DNA of 62,894 bases, filler included, from Asterionella formosa (Eukaryota), in NCBI GenBank assembly GCA_002256025.1. It is 15 parts of 15 records of this genome, joined end to end, with 100 filler letters (N's around TTAATTAATTAA, not from the genome) between each part and the next. Parts side by side here need not be neighbours in the genome. Positions count along the whole stretch, not along the records: positions 1 to 22,015 come from NKIB01002887.1; 14 more parts are not named here. One strand, 5' to 3'. The position numbers and the translations under genes were made by a program. The notes beneath the pieces are model-generated. The model had not been told where the DNA came from, made no database searches, and was given only the letters and a program-made list of their open reading frames with translations. Shown piece by piece: positions 1-62,894 of the stretch (its first letter is position 1; each line of letters opens with the position of its first letter).

Positions 1-686
1 AACTGGTCATGATGGACGACGATTGGCATGGTGAAAGGTGAATTGCCGGAGTCCACTTTTCAGGAGACGAACAAAAACGAGGTGAATTCTAGATATAAAT
101 TATTAGAATCTGTATAGTATATAAAATAGTTTCCTTAAGTAGACCCCTTGCCGATTTCGGCAATCCGAGGGCTGGAAAACCGAGGGGCAATTGGCGTCTG
201 TTGTCTTGCCAAAATGCAAACATATGAAATATACAACAAATAATTTAATGATGGGCAATATCGGACCTTTGGCAATTTTCGAGGTGAAGATAGGAAATAT
301 ACAAAATATATTTTATATGATGGGCAATAGTAGGCTAAAATTGACATTTATGCTAAATTTGTAGGCAGTAGGTAAGCGAATGGCGCGACAATACCGGTAG
401 CTAGTTTGTGAATTGCCTCAACAATACTCGCGTACGGTCAACCTACTCGCGCCACCCAGCCTCGAACACATGTACCGGTATACTCGCAGGCAAGAGACCA
501 CCTCGGGCGTATATTGCCTTCATCAATATGTAGTCTTTATATTTTGAAGAAATAGTTATTACGAAATATGACTGTACTCGATCCGGGTATATCAATCTAC
601 AATAGGCTAATATATACAGTAGACTCCGCTGTTTGTCATTCATGAGTATACCGGTATTTCGAAAGCGGCTGATTGTTTCCAACACA

Positions 687-2123
687 ATGAGCTATTGTCC
701 AATTGATGAACCATTTGAAACCTACGAGGACGACCACGCCAGTGCAAAAAATGACAAAGACACGAGTCGATGGAATCAGAGCTGGTTGCGAACTTTACTT
801 TTGTTTTTAAACGGATCAACAGATGAGTGGGCACAACGACGACTTAAGCGACTGCTGCAGCTCCTTGGATCGACCACCGCCTGCTTGGTCATCGCCTACT
901 GGTACCGAAAGAGAAGAAAATTGGATTTTAGACAGCTAGATAAGTTTTCGTTCCTGTCTCGGTTCCTCACCAGGAAAGCTTACTCCCATGCAATGGACAC
1001 TCCTCTATCGACCCTCTACCACGCCATTAAATCTGGCGGCATTACAAAAGCAGTCGCATTGACTTCAAAGTCAGCTATCGCCTACGAAATAGCGGGAAAT
1101 TGGAAACGGTCATCCATTCCATCTACCCAGCTTCACTCGTCGATAGTGGAGCAGCTTGCCTCAAGTGGTACTGATGTGTGTTCAGAACCGGACTCCATCC
1201 TATCCAAACTATCAACGCCGCTGACTCTTTTCATTCCATTCATTTATCTTGGAATGCTTTATAAAATGATGAAGCACTTGAATGGAGAGAACGACGAAGC
1301 AAAAACGCACGTCAATGTAAAGGTAGCCGCCACTTTTCGTTCTGTCGCTGGACTGGATCATGTGCTATCTGATTTGTCAGAAATTGTATTGTATTTACGA
1401 GATCCAAGGATTTACAATTCCCTCGGAGCACGTCCACCAAATGGAGTCTTGTTGTATGGGCCACCCGGAACAGGAAAGACGCTACTAGCTCGGGCTGTGG
1501 CTGGCGAGGTCGGGAATTGTGATTTCATTGCCTGCAGCGGAAGTGACTTTGTTGATATGTACGTAGGGAGAGGGGCAAGTCGTGTAAGGAAGTTATTCAG
1601 TAAGGCACGGCAGTCGCAGCGATGTATTTTGTTTATTGATGAGCTGGACGCCTTGGGCAAGTCGAGGAGTACGACTTCGTTTTCTGGCAACAACGATGAA
1701 AGAGATCAAACCTTGAATCAATTGCTTACCGAACTCGATGGATTCAACCAACACCCCAAACATTTGCTCATTTTTATGGGAGCCACCAATCGAGCGGAAT
1801 TGTTGGATCCTGCCTTGCTACGACGCATGGATCGACAGATTCATGTCGGGCTCCCTGATCAAGTCGGACGGCGCGCAATACTATTAGTACACGCGCAGAA
1901 GGTTCAGTGTGACACAGCAATTGATTGGAACTACTTGGCAACTCAAACAACTGACTTTTCTGGGGCAAATATTGCTACGGTAGTGAACGAAGCTGCATTG
2001 TTGGCCGTTCGAGAAAGGTCGCCAACAGTAAAGCAACACCATTTGATCCGGAGCATCACCAAGCTTCAAATGATGAAGCGGGCTTTGAGTGGCATGAGCG
2101 GAAGCATTCATTTGAGATATTAG
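687..2123 (+). CDS. FtsH-like membrane AAA+ ATPase lacking the M41 protease domain
   Basis: Two hydrophobic segments, Walker A GPPGTGKT, pore loop FVDMYVGRGA, Walker B FIDELD, ERDQTLNQLLTELDGF, ATNR..LD.ALLRR. Stops just after the AAA lid with no HExxH. ATG 687 preferred over the TTG at 633. Confidence 0.85.
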   Translation: MSYCPIDEPFETYEDDHASAKNDKDTSRWNQSWLRTLLLFLNGSTDEWAQRRLKRLLQLLGSTTACLVIAYWYRKRRKLDFRQLDKFSFLSRFLTRKAYSHAMDTPLSTLYHAIKSGGITKAVALTSKSAIAYEIAGNWKRSSIPSTQLHSSIVEQLASSGTDVCSEPDSILSKLSTPLTLFIPFIYLGMLYKMMKHLNGENDEAKTHVNVKVAATFRSVAGLDHVLSDLSEIVLYLRDPRIYNSLGARPPNGVLLYGPPGTGKTLLARAVAGEVGNCDFIACSGSDFVDMYVGRGASRVRKLFSKARQSQRCILFIDELDALGKSRSTTSFSGNNDERDQTLNQLLTELDGFNQHPKHLLIFMGATNRAELLDPALLRRMDRQIHVGLPDQVGRRAILLVHAQKVQCDTAIDWNYLATQTTDFSGANIATVVNEAALLAVRERSPTVKQHHLIRSITKLQMMKRALSGMSGSIHLRY

Positions 2124-3004
2124 CAGTCAAAATTGTTCTTTACACTGTACTTCTTGATGCATGTTGTGATTTAGAACTCATTAATGAAATTGTTGAACTT
2201 TGTTTTGATAATTAAAAGGTTAGAATTTTGTTTTTCGAGGAATGTAGAAAAGAACCACATTACTTTCTCCATCCCACCATGGGTGAGAAGCCAAAGAATA
2301 GAAAAATGACCGAAACCTAATTACGACCATCAGCCCAAAACTGACTTTCGTGAGTGCTTAAAGCAATGTCTGGGCCTGATTCCAATTTTTTTGAAGCCAC
2401 CATAGCCATTGAAATTTCTGCTTGTTTGTTGCTCCCAAGCAAATCTCCATAAAATGATTCTCCATATCAAGTACATTGCTGTTTCCTATCATTGGTTCCA
2501 TGAGTAGGTCCTCACCAGCATGCTCTGCGAAATTTTAAAATTTACACTGCTGTCGTCAATCCCACTCATATTTTTACCAAGGTCGTTTTGAAGAGAAATC
2601 TACAGTTATTTACAGCCTCTCAGTGTTTGGTGATGTTTTGCCTCCCTTGCTCAGCTGAAAGGGAGTGTTAAAACCCAATATCTATCTGTCCTTAAATTTT
2701 TTTCCGTAGTATCTTTCAGTCACTCCTGGTCAACCTCTATCCCTCATGCCGATTCCACCATCACTAACTTCCTGTCCCTCTAGATTGACTGTTGTCAACT
2801 GGAGAGAAACTCCTAGCTTCATTTTTTACAAAAACAAATTTTTAGCTCAACTTATTCCTGCAAACATGTAGTGGGCGGGTTAAAGCCAAGTTGTGTACTA
2901 AGCATTCATTCCAAATGCAATCTATGTCAAAAGTTACAATAATGGTATTTATGATAAAATGGATTATGACTAAAAAATATACACATCATGCCAAGCAAAT
3001 GTGC

Positions 3005-3375
3005 GTACCTGGTACCAGGTACCAGGTACCAGTAGTATTGTTTGTTAACATGATGAATCATAAATCATTTTTTTGATATACCGGGTACCTGTATAATCAG
3101 TGTACTGAAGATGTAACGATTTGTTGACACCATCACAAAATATGCATAATGCATACCAGGTACAGTACCTGGTACTGGTACCCTGGTACCAAGTGCCAGG
3201 TACTGGTATGTTGGTACGTGGTACTATATTTAAAAACGAAACCTTCAAACAAGCAACAAGTTACCGGTACCGGTACCGGTACCAGTACCCTGGTACCTGG
3301 TACCAGGTACGTCCAATACAAATCACATACGGTACCTATAGCTATGGTACCTGGTACCAGGGTACCAGGTACCAG
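3005..3375. repeat. GGTACC(W)/TACCGG low-complexity palindromic array
   Basis: Dense ggtaccaggtacc, ggtacctggtacc and taccggtaccggta units ending ~55 bp upstream of the ATG at 3429. Confidence 0.9.
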
Positions 3376-3428
3376 TAGCCATAAATAATGGACACATTCG
3401 TGTCACCAAGGATTCACTTAGGTATGCC

Positions 3429-4040
3429 ATGAAGAACACGATGAGCTTGATCGCTTTATTCGCCGCTTTCGTTTTGGCTTCGATGGTGAGCGCTTTTCAG
3501 ACGAAGCATGCTGCATTTCACCGACGACTATCCGTACTTGAGGCAGAAATATCGACCGAAAGCTTTTTGGCCCAAAATTATCCTGCTTTCTTTTCTGTTG
3601 TGTCTAAGAACGAAGAAGTTATGAAGTTGCTGCGAGAAAATCCAGAATCAGGATACACCATATTTGCATTTAATTTCAAAGCCTTTGAAGCATTGGGAGA
3701 AAAGAGGCGAATGCAACTTTCTGATGATCGAAACCTTGAAACAACACAGAAAATCGGCGCCTACCACGTTGTTGGAATTGAAGCCGTTTCGGCAGAAAAG
3801 CTGTTCTCCTCTGGAGGCATTGTGACACTTGGTGGTGTTGTCGACGTGGGTCGTTCTGTCTCTGGTGGATTCCTTGGAGTTGGCGGTAAAGAAGATGGCG
3901 GCATTACCATTAACGGAGCCAAGGTCGTTGAATCCTTTACCATCTCGAGGAGTTGTATTGTCCATGAAGTAGACTCCCTTCTTTCACCCCAACTCCTTTG
4001 GCGCTACTTAGACCAGCTGAGGATTCCCTTCTCTTCTTAG
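3429..4040 (+). CDS. Fasciclin (FAS1) domain protein, probably plastid-targeted
   Basis: YTIFA-N-AF, YHVV, ITINGAKV, IVHEVDSLL FAS1 motifs; signal peptide ending VSA-F. Confidence 0.8.
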   Translation: MKNTMSLIALFAAFVLASMVSAFQTKHAAFHRRLSVLEAEISTESFLAQNYPAFFSVVSKNEEVMKLLRENPESGYTIFAFNFKAFEALGEKRRMQLSDDRNLETTQKIGAYHVVGIEAVSAEKLFSSGGIVTLGGVVDVGRSVSGGFLGVGGKEDGGITINGAKVVESFTISRSCIVHEVDSLLSPQLLWRYLDQLRIPFSS

Positions 4041-5376
4041 GGATACATGTTAGATTCAATAGAGTATAGGATGGTGATTAACTCTCTCCTTTGTTAAAAT
4101 TTGGTTGGTTATTTCAAAATGACTAATACATACATATGCACCAACTGATGCTCGCTTTGGTGGCAACGTGGATAAATGTTGTCTGAATGTAGGATAATCT
4201 TAAATATAGTCACTGCAAATTGAAAGGGGACAATGCGGAGTTATATGTGCATAATTCTTATTGTTAGCAAATAATAATTACCATTGTTATGTATTATAGT
4301 TCATGTGGGGAATGCATTATAATGGATAATTGTTGAAAAAACAGAATTGGTAAGTTATAATCAGCAGCATTGGAAGAAATTATTGATGTGTGCTTATGCA
4401 ATAATGGACTGGCACATTCTGTTACAGAAATATGCAAAAAGTACATGGATATGTGGTAAGTGAAGATAGAATGGAAGTGTATGCTGTGATGTAAACAAAA
4501 CATGACTAACAAGTAATTGCTTCTCACTGTTAGTATGATTGGGAACAACAATTCAGAATCAGAGTTATGGAAGGGAGAGAGACAGCAAGCAGTGGATGGC
4601 ATTCAAAATCAGAGTAGAAGGGAAGTGGGAGAAACAGCAAACAGTTAGACACAAAGAGAAAGGGGAACATTGTGTAGCCACTTGAAATATAGAAGCAGAG
4701 TATTCATGTTTATATAAGGAAAATCTAGGGGCTATAGATATCAGTGATCCAATCCTTTAAATACATGGCAGTCCATTTTGGAAGGCAATTCCAGGGTCTA
4801 TAGCAAATTTTGTTAGTAGCTTAGCAATTCGAAAACAGAGCCTATGAAATATGCAACTATGTTTTTAATGAAGAGTAATTGCAGAATTGAGCAACCCTAT
4901 AACTGAACATATGAAATATCCACATGGAGGGCAATTGGCCAATCTGCATCAAACATCTTATAAACTACATACATAAAATAGGTTTAAAAGTTAGTGGAAA
5001 GGGCAATACAGCTGCGAAAGCGTCGCCGATAGCCATGTCGTAATGGTACATACCGGTAGGTTGTCACTTCTTCCCTATCTACAGCACATGTACGAATATA
5101 CCGGTATGCATGTCCCACATAATACCGGTATATATTACAAATATTCCATATCATGACGGCCTAGAAAGTGTTCCTTGACGCCTTGCTTGCCACACTTTTT
5201 TATAGTTCCCTGTTTCATTTTCAAAGAAGAACGTACCGGGTACTTGCATAAAGGACTTGCTTATGCATTCGACCAGAAGGTTCAATACACATTGACGACT
5301 CTACAATTCCACCGTAGTACTTTTACGCTAGCGATACGGCTGATGCTCATCATATATTCCCTTTTCAAAACAAGTC

Positions 5377-7644
5377 ATGAGGACATGTACGAAGCGCTAT
5401 CACTATTCAATCGATGCAGCTGAAGCCTTGCAACTTTGCCAAGAACGCTTGAAGCTTATAATCAACGCGAAAAACGAAGCTCCTGATGTAATGTATGATC
5501 TTGAATCCGGCCTGAAGTCCACTGAACGTATCATTCGAACACGACTAGTCAAACTGATCGATCTGGAACGTCAGGATGTGTTGGAGTCATCTCTTTCTGA
5601 AATCCTGGAAGCGGAACACGATGAAGAATTTGAAAGCGTGCCAAATTCGCTAGTAGCGAGTATAACTGCTCTTGAGACTGTCATGAGAAGGAAAGCCGAA
5701 TATGCAACGGATCATAATCAACAAGAACACCAGCATCACGACCGCTACAATCCTATGAAAATTACGCATCCAATGAGAGAATCATCATCAGCAACTTTCT
5801 CGCCAATACAAATATCTACCGGTACCTTCACAAATCAACCTTCTGTAGATTATGCCGACACTTTATCTGCCCTACCGGGGAGAAGCGTGACAGATTCCCT
5901 ACTTTTTCGTCTCGTTGTAGCGTTACAACTTTGTCAAGTCCGAATTGACGTTGCTCACCATGTTATTACAGGACGACATCGGGAAGACTCGGGATTACCA
6001 AAGTCGACAAACTTTACAGCGTTTGCCAGTGTATGCATGATAGCCGGGGCGCTCGGAGTATTCATTTCGCGAAGGGGTACAAACAGCAGGGACTTGTCGC
6101 AATGGTCGACAAAAGCTGCTGCCGGAGCAGTTCTATACACAATTGCAAGACAACAATTGCGACACTATTGGATGGCTGCTAAAATAGCCAAAAGCATTGA
6201 AGAATTGGAAGAATGGCGCAATCAGTGGAATCATGTACACCAACATGACGAAGATGGGAGCGTCTCCATCGAAACAAAGTCACAGAGGTTAATCGAATAT
6301 GCTCTGACGCAAAGTCCTAAATCGTCGTTCTGGCACTCTGAAGGTGAGCTTCGTTTTCTGATGGTCAAACGCTGCATGGACCTATTGTACGCCTCCGTTG
6401 GTACAGCGGTTGAAGTGACCAACGAAAACAACGATTGGCAGATACCATTGGTAGCTATGGCAGCTACATACTATTCTTTTGTTGGCGCGAACCGAAAAGC
6501 ACACGAAGCAGTTTCCTCAGCAGCAGCACAAGATCTCATTCGGAGTGCATGGGGTATGGTTTCCTTGCCAGCGATCAAACTGTTGTCTCTAAAGGCATCG
6601 AGGTTGTTAAAAAGAGCGGCTTTGGCGGAGAGGATTACTATTGGTGGGGTTCCATGTTTCATTTTATCAAAGGATCCTTGTCCTGAAATCATAGTTTCAC
6701 TCAAGCGACATGAGCGACAAGAAAGTCGTCGATCAAATTTTTCGAGACTGTCAACAATTGATGAAAGCAACGAGAAACAACTGTCTAGATACGAACGAAG
6801 GTCCATTTACCTGAAGAAGCGCAACGTTCTCTTGCATCTTACCGGAGGTGGCTTCTTTTCTCACATAATCGCTACTGATTTGCCATATTTATTGGATTGG
6901 AGTGCCAAGTCGGGTGCGGTCGTGATTTGCCCCGAATACGCTCTACTTCCTGAAGCTCCCTTCCCAATCGCCTTAGACCAAGTGATCAATGTGTACATCT
7001 CATTGCTAAATGGACATTCCACGTCTATCCTAGGATTTGAAGTGGACCGATTCATTGTGACAGGTGAATCTGCAGGAGGTAATTTGGCGGCAGCATTATG
7101 CGTCAAACTATGCTTACAGAGAACTAATGATATTGAACCCGTGTTGGCCGAACGTCAGTTGGAGTGTCGACCAACAGAGCTTGAGACAGAATTAGGAAAT
7201 CAGTTGTCTGCCTTGCGGCTTCCCGATGCCCTTATGCTGTCGTGTCCTGCATTGAACATGTCACTAGATGTTTCCTATTCTCGAGTGGTTGGAGGCGAAG
7301 ATCCCGTGTTGCCTGCGGGGTTGATATCTGCCATATCTGATGCCTACATCCCTTCGGGGGTAAACAAGAAAGACCCCCTCGCTTCTCCACTGTTCGCACC
7401 TGACTATGCTCTTCAGCACTTTCCACCGACACTTCTCTTCGCTAGCTCTGACGATCCTCTCTTAGACGACAGTATCGATTTTAACAAACGATTGCGATGT
7501 TTGGGTGTGGAGTCAGAGCTCAAGGCTACCCACCATGTGCCGCACGCCTTTTGGGGTCTTGGCACTGCAGGCTTCCCAGAAGCGATTCAAGTTCAAAAAG
7601 AATGTGAGAATTTTCTCGTCAGGCATTTCAATGCAGGAAACTGA
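5377..7644 (+). CDS. Hormone-sensitive-lipase-family alpha/beta hydrolase with long N-terminal region
   Basis: LHLTGGGF oxyanion motif, PEYALLPEAPFP, GESAG nucleophile, DPLLDDS, PHAF catalytic His. Confidence 0.85.
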   Translation: MRTCTKRYHYSIDAAEALQLCQERLKLIINAKNEAPDVMYDLESGLKSTERIIRTRLVKLIDLERQDVLESSLSEILEAEHDEEFESVPNSLVASITALETVMRRKAEYATDHNQQEHQHHDRYNPMKITHPMRESSSATFSPIQISTGTFTNQPSVDYADTLSALPGRSVTDSLLFRLVVALQLCQVRIDVAHHVITGRHREDSGLPKSTNFTAFASVCMIAGALGVFISRRGTNSRDLSQWSTKAAAGAVLYTIARQQLRHYWMAAKIAKSIEELEEWRNQWNHVHQHDEDGSVSIETKSQRLIEYALTQSPKSSFWHSEGELRFLMVKRCMDLLYASVGTAVEVTNENNDWQIPLVAMAATYYSFVGANRKAHEAVSSAAAQDLIRSAWGMVSLPAIKLLSLKASRLLKRAALAERITIGGVPCFILSKDPCPEIIVSLKRHERQESRRSNFSRLSTIDESNEKQLSRYERRSIYLKKRNVLLHLTGGGFFSHIIATDLPYLLDWSAKSGAVVICPEYALLPEAPFPIALDQVINVYISLLNGHSTSILGFEVDRFIVTGESAGGNLAAALCVKLCLQRTNDIEPVLAERQLECRPTELETELGNQLSALRLPDALMLSCPALNMSLDVSYSRVVGGEDPVLPAGLISAISDAYIPSGVNKKDPLASPLFAPDYALQHFPPTLLFASSDDPLLDDSIDFNKRLRCLGVESELKATHHVPHAFWGLGTAGFPEAIQVQKECENFLVRHFNAGN

Positions 7645-7728
7645 ACAAGGACAAAGCTATTGACAGACACTAGCAAAGGAATAACAGATTCAAATGACAT
7701 TTCACCGGAACTAGGCATGGGTACTAAT

Positions 7729-9270
7729 CTAGATCTCGTCATCTACAAAATTTGGTTGATAGGTTTGCCTTGCCAGATACACAAACTCCAATAGGGCAGA
7801 TCCTTCAGAAATTTCCACTTCAAAATCATTCTTGGCCCTGAGCGTTGACGCCCAAATTTTTCTAAGCACCAAAGTTGCCTGAGCCGATGCAAATTGCAAC
7901 CGCCCTTCCACCACGCCACCTAGTGCAGAGTAGTTCCCTGAAACCCCCGAAATGTGTAGTTGCTTCTTGGCTAGATTCGTCTCCAGTGGTTTCCAAGCAG
8001 TCGATATCGCATCCCAGGGGCCCGCTCGAATTGTCACGACAAGTGGCGACAAATAAATTGTCATGAAAAAAGCTTGTTCGAATTCCAATACAAGGTGTGA
8101 TCCACCATTAGATGACTGGACCAAATTGGCCCTCTTTCGTCGCAGTGAACACAGTAAACTAGATGAAGCTTTCCGATTTCCCTGGAACAAGAATTTAGCC
8201 TTATGCACCATTATTCGACTCCCTACATTCGCATCTTCGCCCACGACTTCGACGGGTTGTTGTTCCATAATTTTCGCCCATGCATCTTCCAGTTGTACTC
8301 CAGCAACGGCTGTTTCCGGCAAGATATGATCTGACATTTCCAACAAATATTCAATTCCCGCAATCGCCGAGGCGTGGCACTTTACCAATACATTGTCTGG
8401 TGCATCTTGCCGGTTGACCAAAGCCAAAAAAGCAACAAGGCCCGAGGAAGCGGCCTTGAGTCGTTCCAAATGGGATAGTGCGGCAGATCGCTGACTTTCC
8501 AATGCACGTCCAGGGGGTGGTATTACCTTTTGAGCTGCTTCCAATGATTGCATCAATACTTTAAGAGCCGTGTCTTGGTTACAAAACTTATTAATTCCAA
8601 AACGATGCACGGCTGCCTTTGCCATGAGTTGGGCGGTTGCGCCCGTTAATTCCGTTTCTAATTTCGCCAAGGTCTCGTGGAGAAACAAGTCTGGCTTGGT
8701 TAGTTTAACAACGTGCGAGCGTATATTTTCGACACGTTGCTCTAGATGAAGTGCTAACTTTTCCGCGGACACCAGGTCTCGCACCTTTGCGGGCCCTCCC
8801 AGCAGTCCCAGTTGCAACGCCCAATGATTGGCATTGTCCGTGTGTTGCTTTAGGTGTATGCCTTTTTCTTCTCCGTGCTTGGATTGCATCTCGACGACGG
8901 CTGTAGCGGCGTTCTCGCAAATGAATAAAAGTGTCGGTCCGTACATGTTCTTCAATTCAATAATTTTGAGTTCCAACGCCGATTGCTCGTTCTTCGGTGT
9001 CGCTTCTCGGGGTGGCTTGTATGTCTTTTGAAGCTTCTTGAGGCGCTTGGTGAGTTTCCTTTTGTAATCTTCATACGACGCAGAAGTGGTAAAGACACCA
9101 GCTTCGAAACGCGTAGATAGCACTAGTTTGCTGGAGGAAGTTGCACCAGGTTCTAACGATGCCAAGACTTTCGCAATCTCGCGAACTTCCTTATTTCGGG
9201 AGGATTGCGGGACCTTTTGGCGCCACTCCGAATCGATTTCGGTCGGCACATCAGGGCCTGGAGATGACAT
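7729..9270 (-). CDS. KIX-domain protein, Mediator subunit 15-like
   Basis: N-terminal WR...R...I...L...RFE..VF..SASYEDY...L..RL pattern of Med15-type KIX domains; remainder not recognised. ATG at 9270. Confidence 0.6.
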   Translation of the reverse strand: MSSPGPDVPTEIDSEWRQKVPQSSRNKEVREIAKVLASLEPGATSSSKLVLSTRFEAGVFTTSASYEDYKRKLTKRLKKLQKTYKPPREATPKNEQSALELKIIELKNMYGPTLLFICENAATAVVEMQSKHGEEKGIHLKQHTDNANHWALQLGLLGGPAKVRDLVSAEKLALHLEQRVENIRSHVVKLTKPDLFLHETLAKLETELTGATAQLMAKAAVHRFGINKFCNQDTALKVLMQSLEAAQKVIPPPGRALESQRSAALSHLERLKAASSGLVAFLALVNRQDAPDNVLVKCHASAIAGIEYLLEMSDHILPETAVAGVQLEDAWAKIMEQQPVEVVGEDANVGSRIMVHKAKFLFQGNRKASSSLLCSLRRKRANLVQSSNGGSHLVLEFEQAFFMTIYLSPLVVTIRAGPWDAISTAWKPLETNLAKKQLHISGVSGNYSALGGVVEGRLQFASAQATLVLRKIWASTLRAKNDFEVEISEGSALLEFVYLARQTYQPNFVDDEI

Positions 9271-10980
9271 TGCCTTGTGTGATTGAAGCAAAACAGGAGT
9301 GTGAGGATTGACGGAGGAGGATCACCGAATCAAGCGACCAGTATTGGCAAGGTTTTCCCGTCATGGAATGGTATATATATAGCTTTTTGTACCTGTATAC
9401 AGGGTATAGAGCATTCTGCGAATGTCAAGACGTTTTATTGTTATCGGAGTCTTTCAGGCTAGGCTGAATTCAGTCAATCCATTGCCCCTTGTTCAATTCA
9501 TTGATTATTTCATTTTTGAAAAGATAATCTATATCTACAGAACTGAAGGTTTCTGGAAGTATGCATGGTAATAAGTTTCGAGGTTAAAAAATTCAGCTAC
9601 ATGACATCAAAAAATTATCTGTTCACCAGGATGGCGCAAAAATGAAAATTAAAAATTGACAATCTGCAATGGTGCCATCATTTCATGCCTTTCCAAGTTC
9701 ATTCGCCCATCATTGTGGGTCAGAAATCATCATGTGAATATCGAAAAGGTTCACTGACTTGAAAGAATGACAGTTCCATGGAGAGAGCTGAAGAAAATCA
9801 GAGGGCAGGAGGTTCTGGCCATTGTGGTCACAGCTCTTGGGACTAGCTATGGATGATGCTGATATGACTGAGCTGTATGCTCTTGAAAGCAATTCAATAT
9901 TGGGGAATGGCTTAGTGGTTATCACACCTCATGAGGTGGTAGGTGTGATTCCTGCACTCTCCACCTGCCTTTTCTTTTATGTAGTCCCTAATTGCAGATG
10001 ATTAACACAATATAAAAACCGACTAGATTTGCAGTCAACTTTGGAGCAACAGCATTTGTATGAGGTCATATCGCATCTCCCTGTCGATTGTCTTTTGCAA
10101 TTGAAATACTATGAATTTCAGTAAATTAAATGTTATGGCGAGCTTGTGATATGTGATGGGTTTGTGAAAGGAATTTCCTTTGTAGCTGAAATTACGCTCT
10201 GCAGGCAGCCTTCTCAATTGTAGGCTTGGAAATATCTGTGGTCAGAGGACATATCTCGCATCTCTGCTGTCTTTCCACTCAGATGTGTTCAGGTGGCAAA
10301 GTGGAATAGTGTCAATATCACCTCTCTTCTCCCAAAAGTGAAGGGTCAGCACAGACAAGGAGGAAAGTGGAGTCTGTGGCTGTTGAGAGAGCAAGTAAAT
10401 GGTTCTTGTTGGCGTTGTGAGCATCTGTTTATACTCAGTACAGAGTATCGGGGGGGGGGGCGGGGGCATCACCAGTCAGAGCATGTATCTGATCGGAGTG
10501 GGTAGTGAGGGGCAGCTTGCAGCCATCACAGACAGGTGGTGGCCTGCAACACTGCTGTAGTGCCACTATGGGCAGCAAAGGTCTGCCAGAAAATGCCCTC
10601 AACAGCAGACTCATGGCATGCTATGATGTTTCAACATGTTGACAATATGTATGCAGCAGCACTCGCTTCTGTAGGACAGTAAAGAAGTACTATGATGGAT
10701 CCAGGGCAAAGGAGTGGTAAGGTCTGATAAACTACTAAGCACACTGTTAACAATTGCTGTACTTATCACAATTAACCACTGGACACAGAGAAATACAGTT
10801 ACCAATTGATGTCTTCTACATGCCCTGTTGGAAATACATACTGCTGGTAGCAGTAGGCAGCCGCCTCCCATAAATCCATTCAAGTTCGGGCACATACGTA
10901 CGTATTGGCAATACGTGGTGTCTTCACCATACAACTTACTGTTCATGTTCATTGACTACCGGTGTACCTGGTGACACACT

Positions 10981-11086
10981 GGTACCAGCAAGGTGCGGTC
11001 ATTTTGCTCAACCAAACAATTCAATATCGAATGAAGATAGCTAAACCTTTTGTTTCAGCACAATTACCGCAACTTGCACCGGTACC
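10981..11086. mobile_element. ~100-bp MITE (family A), reverse-orientation copy
   Basis: ggtaccagCAAGGTGCGGTCA...TTACCGCAACTTGcaccggtacc; internal AAGATAGC matches GCTATCTT of the other copies. Confidence 0.7.
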
Positions 11087-11301
11087 AGCTATGCATTGAT
11101 AAAATAATATATATTCATAATACTAGATAACATATATATATTATTTAAAAAAAAATTATTACACATGTACCACTCCTCCCATCATCGATGACTCGTTCGT
11201 AGCAAGTCGATGCCCATCAACACATCTCTTCTTCGACTTCTCACCAACACCAGGAAAAGTCCTAAGTTTTCCTAACTCGTACATTTACGTAGTACCGCAC
11301 C

Positions 11302-11931
11302 ATGAAGCCAATGCAAAGATTCTTACCCTTTGCAATATACATTCTGCAGTTTGTGTTGCCTGATGTGTCGGCCTTCACTACGACAAAGAATACGCGATCC
11401 TTTGCCTTAGGGCGACAAAACTATCAAGAGACTCAGCTATCCATGTGGAGTAACAATGACGACATTGAAGGAACCGACAAGATCAAGGCCTGCATTCCCT
11501 ATATTTTGCCTTTGATTGACGGAGACCACTTTGGGAACTACCTATATCAACGTATACCAGCCTTGGGCATGGCCGACTACGTATTGCTACAACCAATTAT
11601 TAATCTTGTTCAAGTCATTCCGTTTTCAACCTTGATTTTGTTTCTCGCCCTATCCCTGGGTACGCGCAGTGACCGATTTTCTCGTGGCGTCAGATTTAAT
11701 GCTCAGCAGGCGGTTCTAATTGATGTCGCCTTGATCGTTCCCGAATTGATTGGTGGCTCGATGGACGGCAGTGACATTCCACGATATATCATGGAACCGT
11801 GTGCGAATTTTACGTACTATTTCTATATGAGTTTGGTTGTGTACAGTATCGTGAGTAATTTGAGGGGCAGAAAACCAAATCAGATTCCTTTCTTTAGTGC
11901 AATGGCTGAAAGGGCTGTGGGGCCGTTTTGA
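11302..11931 (+). CDS. Tic20/Ycf60-family plastid inner-envelope protein
   Basis: ACIPYILPLIDG.HFG, VRFNAQQAVLID, several TM segments, signal peptide ending VSA-F. Confidence 0.85.
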   Translation: MKPMQRFLPFAIYILQFVLPDVSAFTTTKNTRSFALGRQNYQETQLSMWSNNDDIEGTDKIKACIPYILPLIDGDHFGNYLYQRIPALGMADYVLLQPIINLVQVIPFSTLILFLALSLGTRSDRFSRGVRFNAQQAVLIDVALIVPELIGGSMDGSDIPRYIMEPCANFTYYFYMSLVVYSIVSNLRGRKPNQIPFFSAMAERAVGPF

Positions 11932-12264
11932 ATGCATTGCACCGCGATGTTTGGAAACTTGCACAGATTTTACTTTTCGCTTAGACTATGATCATTTGAA
12001 TTCACTGTTGTGAGCAGGACCTCATAGCTATGATTTATTGACGGTGAACATGGCTTTCTGTCCCAATCCAAGCCGACAACATATAGTCTCACCATTCATG
12101 GCTATTACTTAGAAAACCTTGCCCAACAGGCGGACATAATACTCTAATACATATTTTTTGATCGCTTGTGTGCACCGAGAAAACAAACTGTATTATCTTA
12201 GTTGGGAGATCTTTTGCTGAGCCCTTTCGGCAGGTGATTTGCAGGATGGGCATCGTCGTCAACT

Positions 12265-12939
12265 TCAATTCTTTTTCTTACTTACTACTTCCTGGTGTAT
12301 GCGGAAGAATACCATGAATCTACGAGTGATAGGAAGGCCAACTAATGAAATGAGTACAAACCACTGGGATGCAATGGTTAGATTCAACTTCAATTTCGAT
12401 AAACCCAAAAAGGTGCAATAAACTGCTTCAACCAAGTGAACAACAACAGCAAACCAAAATGAACCAATGCCGACGAAAACAAATGTGTGTGTAGATCCAA
12501 AAACCTTTGTCAAAGTGCGACTCAGTCCTTGAAAATCTTCTTGTAGATATATCCCTACCTCTTGCTTTCCGATGTATGTGGCTACACCCAACGAGGTCAT
12601 CATCAGCAATACTGCAAAGGCAAGTGGATCAGACAGCAGCCAGAAAAAGTTAGGTGATAACACCTTGGAATGAATCTCAACTAATCTGCGCCTGGATTCC
12701 GTCGCTGATTTCAATGGTGGTTCGAAAGGATAAAATGCTGTCTTCATTTCACATACATCTCCTTTACAAATACTGTACGACAAGGTGCATTCGGTCAATG
12801 AAATTTTCGTCATTTTGGCATTCTTGATCATTCCCTTGGATTTGTCGAGCGCTGCGACCATGCCATGTATGGTTACGCCATGATCGTCATTCATGTGGAC
12901 GCAAATGCGTTTGCTTGTTTCAGCTGGTATTTCAGCCAT
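12265..12939 (-). CDS. DUF2470-domain membrane protein
   Basis: RICVHMNDDH, FEPPL...ESRRRLV; C-terminal TM helices with HLVEA.Y (TMEM254-like). Confidence 0.75.
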   Translation of the reverse strand: MAEIPAETSKRICVHMNDDHGVTIHGMVAALDKSKGMIKNAKMTKISLTECTLSYSICKGDVCEMKTAFYPFEPPLKSATESRRRLVEIHSKVLSPNFFWLLSDPLAFAVLLMMTSLGVATYIGKQEVGIYLQEDFQGLSRTLTKVFGSTHTFVFVGIGSFWFAVVVHLVEAVYCTFLGLSKLKLNLTIASQWFVLISLVGLPITRRFMVFFRIHQEVVSKKKN

Positions 12940-13483
12940 TATGCGGTTAAGCTAGCTCAAGGTGGAGAGTGTGACTAGGAAGGGACTACCATAGGGGCAG
13001 TGGCATAACAGAAGTGCAACATTGCAGCAAAGCCAGCATCATGGGCTAATTAGAGGAGTCGTAGCATTTGTGTGTACTACTCTCAGAATGTGTCTGTTAG
13101 GCTGTTAATGTTGACAAGTGTCCGAACGCTAGGTGTAGTCTGGTGAGGAGTGACTCAAATGATACCGGGGTAATAGAAATTGACAGTCTTTTTCATATAG
13201 CGGCCTTTGCCGCTTCGCCTAGGATTGCCTCTCTACTCAACCTTAGAATAAGGAAGATTTGGGGTCTAGCAGTACTAGGATAATGAGTCTTGGTGGTAAA
13301 GGCGAATTTACTATGAATTTCCGCCTGCATCATTGTGACTCGTTTCAGTAGCCTAGATGTCCGCCATTCGGGCCAGAGGCAAGAACAGGGTGGGGTCCCA
13401 TTAAGGGATGATTGGGATGAGTAGATCCTGGAGGGCATCAGCAGGGATGTCCTGTCCAGGGATCAAGGAGTAATTTCCACCTA

Positions 13484-13960
13484 TTAGCATCTGCCGGGCA
13501 AGGTCAGCCACGCATGACTGCTGGCTGGCTGGGCTTGGAGGTTGAGGTACCAAAGCATTTCATCGGAAATCCAGTGGCCTATAAATCTAATGCAATCTGT
13601 GTCAACATGTGCACAGAGCAGAGCCATGGCGTCGCCAGCAGCATGGAGGGAGCGGGCACTGAAATCCACTGCAGGGAGGAAACCAAGCGAGGGGCCAATG
13701 ATGGAGGCAGCCAGAGGCTTGCAGGGCTACAGTAATGTGGGAGGAGAGCACATACTAGGTCCACAATTTCTAAAGGTGGATGCTATTGTGTGGAGTTGTG
13801 AGAGTGGCCTGGTTGAGACATATGTGTGTAAACTGTTGCGCCACTGCAAGTACTGGGCATGCAAAAGCATGGCCATTTTATTGGTGACCAATGACCTCAC
13901 CGTGGACCCCATCTTTTGGTTGGTGAATGTGAGAGAGACCTTGACAGAGGCAAGGTGAAA
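13484..13960 (-). mobile_element. Decayed tyrosine-recombinase gene of a YR (DIRS/Crypton-type) element
   Basis: Frameshifted pieces VSLTFTNQK / DGVHGEVIGH / CPVLAV / SARSLHAAGDAMALL...IRFIGHWISDEMLWYL, resembling S-L-R-x-G...G-R-W-x-S...R-Y. Confidence 0.7.
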
Positions 13961-15239
13961 CCTCGTAAATAGTCTGAAAAACTCCTTGGAGAGACTGATT
14001 GTTTGGGTTTGATGTTTTGCCATTCAAAACTTCACCTAACTCCCTCTCTTTGTGAGTCTTAGTTAGTAAATGGAGAGCGACTGCATCATGGGAGAGGGCT
14101 TCTGGAAAATGGAAAAGGATGAAGATAATGCGCCGTGATTTTATTGCACCCAAGAAGAAACGAGGAACTAGCATGAGTAGAGCAATTTCCAGATGGCCAG
14201 ATTCGGGAGGTGCTGCTGGAGGTTCCTAGTGTTGCATCCAAAGAAAGTTATTTTCGATAACTTCTAGTAATGGGATCAAAAATGGATTGTGCATCCAACA
14301 ATCAACCAATCGACCTATCCATCAGCCGTACGAACTGACTAGAATGGGGGATGGTACATGGATGCTCTATAAAGATAGTGGCATTCCTGTCCATCATTCC
14401 AATAGCCTCTAATTGACCAGCAACTGTGTGTATCGGAGTATAATATTGCAAGTATAGCGGTACCAGGGTAGGCTGTTGCATCAGGAATGATAATTACTGT
14501 GACCATGCATGCTGTATATACATATAACGATACATATGTTCATAGTATTGGCAAGGCTATCAGGGGGTAGTGGTTGTGTCTGTCCATGCATGTACTTCAT
14601 AGGCATAAGGGACATTCAGAAAATCTATTCATATTCGCAAATTATAGTTGTTTACAGCAAATCCTAGCTAGTCATATAATGTCAGCAAGTTCAACATGTA
14701 GAAAGAGATGATTCCTATTTGTATTCTGAAGCTAGAAGACGGTTTGCTGAAAGAGTTCATCAGTCAGAATATCTGAGTCGTGTTCAAAGACTGATTCTGC
14801 AAATCGACATGGTCAATAAGAGTAACGTTTTCCTAAATTACTTAAGGAATATTATTTCCATCGAAAGCTGGCATATCTTTTCCAGCAGCAGGCATGAGAT
14901 GAATCATTTGGAGTGAGTCGAAACTGAAAAGGTGCTCATAAAATGTGCGCTACCAAGAAAAAACTGCATTGACACACTGACAATATCAAAAACACTTCTT
15001 GTTATAAAAAAGCATTCATTTTCCATTTCTTAAGCTCTAGAATGTATCTTAAGCATATACTGGATGGATTCATACTGTTAGTTTTCAGCCAACTTGTCAT
15101 TGATGTATCGTAAATGTAGGTCAAAAGTGGCGATCGAAAAAAGCGAAAAGCACGTATTATCCCAAGTCTGGAGTTCTCATCTTAGGCTGTGTAAGGGCGA
15201 TTGCAAGCAATAAACGATACACAGCTGGTCTTCATGTCG

Positions 15240-16001
15240 CTACAGGAAGGTACTTGTTGGGTCCTGAAGTGGTTGATGACCAGCTGAAAAGGAAGAGGCA
15301 TGTGGAAGAAGTGCAGAGTGAGCAAGAGAATAAGAAAATAGATGCACACACGGCGCTTGCAAACAAGGTTTATGCAATCAGAATGCTTCACAAACAGCCA
15401 GCAGAGTGGACAGTGGCACAAACGAAAACAATTGCAACGTGGTGCAAGCAAGCAGGCAATCTTCCATTATCAACAACAAAGAGAGATGCGTAGCAATGAT
15501 GCTAGTCCCAGTTGCAACTGTAATGACGCCAATTCCTTACCCTTTGGTTGTTCCTATTAGATGACAAGATATGCTGGGAGGACCACCAGTCTAAGAATGA
15601 TGCAACAAGGACTACTGCAAAAAAATGCGAGAAGTCTTTTATGGAACCGACAAGATAAAATGGGAATGCCAGCAGTATAAGAATGATGCAACTACTGCGA
15701 AAAGAATGCAAACAACATAATATTATCTAACTGTCACCTATAAAAATAACTACATGTATGGTAGAATTTTGATCAATGGCTTTGAGCCACTTCGACCAGT
15801 TTTGTCACTTTAAAAATGGATAGATCTCAGTTAATTCATGTTCAAGTAAACTGATCTAATTCTCATATAGCTTAATGAACTAACTACCAGTAATACTGTG
15901 CCAAAAGGCGAACAAAGAGGGGATTGATTTTAGCATAACTCTAGAATTACCAGTAGTTGGAAAACAATATAATTTCACGGCTCAAAGCCATTTATTACTG
16001 G
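15240..16001 (+). mobile_element. 3' remnant of a DNA transposon (pogo/DDE_1-like C-terminus) with right terminus
   Basis: Fragment PAEWTVAQTKTIATWCKQAGNLPLSTTK; 14-bp inverted repeat AATGGCTTTGAGCC (15776) / GGCTCAAAGCCATT (15979); ends ...TTACTGG followed by TA. Confidence 0.45.
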
Positions 16002-16320
16002 TACCAGGTACCGGACCTTCCAGGGTACTCCAGGCTCCATGGGGGTGCCTGGTGCTCCTGGTATATTCCACACCAGCAGGCAAACCAGTTTTTTTAGGTG
16101 TTTGCCATCCCGCCGGCGGGAAAGCAAAATAGATTGCCGTGTGTATACATCTACTTATGTATAAATATATGAGTATATATTATACGCATGTCATTAAAGG
16201 AATACATGACAGCAATCATTTGCTTGCGATTTGCTTGCATGCTCATTCTAAACTCGTTTCGATAGCGGAATACAGCTACCGGAATACGCCAAAAAGCCCA
16301 AGTGCGTTCTGGGGGTGCAA

Positions 16321-17159
16321 ATGAATCGGATGACACCTCAATTTGGAGACACGAAGGGATCTCAATTGGAAGGCGTGGCCTCCAAAAGCCCTGCAGATCC
16401 AGCCAACATCATGTGTCCAGCATTTCATTCCAACTCTTCAGACAGAAACGCTCAGCAGCTATGCGATAAAGTTATTGAATACGCGCCCAACATAGCTTGT
16501 CCATGTTCCGACAATGATAAGGGATCCAATGACAATCGAATGCCGTTCAACGAAACGCAGAAAGAAAACAATGTAACGACAGCAGCCTACGGGGACAAAG
16601 ATGTTGACGACCATAGCGACGATGACGAGTATGAAGGGGAATTCGAGAATGACTTGATGCCTGGCACTTTGAAAAATGGAGCGGATTATGAGCCAATCTC
16701 AGTGCTGGCTGAAGGATGGGTGCATGTCAAGGGAACTGGAAACGATTGGTTTGGGTCTAGGGGCTGGAAAGCCCGATACGTCAAGTTGGTGGTGAGTTTT
16801 GGTTCTCGAGTCTCATTCGTACGAATGCAATAGCGGTTATTGAATTTCTGATTTGATACTCACCACTATAAATTCTTTCGTTTCGATTAAAGCTTGCGGA
16901 AGTGGATGGTTACGACGTTGACGTGCCATTGTTGCTTATTTATTGGTACCCAACTTCGGATACTCCCTCCACTGCCATCTTATTGGACTCAACTTTAGTC
17001 GTCCCTATTGATAAGGAAGATCCAACCAAATGGAATTCTTATCAATTTAAAATCGTCCACTTGACCGACGAGCACCAATGCACACGAACTTTTACGGCAC
17101 CGCACAAAGGACGCAACACGTGGGTCTCAATTCTTAATGAAACTTTGGCTCAAAAATGA
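16321..17159 (+). CDS. PH-domain protein, tandem copy 1; intron 16792-16892
   Basis: EGWVHVKGTG.DW....WKARY.KL / RTFTAP...RN.W..ILN; GTGAGT donor at 16792 and AG at 16892 join the two ORFs in phase 0. Confidence 0.85.
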
Positions 17160-17905
17160 TATCCGTTCCTCTTGATATCAAAAATGATTTCCATTCCTCT
17201 GTAGTACGCAGTTTATAAAATTCCACCAATTCCAAAACTATCATAGTTAAGGAGTACATACGTTTAGCAATTCATCTATAACTCTCTCGAATTACGTGCT
17301 CAAGCAAGGAACCGCTCCTCACTGTAAAAAAATCAATCGATCCTTGCCTGAAATATTTTACATACTGAAGACTACCGGTAATTAACCTATAAAATACATT
17401 GTACAGGTAATCACAATGAGTTGGATTGCGAATAGATGTACAGCACTCTATATAAATATCAACAGCCAAGACTGAAAATTTCGATTGTTTGAGGATGATG
17501 TAAACAATATTTGTACAGCTGGATGCTATATACTGTATGCTGCAGTTATCAGGCGACCCTTACGTGTGCTGATATGTTGTCTATATACAGTTGTAATAAT
17601 TTATGTACCGGTATGCACATGGAGGCGAGGTCTCCCATCAATATATGCCGGTACATACATATGTTTATGTATATCAACATATGCGGGCATTACCGGGACC
17701 TGAAGTTGTACTACCAGGGTACCAGGTACTCCCTCACAAGGGTATAGTCAACATGTAGAAGCACAAGTTCTCGATTGATTCTTCTTTTGCATGGAATCGC
17801 CTTGCTGACATACCATTATCTTATCGAACAAACACAACAAATAACTCATCTCGACTCTGAACAATTCTGTATCTGCTGCACTTCGAATACAACTGATCAA
17901 ACGAA

Positions 17906-18937
17906 ATGACACCGGGTGAAGCTACAGGATTAGCAAAGCTAGCGGTGCAGTACCCTCCTTCTCCGCCGATTGACATGCGAGATGCATTTCTATCAAACAT
18001 GTCAGACAATCACGTCAATGTCTGCAACAACGTCATCGAATACGCGCCAGATGCCCCTTGCCCATGTTGCAACCGATCTCTGCGTCCCATTGATGATCGC
18101 ATGACATTGGATGAACCAAAGAGGTCGCCCAAGCTCTTCATTTCGCCCTATAATGAAAAGCCATCCTTGTTCTCGACTATGGCCGACCGCGACGACGACG
18201 ATGGGGAATTTGACAATGATTTGTTGCCTGGCACATTGAGCACTGGATTGGAATATACCCCGACTACAATGTTGGTGGAAGGTTGGGTGCACAAGAAGGG
18301 TACTGGAAATGATTGGTTGAGATCGACAAGCTGGAAAGCACGATATGCGAAGCTGGTGGTGAGTTATTCTTTCGTTTTCGTTCTTGGTCGATTTTCGACT
18401 GCACGATTTTCCAAGTTTTACCAACCTGATCCTTTGCTCACCGGTCATCTCGATGCGATTCGATCATAGCTTGCCAAAGTAGACGGATGCATTGCAGAGG
18501 TGCCTTTACTTCTAATTTATTGGTTCCAACTATCGGATACACCTTCCACTGTAATTTCATTAGATTCTACGGTGGTCATTCCCATTGACAAGCAAGACAA
18601 ATCGAAATGGAATTCATTTCAATGGAATGTCATACATGCCCGCGACGAACAGCAATGCACACGAACATTTACGGCACCTGAAAAAGGACGGAACGCATGG
18701 GTGTTAAAAATGAATGAAGCTTTGATGGCATATGAAAAGGCAAAGAGTCTTGAAAAGAAGCAACAAGATCATTTATTGATATTGAAACATCGGTCAATAT
18801 CTCTGGATTTTGCGTCTGAGGATCGCTTTGAAGTTCCCAATCGAACTTCATTTTCACCACCATCGTCACCGCGACCAGCAGAACGAAGACCGCTTCCTCG
18901 ACCAGAGAAGCTCAAGGGTGAAGGATTGTTGCCATAA
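17906..18937 (+). CDS. PH-domain protein, tandem copy 2; intron 18359-18469
   Basis: Paralogous to copy 1 with an intron at the same codon (KLV/LA); GTGAGT donor, GCTCAC branch-like site, TAG acceptor. Confidence 0.85.
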
Positions 18938-19405
18938 TCAAAATCATTTTGAGACACTGCATGCTAGCCTTTACCGGCATCAAGACTCGTTGAAATCAAT
19001 GATTTCCATACATTTCTTTAGAGTGGAGACAGCATCTTCTAGGACCTGGTGCCAAAATTCGTGATGCATGAGAGTTGCAATGAATCTTAGGGCAAGAGTT
19101 TATTCACCAGAATCCCAGTGTGGAAACTTGGGTGAATTTTTCTGGAATGAACATTTAACATACATACATATGAAAGCAGAGATTAATATTCTAAAAAACG
19201 CAGTTGGAATGAACCATTCTGATACAGGTGAGCACATGAACATAGGAGGCTGTTTTTGCTATAACTAAAAGTCAAAGAATTGAGTATATCGACAATATTT
19301 CTTACTTCTTCTGTGGTGAAGACTCGTGCAGCGTTCGTCAACGATTATCAGGCACTGTTGTTAAATTTGGGTGATCGGCAATATCTCAGTCTTTTATAGC
19401 GGACT

Positions 19406-20198
19406 TCATTCTTGCTCATCCCCGGTTAAAACTAAACTTCGTTGATCTTCACCTTCCCAATATTTATGGGGCATTCTCTTGCTCACCAAAATTCTCGCTC
19501 CAATCCAATTACTATACAACAGCATATTTTCTAATGACCGAATATACTTGCTGACCGTATTGTCTCGCGCATTGTCCGCTCCCTTGCATAACGGTAAACA
19601 ATGAACCGTCAGCATACCGTACAAATTCCCGAAGACGATATCCGTCAATAGCCGATCACCGACAATACAAATTTGCTGTGGTTCCTGCAGGGAAAAGTGC
19701 GCCAAAACTTCATTCAGCCCCCCTGGTTTCTTTTCATCGTGCCGAATCACCTTAATGCCCATATCGTGCTCAATTTTAATGGCTTCTGCGTAGCCTGGAT
19801 CATCAGCCGTCGTTCCGGCTGAATTTGACAAAATGGCGACTCGGTCTACTCCAAAGACCGAGACTGCGGCGGCTAGTCCTTTGGCAGCGTCTGGGTGTAT
19901 TTGGAGGCCGTAGGGAGCCGTAAGGGTGTTGTCTTTGTCAAAGACCACGGCTGTGATCCCACAGTGTTCCTTTAAGGCTGTGTAGTTCAGTTCTATGCAT
20001 GCGATTGATTACATGTGTTGTCAGAGGTACATACTACCAGCATGGCCAGCATGATACAAGCAGCAGCTTGTGGCATATAGAGAGCATGTGCTTACCGGAA
20101 ATCGTCGCAACGGAAACGTGAGGAGTCATGAGGTACGGTCGCCTCAGAACCGATGCCAGAGTGAAGATGGCTTTGGTATTGAATGATTGAACCATCAT
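19406..20198 (-). CDS. HAD IIIA phosphatidylglycerophosphatase-like (Gep4/YqeG family); intron 19993-20095
   Basis: FDKDNTL, LSNSAG, KKPG, VGDRLLTDI motifs; exon 1 MMVQSFNTKAIF...TPHVSVATIS joined by GTAAG...ATAG to ELNYTALK. Confidence 0.88.
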
Positions 20199-20359
20199 TA
20201 ATTGTTCGTCAACACCCGGAATGAGGAGTTCGTGCTCTTCACATCAGTAATAGACAGCTCTACAACACCGGTAGCATACCGTATAATCAGAGTATTTTAA
20301 TTTGGTTGAGGGGACACCGCAAGAAGCATGCTGTGATCATCTAGATAAACTACATGGTA

Positions 20360-20510
20360 GTCTACTGGTACCGCCTGGTCCTGGTATATCGGGTTTACCG
20401 GTTTTACTGGTTCTGGTACCAGGTACCGTACCTGGTTTTAGTCAATTCTATAGGATGGTATCTATCCTTATACCAGGTACCAGGTCCTCCTGGTACCTGG
20501 TACCCGGTGG
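20360..20510. repeat. GGTACC(W) array
   Basis: Repeated ggtaccaggtacc / ggtacctggtacc upstream of the phosphatase start (20198, minus strand). Confidence 0.8.
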
Positions 20511-22015
20511 AGGACAACCGGTTTCAATAATACCACGTTGTGATCAGCCGATGAAAGATTTCAATGACTAAAATTTTTACCACAAGCCTAGCATTCTGAT
20601 GATGACATTTTGGCAAATAGTGATTCTGATTCCGACTTTTTGGAGACTGCTGAAAAGGCTGATTTTGTCGAATTTTCAGAAAACAATAGCTCAATGTTGG
20701 CAGGGTTTGTAATTTGAATTTTCAACATTAGAATCACTTTGGTTTAGTATTAGTAGCTATGTACTAAGTCAACTAATTTATTTGACTAGGGTTTGCTGGC
20801 ATCATGAATCTAATTGACGATTATGATTGTTTCACTAAAATCAAATGCATAAATAGATTATCAAATGATCTGATCCTATACTAATTGACTACGTAGCAGC
20901 AGCACAGCCCTCAAATCCAATTCTTCTCCAGGTATTGGTGATTGTTTAATTGTGACTCTAGCCTATGCCATTTCTACCCACTGCAATGTGGTACCTTTGC
21001 ACCTTGGCATTATCCACATTAGCAACCATGTGCTTTTCCCAGTATCCCCCCATGTAATGCATCCTTTATGGGCTTATTCGCTGAAAAATACTTTCATTGC
21101 ACAAAAGTGTCCGAAACTGCACAATGAGTTAGTAAGGGGAATTCGTGTCTATTTAAGTGGTGCGAAATTTCTAGTAGTGGAAACAATAAGGAATTCAATG
21201 TTGTATGTCTACAGGAATGTCTGTATTTAACTTCAAAATGAACCACTCAAGATTCCACAGAGATATTAACAACGACAATTAATATGTACATGATTGTACA
21301 TACATAATTATACATTGAGATATTTTCTTGCATTTTGAGATATTGCGCCCTCTCCGAGATTTCTATCGCTCAAGTTTTCTCATATATTTATACAGAAGAT
21401 AGAAATAAATATCTAATAGAAGTTTTCAATTCACTGCGGACTCAACGATGTCTCGTTTTTGATCATATCCCCTAAATTGAGAAAACGACAACGAATACAA
21501 ATTCTAGCAGCAATTTCAATTTTTGTTGTCAATACTAGTGCAAAAGTTTTATTGAACGATTATTCCCACTATCTTAGGCGAGATACATGTACAAATGACA
21601 ATAGTTCAATGAGAAATTCATTCTAATAAGTTCACCATGGTCAATACAAGATGGTTAATCATTGATCTACCTACATAAGGAAGTACAAATCAAAAATACC
21701 TACTATGTATGTGAAACATATATAATATTATGGTATAATTATTAGTATAATTTGCACTGTGACCAGTAGTCCTACATATGCAAAGGTTTAGATGGTACAC
21801 AACATGACATACCAGTACCACATCTAAGCCGCGTATTACGTGAAGTGACCATCACATAAATAAGCCTAGTTGATTTTGAATGCATCACATGAATTAGTTG
21901 AATACATCAAAATACGTAGTTGAATATATCTATATATTATCTGAATACATCACGTTAAATATTTGATCAAAGTATCATGCATGCATTCCTGATCATCACT
22001 ATATTATGTGATCAC

Positions 22016-22115
22016 NNNNNNNNNNNNNNNNNNNNNNNNNNNNNNNNNNNNNNNNNNNNTTAATTAATTAANNNNNNNNNNNNNNNNNNNNNNNNNNNNN
22101 NNNNNNNNNNNNNNN
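22016..22115. other. Artificial contig linker (first of 14)
   Basis: N44-TTAATTAATTAA-N44 (stops in six frames). Others start at 44131, 45576, 47020, 48464, 49908, 51352, 52796, 54239, 55682, 57125, 58568, 60011, 61453. Confidence 0.99.
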
Positions 22116-22389
22116 CTTGCATTCTTGGCTTCCATGCCGATGTGTTGATTGGTTCTAATGACTTGAGTGCGCTTCCAATGTCGCTGCCATAATCAAACAC
22201 TTTCTTGATATGATTGATGAGGTACTCAGTAGTAGTCTCATAGTCAGATGCCTGCTTCGATGATCCGAGGTAGTAGTTATAGTCATTGACTGACTTCTTG
22301 ATGGAGTGAGAAGCAATATTGCTCCCTCCCTTGGCTTGAAACTTGCCCTTGGCTTGAGCCTTCTTGGTAAACTTTCCTTTGCCACTCAT
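22116..22389 (-). mobile_element. 5' end of gag of a diatom Ty1/copia element, cut by contig end
   Basis: DYNYYLGSSKQASDYETTTEYLINHIKK resembles diatom copia Gag N-termini; candidate LTR end ...GTCCTTACA near 22566. Confidence 0.6.
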
Positions 22390-23455
22390 GATGCGCCCTG
22401 TGCGACTTCTTCAGACTCTGGATGGTCTGGTACCCTCAGATCTTGTCTCCGGACTCTCAATTGTCCGCTTGTTGTTGATTGTGGTATCACGGCTCTTCCT
22501 GGCCGGCTAATTCTATTAAAACTGTTGAAATTGCGTCCCGAAGCACTCTATGCTTTCTTGTATCCTGTAAGGACACGTCAGGGACCAAATAGGCTGTAGA
22601 TATAACAACGATGCCTCCGTGATCGATTGTAATCGTTCCTAAGAGTTTTAATAGAATTATGGGTTTTTACTGTTGGCGTAGATTGTTTTCGAATTCTCTG
22701 GTACCATATTCTTTCTTGATTCATTCGATTCAATATGTAGTAGGTAATTTATACCGGGATTTTCTTTCCTAAAATATTTTCTCCAACAGGATATGCGGTG
22801 GCGATGGTTGGGTCCGCTCTGAGCAAGGTTTCTCGATTGAGGGAAACCAATGAATATCCGTAAATAAACGTAGTTTGTTATAATCAGTAAGACAGTAGAC
22901 ACAGGTGAATAAGTCTAATTCTAATTATATGATGGCAACAAGTATTTTGCCTTATCTAGAATAACCCAAGCCAGGCAAATGCTAGCCAATACAACGGCGA
23001 AAAACGAAGACCCATAAGCCTTCAGATATTCAGGAATGATGAGTACATACCTCGCACAAAAGGCCCATTACAGACAATAGTCCAATCGCCATCAGAACAC
23101 TCTGAAGGAGACCCACAGATGAACCTCAAATGTCCATCACGAACACCAAGAACGGAAATTGGTGGCAAGTTACAAATCGATTCAAATCATAACCCGGAAA
23201 CCCATCAGATATCTCACATCGATCAGTTTGTGTTTCTGTTTTTGCGATAGGTTTCACACAATAACATATTAGACTATTTTTTCTTTCAAGATTGTCTTGT
23301 GTGATATCTTAACTACGTTTATCTCTACTGATATTTGTTGGTTTCCCTCACGCTTCCCCTGCACAACCAGACTTTACGTCTCCAGACATACGTCAAACAT
23401 TTCCTGCCAGTCTCTATGACTATGAGGAAGATCTCCTGATCAAAACCTTGCAAAC

Positions 23456-26400
23456 ATGAATCCCCCCCAACGCATCGAAGCCCCTGCTTTTGTCTTCGCA
23501 CTATCCCCGGCACTCGCCAACCCAGCTCCTGTGGACTACAACTCAAGTGAAGGGATGAAGTTGTACAAGTCCTCCACGGAAAAACTTCATCACACGTTCG
23601 ATGGAGAAACCGGTAACATCTGTTTGTTTCTTCAAGCCCTTCAGCAACGAGTGGATGCCTATGGGTGGGCGGGAGTGCTTACTGTGCCCGACGATCAGGG
23701 CATCGGCCGAGATCTCATTACGGAGTATGGTTGAGTCACCATGGCCAATGTGATGGCGCACGCCGCTACACATGTGCATACTCAAACTCGGGATGCACAA
23801 AATAGTGCTCAGCTATTTACGTGCGTGTATGACTCTCTGTCATTGGAGGCACTACTGAAGGTTTCTAAAGACTCTGCAGCATACCGCCTCCCTCCCCAGC
23901 GAATCCTGCGGTAATGGTGGCCAGTGGGGCTTGTTTCCTAAAGCTCATTGTCACTCGGTGCACAGTCGATACCAGGTCTACGGTGGCCACTATCAGGCGC
24001 ACACTCAACTCTTTGGATGAATACATGCTATTGGTGAATTGCGACATCAAGCGTTTTAACCTACATGTGCGTGTGCAGCGCGATGCTCTCTTGTCCAGAG
24101 GGGACTGACCTTCTTGCCAATCTCTTCACTGCTTACAAAGCTGTGGAAGACAAGGTATTTCATGATTACATGGTAGGACAACAGGATCAATACCACAATG
24201 GTAGAGTCGATTTCGACGAAGATTCACTAATGGATCTTGCCTTGAACAAATTTAAGATGTTGGTGGAATCTAAGAGGTGGAATTTGCCCTCAGCCAAGGA
24301 TGTCAAATTGGAGGCGCAGATTGTCGCACTAACTGCCAAGCTAGAATATCTGAAGAACAACAAGGTGACGAAGGAAGGAAACATGGACAAAAGGGAGAAG
24401 GCTAGGAAGGCCGAATTGGTGAAGAAATGGGCATGGAAATTGGTGCTGCCTAAGGAAAATGAACCTAGGACTAAACATTTCGATGGGAAGGATTACCATT
24501 GGTGCACTAATCATGTCTCCTGGACAGTGCACACCGCCAAGGAGTGCAACATGATGCCATCTGGAATTTCAGCCCAAAAGCATACCAAGAAGCCCAAGGA
24601 CAAGTCGGCAGAGGCTATTGCCGTCACTCTCTCTACTGCCCTTGCTAGCATAATGGAAGGAAAGGGTCAAGACGACGACAATGACTCCAATGGTGGTGAA
24701 GATGACGGATCGATTAACAGCTAGGAAGTTGGCCGGGGATTGATGACCAGAATAACTACATTACTTAGTTATTGGTTACATCAAATCATTCTCTGTTGGC
24801 CGCTTTCATCTGCATTTCATATGCTCATCCCGCTCATGTTTGGTTCTACCGGAGGTCATGTTTCCATCAGTTACTATGTTTTCTTGGTATCGCACCTTTT
24901 TCTTGTTCTTCTTTCCTGGTGTCCAAATGATTCCCAAGTACAATATGTGCCCAAACGCCATTGTCAGGTGACTTGTTGGTTGGGAACTATGAAGGTTGGG
25001 TGCTTCAATTACTGCCACAAATGTTTGATACTTTTGGAAAACCACCTTGCCAGACCTCGCCAAACTGTCGCACAAAAGAGGGTCACTGGCATAAGAGTCA
25101 GCGTGACTAAATTTGCCTGTGGAGGATATTTCTTCCCACGAGAGACTCTACACGGGTTTGCATCAACTGCAGGTATGCGCACTTCTGTGAAATTCCAGGG
25201 TCCCATGTCCATATCATCAACTGTTCCTGCTGATGTCACAGATGATCGGTATGATTCCAATAGCTATCTCCTTATGATTGATAACTGCTGCTCCAAGTGT
25301 GTGACTAATTGTAAGGAAGACTTCATGGGTGCTCCACAGCCTGTGCAGGCCCAAATCAATGGAGTCGGAGGCCCTGTTCCAGTCCTGTTCAAAGGCACCG
25401 TCAAGTGGCGCATGGAGGATGACCTAGGCAGAGTCCACGATTTCCTCATTCCGGGATCTGTATGTTCTCACTGCAACATTGGAGTCAGGAATCTAGGAAT
25501 CAGGGAGGACTTGTCCAAGGAACCTGGTGTGCTACTTACGAAAATAAAGTTGTTCTGCATTGGAATGAAAAAATTCCACAGGAGTGTCCCTCTTGATCCT
25601 GATTCAAATGTGGCTATCATCCGCATGGCCCCAGGAGCAAAACGTTTTCGCATCTACAAAGCAATCATGAATGCGCATAACAAGCAACCTAGTTTAAATT
25701 GTTTCCGTATGAACACTGTCACGGATGACGAGTTCTCTGATGGTGATGAAGAAGGTTGCGCCACCTCGTTGCCTTTCGATTTCGAGGACAGGGCCAAACT
25801 TGTGTGGCCTCATGAATTGATGGCGGAAAAACCAGGCAAAACGCCTGCGGATAAAACTGTGGATCTGGGAGAAGTTGACACACGAGCCCAGAGCCTTGTG
25901 TGCCATCCCGAGCATGTCATTCCTGTTGAGGTAGAGGATATAAATGTGTTAACAACCGCATCGGAACTGTTGAAGTGGCATTTTCAAATGAATCATTTGT
26001 CTTTCAAGCCGCTGCTTACCGTGGCGTACCATGGTTTTCTTCCAAAGCAACTTCTAACCGCGCGTGTTCCGAAGTGCGCCTCTTGCATGTATGGGAAAGC
26101 CACAAGGCGGGCCTGGCGTTCCAAGGCGCCCCCGGTTAAAGTTTACAAATCTCTCATCATGGCTCCTGGGCAATGCGTCTCCGTAGATCAACTCCAATCA
26201 CCAACCCCAGGTTTGATTGCTCAACTGAAAGGAATCCCCACTACTCAGAGATACACAGCAGCCACCATCTTTGTTGACCATTTCAGCCGGTTGTCTTACG
26301 TACACCTTCAGTGCTCCCTCTCTTCGGATGTCACTGTGAAAGCAAAACGGGCTTTTGAAAGGCATTGTGATGGGCATGGTGTGAAAGTCCTGCATTATCA

Positions 26401-28106
26401 GGCAGATAATGGTAGATTTGCAGACTTGCTTTTCTTGTGAGACATCGCAGATCAGAAACAACAAATCAACTATTGTGGTGTAAATGCCTGCTTTCAAAAC
26501 GGTGTGGCAGAGAAGCGCATTTGGGACTTACAGGACCTTATGCGCACATCCCTTCTGCATGCATCCGCACAATGGCCAAAGGCGATTTCTAGTTGCCTGT
26601 GGCCCTATGCTATGCGGACAGCCAATGATATACTAGTCAATTCACCCCGGCGAACAGATGGAAAGTCCGCAATGAATATATTTGCAAGAACCGATGGAAC
26701 GCCAAAATTAGGGTCATTTCGGCCATTCGGATGCCCCGTGTATGCGCTCAATAAGGATCTGGCTGCTGGTCAGGCTATCTCTAAGTGGTATAAGCGAGCA
26801 TGCGTGGGAATATATCTGGGTCAGTCTCCGGTTCACGCACGATCTGTGGCCCTAGTATTAAATATCCAAACTGGGCTCGTGTCTCCCTAATTTCACGTGG
26901 CTTTTGATGATTTGTTTGAGACTGTAAATATGCCGGACGACAATTACCAACTGGGCTGGCTCTCGGCGACTCATTTCACGGCAAAACCCGCTGAGAAAGT
27001 AAGAGAGCGAGCGGTTGTCCCAGCCAGCCGGAGCGCCCCCGCGACAGAACAGAGATCCATTGTGAGCCCGTCTGATGCAACTGGTCACATGATCACACCC
27101 GAAGTACTGCTCCTTGTTGCCGACTCTGTAGAGCTTATTCCTGATAGCCAGGCCAATCCCCCTGTGGAGCTCCTGGTTGACGATCCAACACTAGGTATTG
27201 GGATTTGCTGGTCCCAGCGTCACAAGCCATCTTTGAGATTACAGGAGAGTGTTCAATAGGGTCTTTTGTACAGTTCCTCTATACTGGAGGATCATGTTGG
27301 GGATGAGGAATATCAATTACAAGTTCAAATGGAGGACCCTATTGCATTTGCTGCAAAAACCTCAGATCCCGATACTATGCAAGCCAATCAAGCTCTAAGG
27401 GAGCCGGACCGCAAGAAATTCATTGAGGCTATGGAGAATGAGGTTATGGCACACCACAACAATGGTCATTGGCGGGTCATTCCAAAGACAGAGGTCCCAC
27501 TGGGTATGAAAATATTGCCTTGTGTGTGGGCTATGAAGAAAAAACGTCGTATAACTACTAGGGAGGTATACAAGTGGAAGGCACGACTTAATTTATATGG
27601 CTGGTGGCAAGCAGGAATACGGTATTAATTATTGGGAGACTTATGCGGCCACTCTCTAATGGCCACCCATACATTTCTTATTGACACTTTCGTTGATGCA
27701 CAAATGGAGCACCCGTCAGATCGACTTCACGTTAGCGTACCCTCAGGCAGATGCCAAGTCCAAATTGTACATGGAGATACCTCATGGTTTTCAATTACCG
27801 GAGGGAGGTCGATCCAACCACTGTCTAAAGATCCTTAAGAATATTTATGGTCAGAAGCAGGCCGGTTGGACGTGGTTTCAACACATGACCAAGGGACTTC
27901 TGTCGATAGGATTTGTTCAAAGCTCGGCTGATGATTGTATCTATTTCAAAGAGTCTACCATATTCATGATGTATGTGGACAATGGAATCTTTATAAGCCC
28001 TAGTGATGATGAGATTGATAGGTGCATTGTGGCGATGAAGGCGACCTTACAGATGAGGGGAATATTTCTGATTATTTGGGAATTAAAGTGGAGCAACTGG
28101 GGGTAA
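23456..28106 (+). mobile_element. Decayed Ty1/copia (CoDi-like) retrotransposon, truncated in RT
   Basis: Gag FALSPA..DY, WCxxH-H-C knuckle, protease IDNCCS, WHxxMNHLSF + CASC, integrase VSVDQL/IFVDHFS/ADNGRF/NGVAEKRI, RT WAMKKKR/WKARLN/YGQKQAG/YVDN; several stops and frameshifts. Confidence 0.92.
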
Positions 28107-30295
28107 TCACTTCCATACTGTATACAGGGGGGGGGGGTTATTTGCATGAGCAACTACTTTGGTACATAGTATGATCTCTAAACAATAAAATTTGATTCGT
28201 TTATCCTATACCTTTGATCATAACATATTGATAATATGATAAACGGTGTCATTGATGAGAAAATGAAAGATCAAAATTTATTTTCAGAAATCAGGATTAA
28301 TTGATCATTAAAATATGATCAAATGATCCAATAAACATGAGCATATTCAGTTTTCCGCTGCACTATTGTGGTACTCCCATGATAGAAGTAAAACTACCCA
28401 GCAAGTATACAGTACTACTATTACCGGTGTGCCATATGAATTTTTCGAATGTATCATATGGTCAATATGTCTATATTCATAAATGTATGATTCAGACCAT
28501 TTGAAAAATTGGTATGACTCCAGTTTATTAAGTGGCTTAATTAATTCAGCCACTGACTTGTAGGTACAAGAATTGACACACAACAAATGAAAAAATTCAA
28601 CAGGTCATGGAAAACTATGAACTCATCATGCATTGTATATATTTGAATGATGTATAATCAAAATTGATGTTAGTATACACAGGATGTGCCATATAATGAG
28701 CATGTTTAAAACTATGCAAATGTTCATCTATATATACATTTAAACTTACAAATCTTTATATATTCGTATGCATGGCTGAAACATTAGAAATCATGTTTTC
28801 ATGTTCCTTTTCATGCATACACTTTGCTCCTGAAATGAAGGATCATCATACATGATAACGCGGAAAGCAAAAGTGATAATACAACACAATGATTCTTGCA
28901 ACCGGCATAGAAGAAGTGACTACAGAGAAGGGCGGAATCAATTGATGATGGTAAGTCAAGAGCAAATGCCTTTCATGTTCCTTATCATGCATACACTTCC
29001 TGAAGTGAAGGATCTCAAGCAACACCAGGAGAAGCGCGGAGTCAACAAGCTGTGCATGGTACCACATCCAGAGCAAATGCCAGGATGATCAATTGTTGGG
29101 ACTACAAATACGGAATGACTCGTCCCCTTTCAGTGATTCAATAGCTCCTTTTCGAATTGGTGGCCAACCATCAAGGTGACAAAATAAATCGGTAAGTGCT
29201 ATCATCTTTGGATCAATCCACAACTGTTCGAAAAACTGGCACATGTGTGTTGCTTCTTTCAGGATAATGGTAGACAAACAGTATTTGTAAGCTACAAACA
29301 GCAGCATTGGAGCCCATTTATTGATCGATTGGAAACCTGAAACTTACTTATTCAAGGATTTACTGACAATTTACTATTACAGACTTATGCATCACTTGCT
29401 TTGATTTGTGGTAAGTCAAGAGGATACGATGGAATGGCGTGATGTTGTGTCAGTGTAACATGTCTACCTAACAAGTCATTCCTTCTCATTGTTACTGTAA
29501 CTGCATAGGGCAATAAAACCGTTCAAACAACGGAATAGTCGGCGAGTTCAGAATGACACTAAAAGCAGGGAGAGAGATGCAACATTAGTAAGGCATTGCT
29601 TGGCACAAGATTCAGAAAAGAGGAAGAAAATGGCGAGATAGGAACAATATGCATTGAGCCGAGTAGAGAGAGAAACGTTGGGTTGCTGGCATGAAGAATA
29701 ATAGATAGCATTGCTAAATTTGATAGTTAAATTACGATCCATTTCAATCTATTTTGAACAATGCTTGAGATAAGAATTATGATCATGTTTACGATAGATT
29801 TACGATGAAACAATTTACATGATAGTATAGAGTTGAGCTGATTTTAGGATGCGTTGTAGTAATAATTTACATTGGGCAATCACAAGAATTGAAAATAATA
29901 TGAGAAGGTTTATGATGTTGATGAGTAATGTTGTTGATCAGTTGATATACATTGTGTGATGATAATGTTCTTATTATCATTATACTTCAAGGTCGGTAAA
30001 ATATTAATAAATCATCATAGTTATAGGATACCTTGATCATAGTTTTGATCCCAAAATTATCATATATACGAAAATCCTGTGCCAGTTAGCATACAATACC
30101 CTTGATCCTATATGCATGATACTTTTTATTTGCAGACGTCCGTATATCCTACCAAGATTCCTGTAAGTGCTTAATTCCCGTGAGTACTGGTCCCTCTACA
30201 GCTAGTTCAATACTACTTTAGAATCTTAGTTCCTTGTTAATGTAGCTGCTGCTGGCACCCGTTGCAAGTGTTTCTCCTCCCTCTCAACACACACA

Positions 30296-30308
30296 GGTTA
30301 TTGATCCC
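30296..30308 (+). promoter_or_regulatory. Probable copia primer-binding site after LTR end
   Basis: ...ACACA|GGTTATTGATCCC resembles the GGTTATGGGCCC half-tRNAiMet PBS; base composition turns pyrimidine-rich here. Confidence 0.55.
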
Positions 30309-33300
30309 TTACCAGACTTCCCTCCATCATGCGATCTCCATTGCCTCATGATGCCAATGACACTGATGCAGTTGGACTCAGTGGCGAATTGGCTGCATGG
30401 CCATAACACAACACTGGTGCATTATTTCCCCATCCCCATGGTGAACTTTTGGTTTCACCACTAAACCTAACCCTAACCCTACCTGCCATCACCAGTTCTC
30501 CACAAATGCTCCCCTTCCGCATTTTGTGCTGCCCTCATCATCTGACTTCGCTATGGACGACCCCCCGCACGTCTGTGCCTCCTCTTTGCTATTCAGCCCC
30601 TTATTCTTTGAGTCCTTACCCACCACCCCATCTTTCACCCCGGGCTCTGCCTTCGGCTTCCCCGGCATCCTATCTACACCTTTCTGACCATGCCTATGCC
30701 TGGTCTGCCCTTTCCAGCCCTTCCTCCCACTCCCACAGCTCGGGGGGGTGGCCCATCTTCAAGCCGAACTTGCTTGGCTCACTCCATATACCTCTACCAC
30801 ACCACCCATTCGCTCTGCAGCTTATGGCTCCTCTCCTGTCTACCATACCCCTTCAGGCACCTCCTCCCACCCCGCCAATTACCATCAACCCACCACCTCT
30901 CCCCATTCCCTCCACTCTGCTTCTCAGGAGCCTCGTCCTTCTCTAGTTGATGGCTTTACTCATCCCTGACACCTGTCTTATTTGGGTACAGATCGCTCCA
31001 TGAATCGGTCTAACAAACGATATTATGTTGTTTACCATGGCCGCCACCGCGGCATCTTTCAAAGCTGGCCTCTTGCATGGGCATTGACTGCTGGCTACCA
31101 CTGGGGTCCGATTCAGGGCCACGTTGGTGGTTTCAACGATTTTTCTTCTGCTGCCCAGGCATACCTTCAGCATGCCAGTGACATTGACCCCTATGCCCCT
31201 ATCCTGGGTTGTGCCCCCTTGCTGCCTCCATCCCTTTTGGCCGTCTTGGTCTGGACCCTGCACTCTTCTATCAGGCCCTCTTCTCCCAGCCTCATGTACC
31301 TTTCCCTCATCGGCCCCTACCCATTCCCCTGTATGCACCTGCCTTCCAGGTGTCACGCTCTTCTCCCATTAAGTACCTCTCCATTCATTCCCCCTATGAA
31401 TCCCCCCAGTCCTCCCCCATCCCCCCAATCCCTGTTTAGTCCAGTGGCTTGGCCTCTGTGGCTGATTCCTTCACCATTGTCTCTTCGCTCCCATGCTGCC
31501 TCTTTTTCCACTAAGGCCGATATCCAGGCTGCCCTTGTGGCCTCCATTACATCTTCCGATAGTAAGAAGGAGCTTTCCATGAGCCTTCCACGCTTCAATG
31601 GGGATCCTACAAAATTCAATGAGTGGTTCACCATGTTGACCACCCGCCTGAGCACCCCAGTTTGGCGCCACATCCACCTTGCCTCTCCTGATGATCCCTC
31701 ATGTGAGACTCTCTCCCAGGCATTGTATTTGGTTCTCATTATGGCCCTCCATGACCAAGCTGCCAATCATTGGCGCAGCCGTGATGATATCCTCCACAAT
31801 GGTATTGGTCTCCTTGCTGAAATCACCAATTATTATCGGGTCTCCCACTCCTACTGGCTTATCAACCTTTTGACAGCTTGGGATAATCTCTTCCAGAAGG
31901 ATAAAGAGACACCCCTCCAACTTTCATTTCGCACCTGTGAACGTGTTTCAAAGGCAGCTGATGCTGGCCAATTATTCACAGAACCATTCATTTGATATCG
32001 TTTTCTATTGGCTCTTAGTCCTGCCTTTCACGCCTTTGTCCAACCCCACCTCTTACACCAGAAGGACATCACCACCATGAACCTGGTCACCCCGACCGCT
32101 TCTGCCAAGACATACACGGACACCCCTGGGTTTGACTCCTCGAAGATGGCTCACACAGGTCACCGTACTGTTGCTCCTTCCTCCTCTGATTCCTCAACCT
32201 CCCCAACCGCATGGATTGGGACCACTTCCTTCAATACCTCCCAGGCCAGGGCTATGCAACAATTCAAATGCCCCATTCATCGCTGCAATCATCATGACCT
32301 TGCTGCATGTAGTCTGGTTGCCTCCCGCTTCTCCATTGTTCCCAAACCTCTCTCCTCCTCTGGTGGTTGTCCCCCCTCCACCACCCCATGCCCCACCCCA
32401 TGCTCCTCTACCCACCCTACTGGTAGTGGTCTCCTTGGTTCTGGCCGGTTGGTTGGTGATGTTCTTCCTCCTTCTACACCTGTGGTGCCCCCTGCTGAGT
32501 CCTCTTCTCCAGCAGTGGTGCCCATTCCTCCTTTGGTCTCTTCCACTCCCCCTGCCGCTGCCCGCCATGCTGCTTCCATGGTTTCTCATGCCCATACCAA
32601 TCCTTTTGCCCCACTGGACTTCTCGGAGGATGAATGCTGTCCTGATTCTGTCTTTTCTTACCTTGACTCTGATGATCCCCATCCTTCCAGTGTGGGCACT
32701 TCTCGCCATGTTAGCACTTCCCTGGTCCCCCCTACTTGCATGGGTACCCTCTGACCTGTCACTCCAGTCTCCAGCAAAATCTGCCCAGATTCTGGGGCCT
32801 CCGTTGATATGTTTCCTGACCGCCAATGTTTCATTGAATATGTCCCCCTTACTCACTCTTTTGTCCGGGTGGCCAACAATGATCATACCCCAGTCCTTGG
32901 TCGTGGTACAGTTGCCATTCAACTTGGGGACTACTTTGTCCGGTTGTCTAACTGCCTTCATGTCCCTGGACTTGATATACCCCTACTCTCCATCCGCGTT
33001 CATCGCCGCCGTGGATCTGGGTGCACATTCATTGCTGACTCCTCTGGCTGCTACCTCCATTTTCCTACTTTTGCCCTTCCGGTTGACAACTCCTCTGATT
33101 GTCTCCTTCCTTTCCCCCCTGCCCCATTACCCTCCTCTTTCTCCTTTGACGATACCTTGTCCCCATCGGTCTTAGTCCTTTCTGGTCCCCCCTCCATTGC
33201 TCCGCTTGCACTCAAGCGTGCAGCCATTCACCACCACACATGGCCTGTCCATCGGGTTGTTCCTCCTTCACACCCAGCCATGGACCCTTCCCTTCTCCGG

Positions 33301-34566
33301 CTTCCCTCCTTTGACTCATCCAATATTATCCTGCACCAGGATCTTTCTGCTGTCCCTGCCCCTGCAATTATGACTTGTGAACGTCCTGAGTCCTTTGGTG
33401 CCCAGGTTCGCCGTTTTTCCTCCCATGATCTTCGCAAACATTTTGACAACCGCAAATTTCGTAATTATTCCATCTTTACCACAGTGGCCAATGGCATTCG
33501 CCTGTCAGAGCATTTCGAGCCTCTCATCTCGGTTGGCGACGTTGTCAACATGAAGCGTGGTCCCTCTGGCTTGCCCCTCCCTTGCCCTTCCTCCCTCCTC
33601 CAGCGCATTGGTGTTGATATTGGCTGTGGTGATGGCATCAGCCCTGGTGGTTACCGCTACTGCCTTCTCCTTGTTGACCAATTCAATCGCAAGACCTGGT
33701 GTTATGGCCTTAAGGACCTCACTAGCTCCTCTATCTCTGATGAGTTCTGGCGATTTTTTGTTGATACAGGCAGTTCTGCTCCTGTCGAAGGGTATCCGTG
33801 TCAATGCTGCTCCCCCCTTAGTACCGTCAATCTCAAAATGGTTTGGTTGAATCCCACTGGCGTGTTGCCACTTCGCTCCATGGCTCGCTCATTCCTTGCT
33901 GAGGCCAGTCTCCCCAAACGCTTCTGGTTCTAGGCTGTCTGTGAGGCTACCCTTCGGATGAATATGGTCCCCTGCCTCCTTGGGTCTTCCAAGACCTACA
34001 CCACTCCATTCGAACTCTTCTATGGGGTGAAACCGGACCTTCGTACCCTCTTCCCCTTGGCTGCATTGGCTACTATAGGCGTCCTTGCGATGGCCTTCGG
34101 GGTGCGTGCACTCACTTTGCGCTGTTTTGGAATCCAACCTTGTCCCGCTTCTGTGTGTCTGCTGATTACACCCTTGATTCCACTCGTGCTATTGGAGACC
34201 CCTTTCCCACTATTGTGTATGATGGTGGACTCCACCACCTGCGCCTGTACACCAATCCTACCAGCCACCTCTGCATCCGAAGCCTACCCTCCTGGTAGTA
34301 TTGTCTTTGTCCGCCTTAATTCTGCTGGTGATGTCTCTGAGGGTATTGTCAATTCTGTCCCCACCTCCCTACATGACTTTTACCTCATTGACCTCCTTGA
34401 GGGGGCCTCTCTTTCTGCCGCATTTGGCGACCTTATCTCCCCTGATGAGCCCCTTAATCCTGACTTTTCCCACCTTCCTAGTGATGATTCCAGTGGCGAT
34501 CCACTTGCCCCCCTCCTCCCTCCTTGGATGGTTGTTGGTACCAAACTGATCCTTGCCCTTGATGGT

Positions 34567-34676
34567 ACCTTTGTCCGCGGTTCCTTGGATCTTGATGACG
34601 ACCTTGACTGGCTCTTTGTCCACCTTTGTCCGCGGTTCCTTGGATCTTGATGACGACCTTGACTGGCTCTTTGTCC
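34567..34676 (+). repeat. Perfect 2 x 55-bp tandem duplication inside copia pol
   Basis: acctttgtccgcggttccttggatcttgatgacgaccttgactggctctttgtcc repeated at 34567 and 34622. Confidence 0.95.
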
Positions 34677-35799
34677 GCCGCAATTCTGCTGGCCAAATCA
34701 TCCACCAGACTAGCTTAGTTGATCTCCCTTACACCTGGCGGCAACGCCTCCATGAAGAGACACTGTTCACTGGCTGGAACTCTGTTCCCCCCCCCCTCCG
34801 GACCCACTGTTGTGCTCCTTGGTAATGGTCAACATGTGTCTGCCTCCTCCCTCATTCATAAATTTCCCTCTTCCCTTGACCGTGCCCTCCTCCCCACTTC
34901 CCCTGATCGTCTCATATGGCTAGCCTCTTATCAGGAGGAATACGACTCTTTAGTCGCTCAGGATACCTTTCATTTAATTGATGCCTCTCAGTTATCACTC
35001 CTTGGGTGGACCGTCATTCCCTCCATGACTGTTTTCACCATCAAATGTGATGAACTTGGTCACCCAGTCCGGACCAAATCTCGCGTTGTTGTCCTCGGGA
35101 ACTTGGAGACCACCTACTGGTCCAAGTCTGACACTTATGCACCTGTTTTAGGCCAACTCTCCCTCCGCCTCCTGGTCTCTCTTTCCTTTGAGCGCCGCCG
35201 CCTTTTGAAACAGGGCGACTGCAAGAACGCCTTTTGCCATCCTGTTCTACCCCCTGACGAGGTGGTTGTCATTAAACCCTCTCATGGTTGCCCCATTGTT
35301 TCCAGGCCTGGTAACCTACTGGCGCCTCCATAAAACTCCTCTCTATGCTCTCCGTCGGAGCCCTCGCCATTGGTTCACCTGTTTTCGGGACGTTCTCCTG
35401 TCCCTGGGCTTATCCCAGTGCCCTCGTGAACCCTGCATTTTCTTTGATTCTCCTATGCCTAGTTCCCCTCCCCTTTATGTGGGCATATATGTGGACGACT
35501 TTGCCTACTTCTCTGTTAGTGATGAGGTTGAGCAGTGCTGGTTGCAAGCTACCAAATTTTTATGTCTTGTAAGAATTATTGCAACATGCATGCATATGTG
35601 ATTCCTACTGGTATATACAATGCGGAAATGATGACCACCAGACTACCAATCCTATAGGTCTTGTAGAACTATTGCAACATGGCTGCATATCTAAGCGAGG
35701 AAAAGGCGAGAGGAGTCATCCATGCACCTGTGTATGAAATATGGAAATGATCAAATATAGTCTACACAAGGAGCAGTGCATCATATTTGCCCTGTTATT

Positions 35800-37700
35800 T
35801 TAGTTCCTGTGAAATGTCTTGATCTGTTCTGCGCTTTTTTGCCACAGTTGTGCTGTTTTCATTGTTTCACTGGACAGCATTCTAATTGATTGTGCTTCGA
35901 ACAAAGCAATGATCAAAGTCCACCCCACTGCAGAATGGTGAGTGTCAAAACTATTTATCAGCCAGTCGATTAAAATGGGACTGTCTTTTGTTGTGCACCC
36001 TTCCTTGTTGTGTTTGTACATTGACTTGGCAACTGTCAGCCAAGAGCAGCCATGATGATGTTATTCGTATGATTTCGTTCCTTTTTCTTTGTCATGATAT
36101 TTTTCATTACTAACACTTTTTACACCCTTTACAGGACACCATGTCTCAGAGCAGTAGTCATGACAACCAAATAAATGGTTGATCATTGGGCGGTGCTTTG
36201 GAAGACTCAGTGAATTCGGTCAGTGAGAGGTTCCGGTTTTTAATTCCAAGCGCCACAATAAATTTTCAATCGGAGGCAATCAGCCTTGGAAGGTTGTTCA
36301 AGAGAGACTGGGCAATTTGATTTAAGGAAAGCTGGACGTATAAGAACGCGGATCCTGTGAGATGAATCAGACAGAAATCTAGGTTCTGGAATATGCAGTG
36401 GGAGGCACCCTTTTTCGGCTTTATTTATCCTTTCAATGTTCTTGGCCATGGAAACGCAGACTGTAAATCTGATAACAACTTCTAGGACCATTTTGAAACA
36501 GCTCTAATAGTAGAATCGTTATCACAGATGATTGTAGAGTAGACTCCATGCATTGTACTTAGCCACTGCATCAACTATCATTTCCAAACCTGCATCTGGT
36601 TTCATTCTTGCCTTCGAACTACCAGTCACGTGATTCTTGAGGCAACAATGTTTCTTGATTGGCTTCTTTTACCAGGTAGCTCTGTTGCACAAATTACAGA
36701 TCTTTTTTGTGCAGCCACCAATACAAAACGCATCTCCACTTGTGGAGTTGTACTTGTTCCCGCTTGATTGCTGCTGCCAGCCCATATCATAAATAACTAT
36801 CAGGTGCGGCATATTATGCAGCACAGCAGTACATTCGGATTCACTTATGTAGTGATTTCCACCATTGGAAATCACATCATTGATCCGCCTAATTGACTCG
36901 TTCATGAACATCAAGTGTCTGATATATTTCTGCATCGCTGACATGCCTCTTGCATCGCAAGAGCTGCTGTTTCTACTTGTGCCTTTCCAAATAACTCTTC
37001 CACCACACAGAAATTTCCTTGCATTCTTGACCAGTACCCAACTGGAATTGGTAAGTTCATTGCAGAGCAAATGATGTCTGCGTTGCCAGGTCCCATTCCC
37101 GCCTCATGACAACCCAAAATAAACCGTTTGTTGATTGAAAAGGTTTTCGCTTCTATTTCCTTATTTGTTATCTCAACATTGTCTTCGGCGTTCTTGCTTC
37201 TTGTAGATTCGAGTTTAGATATCACTTTCTGACAGGTCAAACAGACGATTTGTATTTCGCTTGATAACCCGAAGTTCTCAGCGGACACAACAATCAACGG
37301 TAGCGGTGGTATGCATGGGATTGTGGAGTCTAGCAAAGCTTGTTCCAAAAAGGATTCACATTTCTTGCTCAGCCATGCTCCTGTGATAGGCCCTATTGCT
37401 ATCAAGGTAAGTTACAAAGTCAAAGACTGTTTGCTTACAATATTCTTTGACATATGTATTAACACAAATCTTGCAAATCACATCTTCATTCAGCATTTTG
37501 GTGAATGAATTACAGTCGAGAAAGTGGTTTCTGCTTGCTTTTCAGAAGGTTGTTGTTCATGTTGGTGTGTAGTAGTCGCTTTGATTGTAGGGGGAGGATG
37601 AGAGAATGCTGTTGGTGACAGCCACTTCCAACTCTGATTGTCATCGCCGATTCTATTTCGACGTCCATGTCCACCAGTTCCAATCTGAGACACAAGATGG
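35800..37700 (-). mobile_element. Decayed Mutator-like (MULE) transposase
   Basis: GLSSEIQIVCLTC, INKRFILG....GMG, YDMGWQQQSSGNKYNSTSG.AF.IG..TKKI, CLKNH..GSSK, SDSSHRIR; broken by frameshifts. Confidence 0.75.
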
Positions 37701-39385
37701 CTACCTCTGGAATGCGGCATATTGCTGTGATGTCTTAAAATATAGAAATGAATTCGATTTGTTACATAAGAATCAACGCAAAGAATGCATGCCACCTCAT
37801 TTCCAATAGATATTGAAATGACATACGTAGGTGGGTTGAAGTATAAATTCTATTAAAATGAATGAAAATAGTAAAATAGTAAAACAAACTTATCACTATT
37901 AGATTGAGAGCGTTTAGAAACAGGTTTGAAGCCAGTGTACATGTCGTTTGGGTCCTTGTTTTTCAATAGGGATCGAACCCCCTTAAAACAACAGTCAGGA
38001 AATTCCATCCAAACACCTCTTCCCACTGGTCCACAGAAAACTCTGATTAGCTAAAACTTGTACAGAAGATTGCAGGCTCTTGATGCCATTATGTCTTTGT
38101 TCTTCAATCAGCTGAGAATGGATTCACCTTCCAAGAAATTTTCCACCAACTCTTTGACTTCATCCCATCAGCACTGGCATTCATGCAACTAGCTAAAATC
38201 ATAGTATTAGCAGAAGATGTGACTCTCACATCGCTCCCTCCAACAAAGCTGACCCTACAATCAACCGGTCTTGGCATGTAGCTAGGACAACTATAATGAC
38301 TGTAGTTGAATTTGTCATTGCCATTGCCATCATTGTGATGTGTAATTTTGCTCATGGTGGTTGATTGTTGCATTTTTTGTTTCTAGCTCATCAACAATAT
38401 TTGATATGCTGCCATATACATTGACTGTATTTTGGGTATATATACATCAAGCGATGTAGAATGTTTATAACAATATTTAGCGAATTTGAAAGGGAATCTA
38501 TGTTCGTTTGCGCAATTTCGTCCACTGATTGAATTTTTTCAAATGTAATCATGTCATTCAAGTTCCTAAAATTCTTAGTTCCCCCAGGGGATTTCGACAA
38601 CCCTAAGCAATATTTTAATTTTGCCGTAGGGTTGAGGAGGGACGTAACCCCAGACAAGCCACGAGGATGGGAATTGTTCCCCCCCACAAGTGTGTACGTA
38701 GACTACAGGATAAATAAGTCCATACAGGCAGTATTGGACGAAATAAGTCGTTGTCCACAGATGACTTCCACTTTCGACAACGGCTTTCTTCGCCTGCTCT
38801 CCATAGTGCTGGTACCAGGTTACCAGGGACTTCAACCAAGGTGGGTGCCCAGTACAAGGTAGCCCAACCTGGTACCTGGTACCTGGTACCATCCCTGGTG
38901 AGTTCCCGTAACAAGGGATCATGCCAAATGCGATGACTGGTTACCTCTAGCATCAGGTAGTCGTGATATGATGAACTCGTGATTCACAGATGACCCTAGT
39001 ACTATCTGTACATTCGTCATCGGCCACAGTTGACTTCAGACACTGATGGAAATGACATTCTTCGCTAGCAGTGCAGGATGACCCTGAAAAGGTGCCTTAC
39101 AAAATTACTCCGAAACTGGGCTTCATGTACCAGCATGATACCGCTACTTGTTTACTACAGACATTGCCCTACCGGTACATACAGATGCAATAGTTCATAG
39201 GGTCCATATGCCAACTGGTAGGGTACCTGGTACCAGGTACAAGTTACTATGAGCCAACGAGCCATTCACACAACACGAATTGTACGCCGGTAACTCACAT
39301 TTTAAGTTTCTTTAAGTCCCCTTCATCCACTTCATTGAGTACACATTTCTAATACACTATCCGCCAAAACTCAACGCACTTTGCC

Positions 39386-39928
39386 ATGACCGCTAGAACC
39401 CTCCGAATGCATGCCGCACTTGAAAATTCCTGTTCTATGAACGAGAACGAGAAGAAAGAAACGATCAAAAATGCCGCGAAAGGAATGAATGTCCATAATC
39501 TTCCAGAGGGCGCCGTGGCATCATCCTTTAATAGTTTGACCAGTGATGGCAGAAGAAGCATTTCATATTCTCTTTACGAGAGAGACCCCGTCAAGAAAAG
39601 TGTTCGCTTCTCAGATGATCTCATTTCAAACGTTTGGGAACGCCCCAGAACTCTCCCTGAGGACAGGAATAATCTATTCTACACTGGTTCCGAGATTACC
39701 AATTTTCGTCGCGAATATCGCTCTCTGATACGCGAGAGACTCAAGCAGCGCAAATCAGCTCTTGATGCTCACCAAGGAACGACACTTGCACCCAAATCCA
39801 CTCTTTCATTTATGTTGGGTTTTATGCAAAGGGCGACACAGCTGACCACAGGCTCATTTTCAATTTCTCCATCGAGTCAAAATCCTGTGGAAATAGCTGT
39901 TTTAGTTGATACAATGTATTTGTTTTAG
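39386..39928 (+). CDS. Hypothetical protein with RVxF-like motif
   Basis: KKSVRFS...VWERPR....LFYT..EI..FR; intact ATG ORF with GGTACC motifs upstream. Confidence 0.65.
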   Translation: MTARTLRMHAALENSCSMNENEKKETIKNAAKGMNVHNLPEGAVASSFNSLTSDGRRSISYSLYERDPVKKSVRFSDDLISNVWERPRTLPEDRNNLFYTGSEITNFRREYRSLIRERLKQRKSALDAHQGTTLAPKSTLSFMLGFMQRATQLTTGSFSISPSSQNPVEIAVLVDTMYLF

Positions 39929-40344
39929 TCTAATCAATAATCTTTCAATTTCTTTGTATCTCTTATCCTTTCAGCATTATTCATCGTTAAGTCTATTTTG
40001 CAAGGTTTAAGCAACTTGAAAAATGAGTTGTCGAAAGATACAGTCATTAAACTGATGTAGTTGGCCTGTATGAATGTACTCCTTGGCAACAAAAAATAGT
40101 TACACTTTCAATATAATGAGGATCACTATAATCAAATTGGACCTACTTTTTGTTAGCTAATAGTATGTCCCAACAGTATGTCGATTGCCAGACAATCCAT
40201 TGACAATGACTTTTCTACAACGTTGATCAATTACTTGGCCGTCCTTCAATTTACAACGGATAGGCTGAAAACTTAAAAAAGTTAGTATGATTTATTGCCC
40301 ATTCGTACTCCCCTCGTTCAAGGCAAGTATTTCATTGTGCTACC

Positions 40345-40535
40345 TGCCGACAAGACCTGTGCTTCCCTAGTTTTTGTAAGCGTAGGTGAGTCTCCAACCA
40401 CCTTTTGCGAAAGGTGATCATCTTAGCCGCAGCGTTGGGGGAAACTCCGATCGCCTAGGAAGGCGGGACAAGCTGCTTGTAGGGGGGCAACCCACTATTT
40501 CTTGCACACCAGGCAAGACCGTGCGGACGGTAAGG
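40345..40535 (+). ncRNA. Candidate structured RNA element (multi-hairpin)
   Basis: Stems ACCTGTGCTT/AAGCGTAGGT, CTCCAAC/GTTGGGG, CACCTTT-TGCG-AAAGGTG, CGCCT/AGGCG, GGG-GCAA-CCC, ACCGT/ACGGT; G-U pairs favour the + strand. Confidence 0.5.
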
Positions 40536-40539
40536 AGTG

Positions 40540-40640
40540 TGGGAGTCGAACCCAACAATTGCTTCTCAAAAAAATTGCGGGAATCGAACCTCACAACCTC
40601 AGATTATAGGCAACGTGATTAGCCATTAAGCCATTCCCTG
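40540..40640 (-). pseudogene. tRNA-derived Pol III cassette (pseudo-tRNA or SINE head)
   Basis: A box TGGCTTAATGG (40633-40623), B box GGTTCGATTCC (40590-40580), T7 run (40574-40568), second B box GGTTCGACTCC (40552-40542); acceptor stem does not pair. Confidence 0.65.
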
Positions 40641-41716
40641 GGTAGACTGAAGCTTAGTTTAAATTTGCCAGAATGCAAAAGATTGGAAAGATAAGAAGAA
40701 CAAGATTATTTTTCATATTAAGTAAATTCGATCAATCCCTTTTTTACAGTCCCCAAAGTTAGAATAGTATGTCAACCCATATGTCAAATATTTTCAAGAC
40801 TAACAGCACTCATTCTGAATGCCAAATTTTTAACATCATTCGCAGTTTCAGTAAATCATCAACATTTCGGTTTAGTGTTTTCTTTGCTGGTGCTACCACT
40901 GTCCATTGCAATTTTCTGTCTCCTACCACTACTCTGTGTTTATGGCTTCTTGTTGTCAATGAAAGCAATGGTCACTTCACCTGGGTACCGTATCAAACTA
41001 ATTAAGGGAAAAATACTTCTTCATATTTGGTCATTATTATCCGAGGACTTGCAGTGGCTCAATCCAGGTGCACATCACCTGTAGTGTTCGACTTGCTGTC
41101 ATCATTGCTACTGTTGGGAAACTACAGTACGCACAGAATTGCATCCAGGGAAATGAAAACACAACCAGAAAACAACACAAGAAAGACCTAATTGTCCTAT
41201 GATATTTGCTACTAGCTTTGAATATTTTTTGCAAGGGTCTCCTATTGGTACCAAAAACAAGGGCAGCAATGTGGGATGAAGCATGGGACCACTAGATAGA
41301 AAAAAGTTATCACATCATCCTGCTAACTAACACACTTACCAGCTTATATGAGATGTTCAAGAAGATAGTACTTGTCCCTATCTGTTTTGATAATGTAACT
41401 TCCTTGCAAGTTGCAATGATGTCGAGAGCGCTACCAAAACTGCTGCTGACATTGCGAACAAAAATGAAATAAGTGCTGATCCTCCTAGTCAAAGTGTTCA
41501 TTTGTTTCCTTCTGCTACAATGGCTTGAAGAAGATGACGTGGATGGAGGTTGAGGGGATGGTAGGGAGAATGCACAGTAGACTACGAGTCATTTGGAGGA
41601 GTGAACACCTTCCATGGACTATCAGAACTTTGCCTGCTCCATTGGCTGCGATTTATGTTGAAATCTGCATCACACTTGATTTTGAGTAAAGAAAGAATTA
41701 GAAGATTGAGCGAATG

Positions 41717-41908
41717 TCCAAAATTAGTAGTTTTGGTCATGGAGGTAGCTGATCCACAAACCTTCCATTGGAGCTCAGGAACTTGATTTTGTGCCAAAAA
41801 TCATTAAATGATTGAGCAGATTTCCAAAATCAGTAGTTTTGGTCATTGTTATGCCTAGCTAGATGGAGGTAGCTAATCCACAAACCCTCCATCGGGGATC
41901 AGGAACAA
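41717..41908. repeat. Imperfect direct repeat (~65-85 bp x 2)
   Basis: ccaaaatYagtagttttggtcat...ggaggtagctRatccacaaaccYtccatYgg..tcaggaac occurs twice. Confidence 0.8.
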
Positions 41909-44230
41909 CTTCACCAAAAACCACCACTGAGGGGAAACCCTTGAAGCCCCTGTCTTTTCTTCTATCTCGATACTTTGATGTAAGGTCCTTTGATTCCATC
42001 CAATTTGGAAATATTTTACCTTCACACCCCTAGAAGGATCCCAATAAAATTGTAGTAGTATCTTCCTTCAGAATTTATCTCAGCTGCTCATCCTTGTCTT
42101 CTTCATTGTACATAGATAGTTTGCAATTATACGAGCAAGACGATTGTTTGAATTAATACATGTTCAGGCATAAGTAGATACCAGGTACAAGTGTCTAGAT
42201 TTTCGAAGCAAATTAATCAATCCTTGTGCTTACAAGCAGCCAGCTGGGGGAAAATGGCTTGATTGGGTTGTACTATCCATTTGATATCATCACATTATAT
42301 TATACACAGTCGAGAATGTTGGACATTGAACTCAAAATATCTGACTAAAAGCCATGCTTGTTGCCCTGTTGTCATGTCCAATTTTTGAAATCCATGTTTT
42401 TTCTTTGGCGAAGGATTCTTCCACCATAGTGGCTTTTCATTTCGTTCTGGTGGCTTTCCTGTTCAATATCTCATTGCCTTTTAGGTTGGAAGAAAAGACC
42501 TCTCCAAGTTGCGGTGTGCCTCATTTTGAGTTGTCAACAATAATTGAAAACAAATGCACCATAGCTAGACCGAAAATGCAATGCAGCTGCTGACATGCAG
42601 CAGTGTACCTAGTAGTAGCCATGAAATTTTTTCCATGATGGCTGATTAGCTGAAATTATAAAATTATACTGCAACTTGAATGTTGACAACAACTTCATTG
42701 ACATGATCGAGATGCATGTATCATGGCTTAGACGATGAAGAAAGATGAATCATAAATTGACAATTATTCTTATGATAGTTGTAAATCAACCTTTTTCTGC
42801 ATGTTCTACTTGAGATACTATCTGAAGGTCACAACTCTATGGGCAGGATTTGCTTAAGAAAACGCATGTACTACTGCTGTACCGGTATGTTGTGCATGTC
42901 AGCCTTTGCATGATAGCCAAGGTACCAGCCAGGATACAGGATTCATATCGTATCCATACATTGGACTACCAGCTCATTATAAAATATTAATAGCGGAATA
43001 TTACTTAGGTTTCACATCCTTAAGGTTTCTGCATTTCAACCCTAAGGCGAGCAAAAATTAAAAAATTGCTAATTGCTTCCTCTCAATCAATAACAGTAAA
43101 ATTGAAAACCATAACTAGATGAAATGTGACTTCCGTTCTCTAATATTTTACATTATTGCACTACTGAAACTTGAATCCATAAATTGGCATTCAACTTGTG
43201 CTTTTTGAATTTTTGCAGTATAGACTGGCTGGTGGTTGATAGGCCAAAGTATCTGGCTTTTCATGAACATCTACAAAGTAGTGCTTTTGTCGAGTTTTGT
43301 GTCTAAGCCCAACTGCTGCCTGTTATCCAGTTAACCATTCCAGATACATCAAAGAATACGCTCCTGTCGTCAAAGGTAACGAAATAGTACTACGATGGCA
43401 AAGGAAATCTAATGAGACATGATAATTACGAAACCAGAATCACTCTGTTACTATACATAGACAGTCTCTTGCTTCTTTGTGCATATCGCCTGCTATGCTG
43501 CGTTTCAATTCTAAATGTATTCTGTTCTCGTTAGAGAGACGATGTAACATAGAAGTAGATTGTGCTGTTCTATAATGGATGTTGTTTAGCTATGATTGAG
43601 GTTGTAACACTGATCGATGCTCCGGTGACAGACCGGAAGTATTCCTCGTCTTGTGTGATGAGCCATTTCGTTTTCACTGGATTTCTTTTCAAGCTCTTAA
43701 CGGATTGCATACGAACATACTGTGCAATGTAGATGATGATTCATTGAGGACATATGATGACTTGGACGACGAATGAAGATTTTATTACAAACACTCGTTC
43801 CTCTTGACATGACTGCTTTGTCGTTGTTGCAAGAGTCAGAGTGAGGACTGGAGAGGATGATTAGCCAAACCACATAAATTTAGACAGTGCGACATTATCC
43901 TACCAAGAAATTTAAATAAAGGAGCCTAATAGAAACAATACAAATAATTATTAAATTTCCATAGTCAAAAGGGTTACTATTTAAATTACGCAGTTTTGTA
44001 CTCATAGTCATAACAAAACGGGGTAATCACACGGTTTGAGACGAATATTTGTAATATTATAAATCTGTATTAGACAAAGTCCTTCCTGTGCATATAAGGA
44101 ACAGCATTGTTCGTACTTGAACACTGCAATNNNNNNNNNNNNNNNNNNNNNNNNNNNNNNNNNNNNNNNNNNNNTTAATTAATTAANNNNNNNNNNNNNN
44201 NNNNNNNNNNNNNNNNNNNNNNNNNNNNNN

Positions 44231-45385
44231 CCTGAAATCGCCTTTGCAGACTCGCTCAGTGGTGGTGAGCCATTGGTGATAAAGTCCACAAACGGGCCAG
44301 CCGCCATGATGGCTGGAGACGTGGCGTTGACAGGGGATGGAAGCAAGGTGTGGTTCTCGGGAATTACTGCCACTACTGGTGTTTGGAGAGATATCAGTAA
44401 TCTGCCGAACCGAGCGAATCCAGGGTCCGCCTCGCTTGCGGTGATCGAGTTGAAAGCCGGCACGAGTGTCCTTCGCACTCCCAAACCCCTACGCCCCGTT
44501 TTCACTCCGCGCAGCATGCTGGTATTGGGTCCTCAATTCACCTACTGTGCTCCAGGTGCAGGAGCGGCTTTCGCCGTCATGAATGACGGCAGGATCGTGG
44601 ATTGGGGGGATGAAGTGCGTGTCGGACCACTGAGCGTGCTTTCAGGAGCGCATCCGATTGAAGCGGATGGGACCATTTTCCAGATCTCGCACCGGAATGT
44701 CTCGGAAGAGCTGGGCGGCGGGGAACTGATCCGAATCTATTCCCTGACTCCCGGTAAACCTCCCTTGATTCTATCCGAAGTTGGACGGAAGCCAGCTCGC
44801 ACTCCCTTTGACGATCCTGAAGACCATCCAAGCGTGATGATTCTTCGGGATGGTAAAATGAGGGTTTTCTCAAATACCGAATATACGTATCAACGGCATG
44901 GACCCAACGCTGCGTCCTACGATTTGAAAGCCGGCGTCTGGGGCGAGATGACCCAAGGCCCTCAATGCGTCAAAGGCGCACAAACTGCCATTCAAACCAA
45001 GTTGAATTCGTTGAATCCGCAGGTGAAGCTACCACGAGGGAAAATCGTCACTTTTTCCAGATGGGGTCGGCCAGGCTTGTTGAGTTTGAATGTGGCCGAT
45101 CGCAAGGAGCCCTTGTTCATTCCTGTTTCGCTTCTGCCACCAGAGGATTTCCCGATCCGTTTCAAGTGCTCCTTCACGATGGCCTCAGAAAAATCCGTCG
45201 TCGAAATGATTCTGTCGGCAAGGGAACTCGCACGTACGGCCTACCATCAACCCTACGTGATTGGACAGAGCGGCGATTCACTGATTGTCACTCTCGGTTG
45301 TCTTGACTCCATCTATCCGATGGTCTGGAAGCTGCCGCTTCGGGAAATCGAAAGCAGGATCATGCGGTTGAGCGGAGGCCAATGA
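44231..45385 (+). CDS. Hypothetical protein, 5'-partial, on a bacterial-like contig
   Basis: Intronless open frame from the contig edge; GC- and CpG-richer than host contigs; no recognisable domain. Confidence 0.6.
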   Translation, partial: PEIAFADSLSGGEPLVIKSTNGPAAMMAGDVALTGDGSKVWFSGITATTGVWRDISNLPNRANPGSASLAVIELKAGTSVLRTPKPLRPVFTPRSMLVLGPQFTYCAPGAGAAFAVMNDGRIVDWGDEVRVGPLSVLSGAHPIEADGTIFQISHRNVSEELGGGELIRIYSLTPGKPPLILSEVGRKPARTPFDDPEDHPSVMILRDGKMRVFSNTEYTYQRHGPNAASYDLKAGVWGEMTQGPQCVKGAQTAIQTKLNSLNPQVKLPRGKIVTFSRWGRPGLLSLNVADRKEPLFIPVSLLPPEDFPIRFKCSFTMASEKSVVEMILSARELARTAYHQPYVIGQSGDSLIVTLGCLDSIYPMVWKLPLREIESRIMRLSGGQ

Positions 45386-46480
45386 GAACAGCCACTCAAG
45401 ATGGGAGTCGGATTGTGCTTCCGTTCAACGTGGCAAAGGAACTCACCTTGTCCTTTTAGGTTCTTCCCGCGATTTAGTGGGTGGCCTCCGGTCGCAGGTC
45501 CAGGCGACCGCAGTAGAAGAGGATTCGGGTGCGATAGTTCGCGAACTTCCTGAAGCCTCTCGCTGCGGCCTTGATNNNNNNNNNNNNNNNNNNNNNNNNN
45601 NNNNNNNNNNNNNNNNNNNTTAATTAATTAANNNNNNNNNNNNNNNNNNNNNNNNNNNNNNNNNNNNNNNNNNNNACATGAAACCGTTAAAAGTAATCTT
45701 TTTTACGTGAAGAGTGGCATTAATGCATGTGAAGTACCACATAATTAACACTCATACGTAGACGAAATTTCGAAAAGTGGCGTATTTCGCGGCTTAGATG
45801 TAGGATGCATTTTCTAATGGTAGTAGTAGTACCACCGTGGCCGTTGCGACAAAGAGCTCAATTCATTTTCGAGAGGCGGCCGTCATAAAAGATTTTCTGT
45901 GCCATGGAGACAGATGGAGTCAATGCCCTCACAGCGAACATTAGCTCCTCTTTGTGGCAATCCAACTCCAATTCATCCATAACGCGATTGTTAGCTAGCT
46001 CCATGAGTACAACAGTTAAGCTTGATGAGAAGGTCTTCAACTTCATGGGCCATCAAATACACTATATTGACAGGAACCTCCAGTAGGCGTATGTAGACAT
46101 TGGGGCTTCGCTGCAGTCGTGTTTGGAAGGATTTGGGAATCTGGAGTTGCAGTAGCGAGAGAATGAGCCATTTTTAACTTTATTGTATTTTCTTAAATTT
46201 TAGTGGGTGGCTTGCCCTTGGATTGTCCCTATCTTTAAAATCATCCACCATGACAAACTTGAATTGAGTTGCTGCCTTGAGCTGATTGCTTGACAAGGTA
46301 CAAGCAAAGGTCTCTTCAAATTGGGAGAGGAAGCAATGAGCTCGAGGCCCATAGGCTGTCCATGACCAACGTTCATGTAGAAGGCAGTTGTAGCCTTGCC
46401 ACAATAGGTTGATCCTAAGCACTCCATGATGATGGCAAAAGTTGTGACAAGGCCTGATTCCATGTCAATCAACTTAGGCA

Positions 46481-46570
46481 TAGTGGGAAAGCAGTTTGGT
46501 TGATATTGTGTTTAGTTTTTCAAAACCCACTAACCTTATCATGCTAGGAAGCACAAGGTCCTCGGCCACC
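46481..46570 (-). repeat. Diverged second copy of the 40345 structured element
   Basis: Minus strand GCCGAGGACCTTGTGCTTCCTAGCATGATAAGGT-TAGTGGG...CCCACTA versus GCCGACAAGACCTGTGCTTCCCTAG...AAGCGTAGGT...TAGGGGG-GCAA-CCCACTA. Confidence 0.55.
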
Positions 46571-46835
46571 CTACCATAAAAAAGTATTTTTAAGGTGCTA
46601 TCATAATAAATAAAAGACTGAAGACTGAAATATGATACGTATTCATGCAATAAATAGTGCTACCGGTACATCATACCAATACACCGGTAAGCAACATGTC
46701 CTGTACCACGTAAGTCCGTTCATTTCTTCATCATCCTCCATATCACCTCCACTAATATAAATTTTAGAACTGTTACTCGGTGTGTCTGATACCAGCATTG
46801 TGCAGTTGCGGCTTATTCTGCATGTATTAGTCAAC

Positions 46836-47019
46836 ATGCCCTCTTGTATGCTCTGCTTCGTTGCATTCCTCTCAGTTAATTATTATCCAGTTCTCTCGTT
46901 TACTGCATCGTTTCAGCCAGGTCTGAATCTCCGTCAGATCTCACTCAATAAAATGGCCAGCGCCGAGGAACAAATGGAGGCGCCATTAAGTGACACTTCT
47001 CTCGATCGATCCACGCTGG
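46836..47019 (+). CDS. N-terminus of a probable plastid-targeted protein (3'-partial)
   Basis: Signal-like MPSCMLCFVAFLSV..PVLS-F, then a transit-like segment; runs off the contig; TACCGGTA upstream at 46661. Confidence 0.45.
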
Positions 47020-47119
47020 NNNNNNNNNNNNNNNNNNNNNNNNNNNNNNNNNNNNNNNNNNNNTTAATTAATTAANNNNNNNNNNNNNNNNNNNNNNNNN
47101 NNNNNNNNNNNNNNNNNNN

Positions 47120-48463
47120 ACCCGGCCGTCGGGCGTGACGCGGTTGACAGCGCACCAGGCGGTGAACAGCGGCGCCAGCGGCGTGACCGGCGCATCGCTG
47201 TGGATGGCCAGGGCCACGCCTTCGTCCAGCGCGCTGCGGCAGGCGTCGATGCGCTCGGCGCGGTCGGGGCCCATGGTCATGGTCACATGCTGGTCGCCCC
47301 AGTACCACACGTGGTTGGCAAACAGGTTGGCGCACAGGCCCAGTGCGCCCATGCGCTTGAACATCGGCCGGTCGATCATCTGGCCGTGCTGCAGGGTGTG
47401 GCGGTGGTCGGGCCGGGGGGCACGCGCCAGCACGCGCTCGATGGCGTCAATCGCCACCTCGCTGGCCTCGTCGCCATTGGTGTGGGTGTGGATCAGCAGG
47501 CCGGCGCGGTGGTAGGTTTCAAAGTCGGCCTCGTACTGGGCCGGGGCCGTCACCCAGATGCCGTTGGCCTCGCCATTCACATAACCCGGCCAGCGCAGGC
47601 GGGCCGAGTAGCCCTGGATCGAGCCGTCCATCATCATCTTGACCAGGCCGAAGCGCAGCTTGTCGGTGCTGGTGGCGGCCAGCGCCTTCACATGCTCGGC
47701 ACCCGCTGCCGCGGCATGCGTGCCGTGGAAGGACTGGAAGGCCGGCAGGATGCGCACCGGGAAGCCGTCGTCCGCCGCCTGCCGGCGCAGCACCTCCAAG
47801 TCCTTGTCGGTCAGGCGGTTGACCATGTCGGTGGCGGTGGTCACGCCCTGCAGGCAGGCGATGGCGCCAAAGGCCCGCAGGCCGCCGTCGGTCATCGGGC
47901 CCTGCAGGCCGGCGCCGCCGATGGTCTTGAACACCAGGTACATGGCCGAGGGCTCTTGCAGCTCGCCATTCGGTTGGCCGGCCAGCGGGCCGCTGGTGTA
48001 CTTCATCACCCCTTCCACCTCGGTGTCGGCGGTGATGCCGGCGCGCTGCAGCATGGCACTGTTGACGTTGAGCAGGTGGCCGTTGGCGTGGGCCACCACG
48101 ATGGGGCGGCGGCCGTTGCCCACGCGATCCAGGTGCTCGGTGGTCATGCGCTCGCCACCAAAGTAGATCGGGTCGAAGCCCCAGCCGATCAGCGGCGCGT
48201 CGTCGGGTTGGCCGGCGGCCACCATCTGCGCGTCCAGCTGGTTCAGCCGGTCGACCACCGCCTGCATCGAGCGCAGGCCCGGCCACACCGTGCCTGAAGG
48301 ATCGCGCCGGTCAAACCAGCCCAAGTAGGGCGCCACCCACATGCTGCCTTCCTTCAAGTGGCAGTGGCCTTCGACAAAGCCGGGCATCAGCACCTTGTCG
48401 CCAAAGCGCGTGTCCAGCGTGTAGGCGCCCCAGGCCTGCATGCGCGCCAAGTCGCCCACCGCC
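47120..48463 (-). CDS. Amidohydrolase family 3 (YtcJ-like), partial at both ends, bacterial contig
   Basis: PGFVEGHCH, GHLLNVNS, NGELQE, KMMMDGSIQG, HTHTNGD, RHTLQHGQ, HSDAPV; very high GC with strong GC3 bias. Confidence 0.92.
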
Positions 48464-48563
48464 NNNNNNNNNNNNNNNNNNNNNNNNNNNNNNNNNNNNN
48501 NNNNNNNTTAATTAATTAANNNNNNNNNNNNNNNNNNNNNNNNNNNNNNNNNNNNNNNNNNNN

Positions 48564-48637
48564 AAAACTAAAATTGTAGCTGTCTTTATCTATTTCAAAT
48601 TGTTTATTTAAGCCAAATGACCGCAACTTGCAGGTAC
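48564..48637. mobile_element. MITE family A, right part
   Basis: ...agctgtctttatc...ATGACCGCAACTTGcaggtacc. Confidence 0.7.
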
Positions 48638-49412
48638 CACCCAGTTTCTACCAGGTACCAGGTAGCACTTGATCACATGCTCGATAGGAGCAGGAGTCGT
48701 ACTGGTATTATGCATAATGCCGGCAGGATGAAACGCACCAATATCTATGTTGAAATATATGGCGCTACTCTAGCGCGCTCCAGTACTGCCCTGGAATGAC
48801 CGGTCAAGATCTTTCTCACGCCGCTCGTCTGCAGCTTCTTCTGCTATATAAATCCTGTCTACCGGTATTTCCGTTTAGACATTCCTCAGACTACCTAGTC
48901 TTCGGACACCTGTCGACATCAACAGCCTAACAGACACACTCTGACATATCTACAGTATACCGTAGTCTACCTGATGGCATCATCAGCATATAGACTACCG
49001 GTATGTATGCGCCAGTTACATAACTATCTCCTTTCCATACAACATCTACGGTACATAACTCTGTGTGCACCGGGTATTCCATGAGCTATCTATTATTCTT
49101 TGCGCACGTATAAAACGTGGTCTCTATTTTCATACGGTCGTACACATACCGGAACGCAGTGCGTGCGCATTATTTAATCGGACACTATCATCCAACTTCA
49201 TCCAGGGGGAGCACAAAACAATGTGCACATCTCAAAATAAATACCGGTACATTCTTCACGGTAGGGTATCAACACAAAAAAGAGAACCAGAGATCGAAGC
49301 TGCCTGATGACGCTTGGTCTCAACCAACAATAATAGCATTGTTTCCCTCCTTTCCCATTCACACACACACACACAAAAATATATAAACTGCAGTGTCAGT
49401 GCTACCTGAGTA

Positions 49413-49667
49413 ATGACATTGCAAATTGAGCAGCAGCTACAGAATGCCCAAGCGAGCCTCGATGCAGCAGTTGCGACGGCACGAATAGCAAGTAATGTTC
49501 CTTGTGTAGCTGCAGAGCCATCACAAGCAGATCATGATCCAGAAGATTTGGCTGCTGCCTTTTTCGCAAAACAAGCGAAGAAAGAAGAAATGAATGACAT
49601 AGCTCAGTGGGCAAATCTAATTGTCAAATTGGAAAAGATAAACTATTCATCGGGGATGGATTCATAA
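49413..49667 (+). CDS. Small hypothetical protein
   Basis: 84-aa ATG ORF with helical, protein-like composition downstream of TACCGGTA-rich DNA. Confidence 0.35.
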   Translation: MTLQIEQQLQNAQASLDAAVATARIASNVPCVAAEPSQADHDPEDLAAAFFAKQAKKEEMNDIAQWANLIVKLEKINYSSGMDS

Positions 49668-50007
49668 TTAGTGGAACGAAAAGAAATCTCCTCATGAGGA
49701 ATTGAAAAAACAAAGCTCGGTAATGTTCAAAAATAGACGATACCCAGCTGTTTCGGACTCGATTTCCCCTCTTGCAACCGTTTTTGAAAGAATCTTGGGC
49801 CAGCACTCACCAGAAATTTTGAGGGCATGCCCAATAACAGATAATAACGACAATTTTCCATGAACCAAACCTCAGAATTGGCAAATGAATATTAATCCTC
49901 GGCCATGNNNNNNNNNNNNNNNNNNNNNNNNNNNNNNNNNNNNNNNNNNNNTTAATTAATTAANNNNNNNNNNNNNNNNNNNNNNNNNNNNNNNNNNNNN
50001 NNNNNNN

Positions 50008-50028
50008 TGACCGCAACTTGCTGGTACC
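50008..50028. mobile_element. MITE family A right terminus at contig start
   Basis: TGACCGCAACTTGctggtacc. Confidence 0.65.
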
Positions 50029-50899
50029 AGGGTACTATACAAATTCCGGCACAGAACCTGGTACCAGGTACTAGGGTATGAGGACCAAGTGCGGAGCTAA
50101 TGTATTCGGTTAAATAGAATATTATCATGTTCTACGATACTCTTACTTACGACCTTTTGCAGCATACTGGTTTCTACCTGAAAGTTTTGGTATTCGCTCA
50201 AAATGAAGAATCGAAATTGAGCGAAACTTGTCCTGTGCAGATGCTGGGATTCAGAAGCTGAGGCACTTACCGGTACATTGTTATGTTTTGGCATTCTGAT
50301 TTGAGATTTGGAGGCTGGAAATTGGGGTTTTGTTCAGGTATTTAACTTTGTTGAATTTCTGGTAAGCATTTCTTGCACCCCTGTCATACCTGCAACCATG
50401 GGATGCATCCCTGCCTGAAGATGCTTACCATAAATTCATCCACTTTTTTACAAACTTACATTTTCATCGAAAATAAGCTTTTATACTGCATACGGCTGAT
50501 ACGTAATGAATCAAAATTTGGGCAATAGAATGTCTCTATGATTTTCTCCTTCATAGATGTAGACAATCAAAATGAAAACTCTTAATAGTTGAATACTCCA
50601 TGGCATCACCATGCATTGTCCTCTGGTGATGTTCGCACTGGTGCAGCACTTGGTTACAGCAATGTTGCAATACTCCATCAAAGTTAAGTGATGAATCGGG
50701 ATAGAGAAGTATCCGTTTGTCTGCCCGTGCTTGCATGGATGAAAAAGTTGGTCTTCTGTGAGGAAGTCATCAACTTTGCATGTGTCAGTTTGACAATGAA
50801 TTAGCTGATTGTTGATTGTTGTTGCCAGCAAAATCCACTCACGCTCCCACTTCATCCTTGAATCTCATCTGACAGACAGTTGCATTTGAGATCATGCCA

Positions 50900-51020
50900 T
50901 GGGGAGAACCTTGCAGTTGACTTACAATTTTGGAGAGGTGAAAGGGAAAAAGTGGGGAGAACATTGCTGTTGACTTACAATTCTAGAGAGGAAGAAGGGA
51001 AAAATGTTTTGGAGACATCA
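50900..51020. repeat. Imperfect ~53-bp tandem repeat
   Basis: gttgacttacaattYtRgagaggWR.aagggaaaaa occurs twice. Confidence 0.75.
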
Positions 51021-51672
51021 ACATTGGTGGGCAGCCATGATGCAATTTTGTAGCTGGTGATACTCAGGTAGTAGCTGGCCAACAAGCATGTAAAGCTTTG
51101 TGCCCTCCAGGATATCCTTCATTGTAGAAGTTTAATAAAATGAATGTGGAATCTTCACATGGCTGATCAAAGGGGACGACGAAGAAATAATGGCAGCAGA
51201 TTCAACAGTCGGCCAATCAAACGACAATCAACCTAACAAACATGCTGGAATAAGCAAAACGCAATCCTGCTTGGATTCTCTATGAATCTAGAAGCATTCC
51301 AATAATGTGTGCATCTGCCTCTAATTGACTAGCACTTGTACTAGTAATTAGNNNNNNNNNNNNNNNNNNNNNNNNNNNNNNNNNNNNNNNNNNNNTTAAT
51401 TAATTAANNNNNNNNNNNNNNNNNNNNNNNNNNNNNNNNNNNNNNNNNNNNGTATGCATATAATTAGTCTTTCTCTTGAAATCAGTAACACCCAAAGGTT
51501 GCCATCTCTGTTATTGTTGATGGATAGTATCTGTGAGTGGACTTAGCAAGAGCGAGCACAGGAGATAGCGTTGTCCCGTATCGACCGGATCCGTAGCGAC
51601 ACCCACATCATAATCATTATCGGCATTGTGCAGCATCAAACACACATTTTTGGCCGCCTCGAGTAACGGAAA

Positions 51673-52795
51673 ATGAGCGAACAGGACACGAATAGGACCA
51701 ACGCCTTCAGTGATGGTGGCCGAGAACTTTCTGATGAACACCAAGACAACGAGTCGATAAACACGGAAAGAAACGATGGAAATGGTAGCATTTCGTCTCG
51801 TGTCCAGCATCATGAGCAAGATGATTATGGACAATCTCACGACCAGAACCCTCTGACAAAGGATGACCGCCAGCACGCTTTAGATGGACGAAAGCATTAT
51901 TTCGAGGTTCTGATTCCGTCGGCAAGCGCCTTTCAAAGCTCGAGTGAGCAGAGCCATAGCAAACGACGGGCTCGTAGTCGGAGCTTGTTGGATCCTTACG
52001 GTAGCGAAATCGGAAATGTTGACGACGATTTGCGAGAATCCAAGGTTTCCGCTTCGAGCTCGAGGACGAATCCTTTCGGAAGAATATCTGATTCAGATAA
52101 TTCGGAATTCAATTCATTTGGTCGCGGCGACGAGCGTATCTTTCCAGGTCATCCAGATTATCTTGACCAGAACAAGCAATACAAACCAAATACCTCGTAC
52201 TACAAGCCGTCGCATCACTATGAATCGAACTACCACTATCAGAAACCCGTTACCAAATCATTGATGACTGGGAGGTCTGGAAGGTTAAATTTCCCAATAC
52301 TCCCAGTTGCAACTAAAGTTTTCCGATCGCCGCCACAAGGTTATCAGAAGCGGAGTCAACCTGACGAAGCGGTCCTTGAACGAGGCTTCGACCAAGATGA
52401 ATTGGAAGAGGGTATCGAAAGAAGATTTGTTCACAAACCCAAACTTGCTGTTACTGGAAGAATGTTTGCAGCAGAGCATTCCAGCTTCGAGAGCCCAACC
52501 GTAGCTCGTGGCTACTCCAACGCCTTTGCTGCTTACGAGGACCCCCGTGACTACCCATCCGATGAAGTTGTCGGTGCGAAGTTTGTAAGATATCGTGACG
52601 AATACCCATCTCGCGCAAAACGCTACCACAGTTCTATGGAAGACCGAACTCCTGTTTCATCTCGTTATACGACAAGGAAATATGCCATTGAGTCTGAGGA
52701 AGAAGCTTGGTTACGCAGGCCATTCACGAATATGCAGGACGATAGCCGCTATGGTCGTTCTCAGGCACTTGCATACGATGGAACCAGAATGAACC
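51673..52795 (+). CDS. Disordered hypothetical protein, 3'-partial
   Basis: 374-codon open frame rich in S/D/E/R, CpG-retaining like host genes. Confidence 0.7.
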
Positions 52796-55290
52796 NNNNN
52801 NNNNNNNNNNNNNNNNNNNNNNNNNNNNNNNNNNNNNNNTTAATTAATTAANNNNNNNNNNNNNNNNNNNNNNNNNNNNNNNNNNNNNNNNNNNNTTTTG
52901 AAAGGTGGTGAAGCATCAGGAAACTTGCAAGAAGTCTAAATGTTCATTTGTCACATTCTTTCTATTTAATTAAATAATTACCATATACTAGTAGTACATT
53001 TGCATATACTTTATCACTAGATTGGTGCTCTACCCTGCTTTATATCATTCAGCCAAATACTAGCTATGAGTAACACTCTGGCTATCTATGACCATCATAT
53101 CACCATTGCTTTGTACATATTCGTTAATACAGTATCAGTGTGGTTGTTTTAATACTGCTAGCTATCCTACTACAAGATTTGATTGACAATTTATCAGTAT
53201 AAAGAACAACTGGTAGTATATTTAGTGCAATAACTCATCGACCACTGATGGTACCAGTAGGGCTAAATCCTGTTGTATATGGACATAAAATTTCGTGTGC
53301 ACGTTTACCGTGTATCTCTCATGTACGTACGTAGTTAGTATGTCGTACAGTATTCGAAATGATCAACCAAAGAGGACTACTTAGACTAACATAATCCCGG
53401 CATTTCAAATCTGTGGGGAAAATCATCTACATTTTTCCGTCCAGTTGAGGTAATGAATTTTTGACTACTAACCCTAACTCCTTGCTGACTTCATATTGTC
53501 GCTGCACCACATTGCACCGGATCCTGATAAAAGGTCCTGAAAACACATCATCATCTACGTCACTGGTATATTTTCCACGTAGAAAAAAAGATTCCAGGTG
53601 GAAGCACATGAGGGAACGGAATCTTGATCAAACAATGCGACGACGAGTGTTCGGACCTGCGCCTGCCCATCTAATACGTATGCACAATTCTGTATATAAT
53701 GGTTCATACAGTGGTCCTGTTACAGTGCAGTTTCGTACCTGCGCCTACCCACCTCAATGCACATGCCCGACCCTTTGTAAACTGGGGTTCAAACTGTGGT
53801 CCCCTGGTGTTAAAGTGAGCTCATCTACGTAGTTAGGACTCGGAGTCAAACGAGTCAAACGATTCGAATGAGTCCACTTTGATGTACCAAGCTCTCATCA
53901 ACCACACATTATACTTTGCTACTCCGAATATAATGAGCCGGACAACATAAGCTATTTCGGAAGACCGATAGTTTGAAATGAATGATCATGGTTAAATACC
54001 TATGATCAGTAAGTGTGAGATAGACATGGGTCTATCTATGATTGTATGTTCCTAGAAATGCAAACAGCATTTGGAGAATAGTTCGTTTGTTTTGTTCAAA
54101 CAGAACAACCTAAACTAGATTAGTAAACTCACAATAAGAATATAGAAACGGAAAGAGAAACGAACGTCTCTATCTATAGTCTTCTTTGTCTAACGATATA
54201 GATCTATACAAAAGGTAATACTTTAACACGTTTATAAANNNNNNNNNNNNNNNNNNNNNNNNNNNNNNNNNNNNNNNNNNNNTTAATTAATTAANNNNNN
54301 NNNNNNNNNNNNNNNNNNNNNNNNNNNNNNNNNNNNNNTTGCTTCGCCTGAGAACAAAACCACGTTCGTTTGTTTCGAACTGTGCCTGTGCTCGGTACTT
54401 GTACGAATCCGAACCAATCTGCAGAATAAGGTAAGTTCGTGGTGATGTGGCAAGAATGTACGTAAACGATTATTTGTATCAAAGAAAGAGAGGAACAGAT
54501 TAAAGTTGCCTACTGGTGAAAATACTGACCTACTATGCATAGGCACCAACCAGGTAGTCGGTTTTTAGAAATCCTGCATATAGCGGTACAAGCATACCGT
54601 TGCAATCTACGCACTCTTGGGAATAGGACGAAACAAAAAATTAAACTTGAGATAGCCATCGCAAATGGAGCTTACAAGTTGATTCTGTAAGGACCAATCA
54701 GCAGCCGTCAATCAACGGTAATGACGTAGAGAAGGCATAAATATGACTCTCGAAAATATAGCTGTACATCTGTCCATACATGCAAAAACACATTATAGCG
54801 GGGGCATAATGAACTTCACACCTTTTTTGCAGTTGTTGTTGATAAACCTGAAACCTACCCGGTATGGTGGTTGGTGCATTCATGTACAAATTGATTGCGT
54901 TTCTCAATGTGCCGACCGGCAGATGTCAAATTTCCATAGCACCGTCGCAGAACAACAACGGACAAATAAAATAATAAATAATCTAAGACATTTCCCAGTT
55001 ATTCGATCCATTCTGTTCGTTTGGATTCGATGAAACGAGTTGTGTTCAACGACATTTTGTCCTAAAGTCGAGCAGTCATTACCGGAACTTCTATCGGCTT
55101 CTTGGGTGTTTTTGAGAACTTCATCGGACACAAGGATTGAATCCCTGTTGCTGCCATGGCAACAACAAGTTGCTTTCGTACTTACTACCCATTGACCATG
55201 TAGCAGGACAAAGAACAGTGGAATTAGCTATATGGTACCAGGTACCTGGTAGCAGTAAAGGGTACCAGGTATCTGGTTCTGTTACCGGTG

Positions 55291-55398
55291 GTACCTGCAA
55301 GTTGCGGTAACTTTGCTTTAATTAAAAGTTTTGCTATCTTTATCCGAGATTAAAATGTTAGTTTACGCAAAATGACCGCACCGCAACTTGCTGGTACC
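55291..55398. mobile_element. MITE family A, best-preserved copy
   Basis: ggtacctgCAAGTTGCGGTAA...TGACCGCACCGCAACTTGctggtacc, inside a GGTACC array. Confidence 0.8.
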
Positions 55399-55563
55399 AG
55401 GTACCGGTAATTAGTTGCTGGTCCGTCTTAAACAAGACAGCTATGTGCCAAGTCAGTACCGATTTCTCACACTACTTATGATGAGTTGCATTTCAATTTT
55501 ACCGGACACTTCGACATTTACGTAGGCAAATATGAACAGGCTACATGAACAGGCTACCGTATA

Positions 55564-55646
55564 CTTCATTGTCCTGGACCCCCCAATGTACACTGCCGTG
55601 ACTGAATTTGACTGATTTTACTTAAGGGGGGCCCAGGACAATGAAG
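55564..55646. repeat. 21-bp inverted repeat with 41-bp spacer
   Basis: CTTCATTGTCCTGGACCCCCC / GGGGGGCCCAGGACAATGAAG (one mismatch). Confidence 0.85.
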
Positions 55647-55961
55647 AGATTTCCCTTATAATGGACCTAAGTAAATTTCTTNNNNNNNNNNNNNNNNNNN
55701 NNNNNNNNNNNNNNNNNNNNNNNNNTTAATTAATTAANNNNNNNNNNNNNNNNNNNNNNNNNNNNNNNNNNNNNNNNNNNNAGATACTTCTGTCAGGAGA
55801 TGTTGTGAGGTAGGAGCACTTGAGTACACTTGTGGTGAATCAATGTAATTGAGTTCTGTTGTTGACACGACTCTGAAAACATGTAATTTTGCGTTGAATC
55901 ATTGTTTTTTATGTATATATATATTTTACTTACGCACAGCGTTTGATCTCAGGCATGCGGA

Positions 55962-56061
55962 ACAGGCAAGTTGCGATGAATTTGCTTAAACTAAAAGTTT
56001 AGCTATCTTTATCCCATATTAATTGTTAGTTTAAGCAAAATTACCGCAACTTGCAGGTACC
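55962..56061. mobile_element. MITE family A copy
   Basis: gCAAGTTGCGATGAA...agctatctttatc...TTACCGCAACTTGcaggtacc. Confidence 0.75.
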
Positions 56062-57224
56062 TGGAGTACCGGTACCGGTATCTACAGAAGGGCCGGGCCA
56101 AATGCGAACTGTAAGATACATACAGAATAGATATGTAGTAGGTAGGACAGAAGTATCCTTCCCATTTTTACAATGATGTGCGGCTCTCATAACATCTCTA
56201 CCAGTATACCGATGTATGTATTGTGCATTCCTATACCGGTAGTAGCCCTCATAACCACTTTAACAAACGAGCGCAGCATGTCGTTCATCCAATCAGAGCA
56301 ACATGTAACAGGAGGGCGTTCATTCAGAAAATTAGCACATATCACGATCTGGATTTATGAATCGGAAAGCTTCAGTCCACCTATGTAGTGGTATATATCC
56401 AAACAAATAAAAACGGTTATAGTTTTTTATCTTTCACCATGTTACTGGCACTCCCACTGTCCAATAACAGTCGAATTGAATATTCAAGTTTCTCTGGGGC
56501 CATTTTGACTCCTACAATTTCTCTCGCTCAATTGCCCTATTGAGCAGCTTGCTTTTGTGCATCTCAAAAAGCATACAGATGCCTGGCCCCCCATTTTTGC
56601 TGCCACCACCTCTTCTCAACAAATTATGAAAAATGATCAAACACCAGAAGAACATCGATTTGTCTTTGACTATGGTTTATGCAACTTCAAAGAAGGACCG
56701 CCTGCTGATGGAGAAGACAAAATTGATGGTCAGATCATTTTTGTGCATGGAACCATTAAATATTTGGCATGCAGGTTTAAAATTGATAAAATAACTAAAA
56801 ACAATAATTTTTGAACTGCGCCTTGAATTCTATTATAATGGCTGCAAATTCTTGACTGGCCATCCTCTAAAATACAACCATGAAAAAATGATTGCAGCAA
56901 TTAGAGACATCTAATATTGCAAACATATGACTCCTTGTAAATTAGCTGCTCAACAAATTTTTGGATTGCCAAAGATAATAGAGATAATGTAATATAGGAC
57001 CGCACACCAGAAGTGCAGTCAAGCCAAGAACGCTTGTGGAGGAGGATAAGATTAGTCATTTTATGTATTGTGTTCACCATTTACAATTTAACCAGAATCC
57101 AGATCAAGAATATCCTTCCCCTGANNNNNNNNNNNNNNNNNNNNNNNNNNNNNNNNNNNNNNNNNNNNTTAATTAATTAANNNNNNNNNNNNNNNNNNNN
57201 NNNNNNNNNNNNNNNNNNNNNNNN

Positions 57225-58379
57225 ATCAATTCTTTATCCTTTGTCATCTGGCTCTGGAGGCTGAAACGAAAGTTAAAAAGAGGAAGGCGAAATGGGAGCA
57301 CAAGAGAATGTCATGGCATTCTCATGTCAAGAAGCTGTGTCATGAGGACGCATTTGAAAAGACTTATAGAATGTCCCTTCGAGCCTTTAAGAAGTTGGTT
57401 TACTTACTGGAGAGGGATGTCATTGGAAATTTCTCCAAGTGCGGTACAGCTACTCCCATTTACCCAGAAATTGTGCTGGCCATTGGCATTCGATGGTTGG
57501 CTGGAGGCAGCTACATTGACATTCGTCATGCCTATGGATGTAGCATAGCTTCAATCTATAGATGCCGAGATTTATTTCTTGAAGCCGTGCTTAACTGTGA
57601 TTATCTGAAAATTATATTTCCTAAAACAAGGAGTGATTTGGTGAAATTGGCTATAGCCTTTGAACAAAAGAGCACAGAAGGGTTGATCAGAGGGTGTGTT
57701 GGTGCTATTGATGGTTTTTTAGCCACAATTAGTCGCCCCACGCTACGTGACTGTGGAAACAATCCAGGAGCTTTTTATTCTGGACATTACATGACTTATG
57801 GTATCAATGTTCAGGCTATCTGTGATGTTGAGAGTAGATTTATATTTTTTGGGGTGATTGCTCCTGGACGATACAGTGATCAAGTTGCATTTGAGAGAAC
57901 TGCTCTACCCAACAAAACTGCATTATTTGATTCTGGTTTTTATCTTGTTGGTGATGCAGCATATACATTGTCAGATGTCATGTTAGTTCCATTTGTTGGT
58001 TCTCAGCGTGATGACCAAACACAAGATGCCTATAATTTCTTTCTTTCCCAGCTACGGATTAGGATAGAGATGGCATTTGGTTTGTTACAGACAAAATGGG
58101 CTGTTCTAAAAAGAAACTTAACAACTGGCTTGGAAACAACTGCAACCTGGAAGTGATGAGGCAGATGACATCCAGGAGATTTTAGCTGAAATCACCCCAG
58201 TCTACAATTCTCCACTTGGTTGGGGATATTTGCCAACGGTTGAGAAATTGGATGTAATGCCTGGTACTTCTGTCATTCGAGATGTTATTCTTGAAAGAAT
58301 TGCTAACATGGGTTTGCAAAGACCTCCAGGTAATATTGAAAGAAAAAGGTTGGAATTACATGAATTAAATTTAATGTAG
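57225..58379 (+). mobile_element. PIF/Harbinger (HARBI1-type DDE) transposase, frameshifted near 58145
   Basis: YRMS..AF..L, RWLAGGSY, GCVGAIDG, GINVQAICD, VGDAAY, YNFFLSQLRIRIEMAFG; expected LHN segment missing; C-terminal tail continues in another frame to TAG 58379. Confidence 0.9.
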
Positions 58380-58667
58380 ATTATAATTGATTGTTGAAAA
58401 AAATATTCATTTCAATGTGTCACCTTGAGACAAGAGATTAAAGACCTGATCACGCTTTCTTTTACACAATGCAATTTCTAAACGAGCTTGGACAATGTCA
58501 GAACTTGAAGAGTCATAATCTTTATTTTCGAGTTCTTCCAGTTCCTCCCGCGCAACTCTTAGTCGGANNNNNNNNNNNNNNNNNNNNNNNNNNNNNNNNN
58601 NNNNNNNNNNNTTAATTAATTAANNNNNNNNNNNNNNNNNNNNNNNNNNNNNNNNNNNNNNNNNNNN

Positions 58668-60010
58668 CGGACAGTATCATTGGCGATGCCACTGGCAGTG
58701 CTATTATCGGTGACAATATGGGTAGAAGGTTGGGGATGACCAAGCTCAACAAGAATGGTGCAAATAGCATATGCCTCTTTGCCATTGTGGAATAAAGCAG
58801 CTAATTCAGCCTCAGCAGCACTTGATACAACCTCCTTAAGAATTTGACAGTGGACGTAAATAGCACCGTTAAGAGGAGGGATGGATGTAGTGAGGCTAGG
58901 TGGAGACACGGGTTTACAGCTGAGAAAATGAATGCCGGCAGCGCAGGAGCAACCACATGTTTCAGAGAGATAGGAAGCATTGCTTTCGACATGGAGGACC
59001 ATGTCACTGGCAGTAAAGCGAAGTGTGGCCTCAGGATGCGTGGCACAATAATTGAGAAGGTGAGTAATAGCAGTCAAGGTAGCCAGAGTAGGGGTTGCTT
59101 GTTGTGTAACCAATGTACCAAGGGCCGGCAACATAGTACAATCAATAGCACAGGCATAGTACAATAAAGTACCAAGAATCTCTTGCACACGTGTTTTATC
59201 ATGGAGGTCAAGGACAGGGGTGACATCAGAAACAACAAATTGCTGGCGAGCGCCATAACTAGGTGCAGTCCAGGCATGGGGGGCATGTTGTGGGTGTGTT
59301 GGGGTGGAGTGCGTGAATCGTTGTAGAGCACAAACAATGTAACCAGGCATAGTGAGGTCAACTGTGCGATGTTTGTAGTCCCACGTCAGTGTAAGGCCAA
59401 TGTATCGAGAGACAGTCCAATCAGTTGTGAGTCGGTATTTGGTACGTAAAGTGGTGAGGAGACGGTCCACATCACTACGTTTGGTGTAACGTACACCAAA
59501 ATCATCAACAACAAGCGTAAACATGAGATCACTGGTGGTATCCATCCATAGGCCAGGGGTGACTGGGCAGGGGAGGTAATGATGTGGTAGCAAGAACTGA
59601 GCAAGTTGATCATTGGCAAGTTTACCAGCTTGAGGCAGCCCATACATGCCACGACGGATTTCGGCATAGATGTGCCCATCAATGATTTTTGGAGCTAGGT
59701 TGTAGAGGGTTTGAATGTGTGGGGGAATCATCCATATAGGGATGCGCACGTATTCATACTCGGCAGGTGCAAGATGACTTTCCAGATAAAAATCAGATAA
59801 ATCCAGAGTCATGAAGCGGCCACCGGGGGTACTGATGGTGCTGTTGAACAAACATTTTGCAGTAGTGAGATCAGCAGTCTTGGTGCTGACATTGCCAGTG
59901 TAAATGACACGATCACCCCCAGCAGTCCAACGAACGCGTTGGGGAATGGTTTTTTCAGGGCGATCGGCACACACAATGCGGATGTAAGTGGCGCGTTTGT
60001 GTGAGGGCAT
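58668..60010 (-). mobile_element. Ty1/copia RT-RNase H fragment
   Basis: RVRWTAGGDR, GMYGLPQAG, LVVDDFGV, VVSSAAEAE, TDNSTASG. Confidence 0.92.
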
Positions 60011-60110
60011 NNNNNNNNNNNNNNNNNNNNNNNNNNNNNNNNNNNNNNNNNNNNTTAATTAATTAANNNNNNNNNNNNNNNNNNNNNNNNNNNNNNNNNN
60101 NNNNNNNNNN

Positions 60111-60398
60111 TGAAACTCGGTGAAAATTTCTTGTTTCGCAAATCTTGCACGTGTACTGAAGTTCAAATTTTTCAGACACGACATTCGCAACAGGTTGAGC
60201 CGTCGCAATAGATGGAATACTGCTTCCGAAGCTAGAGGATCCGATGGGTGGAAGTTGCGGAATCCCTCGAACTTCTGAGTCGTCCTCCAACGACTCCTTC
60301 AACAAAGTCACCCTTGTCTTGACGCAGTATGGAACGACAAAGGCACTTACACCATTGCCGATCATCAAGTTTAGAACGAACAGAAATGAGTGATTCAT
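60111..60398 (-). CDS. DNL-type zinc-ribbon (Hep/Zim17-like) protein, probably plastid-targeted, 3'-partial
   Basis: FELQYTCKICETRN.HRVS; signal peptide ending VSA-F. Confidence 0.8.
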
Positions 60399-60644
60399 AT
60401 TTTACCAAGCTAGGAGAAGAAACCCAGCAATGCAAATGGTCGCAATGCTGAAAGTCGTCAATGATATCTAGCAATCCAATGCACCGAGAATAATGCGTTG
60501 CATGCAGAACAGAACAATTGTGAGACCATCGTACCACCATGACGTGATCATTAACTGTCCAAAGTCGTTCTCCATGAGCCTCCCAATTTCGAGACCACGA
60601 AGCAAAGAACACGTAAAAAAGGGCCACAAGCCAAAAAAAAATTC

Positions 60645-60970
60645 CATACCGGTACACATAAATCAACGGGTACCCTCCCAGGTACCAGTACCTACTGGTA
60701 CCATGTACAGAGAGACATACGTCCCCAGCTGTACTTATTTGGTTGGTGGTCAGGAGGTATTTACAAGTACATACGAGATGTGCCAGTAGACTTCCAGGTA
60801 CTCCAACCAGAGGAAGGTCCATCAATCGAGACATTTAGCTTTATCTTTTCGTAAGTAAAAAAGGTGTTCTGCAGTACCGGACCTGGTACCAGGTACCAGG
60901 TACCTGGTAACGTATTCGAGTTGCAGCGTACAAGAACGGCGCCGTACCTGGTACCATGTGTATGCCGGTA
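60645..60970. repeat. GGTACC(W)/TACCGG array
   Basis: Multiple ggtaccaggtacc units upstream of the zinc-ribbon gene. Confidence 0.8.
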
Positions 60971-61646
60971 TACTGTAACATACGATGACAAGAAATGACT
61001 ATATGTTCAAGCATGTCCGTCGATGTATAAACAGTATGTAGACATAAATAACTAGGCCAACTGCATTCATGTCAGTACAAACCGTCTTCTACAGCGCCTT
61101 CCGGACTGTGGTATGATGTGTTTGTCCTCCTCTCGTCCTTCACAATGCATGTCAAGGGAAATACAGTGTACCTGGTACACACACATTCTGCGTACATACT
61201 GTACTACGAAAAAAGGCTGCAACCATCCTCGGTATCATGTACTAAAACGGAAAGGGTGCGTTTTCTTGTTTTGTTTCTAGTAGTACGGCGGTTGTGGTCT
61301 AAAAGAAAAAGTCGTTACCGGGGTATCATCATCGTGTTCTGTCTCGTGAGTTCCTTTTGCTGCCTGATGGACTAACATCAGTTGATGCGCTGAACCTTGA
61401 TAACGCTGGACGAGCCGCACACGCAAGGATATGAGGGAGTTTTATAACTATCNNNNNNNNNNNNNNNNNNNNNNNNNNNNNNNNNNNNNNNNNNNNTTAA
61501 TTAATTAANNNNNNNNNNNNNNNNNNNNNNNNNNNNNNNNNNNNNNNNNNNNATCTTCGTCAGCAGAATAAAATAACCTTGTACCTCGAACAGATTTCTG
61601 GAATTTCTAGTACTTAACCTGTTACCTTTCTTAATCCATACATCAG

Positions 61647-62894
61647 ATCCAGGAAACAGGCGATATCGTGCGCTTGTGAAAGCCAAACAAATTTGCTACA
61701 TCAACGCCATTCGTCCAGAAAGGGGATCAGTAGCTGATCAAATCGTTAAAGATTGGCGAACAACTCAGCATCCTCCTGGTCGCTTCTTGAGGCTTAACCA
61801 AAAATCTGGCATGTGGGACGATGTCGGTGACGCCATGGCGAGAGAAAAGACAGCTCAGCTGTTCCGAGAAGTAAAGGCTTCAGAACTCCGACTCCAGAAA
61901 AGAAATAATACCAAGACCTGTGGAAAAGGTGCCGAAGAGGTGATCTCACAACCGATTATGGCTGCGAAGAAAGGCAAGTTGCGCCATACATCTCTGACTC
62001 GTTCGCAGCAACAGGCCGTACCAAAGCCGAAGAAACCACTTTTTAGTGGAAAAGGTAAAGAAAGACACGTCGAACCAACAACCACCAAAGTTCTTGACCT
62101 ACCAAATTCTCCGCCCTTTTATGCGTTGGAATTCGATGAACTCTCAGATGATGATGACTTTAGCCTTGCCGGCTTTACATGGGGCACTGAAAAAGCCATT
62201 CCAAGTCAAACCGATGCAAGCCAATCGACGCCGAATGAAGATCATAGCGACTCACCAAGAAGCGTCATTGGAAATTATCCCAGAGGAATCTGCATGAATC
62301 CTTACACAAAGGTTGTGGGTCCAATGTCTTCTTCCACCCCTGCAATATGCAATCAATGTTGGGGTCACTGTAAGGCTGGAAGACTTTCCAGCTTATCACA
62401 GAAAAATATGATGACAGGCATGGATCCTTTGGTGGGTGAAATAGGATTGCTCCATGCCACTCAACTTGACGAGTGTGTTGCTTCAAATGGCGTTTACCAG
62501 AGTCCATGCCAAGGGGAATATCTGCCTGTTGAGTTTGATTGCCGCAAGGCGAACAGTCATGGTCGACTTGTTCCCATTCTGAAAGACAACCCAAGAATGA
62601 ATGCTTCCGATAAATTTTCACATTCAGGTGATGTACCTGAGTGTACACGACATGTTGACAACGCTGCTCAGGAGCTTGAACCAATGGAGTTGCCTACTCC
62701 AATTTTGCTTCCTGGTCATAGTCCAGGCACTGCTTTTTCATCTACTACCGAGTTGTCATCTTCACCAAATTCCGATCCGGAATCTGGTAGCTTACGACAA
62801 TGTTGCGGTGAATCTCAAAGGTTCGTAGTAGAGCAAGATCACACGTTTCCTCCATTGATCCTTAAACAACCTGACAACAATGTCCATGTCAGGG
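61647..62894 (+). CDS. DUF6824-like domain protein, internal exon, partial (absent from the ORF track)
   Basis: After acceptor CATCAG (61646): PGNRRYRALV...IVKDWR...PPGRFL...MWDDVGD..AREKTAQLFRE; my manual translation stays open to the window end. Confidence 0.8.

Follow-up and report, generated by a model that had tools for sequence, protein, structure and literature searches.

When Tc1/mariner elements excise, the donor site retains a few terminal bases of the element as 3' overhangs. The footprint left by Sleeping Beauty is TA-CWG-TA, and its central mismatch is resolved in either orientation. The available parts of published reports give footprints of 2-4 bp for Tc1/mariner elements and of 0-3 bp for ZB, which prefers an AT-repeat palindrome as its target (PMC7913693), and footprints of 0-4 bp for Passer, which is biased towards TSS and promoter regions (PMC9976928). 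From similarly partial sources, pogo spans DD29-56D and is present in stramenopiles (PMC7386202), NuwaI of the PHIS superfamily has CWG TSDs (PMC4482050), and cyanobacterial HIP1 (GCGATCGC) is a short and highly iterated palindrome (PMC4390886). Transposon footprints are already known; what is added here is the match of two scar classes to two element families. In the literature covered, largely open-access main texts, we found no report of GGTACC arrays or of footprint-built arrays.

The locus compared here with these systems comes from the assembly of the diatom Asterionella formosa (68.4 Mb in 15,436 contigs, allelic duplicates included). The window, meaning the whole stretch of DNA that was analysed, is 62,894 nucleotides long and joins 15 contig pieces with N-spacers; only positions 1-22015 are a single contig. 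A sequence-only reading of the window had suggested that arrays of short TA-separated units were built from transposon excision footprints. An array was found at each coordinate it had listed, spread over several contigs as it had said, and the units parsed as proposed into TA-CCWGG-TA and TA-CCGG-TA, with CCAG/CTGG and CCAGGG/CCCTGG as additional units. The description of these arrays as a satellite had to be abandoned; they are short micro-arrays of 2 to ~10 units and not a classical satellite. The arrays, single units and the gene beside the first cluster are as follows, with the strand where a feature has one:

473..480: TA-CCGG-TA inside a repeat copy, with a bare TA in one other copy
3005..3375: four micro-arrays (3005-3034, 3154-3208, 3262-3310 and 3346-3375) of TA-separated units
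3429..4040, plus strand: fasciclin-domain gene (PF02469, E 1.5e-10), its ATG at 3429 lying ~55 bp past the array cluster 3005-3375
16002..16016: array units TA-CCAGG-TA-CCGG beyond the terminus of the family B element
17712..17728: CCAGGG-CCAGG array, upstream of ORF 17897
20360..20510: degenerate array cluster, upstream of a minus-strand PGP-phosphatase-like ORF at 19406-20008
38810..38890: array cluster with CCTGG-CCTGG
39217..39240: CCTGG-CCAGG array, upstream of ORF 39353
48860..48867: TA-CCGG-TA with an empty TA in a paralogue
60645..60970: array cluster, with a candidate second PHIS-like MITE inside (~60790-60880), probable as judged from its sequence

The longest micro-array in 3005-3375 reads CCGG-CCGG-CCGG-CCAG-CCCTGG-CCTGG-CCAGG. 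A domain search placed TIC20 and fasciclin among the genes of the window. Two related genes in tandem (16252-17147 and 17897-18724, 71-74% DNA identity) each had an array immediately upstream. The amidohydrolase frame at 47122-48462 lies in a GC-rich piece of bacterial look, where contamination is possible, and LTR-retrotransposon remnants with Pol_BBD and RVT_2 matches are present at 30970-34650 and 58670-60010. Three of the sampled contigs (L081, L099 and L102) contained long inverted duplications, from several hundred bases upwards.

Both words were strongly enriched. TACCWGGTA occurred 32 times in the window compared with 0.20 on average in shuffled sequence, and TACCGGTA occurred 24 times compared with 0.24; none of 100 shuffles was as high in either case. 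Genome-wide, the three-GGTACC pattern GGTACCWGGTACCWGGTACC was present 2,186 times, and its reversed control 0 times. Fillers between two TAs were counted in 398 kb, a non-random sample of five large contigs picked for a match to the MITE A or family B elements described below, against the expectation of an order-3 Markov model. CCGG (class I, TA-CCGG-TA) was observed 160 times with 8 expected, CCWGG (class II, TA-CCWGG-TA) 117 times with 5 expected, CCAG/CTGG 99 times with 22 expected and CCTG/CAGG 31 times with 14 expected. CCAGGG/CCCTGG was observed 15 times with 1 expected, compared with 2 observed and 0.7 expected for the mirror words CCTGGG/CCCAGG; the simple 3+3 join, CCATGG, was observed 0 times in the 398 kb with 1 expected. 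The top fillers can all be written as a CCAG start plus a CTGG end. Unit density was ~1 per kb in the sampled contigs, and extrapolation from this non-random sample to an assembly with allelic duplicates gives an estimated total of about tens of thousands of units in the genome.

That arrays often lie 5' of genes was backed by a crude ORF proxy that ignores introns, with units per TA 3-5 times denser at the 5' than at the 3' ends of ORFs. By this intron-blind proxy, CCWGG reached 14.8 per 1000 TA in the 5' vicinity of ORFs, 2.9 in the 3' vicinity and 1.7 within ORFs; the values for CCGG were 18.6, 5.8 and 2.5, respectively. Across the sample and the window, CCGG was solitary in 145/184 cases and CCWGG lay next to another unit in 104/149. 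A G-TA-C context was found at 21 of 45 isolated CCWGG units and at 4 of 145 isolated CCGG units, compared with 7% of background TAs. Units of 4, 5 and 6 bases were intermixed within arrays.

The footprint idea predicted autonomous elements with matching ends, and a search for these uncovered young transposase-coding elements with ends CCG…CGG or CCAG…CTGG. PF03184 (DDE_1) had 93 matches in the genome, and PF13358 (DDE_3, Tc1-type) had none in the genome. Family P1 comprised 10 copies at 99-100% identity with a stop-free DDE_1 frame, a catalytic triad of the DD35D type and a TIR of 21 bp (CCGTAAAACCTGGTGTCTC directly after TA). TA was present at 14/14 P1 ends, and C followed that TA in 5/14, which indicates no bias. 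The ends of P2 and P3 are CCGTATACTTC and CAGTG, each directly after TA, and the termini of P1 and P2 are CCG…CGG. DDE_1, the DDxD triad, the short TIR and the TA TSD place P1 in pogo. Scanning the sample de novo for TIRs flanked by TA gave no further source MITE.

The element ending at 16001 does terminate in CTGG-TA, as the sequence-only reading had noted, and it proved to belong to a second group, family B, as the 3' part of a copy of ~2 kb that has decayed:

14961..16001, plus strand: family B element, decayed, 3' part (TIR …AAGCCATTTATTACTGG, then TA), with a transposase remnant resembling the DD37D Q families
15885..15890: 6-bp insertion within B that changes TA to TA-CCAG-TA, absent from 24 other fetched loci
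15948..15953: second 6-bp insertion within B that changes TA to TA-CCAG-TA, absent from 37 other fetched loci

An interpretation of 15885-16001 as a small TIR element was rejected, its apparent left end being the inserted TACCAG. Family B had 87 TIR matches (CCAGTTAWAAATGG), with full copies of 0.9-2.3 kb that were decayed; TA followed 47 of 57 ends, and C came next in 40 of these 47. The B protein remnant had 151 matches in the genome, and stretches were fetched for part of them. B shares the termini CCAG…CTGG with two further families, Q1 and Q2. The Q1 end is GCAGTTCTTTACTGG followed by TA, and 11 copies were 98-100% identical across the last 308 bp. TAC followed in 15/15 fetched Q1 ends and CCWGG in 6 of the 14 that were readable; genome-wide, TACC followed 46 of 71 Q1 ends compared with a 7% background. 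Q2 (L207) spans contig C14068 from TIR to TIR (CCAGTCAAAAACTGC directly after TA), with TA at both ends and an open frame of 779 codons that has no in-frame start. Residues D310, D459 and D497 were invariant in 41 aligned homologues, giving DD37D. The predicted Q2 fold had a pLDDT of 81, and its top 9 Foldseek matches were to Mos1, Sleeping Beauty and SETMAR with weak E-values (2e-3 to 7e-2). Pfam and PDB sequence searches with B fragments or Q proteins returned nothing relevant, the DDE_1 profile matched 0/41 B/Q members, and hhalign of B/Q against P1 gave a non-significant probability of 0.1%, though the motifs were in register. Named protein matches to a resident transposase came only from Fragilaria crotonensis, and freshwater metagenomes made up most of the labelled runs that contain the DNA, which points to a freshwater diatom. 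TIRs, a TA TSD and a DDE/D triad in a mariner-like fold (with weak fold E-values) are the ITm criteria, and by them B, Q1 and Q2 would be Tc1/mariner-fold DD37D families. Q1 would encode a transposase that inserts at TA and whose target is unusual in its G/C flanks.

MITE A, the other element that had been said to terminate in CWGG-TA within the arrays, is present in the window at five places:

10988..11077, minus strand: MITE A copy of ~90 bp with ends of the GCAAGTTGCGG…CCGCAACTTGC type and T directly repeated, the surroundings being array-like; the copy is no TA element
48565..48665, plus strand: MITE A part at a contig edge, then array units
50008..50070, plus strand: terminus of MITE A with array units, at the edge of a contig
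55230..55410: array cluster with a MITE A copy inside (55297-55391), which interrupts GGTACCTGGTACC at its T
55966..56080, plus strand: MITE A copy and a CCGG-CCGG flanking array; the paralogue L007 has an additional TA-CCGG close by

This family of ~90 bp had 1,326 TIR-word matches. The claim about its ends fell: a single one of 41 complete copies reads TA-CCAG…CTGG-TA, and the adjoining CWGG-TA is target DNA. At the inner boundary, C was present in 41 and G in 38 of the complete copies; W was directly repeated in 31/41, and the outer C and G were present in 29/41 and 31/41. A duplication of 1 bp (W) is suggested because the inner G/C is invariant and the outer bases vary. The reconstructed empty site was TACCWGGTA in 11 of the 41 copies, and MITE A ends at loci chosen otherwise had GC in 23/25. 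MITE A appears to be a PHIS-like passenger that lands in arrays, and is no TA-bounded source element. Its excision was also discarded as a source of the scars, as it would yield CCWWGG, and CCAAGG/CCTTGG was observed only 4 times with 1.8 expected in the 398 kb. Other MITE-like families, with GGAAGGTCCGGTA-type ends, also lay within CCWGG (~60790-60880, 14624-14954, L083, L088, L051 and L084). A DDE_Tnp_4 transposase frame (Harbinger/PHIS-like) at 57227-58153 may be a partner of the MITEs that duplicate W. Two contigs, L210 and L211, were identical up to TACCTGG-T (base 46 onward); L211 continues as TGTCAAGA…, possibly an LTR element in an array.

Comparison of empty with unit-carrying sites revealed de novo gains at bare TAs for class I. 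Two surveys were made: an indel survey of 865 kb of fetched, repeat-enriched DNA, with 628 indel events, and a separate survey of paralogous empty sites in 943 kb. In the latter, an empty TA was found at 20/399 CCGG sites compared with 10/3,033 sites of other 4-mers (P = 1e-12), at 4/248 CCAG/CTGG sites and at 3/172 CCG/CGG sites, counts in which a few events are possibly one ancestral event counted twice. Among the 628 indels, 25 were 6-bp TA-duplicating insertions, made up of 16 CCGG, 3 CCAG, 2 differing from CCGG by one base and 4 with other fillers; CCWGG was present in 0/4 TA-duplicating insertions of 7 bases. The 7-bp gain of CCWGG was seen de novo at 0/396 sites outside arrays in the 943 kb, where power was low because most CCWGG sites are in unique DNA without a paralogue; 10 array-to-array matches were dropped from this count. 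The 70 unfiltered CCWGG empty-site matches were array against array, nearly all self-matches, and were filtered out. Since the de novo gain of CCWGG was not observed, we infer the origin of class II. One further de novo TACCGG was found in L164, away from the array-length difference between L163 and L164. CCG-ended pogo elements carry TA-CCGG-TA insertions of their own (L151:2713 compared with L145; L154:2164). In the alignments of alleles and of paralogues, ~36 kb in all, no locus had both a filled and a scarred copy. For window positions 601-20600, the contigs of runs X5, X6, X10 and X19 were swamped by repeats and are represented by the best-supported rows; those of run X10 included gapped alleles, for example over 16982-17791. 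Four contigs in two pairs with equal array coordinates proved not to be alleles, and L168 and L169 gave no alignment.

CCAG/CTGG units may be CpG-deamination products of CCGG, a decay suggested by one B site that occurs in both forms, loci L037 and L042 having CCGG at the same TA as the B insertion at 15885. The excess of CCAG/CTGG over CCTG/CAGG (99:31) was set aside as evidence on end-joining, since the same excess would arise from CCGG by decay of its CpG. A further stereotyped class, in which TA becomes TA-GC-TA, was noted at window positions 38279-38284 and at many loci, with a paralogous empty TA at 29/321; for the class in which TA becomes TA-C/G-TA this was the case at 95/2,024. An element that targets TA and ends in G…C could have left both as scars.

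The orientation of neighbouring units spoke to the objection that slippage alone explains length variants. Slippage alone would make nearly all triplets same-orientation, and independent writing would make 50% of them so. Among the 2,186 triplets, 1,234 were same-orientation and 952 (43.5%) were mixed, so that slippage alone is excluded. Same-orientation pairs exceeded 50% (P = 2e-9), and mixed triplets were T-then-A in 595 cases and A-then-T in 357; because of this excess and this bias, the units were not written fully independently. A two-process model put the slippage share at ~13% of neighbouring pairs. Slippage does contribute: L163 has 8 extra identical same-orientation units compared with L164, a clear case and the only large allelic gain. 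Short tandem duplications are frequent in the genome.

The sole distant locus found was a fasciclin homologue of another diatom, 57% identical (L156). TACCGGTA and TACCWGGTA were absent from its 6.5 kb. Upstream of the gene (match at 3001) it has TA-punctuated words, such as TACTAGAGTATGCATACTCTAGCTAGTACTA, from the set G/C, GC, GAG/CTC and TGCA.

Taken together, these data suggest that at least two families of Tc1/mariner/pogo-type elements, which target TA and move by cut-and-paste, probably left the words behind as excision scars, and that the arrays grew by re-targeting. The original proposal stands in part, on TA-duplicating insertions of a fixed filler at bare TAs, young elements with matching ends, TACC targeting and mixed orientation; MITE A as the source did not stand, and a de novo gain of CCWGG was not seen at the 396 sites outside arrays. 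Class I as the scar of pogo DD35D elements is well supported. P1 and P2 would insert at any TA, and the left-over ends CCG and CGG would anneal through CG to give TA-CCGG-TA, scattered singly; part of these scars would decay at CpG to TA-CCAG/CTGG-TA. Class II, the array unit, is likely, though unproven, to be the scar of the CCAG…CTGG elements. B, Q1 and Q2 would prefer G-TA-CC, and their CCAG and CTGG ends could pair over CAG/CTG, leaving a mismatch in the centre and giving TA-CCWGG-TA in either orientation; a two-base overlap of the same ends would give CCAGGG or CCCTGG and not their mirrors. For this geometry the donor would have to retain about four terminal bases. Each scar would add the half-sites TACC and GGTA, and two scars would make GGTACC. 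Since these half-sites are the target of B/Q1, the family would be drawn back and arrays would grow stepwise, mostly upstream of genes. Some arrays would be lengthened by slippage, and PHIS-like MITEs would land in them. The promoter bias would, by analogy, fit Passer's promoter preference together with tolerance outside coding DNA. The target bias of the families tracks the context of the scars, with C after TA at 5/14 P1 ends and CCGG in GTAC at 4/145, compared with 40/47 for B and 21/45 for CCWGG. Against class II, its filler of 5 bases exceeds the footprints of 0-4 bp published for Passer and ZB, and the simple 3+3 join CCATGG is missing (0 with 1 expected in the 398 kb); against the scar reading as a whole, an estimated tens of thousands of scars face a few hundred element ends.

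An unlikely alternative is that TA-CCGG-TA units are true scars, and that the CCWGG arrays represent either a host promoter motif or an old seed that slippage and palindrome micro-inversion have enlarged. The CCAG-ended elements would then merely target the motif, their ends being alike by chance or through selection for harmlessness. The lack of a de novo CCWGG in the two surveys, the 8-unit slippage allele, the same-orientation excess with its T-then-A bias, the enrichment at ORF 5' ends and the targeting of CCWGG by unrelated MITEs as well would all agree with this. The mixed orientation of 43.5% would, however, demand very frequent flips, and the 15:2 ratio of CCAGGG/CCCTGG to its mirror is unexpected under homopolymer slippage. 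The combination of 4-, 5- and 6-base units in arrays also speaks against a host motif, as does the TA-punctuated array of different words in the other diatom's fasciclin homologue, albeit at one locus.

Two further processes have less in their favour. It is quite improbable that abortive transposase action or other break-repair at TA inserts a short oligomer of fixed sequence, with no element fully inserting and excising: the flanks do not template the fillers, which are identical to the termini of young resident elements, and the context bias of the fillers parallels the target bias of the families. Such a process would nonetheless accommodate scars that, by extrapolation, exceed elements by two orders of magnitude, the TA-GC-TA (29/321) and TA-C/G-TA (95/2,024) classes without an identified source, and the lack of a filled-versus-scarred pair in the ~36 kb of alignments. 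Replication slippage as the sole maker of words and arrays is very improbable. It draws on the 8 identical extra units of L163 compared with L164 and on the short tandem duplications common in the genome, but it is refuted for class I by CCGG gained at bare TAs with only TA duplicated, and 952/2,186 triplets are mixed where the model assigns slippage ~13% of neighbouring pairs. Excision scars with re-targeting thus remain our preferred explanation.

A wider form of that explanation, on which we are evenly divided, holds that the DD37D scar TA-CCWGG-TA rebuilds its own target GGTACC. This would have led to tens of thousands of orientation-random, gene-upstream units that act as self-propagating landing pads used by unrelated elements, and the TA-punctuated promoter words would differ between diatom lineages with the termini of the transposons resident in each. 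Footprints are usually seen as rare by-products; if this were true, they would rank here among the main authors of promoter DNA, with ~1 unit/kb in the sampled contigs. The loop of scar and target would build repeats without slippage, the record of scars would date and map past transposition once the elements vanish, and lineage-specific TA-punctuated palindromes 5' of diatom genes would have a possible origin.

Compared with the known systems, classes I and II resemble the footprints of Sleeping Beauty, ZB and Mos1 in the TA duplication, in a short filler from element ends and in a central mismatch that may go either way. They differ in a filler of 4-6 bp, in being fixed en masse in a natural genome and in being stacked. 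The AT-repeat palindrome given for ZB in the available part of its report differs from the G/C-flanked target TACC of Q1. P1 has DDE_1, DD35D, a short TIR and a TA TSD in common with pogo and Passer, whereas the B/Q transposases have no Pfam match and no significant profile match to P1. MITE A is nearest to NuwaI, as far as the accessible text on NuwaI goes, in that it inserts at C-W-G with the centre duplicated; compared with the CWG TSD described there, a 1-bp W duplication fits most copies better. Finally, HIP1, likewise a highly iterated short palindrome, arises by substitution, whereas the arrays described here are eukaryotic, non-coding and 5'-enriched, and probably arise by insertion with TA duplication.
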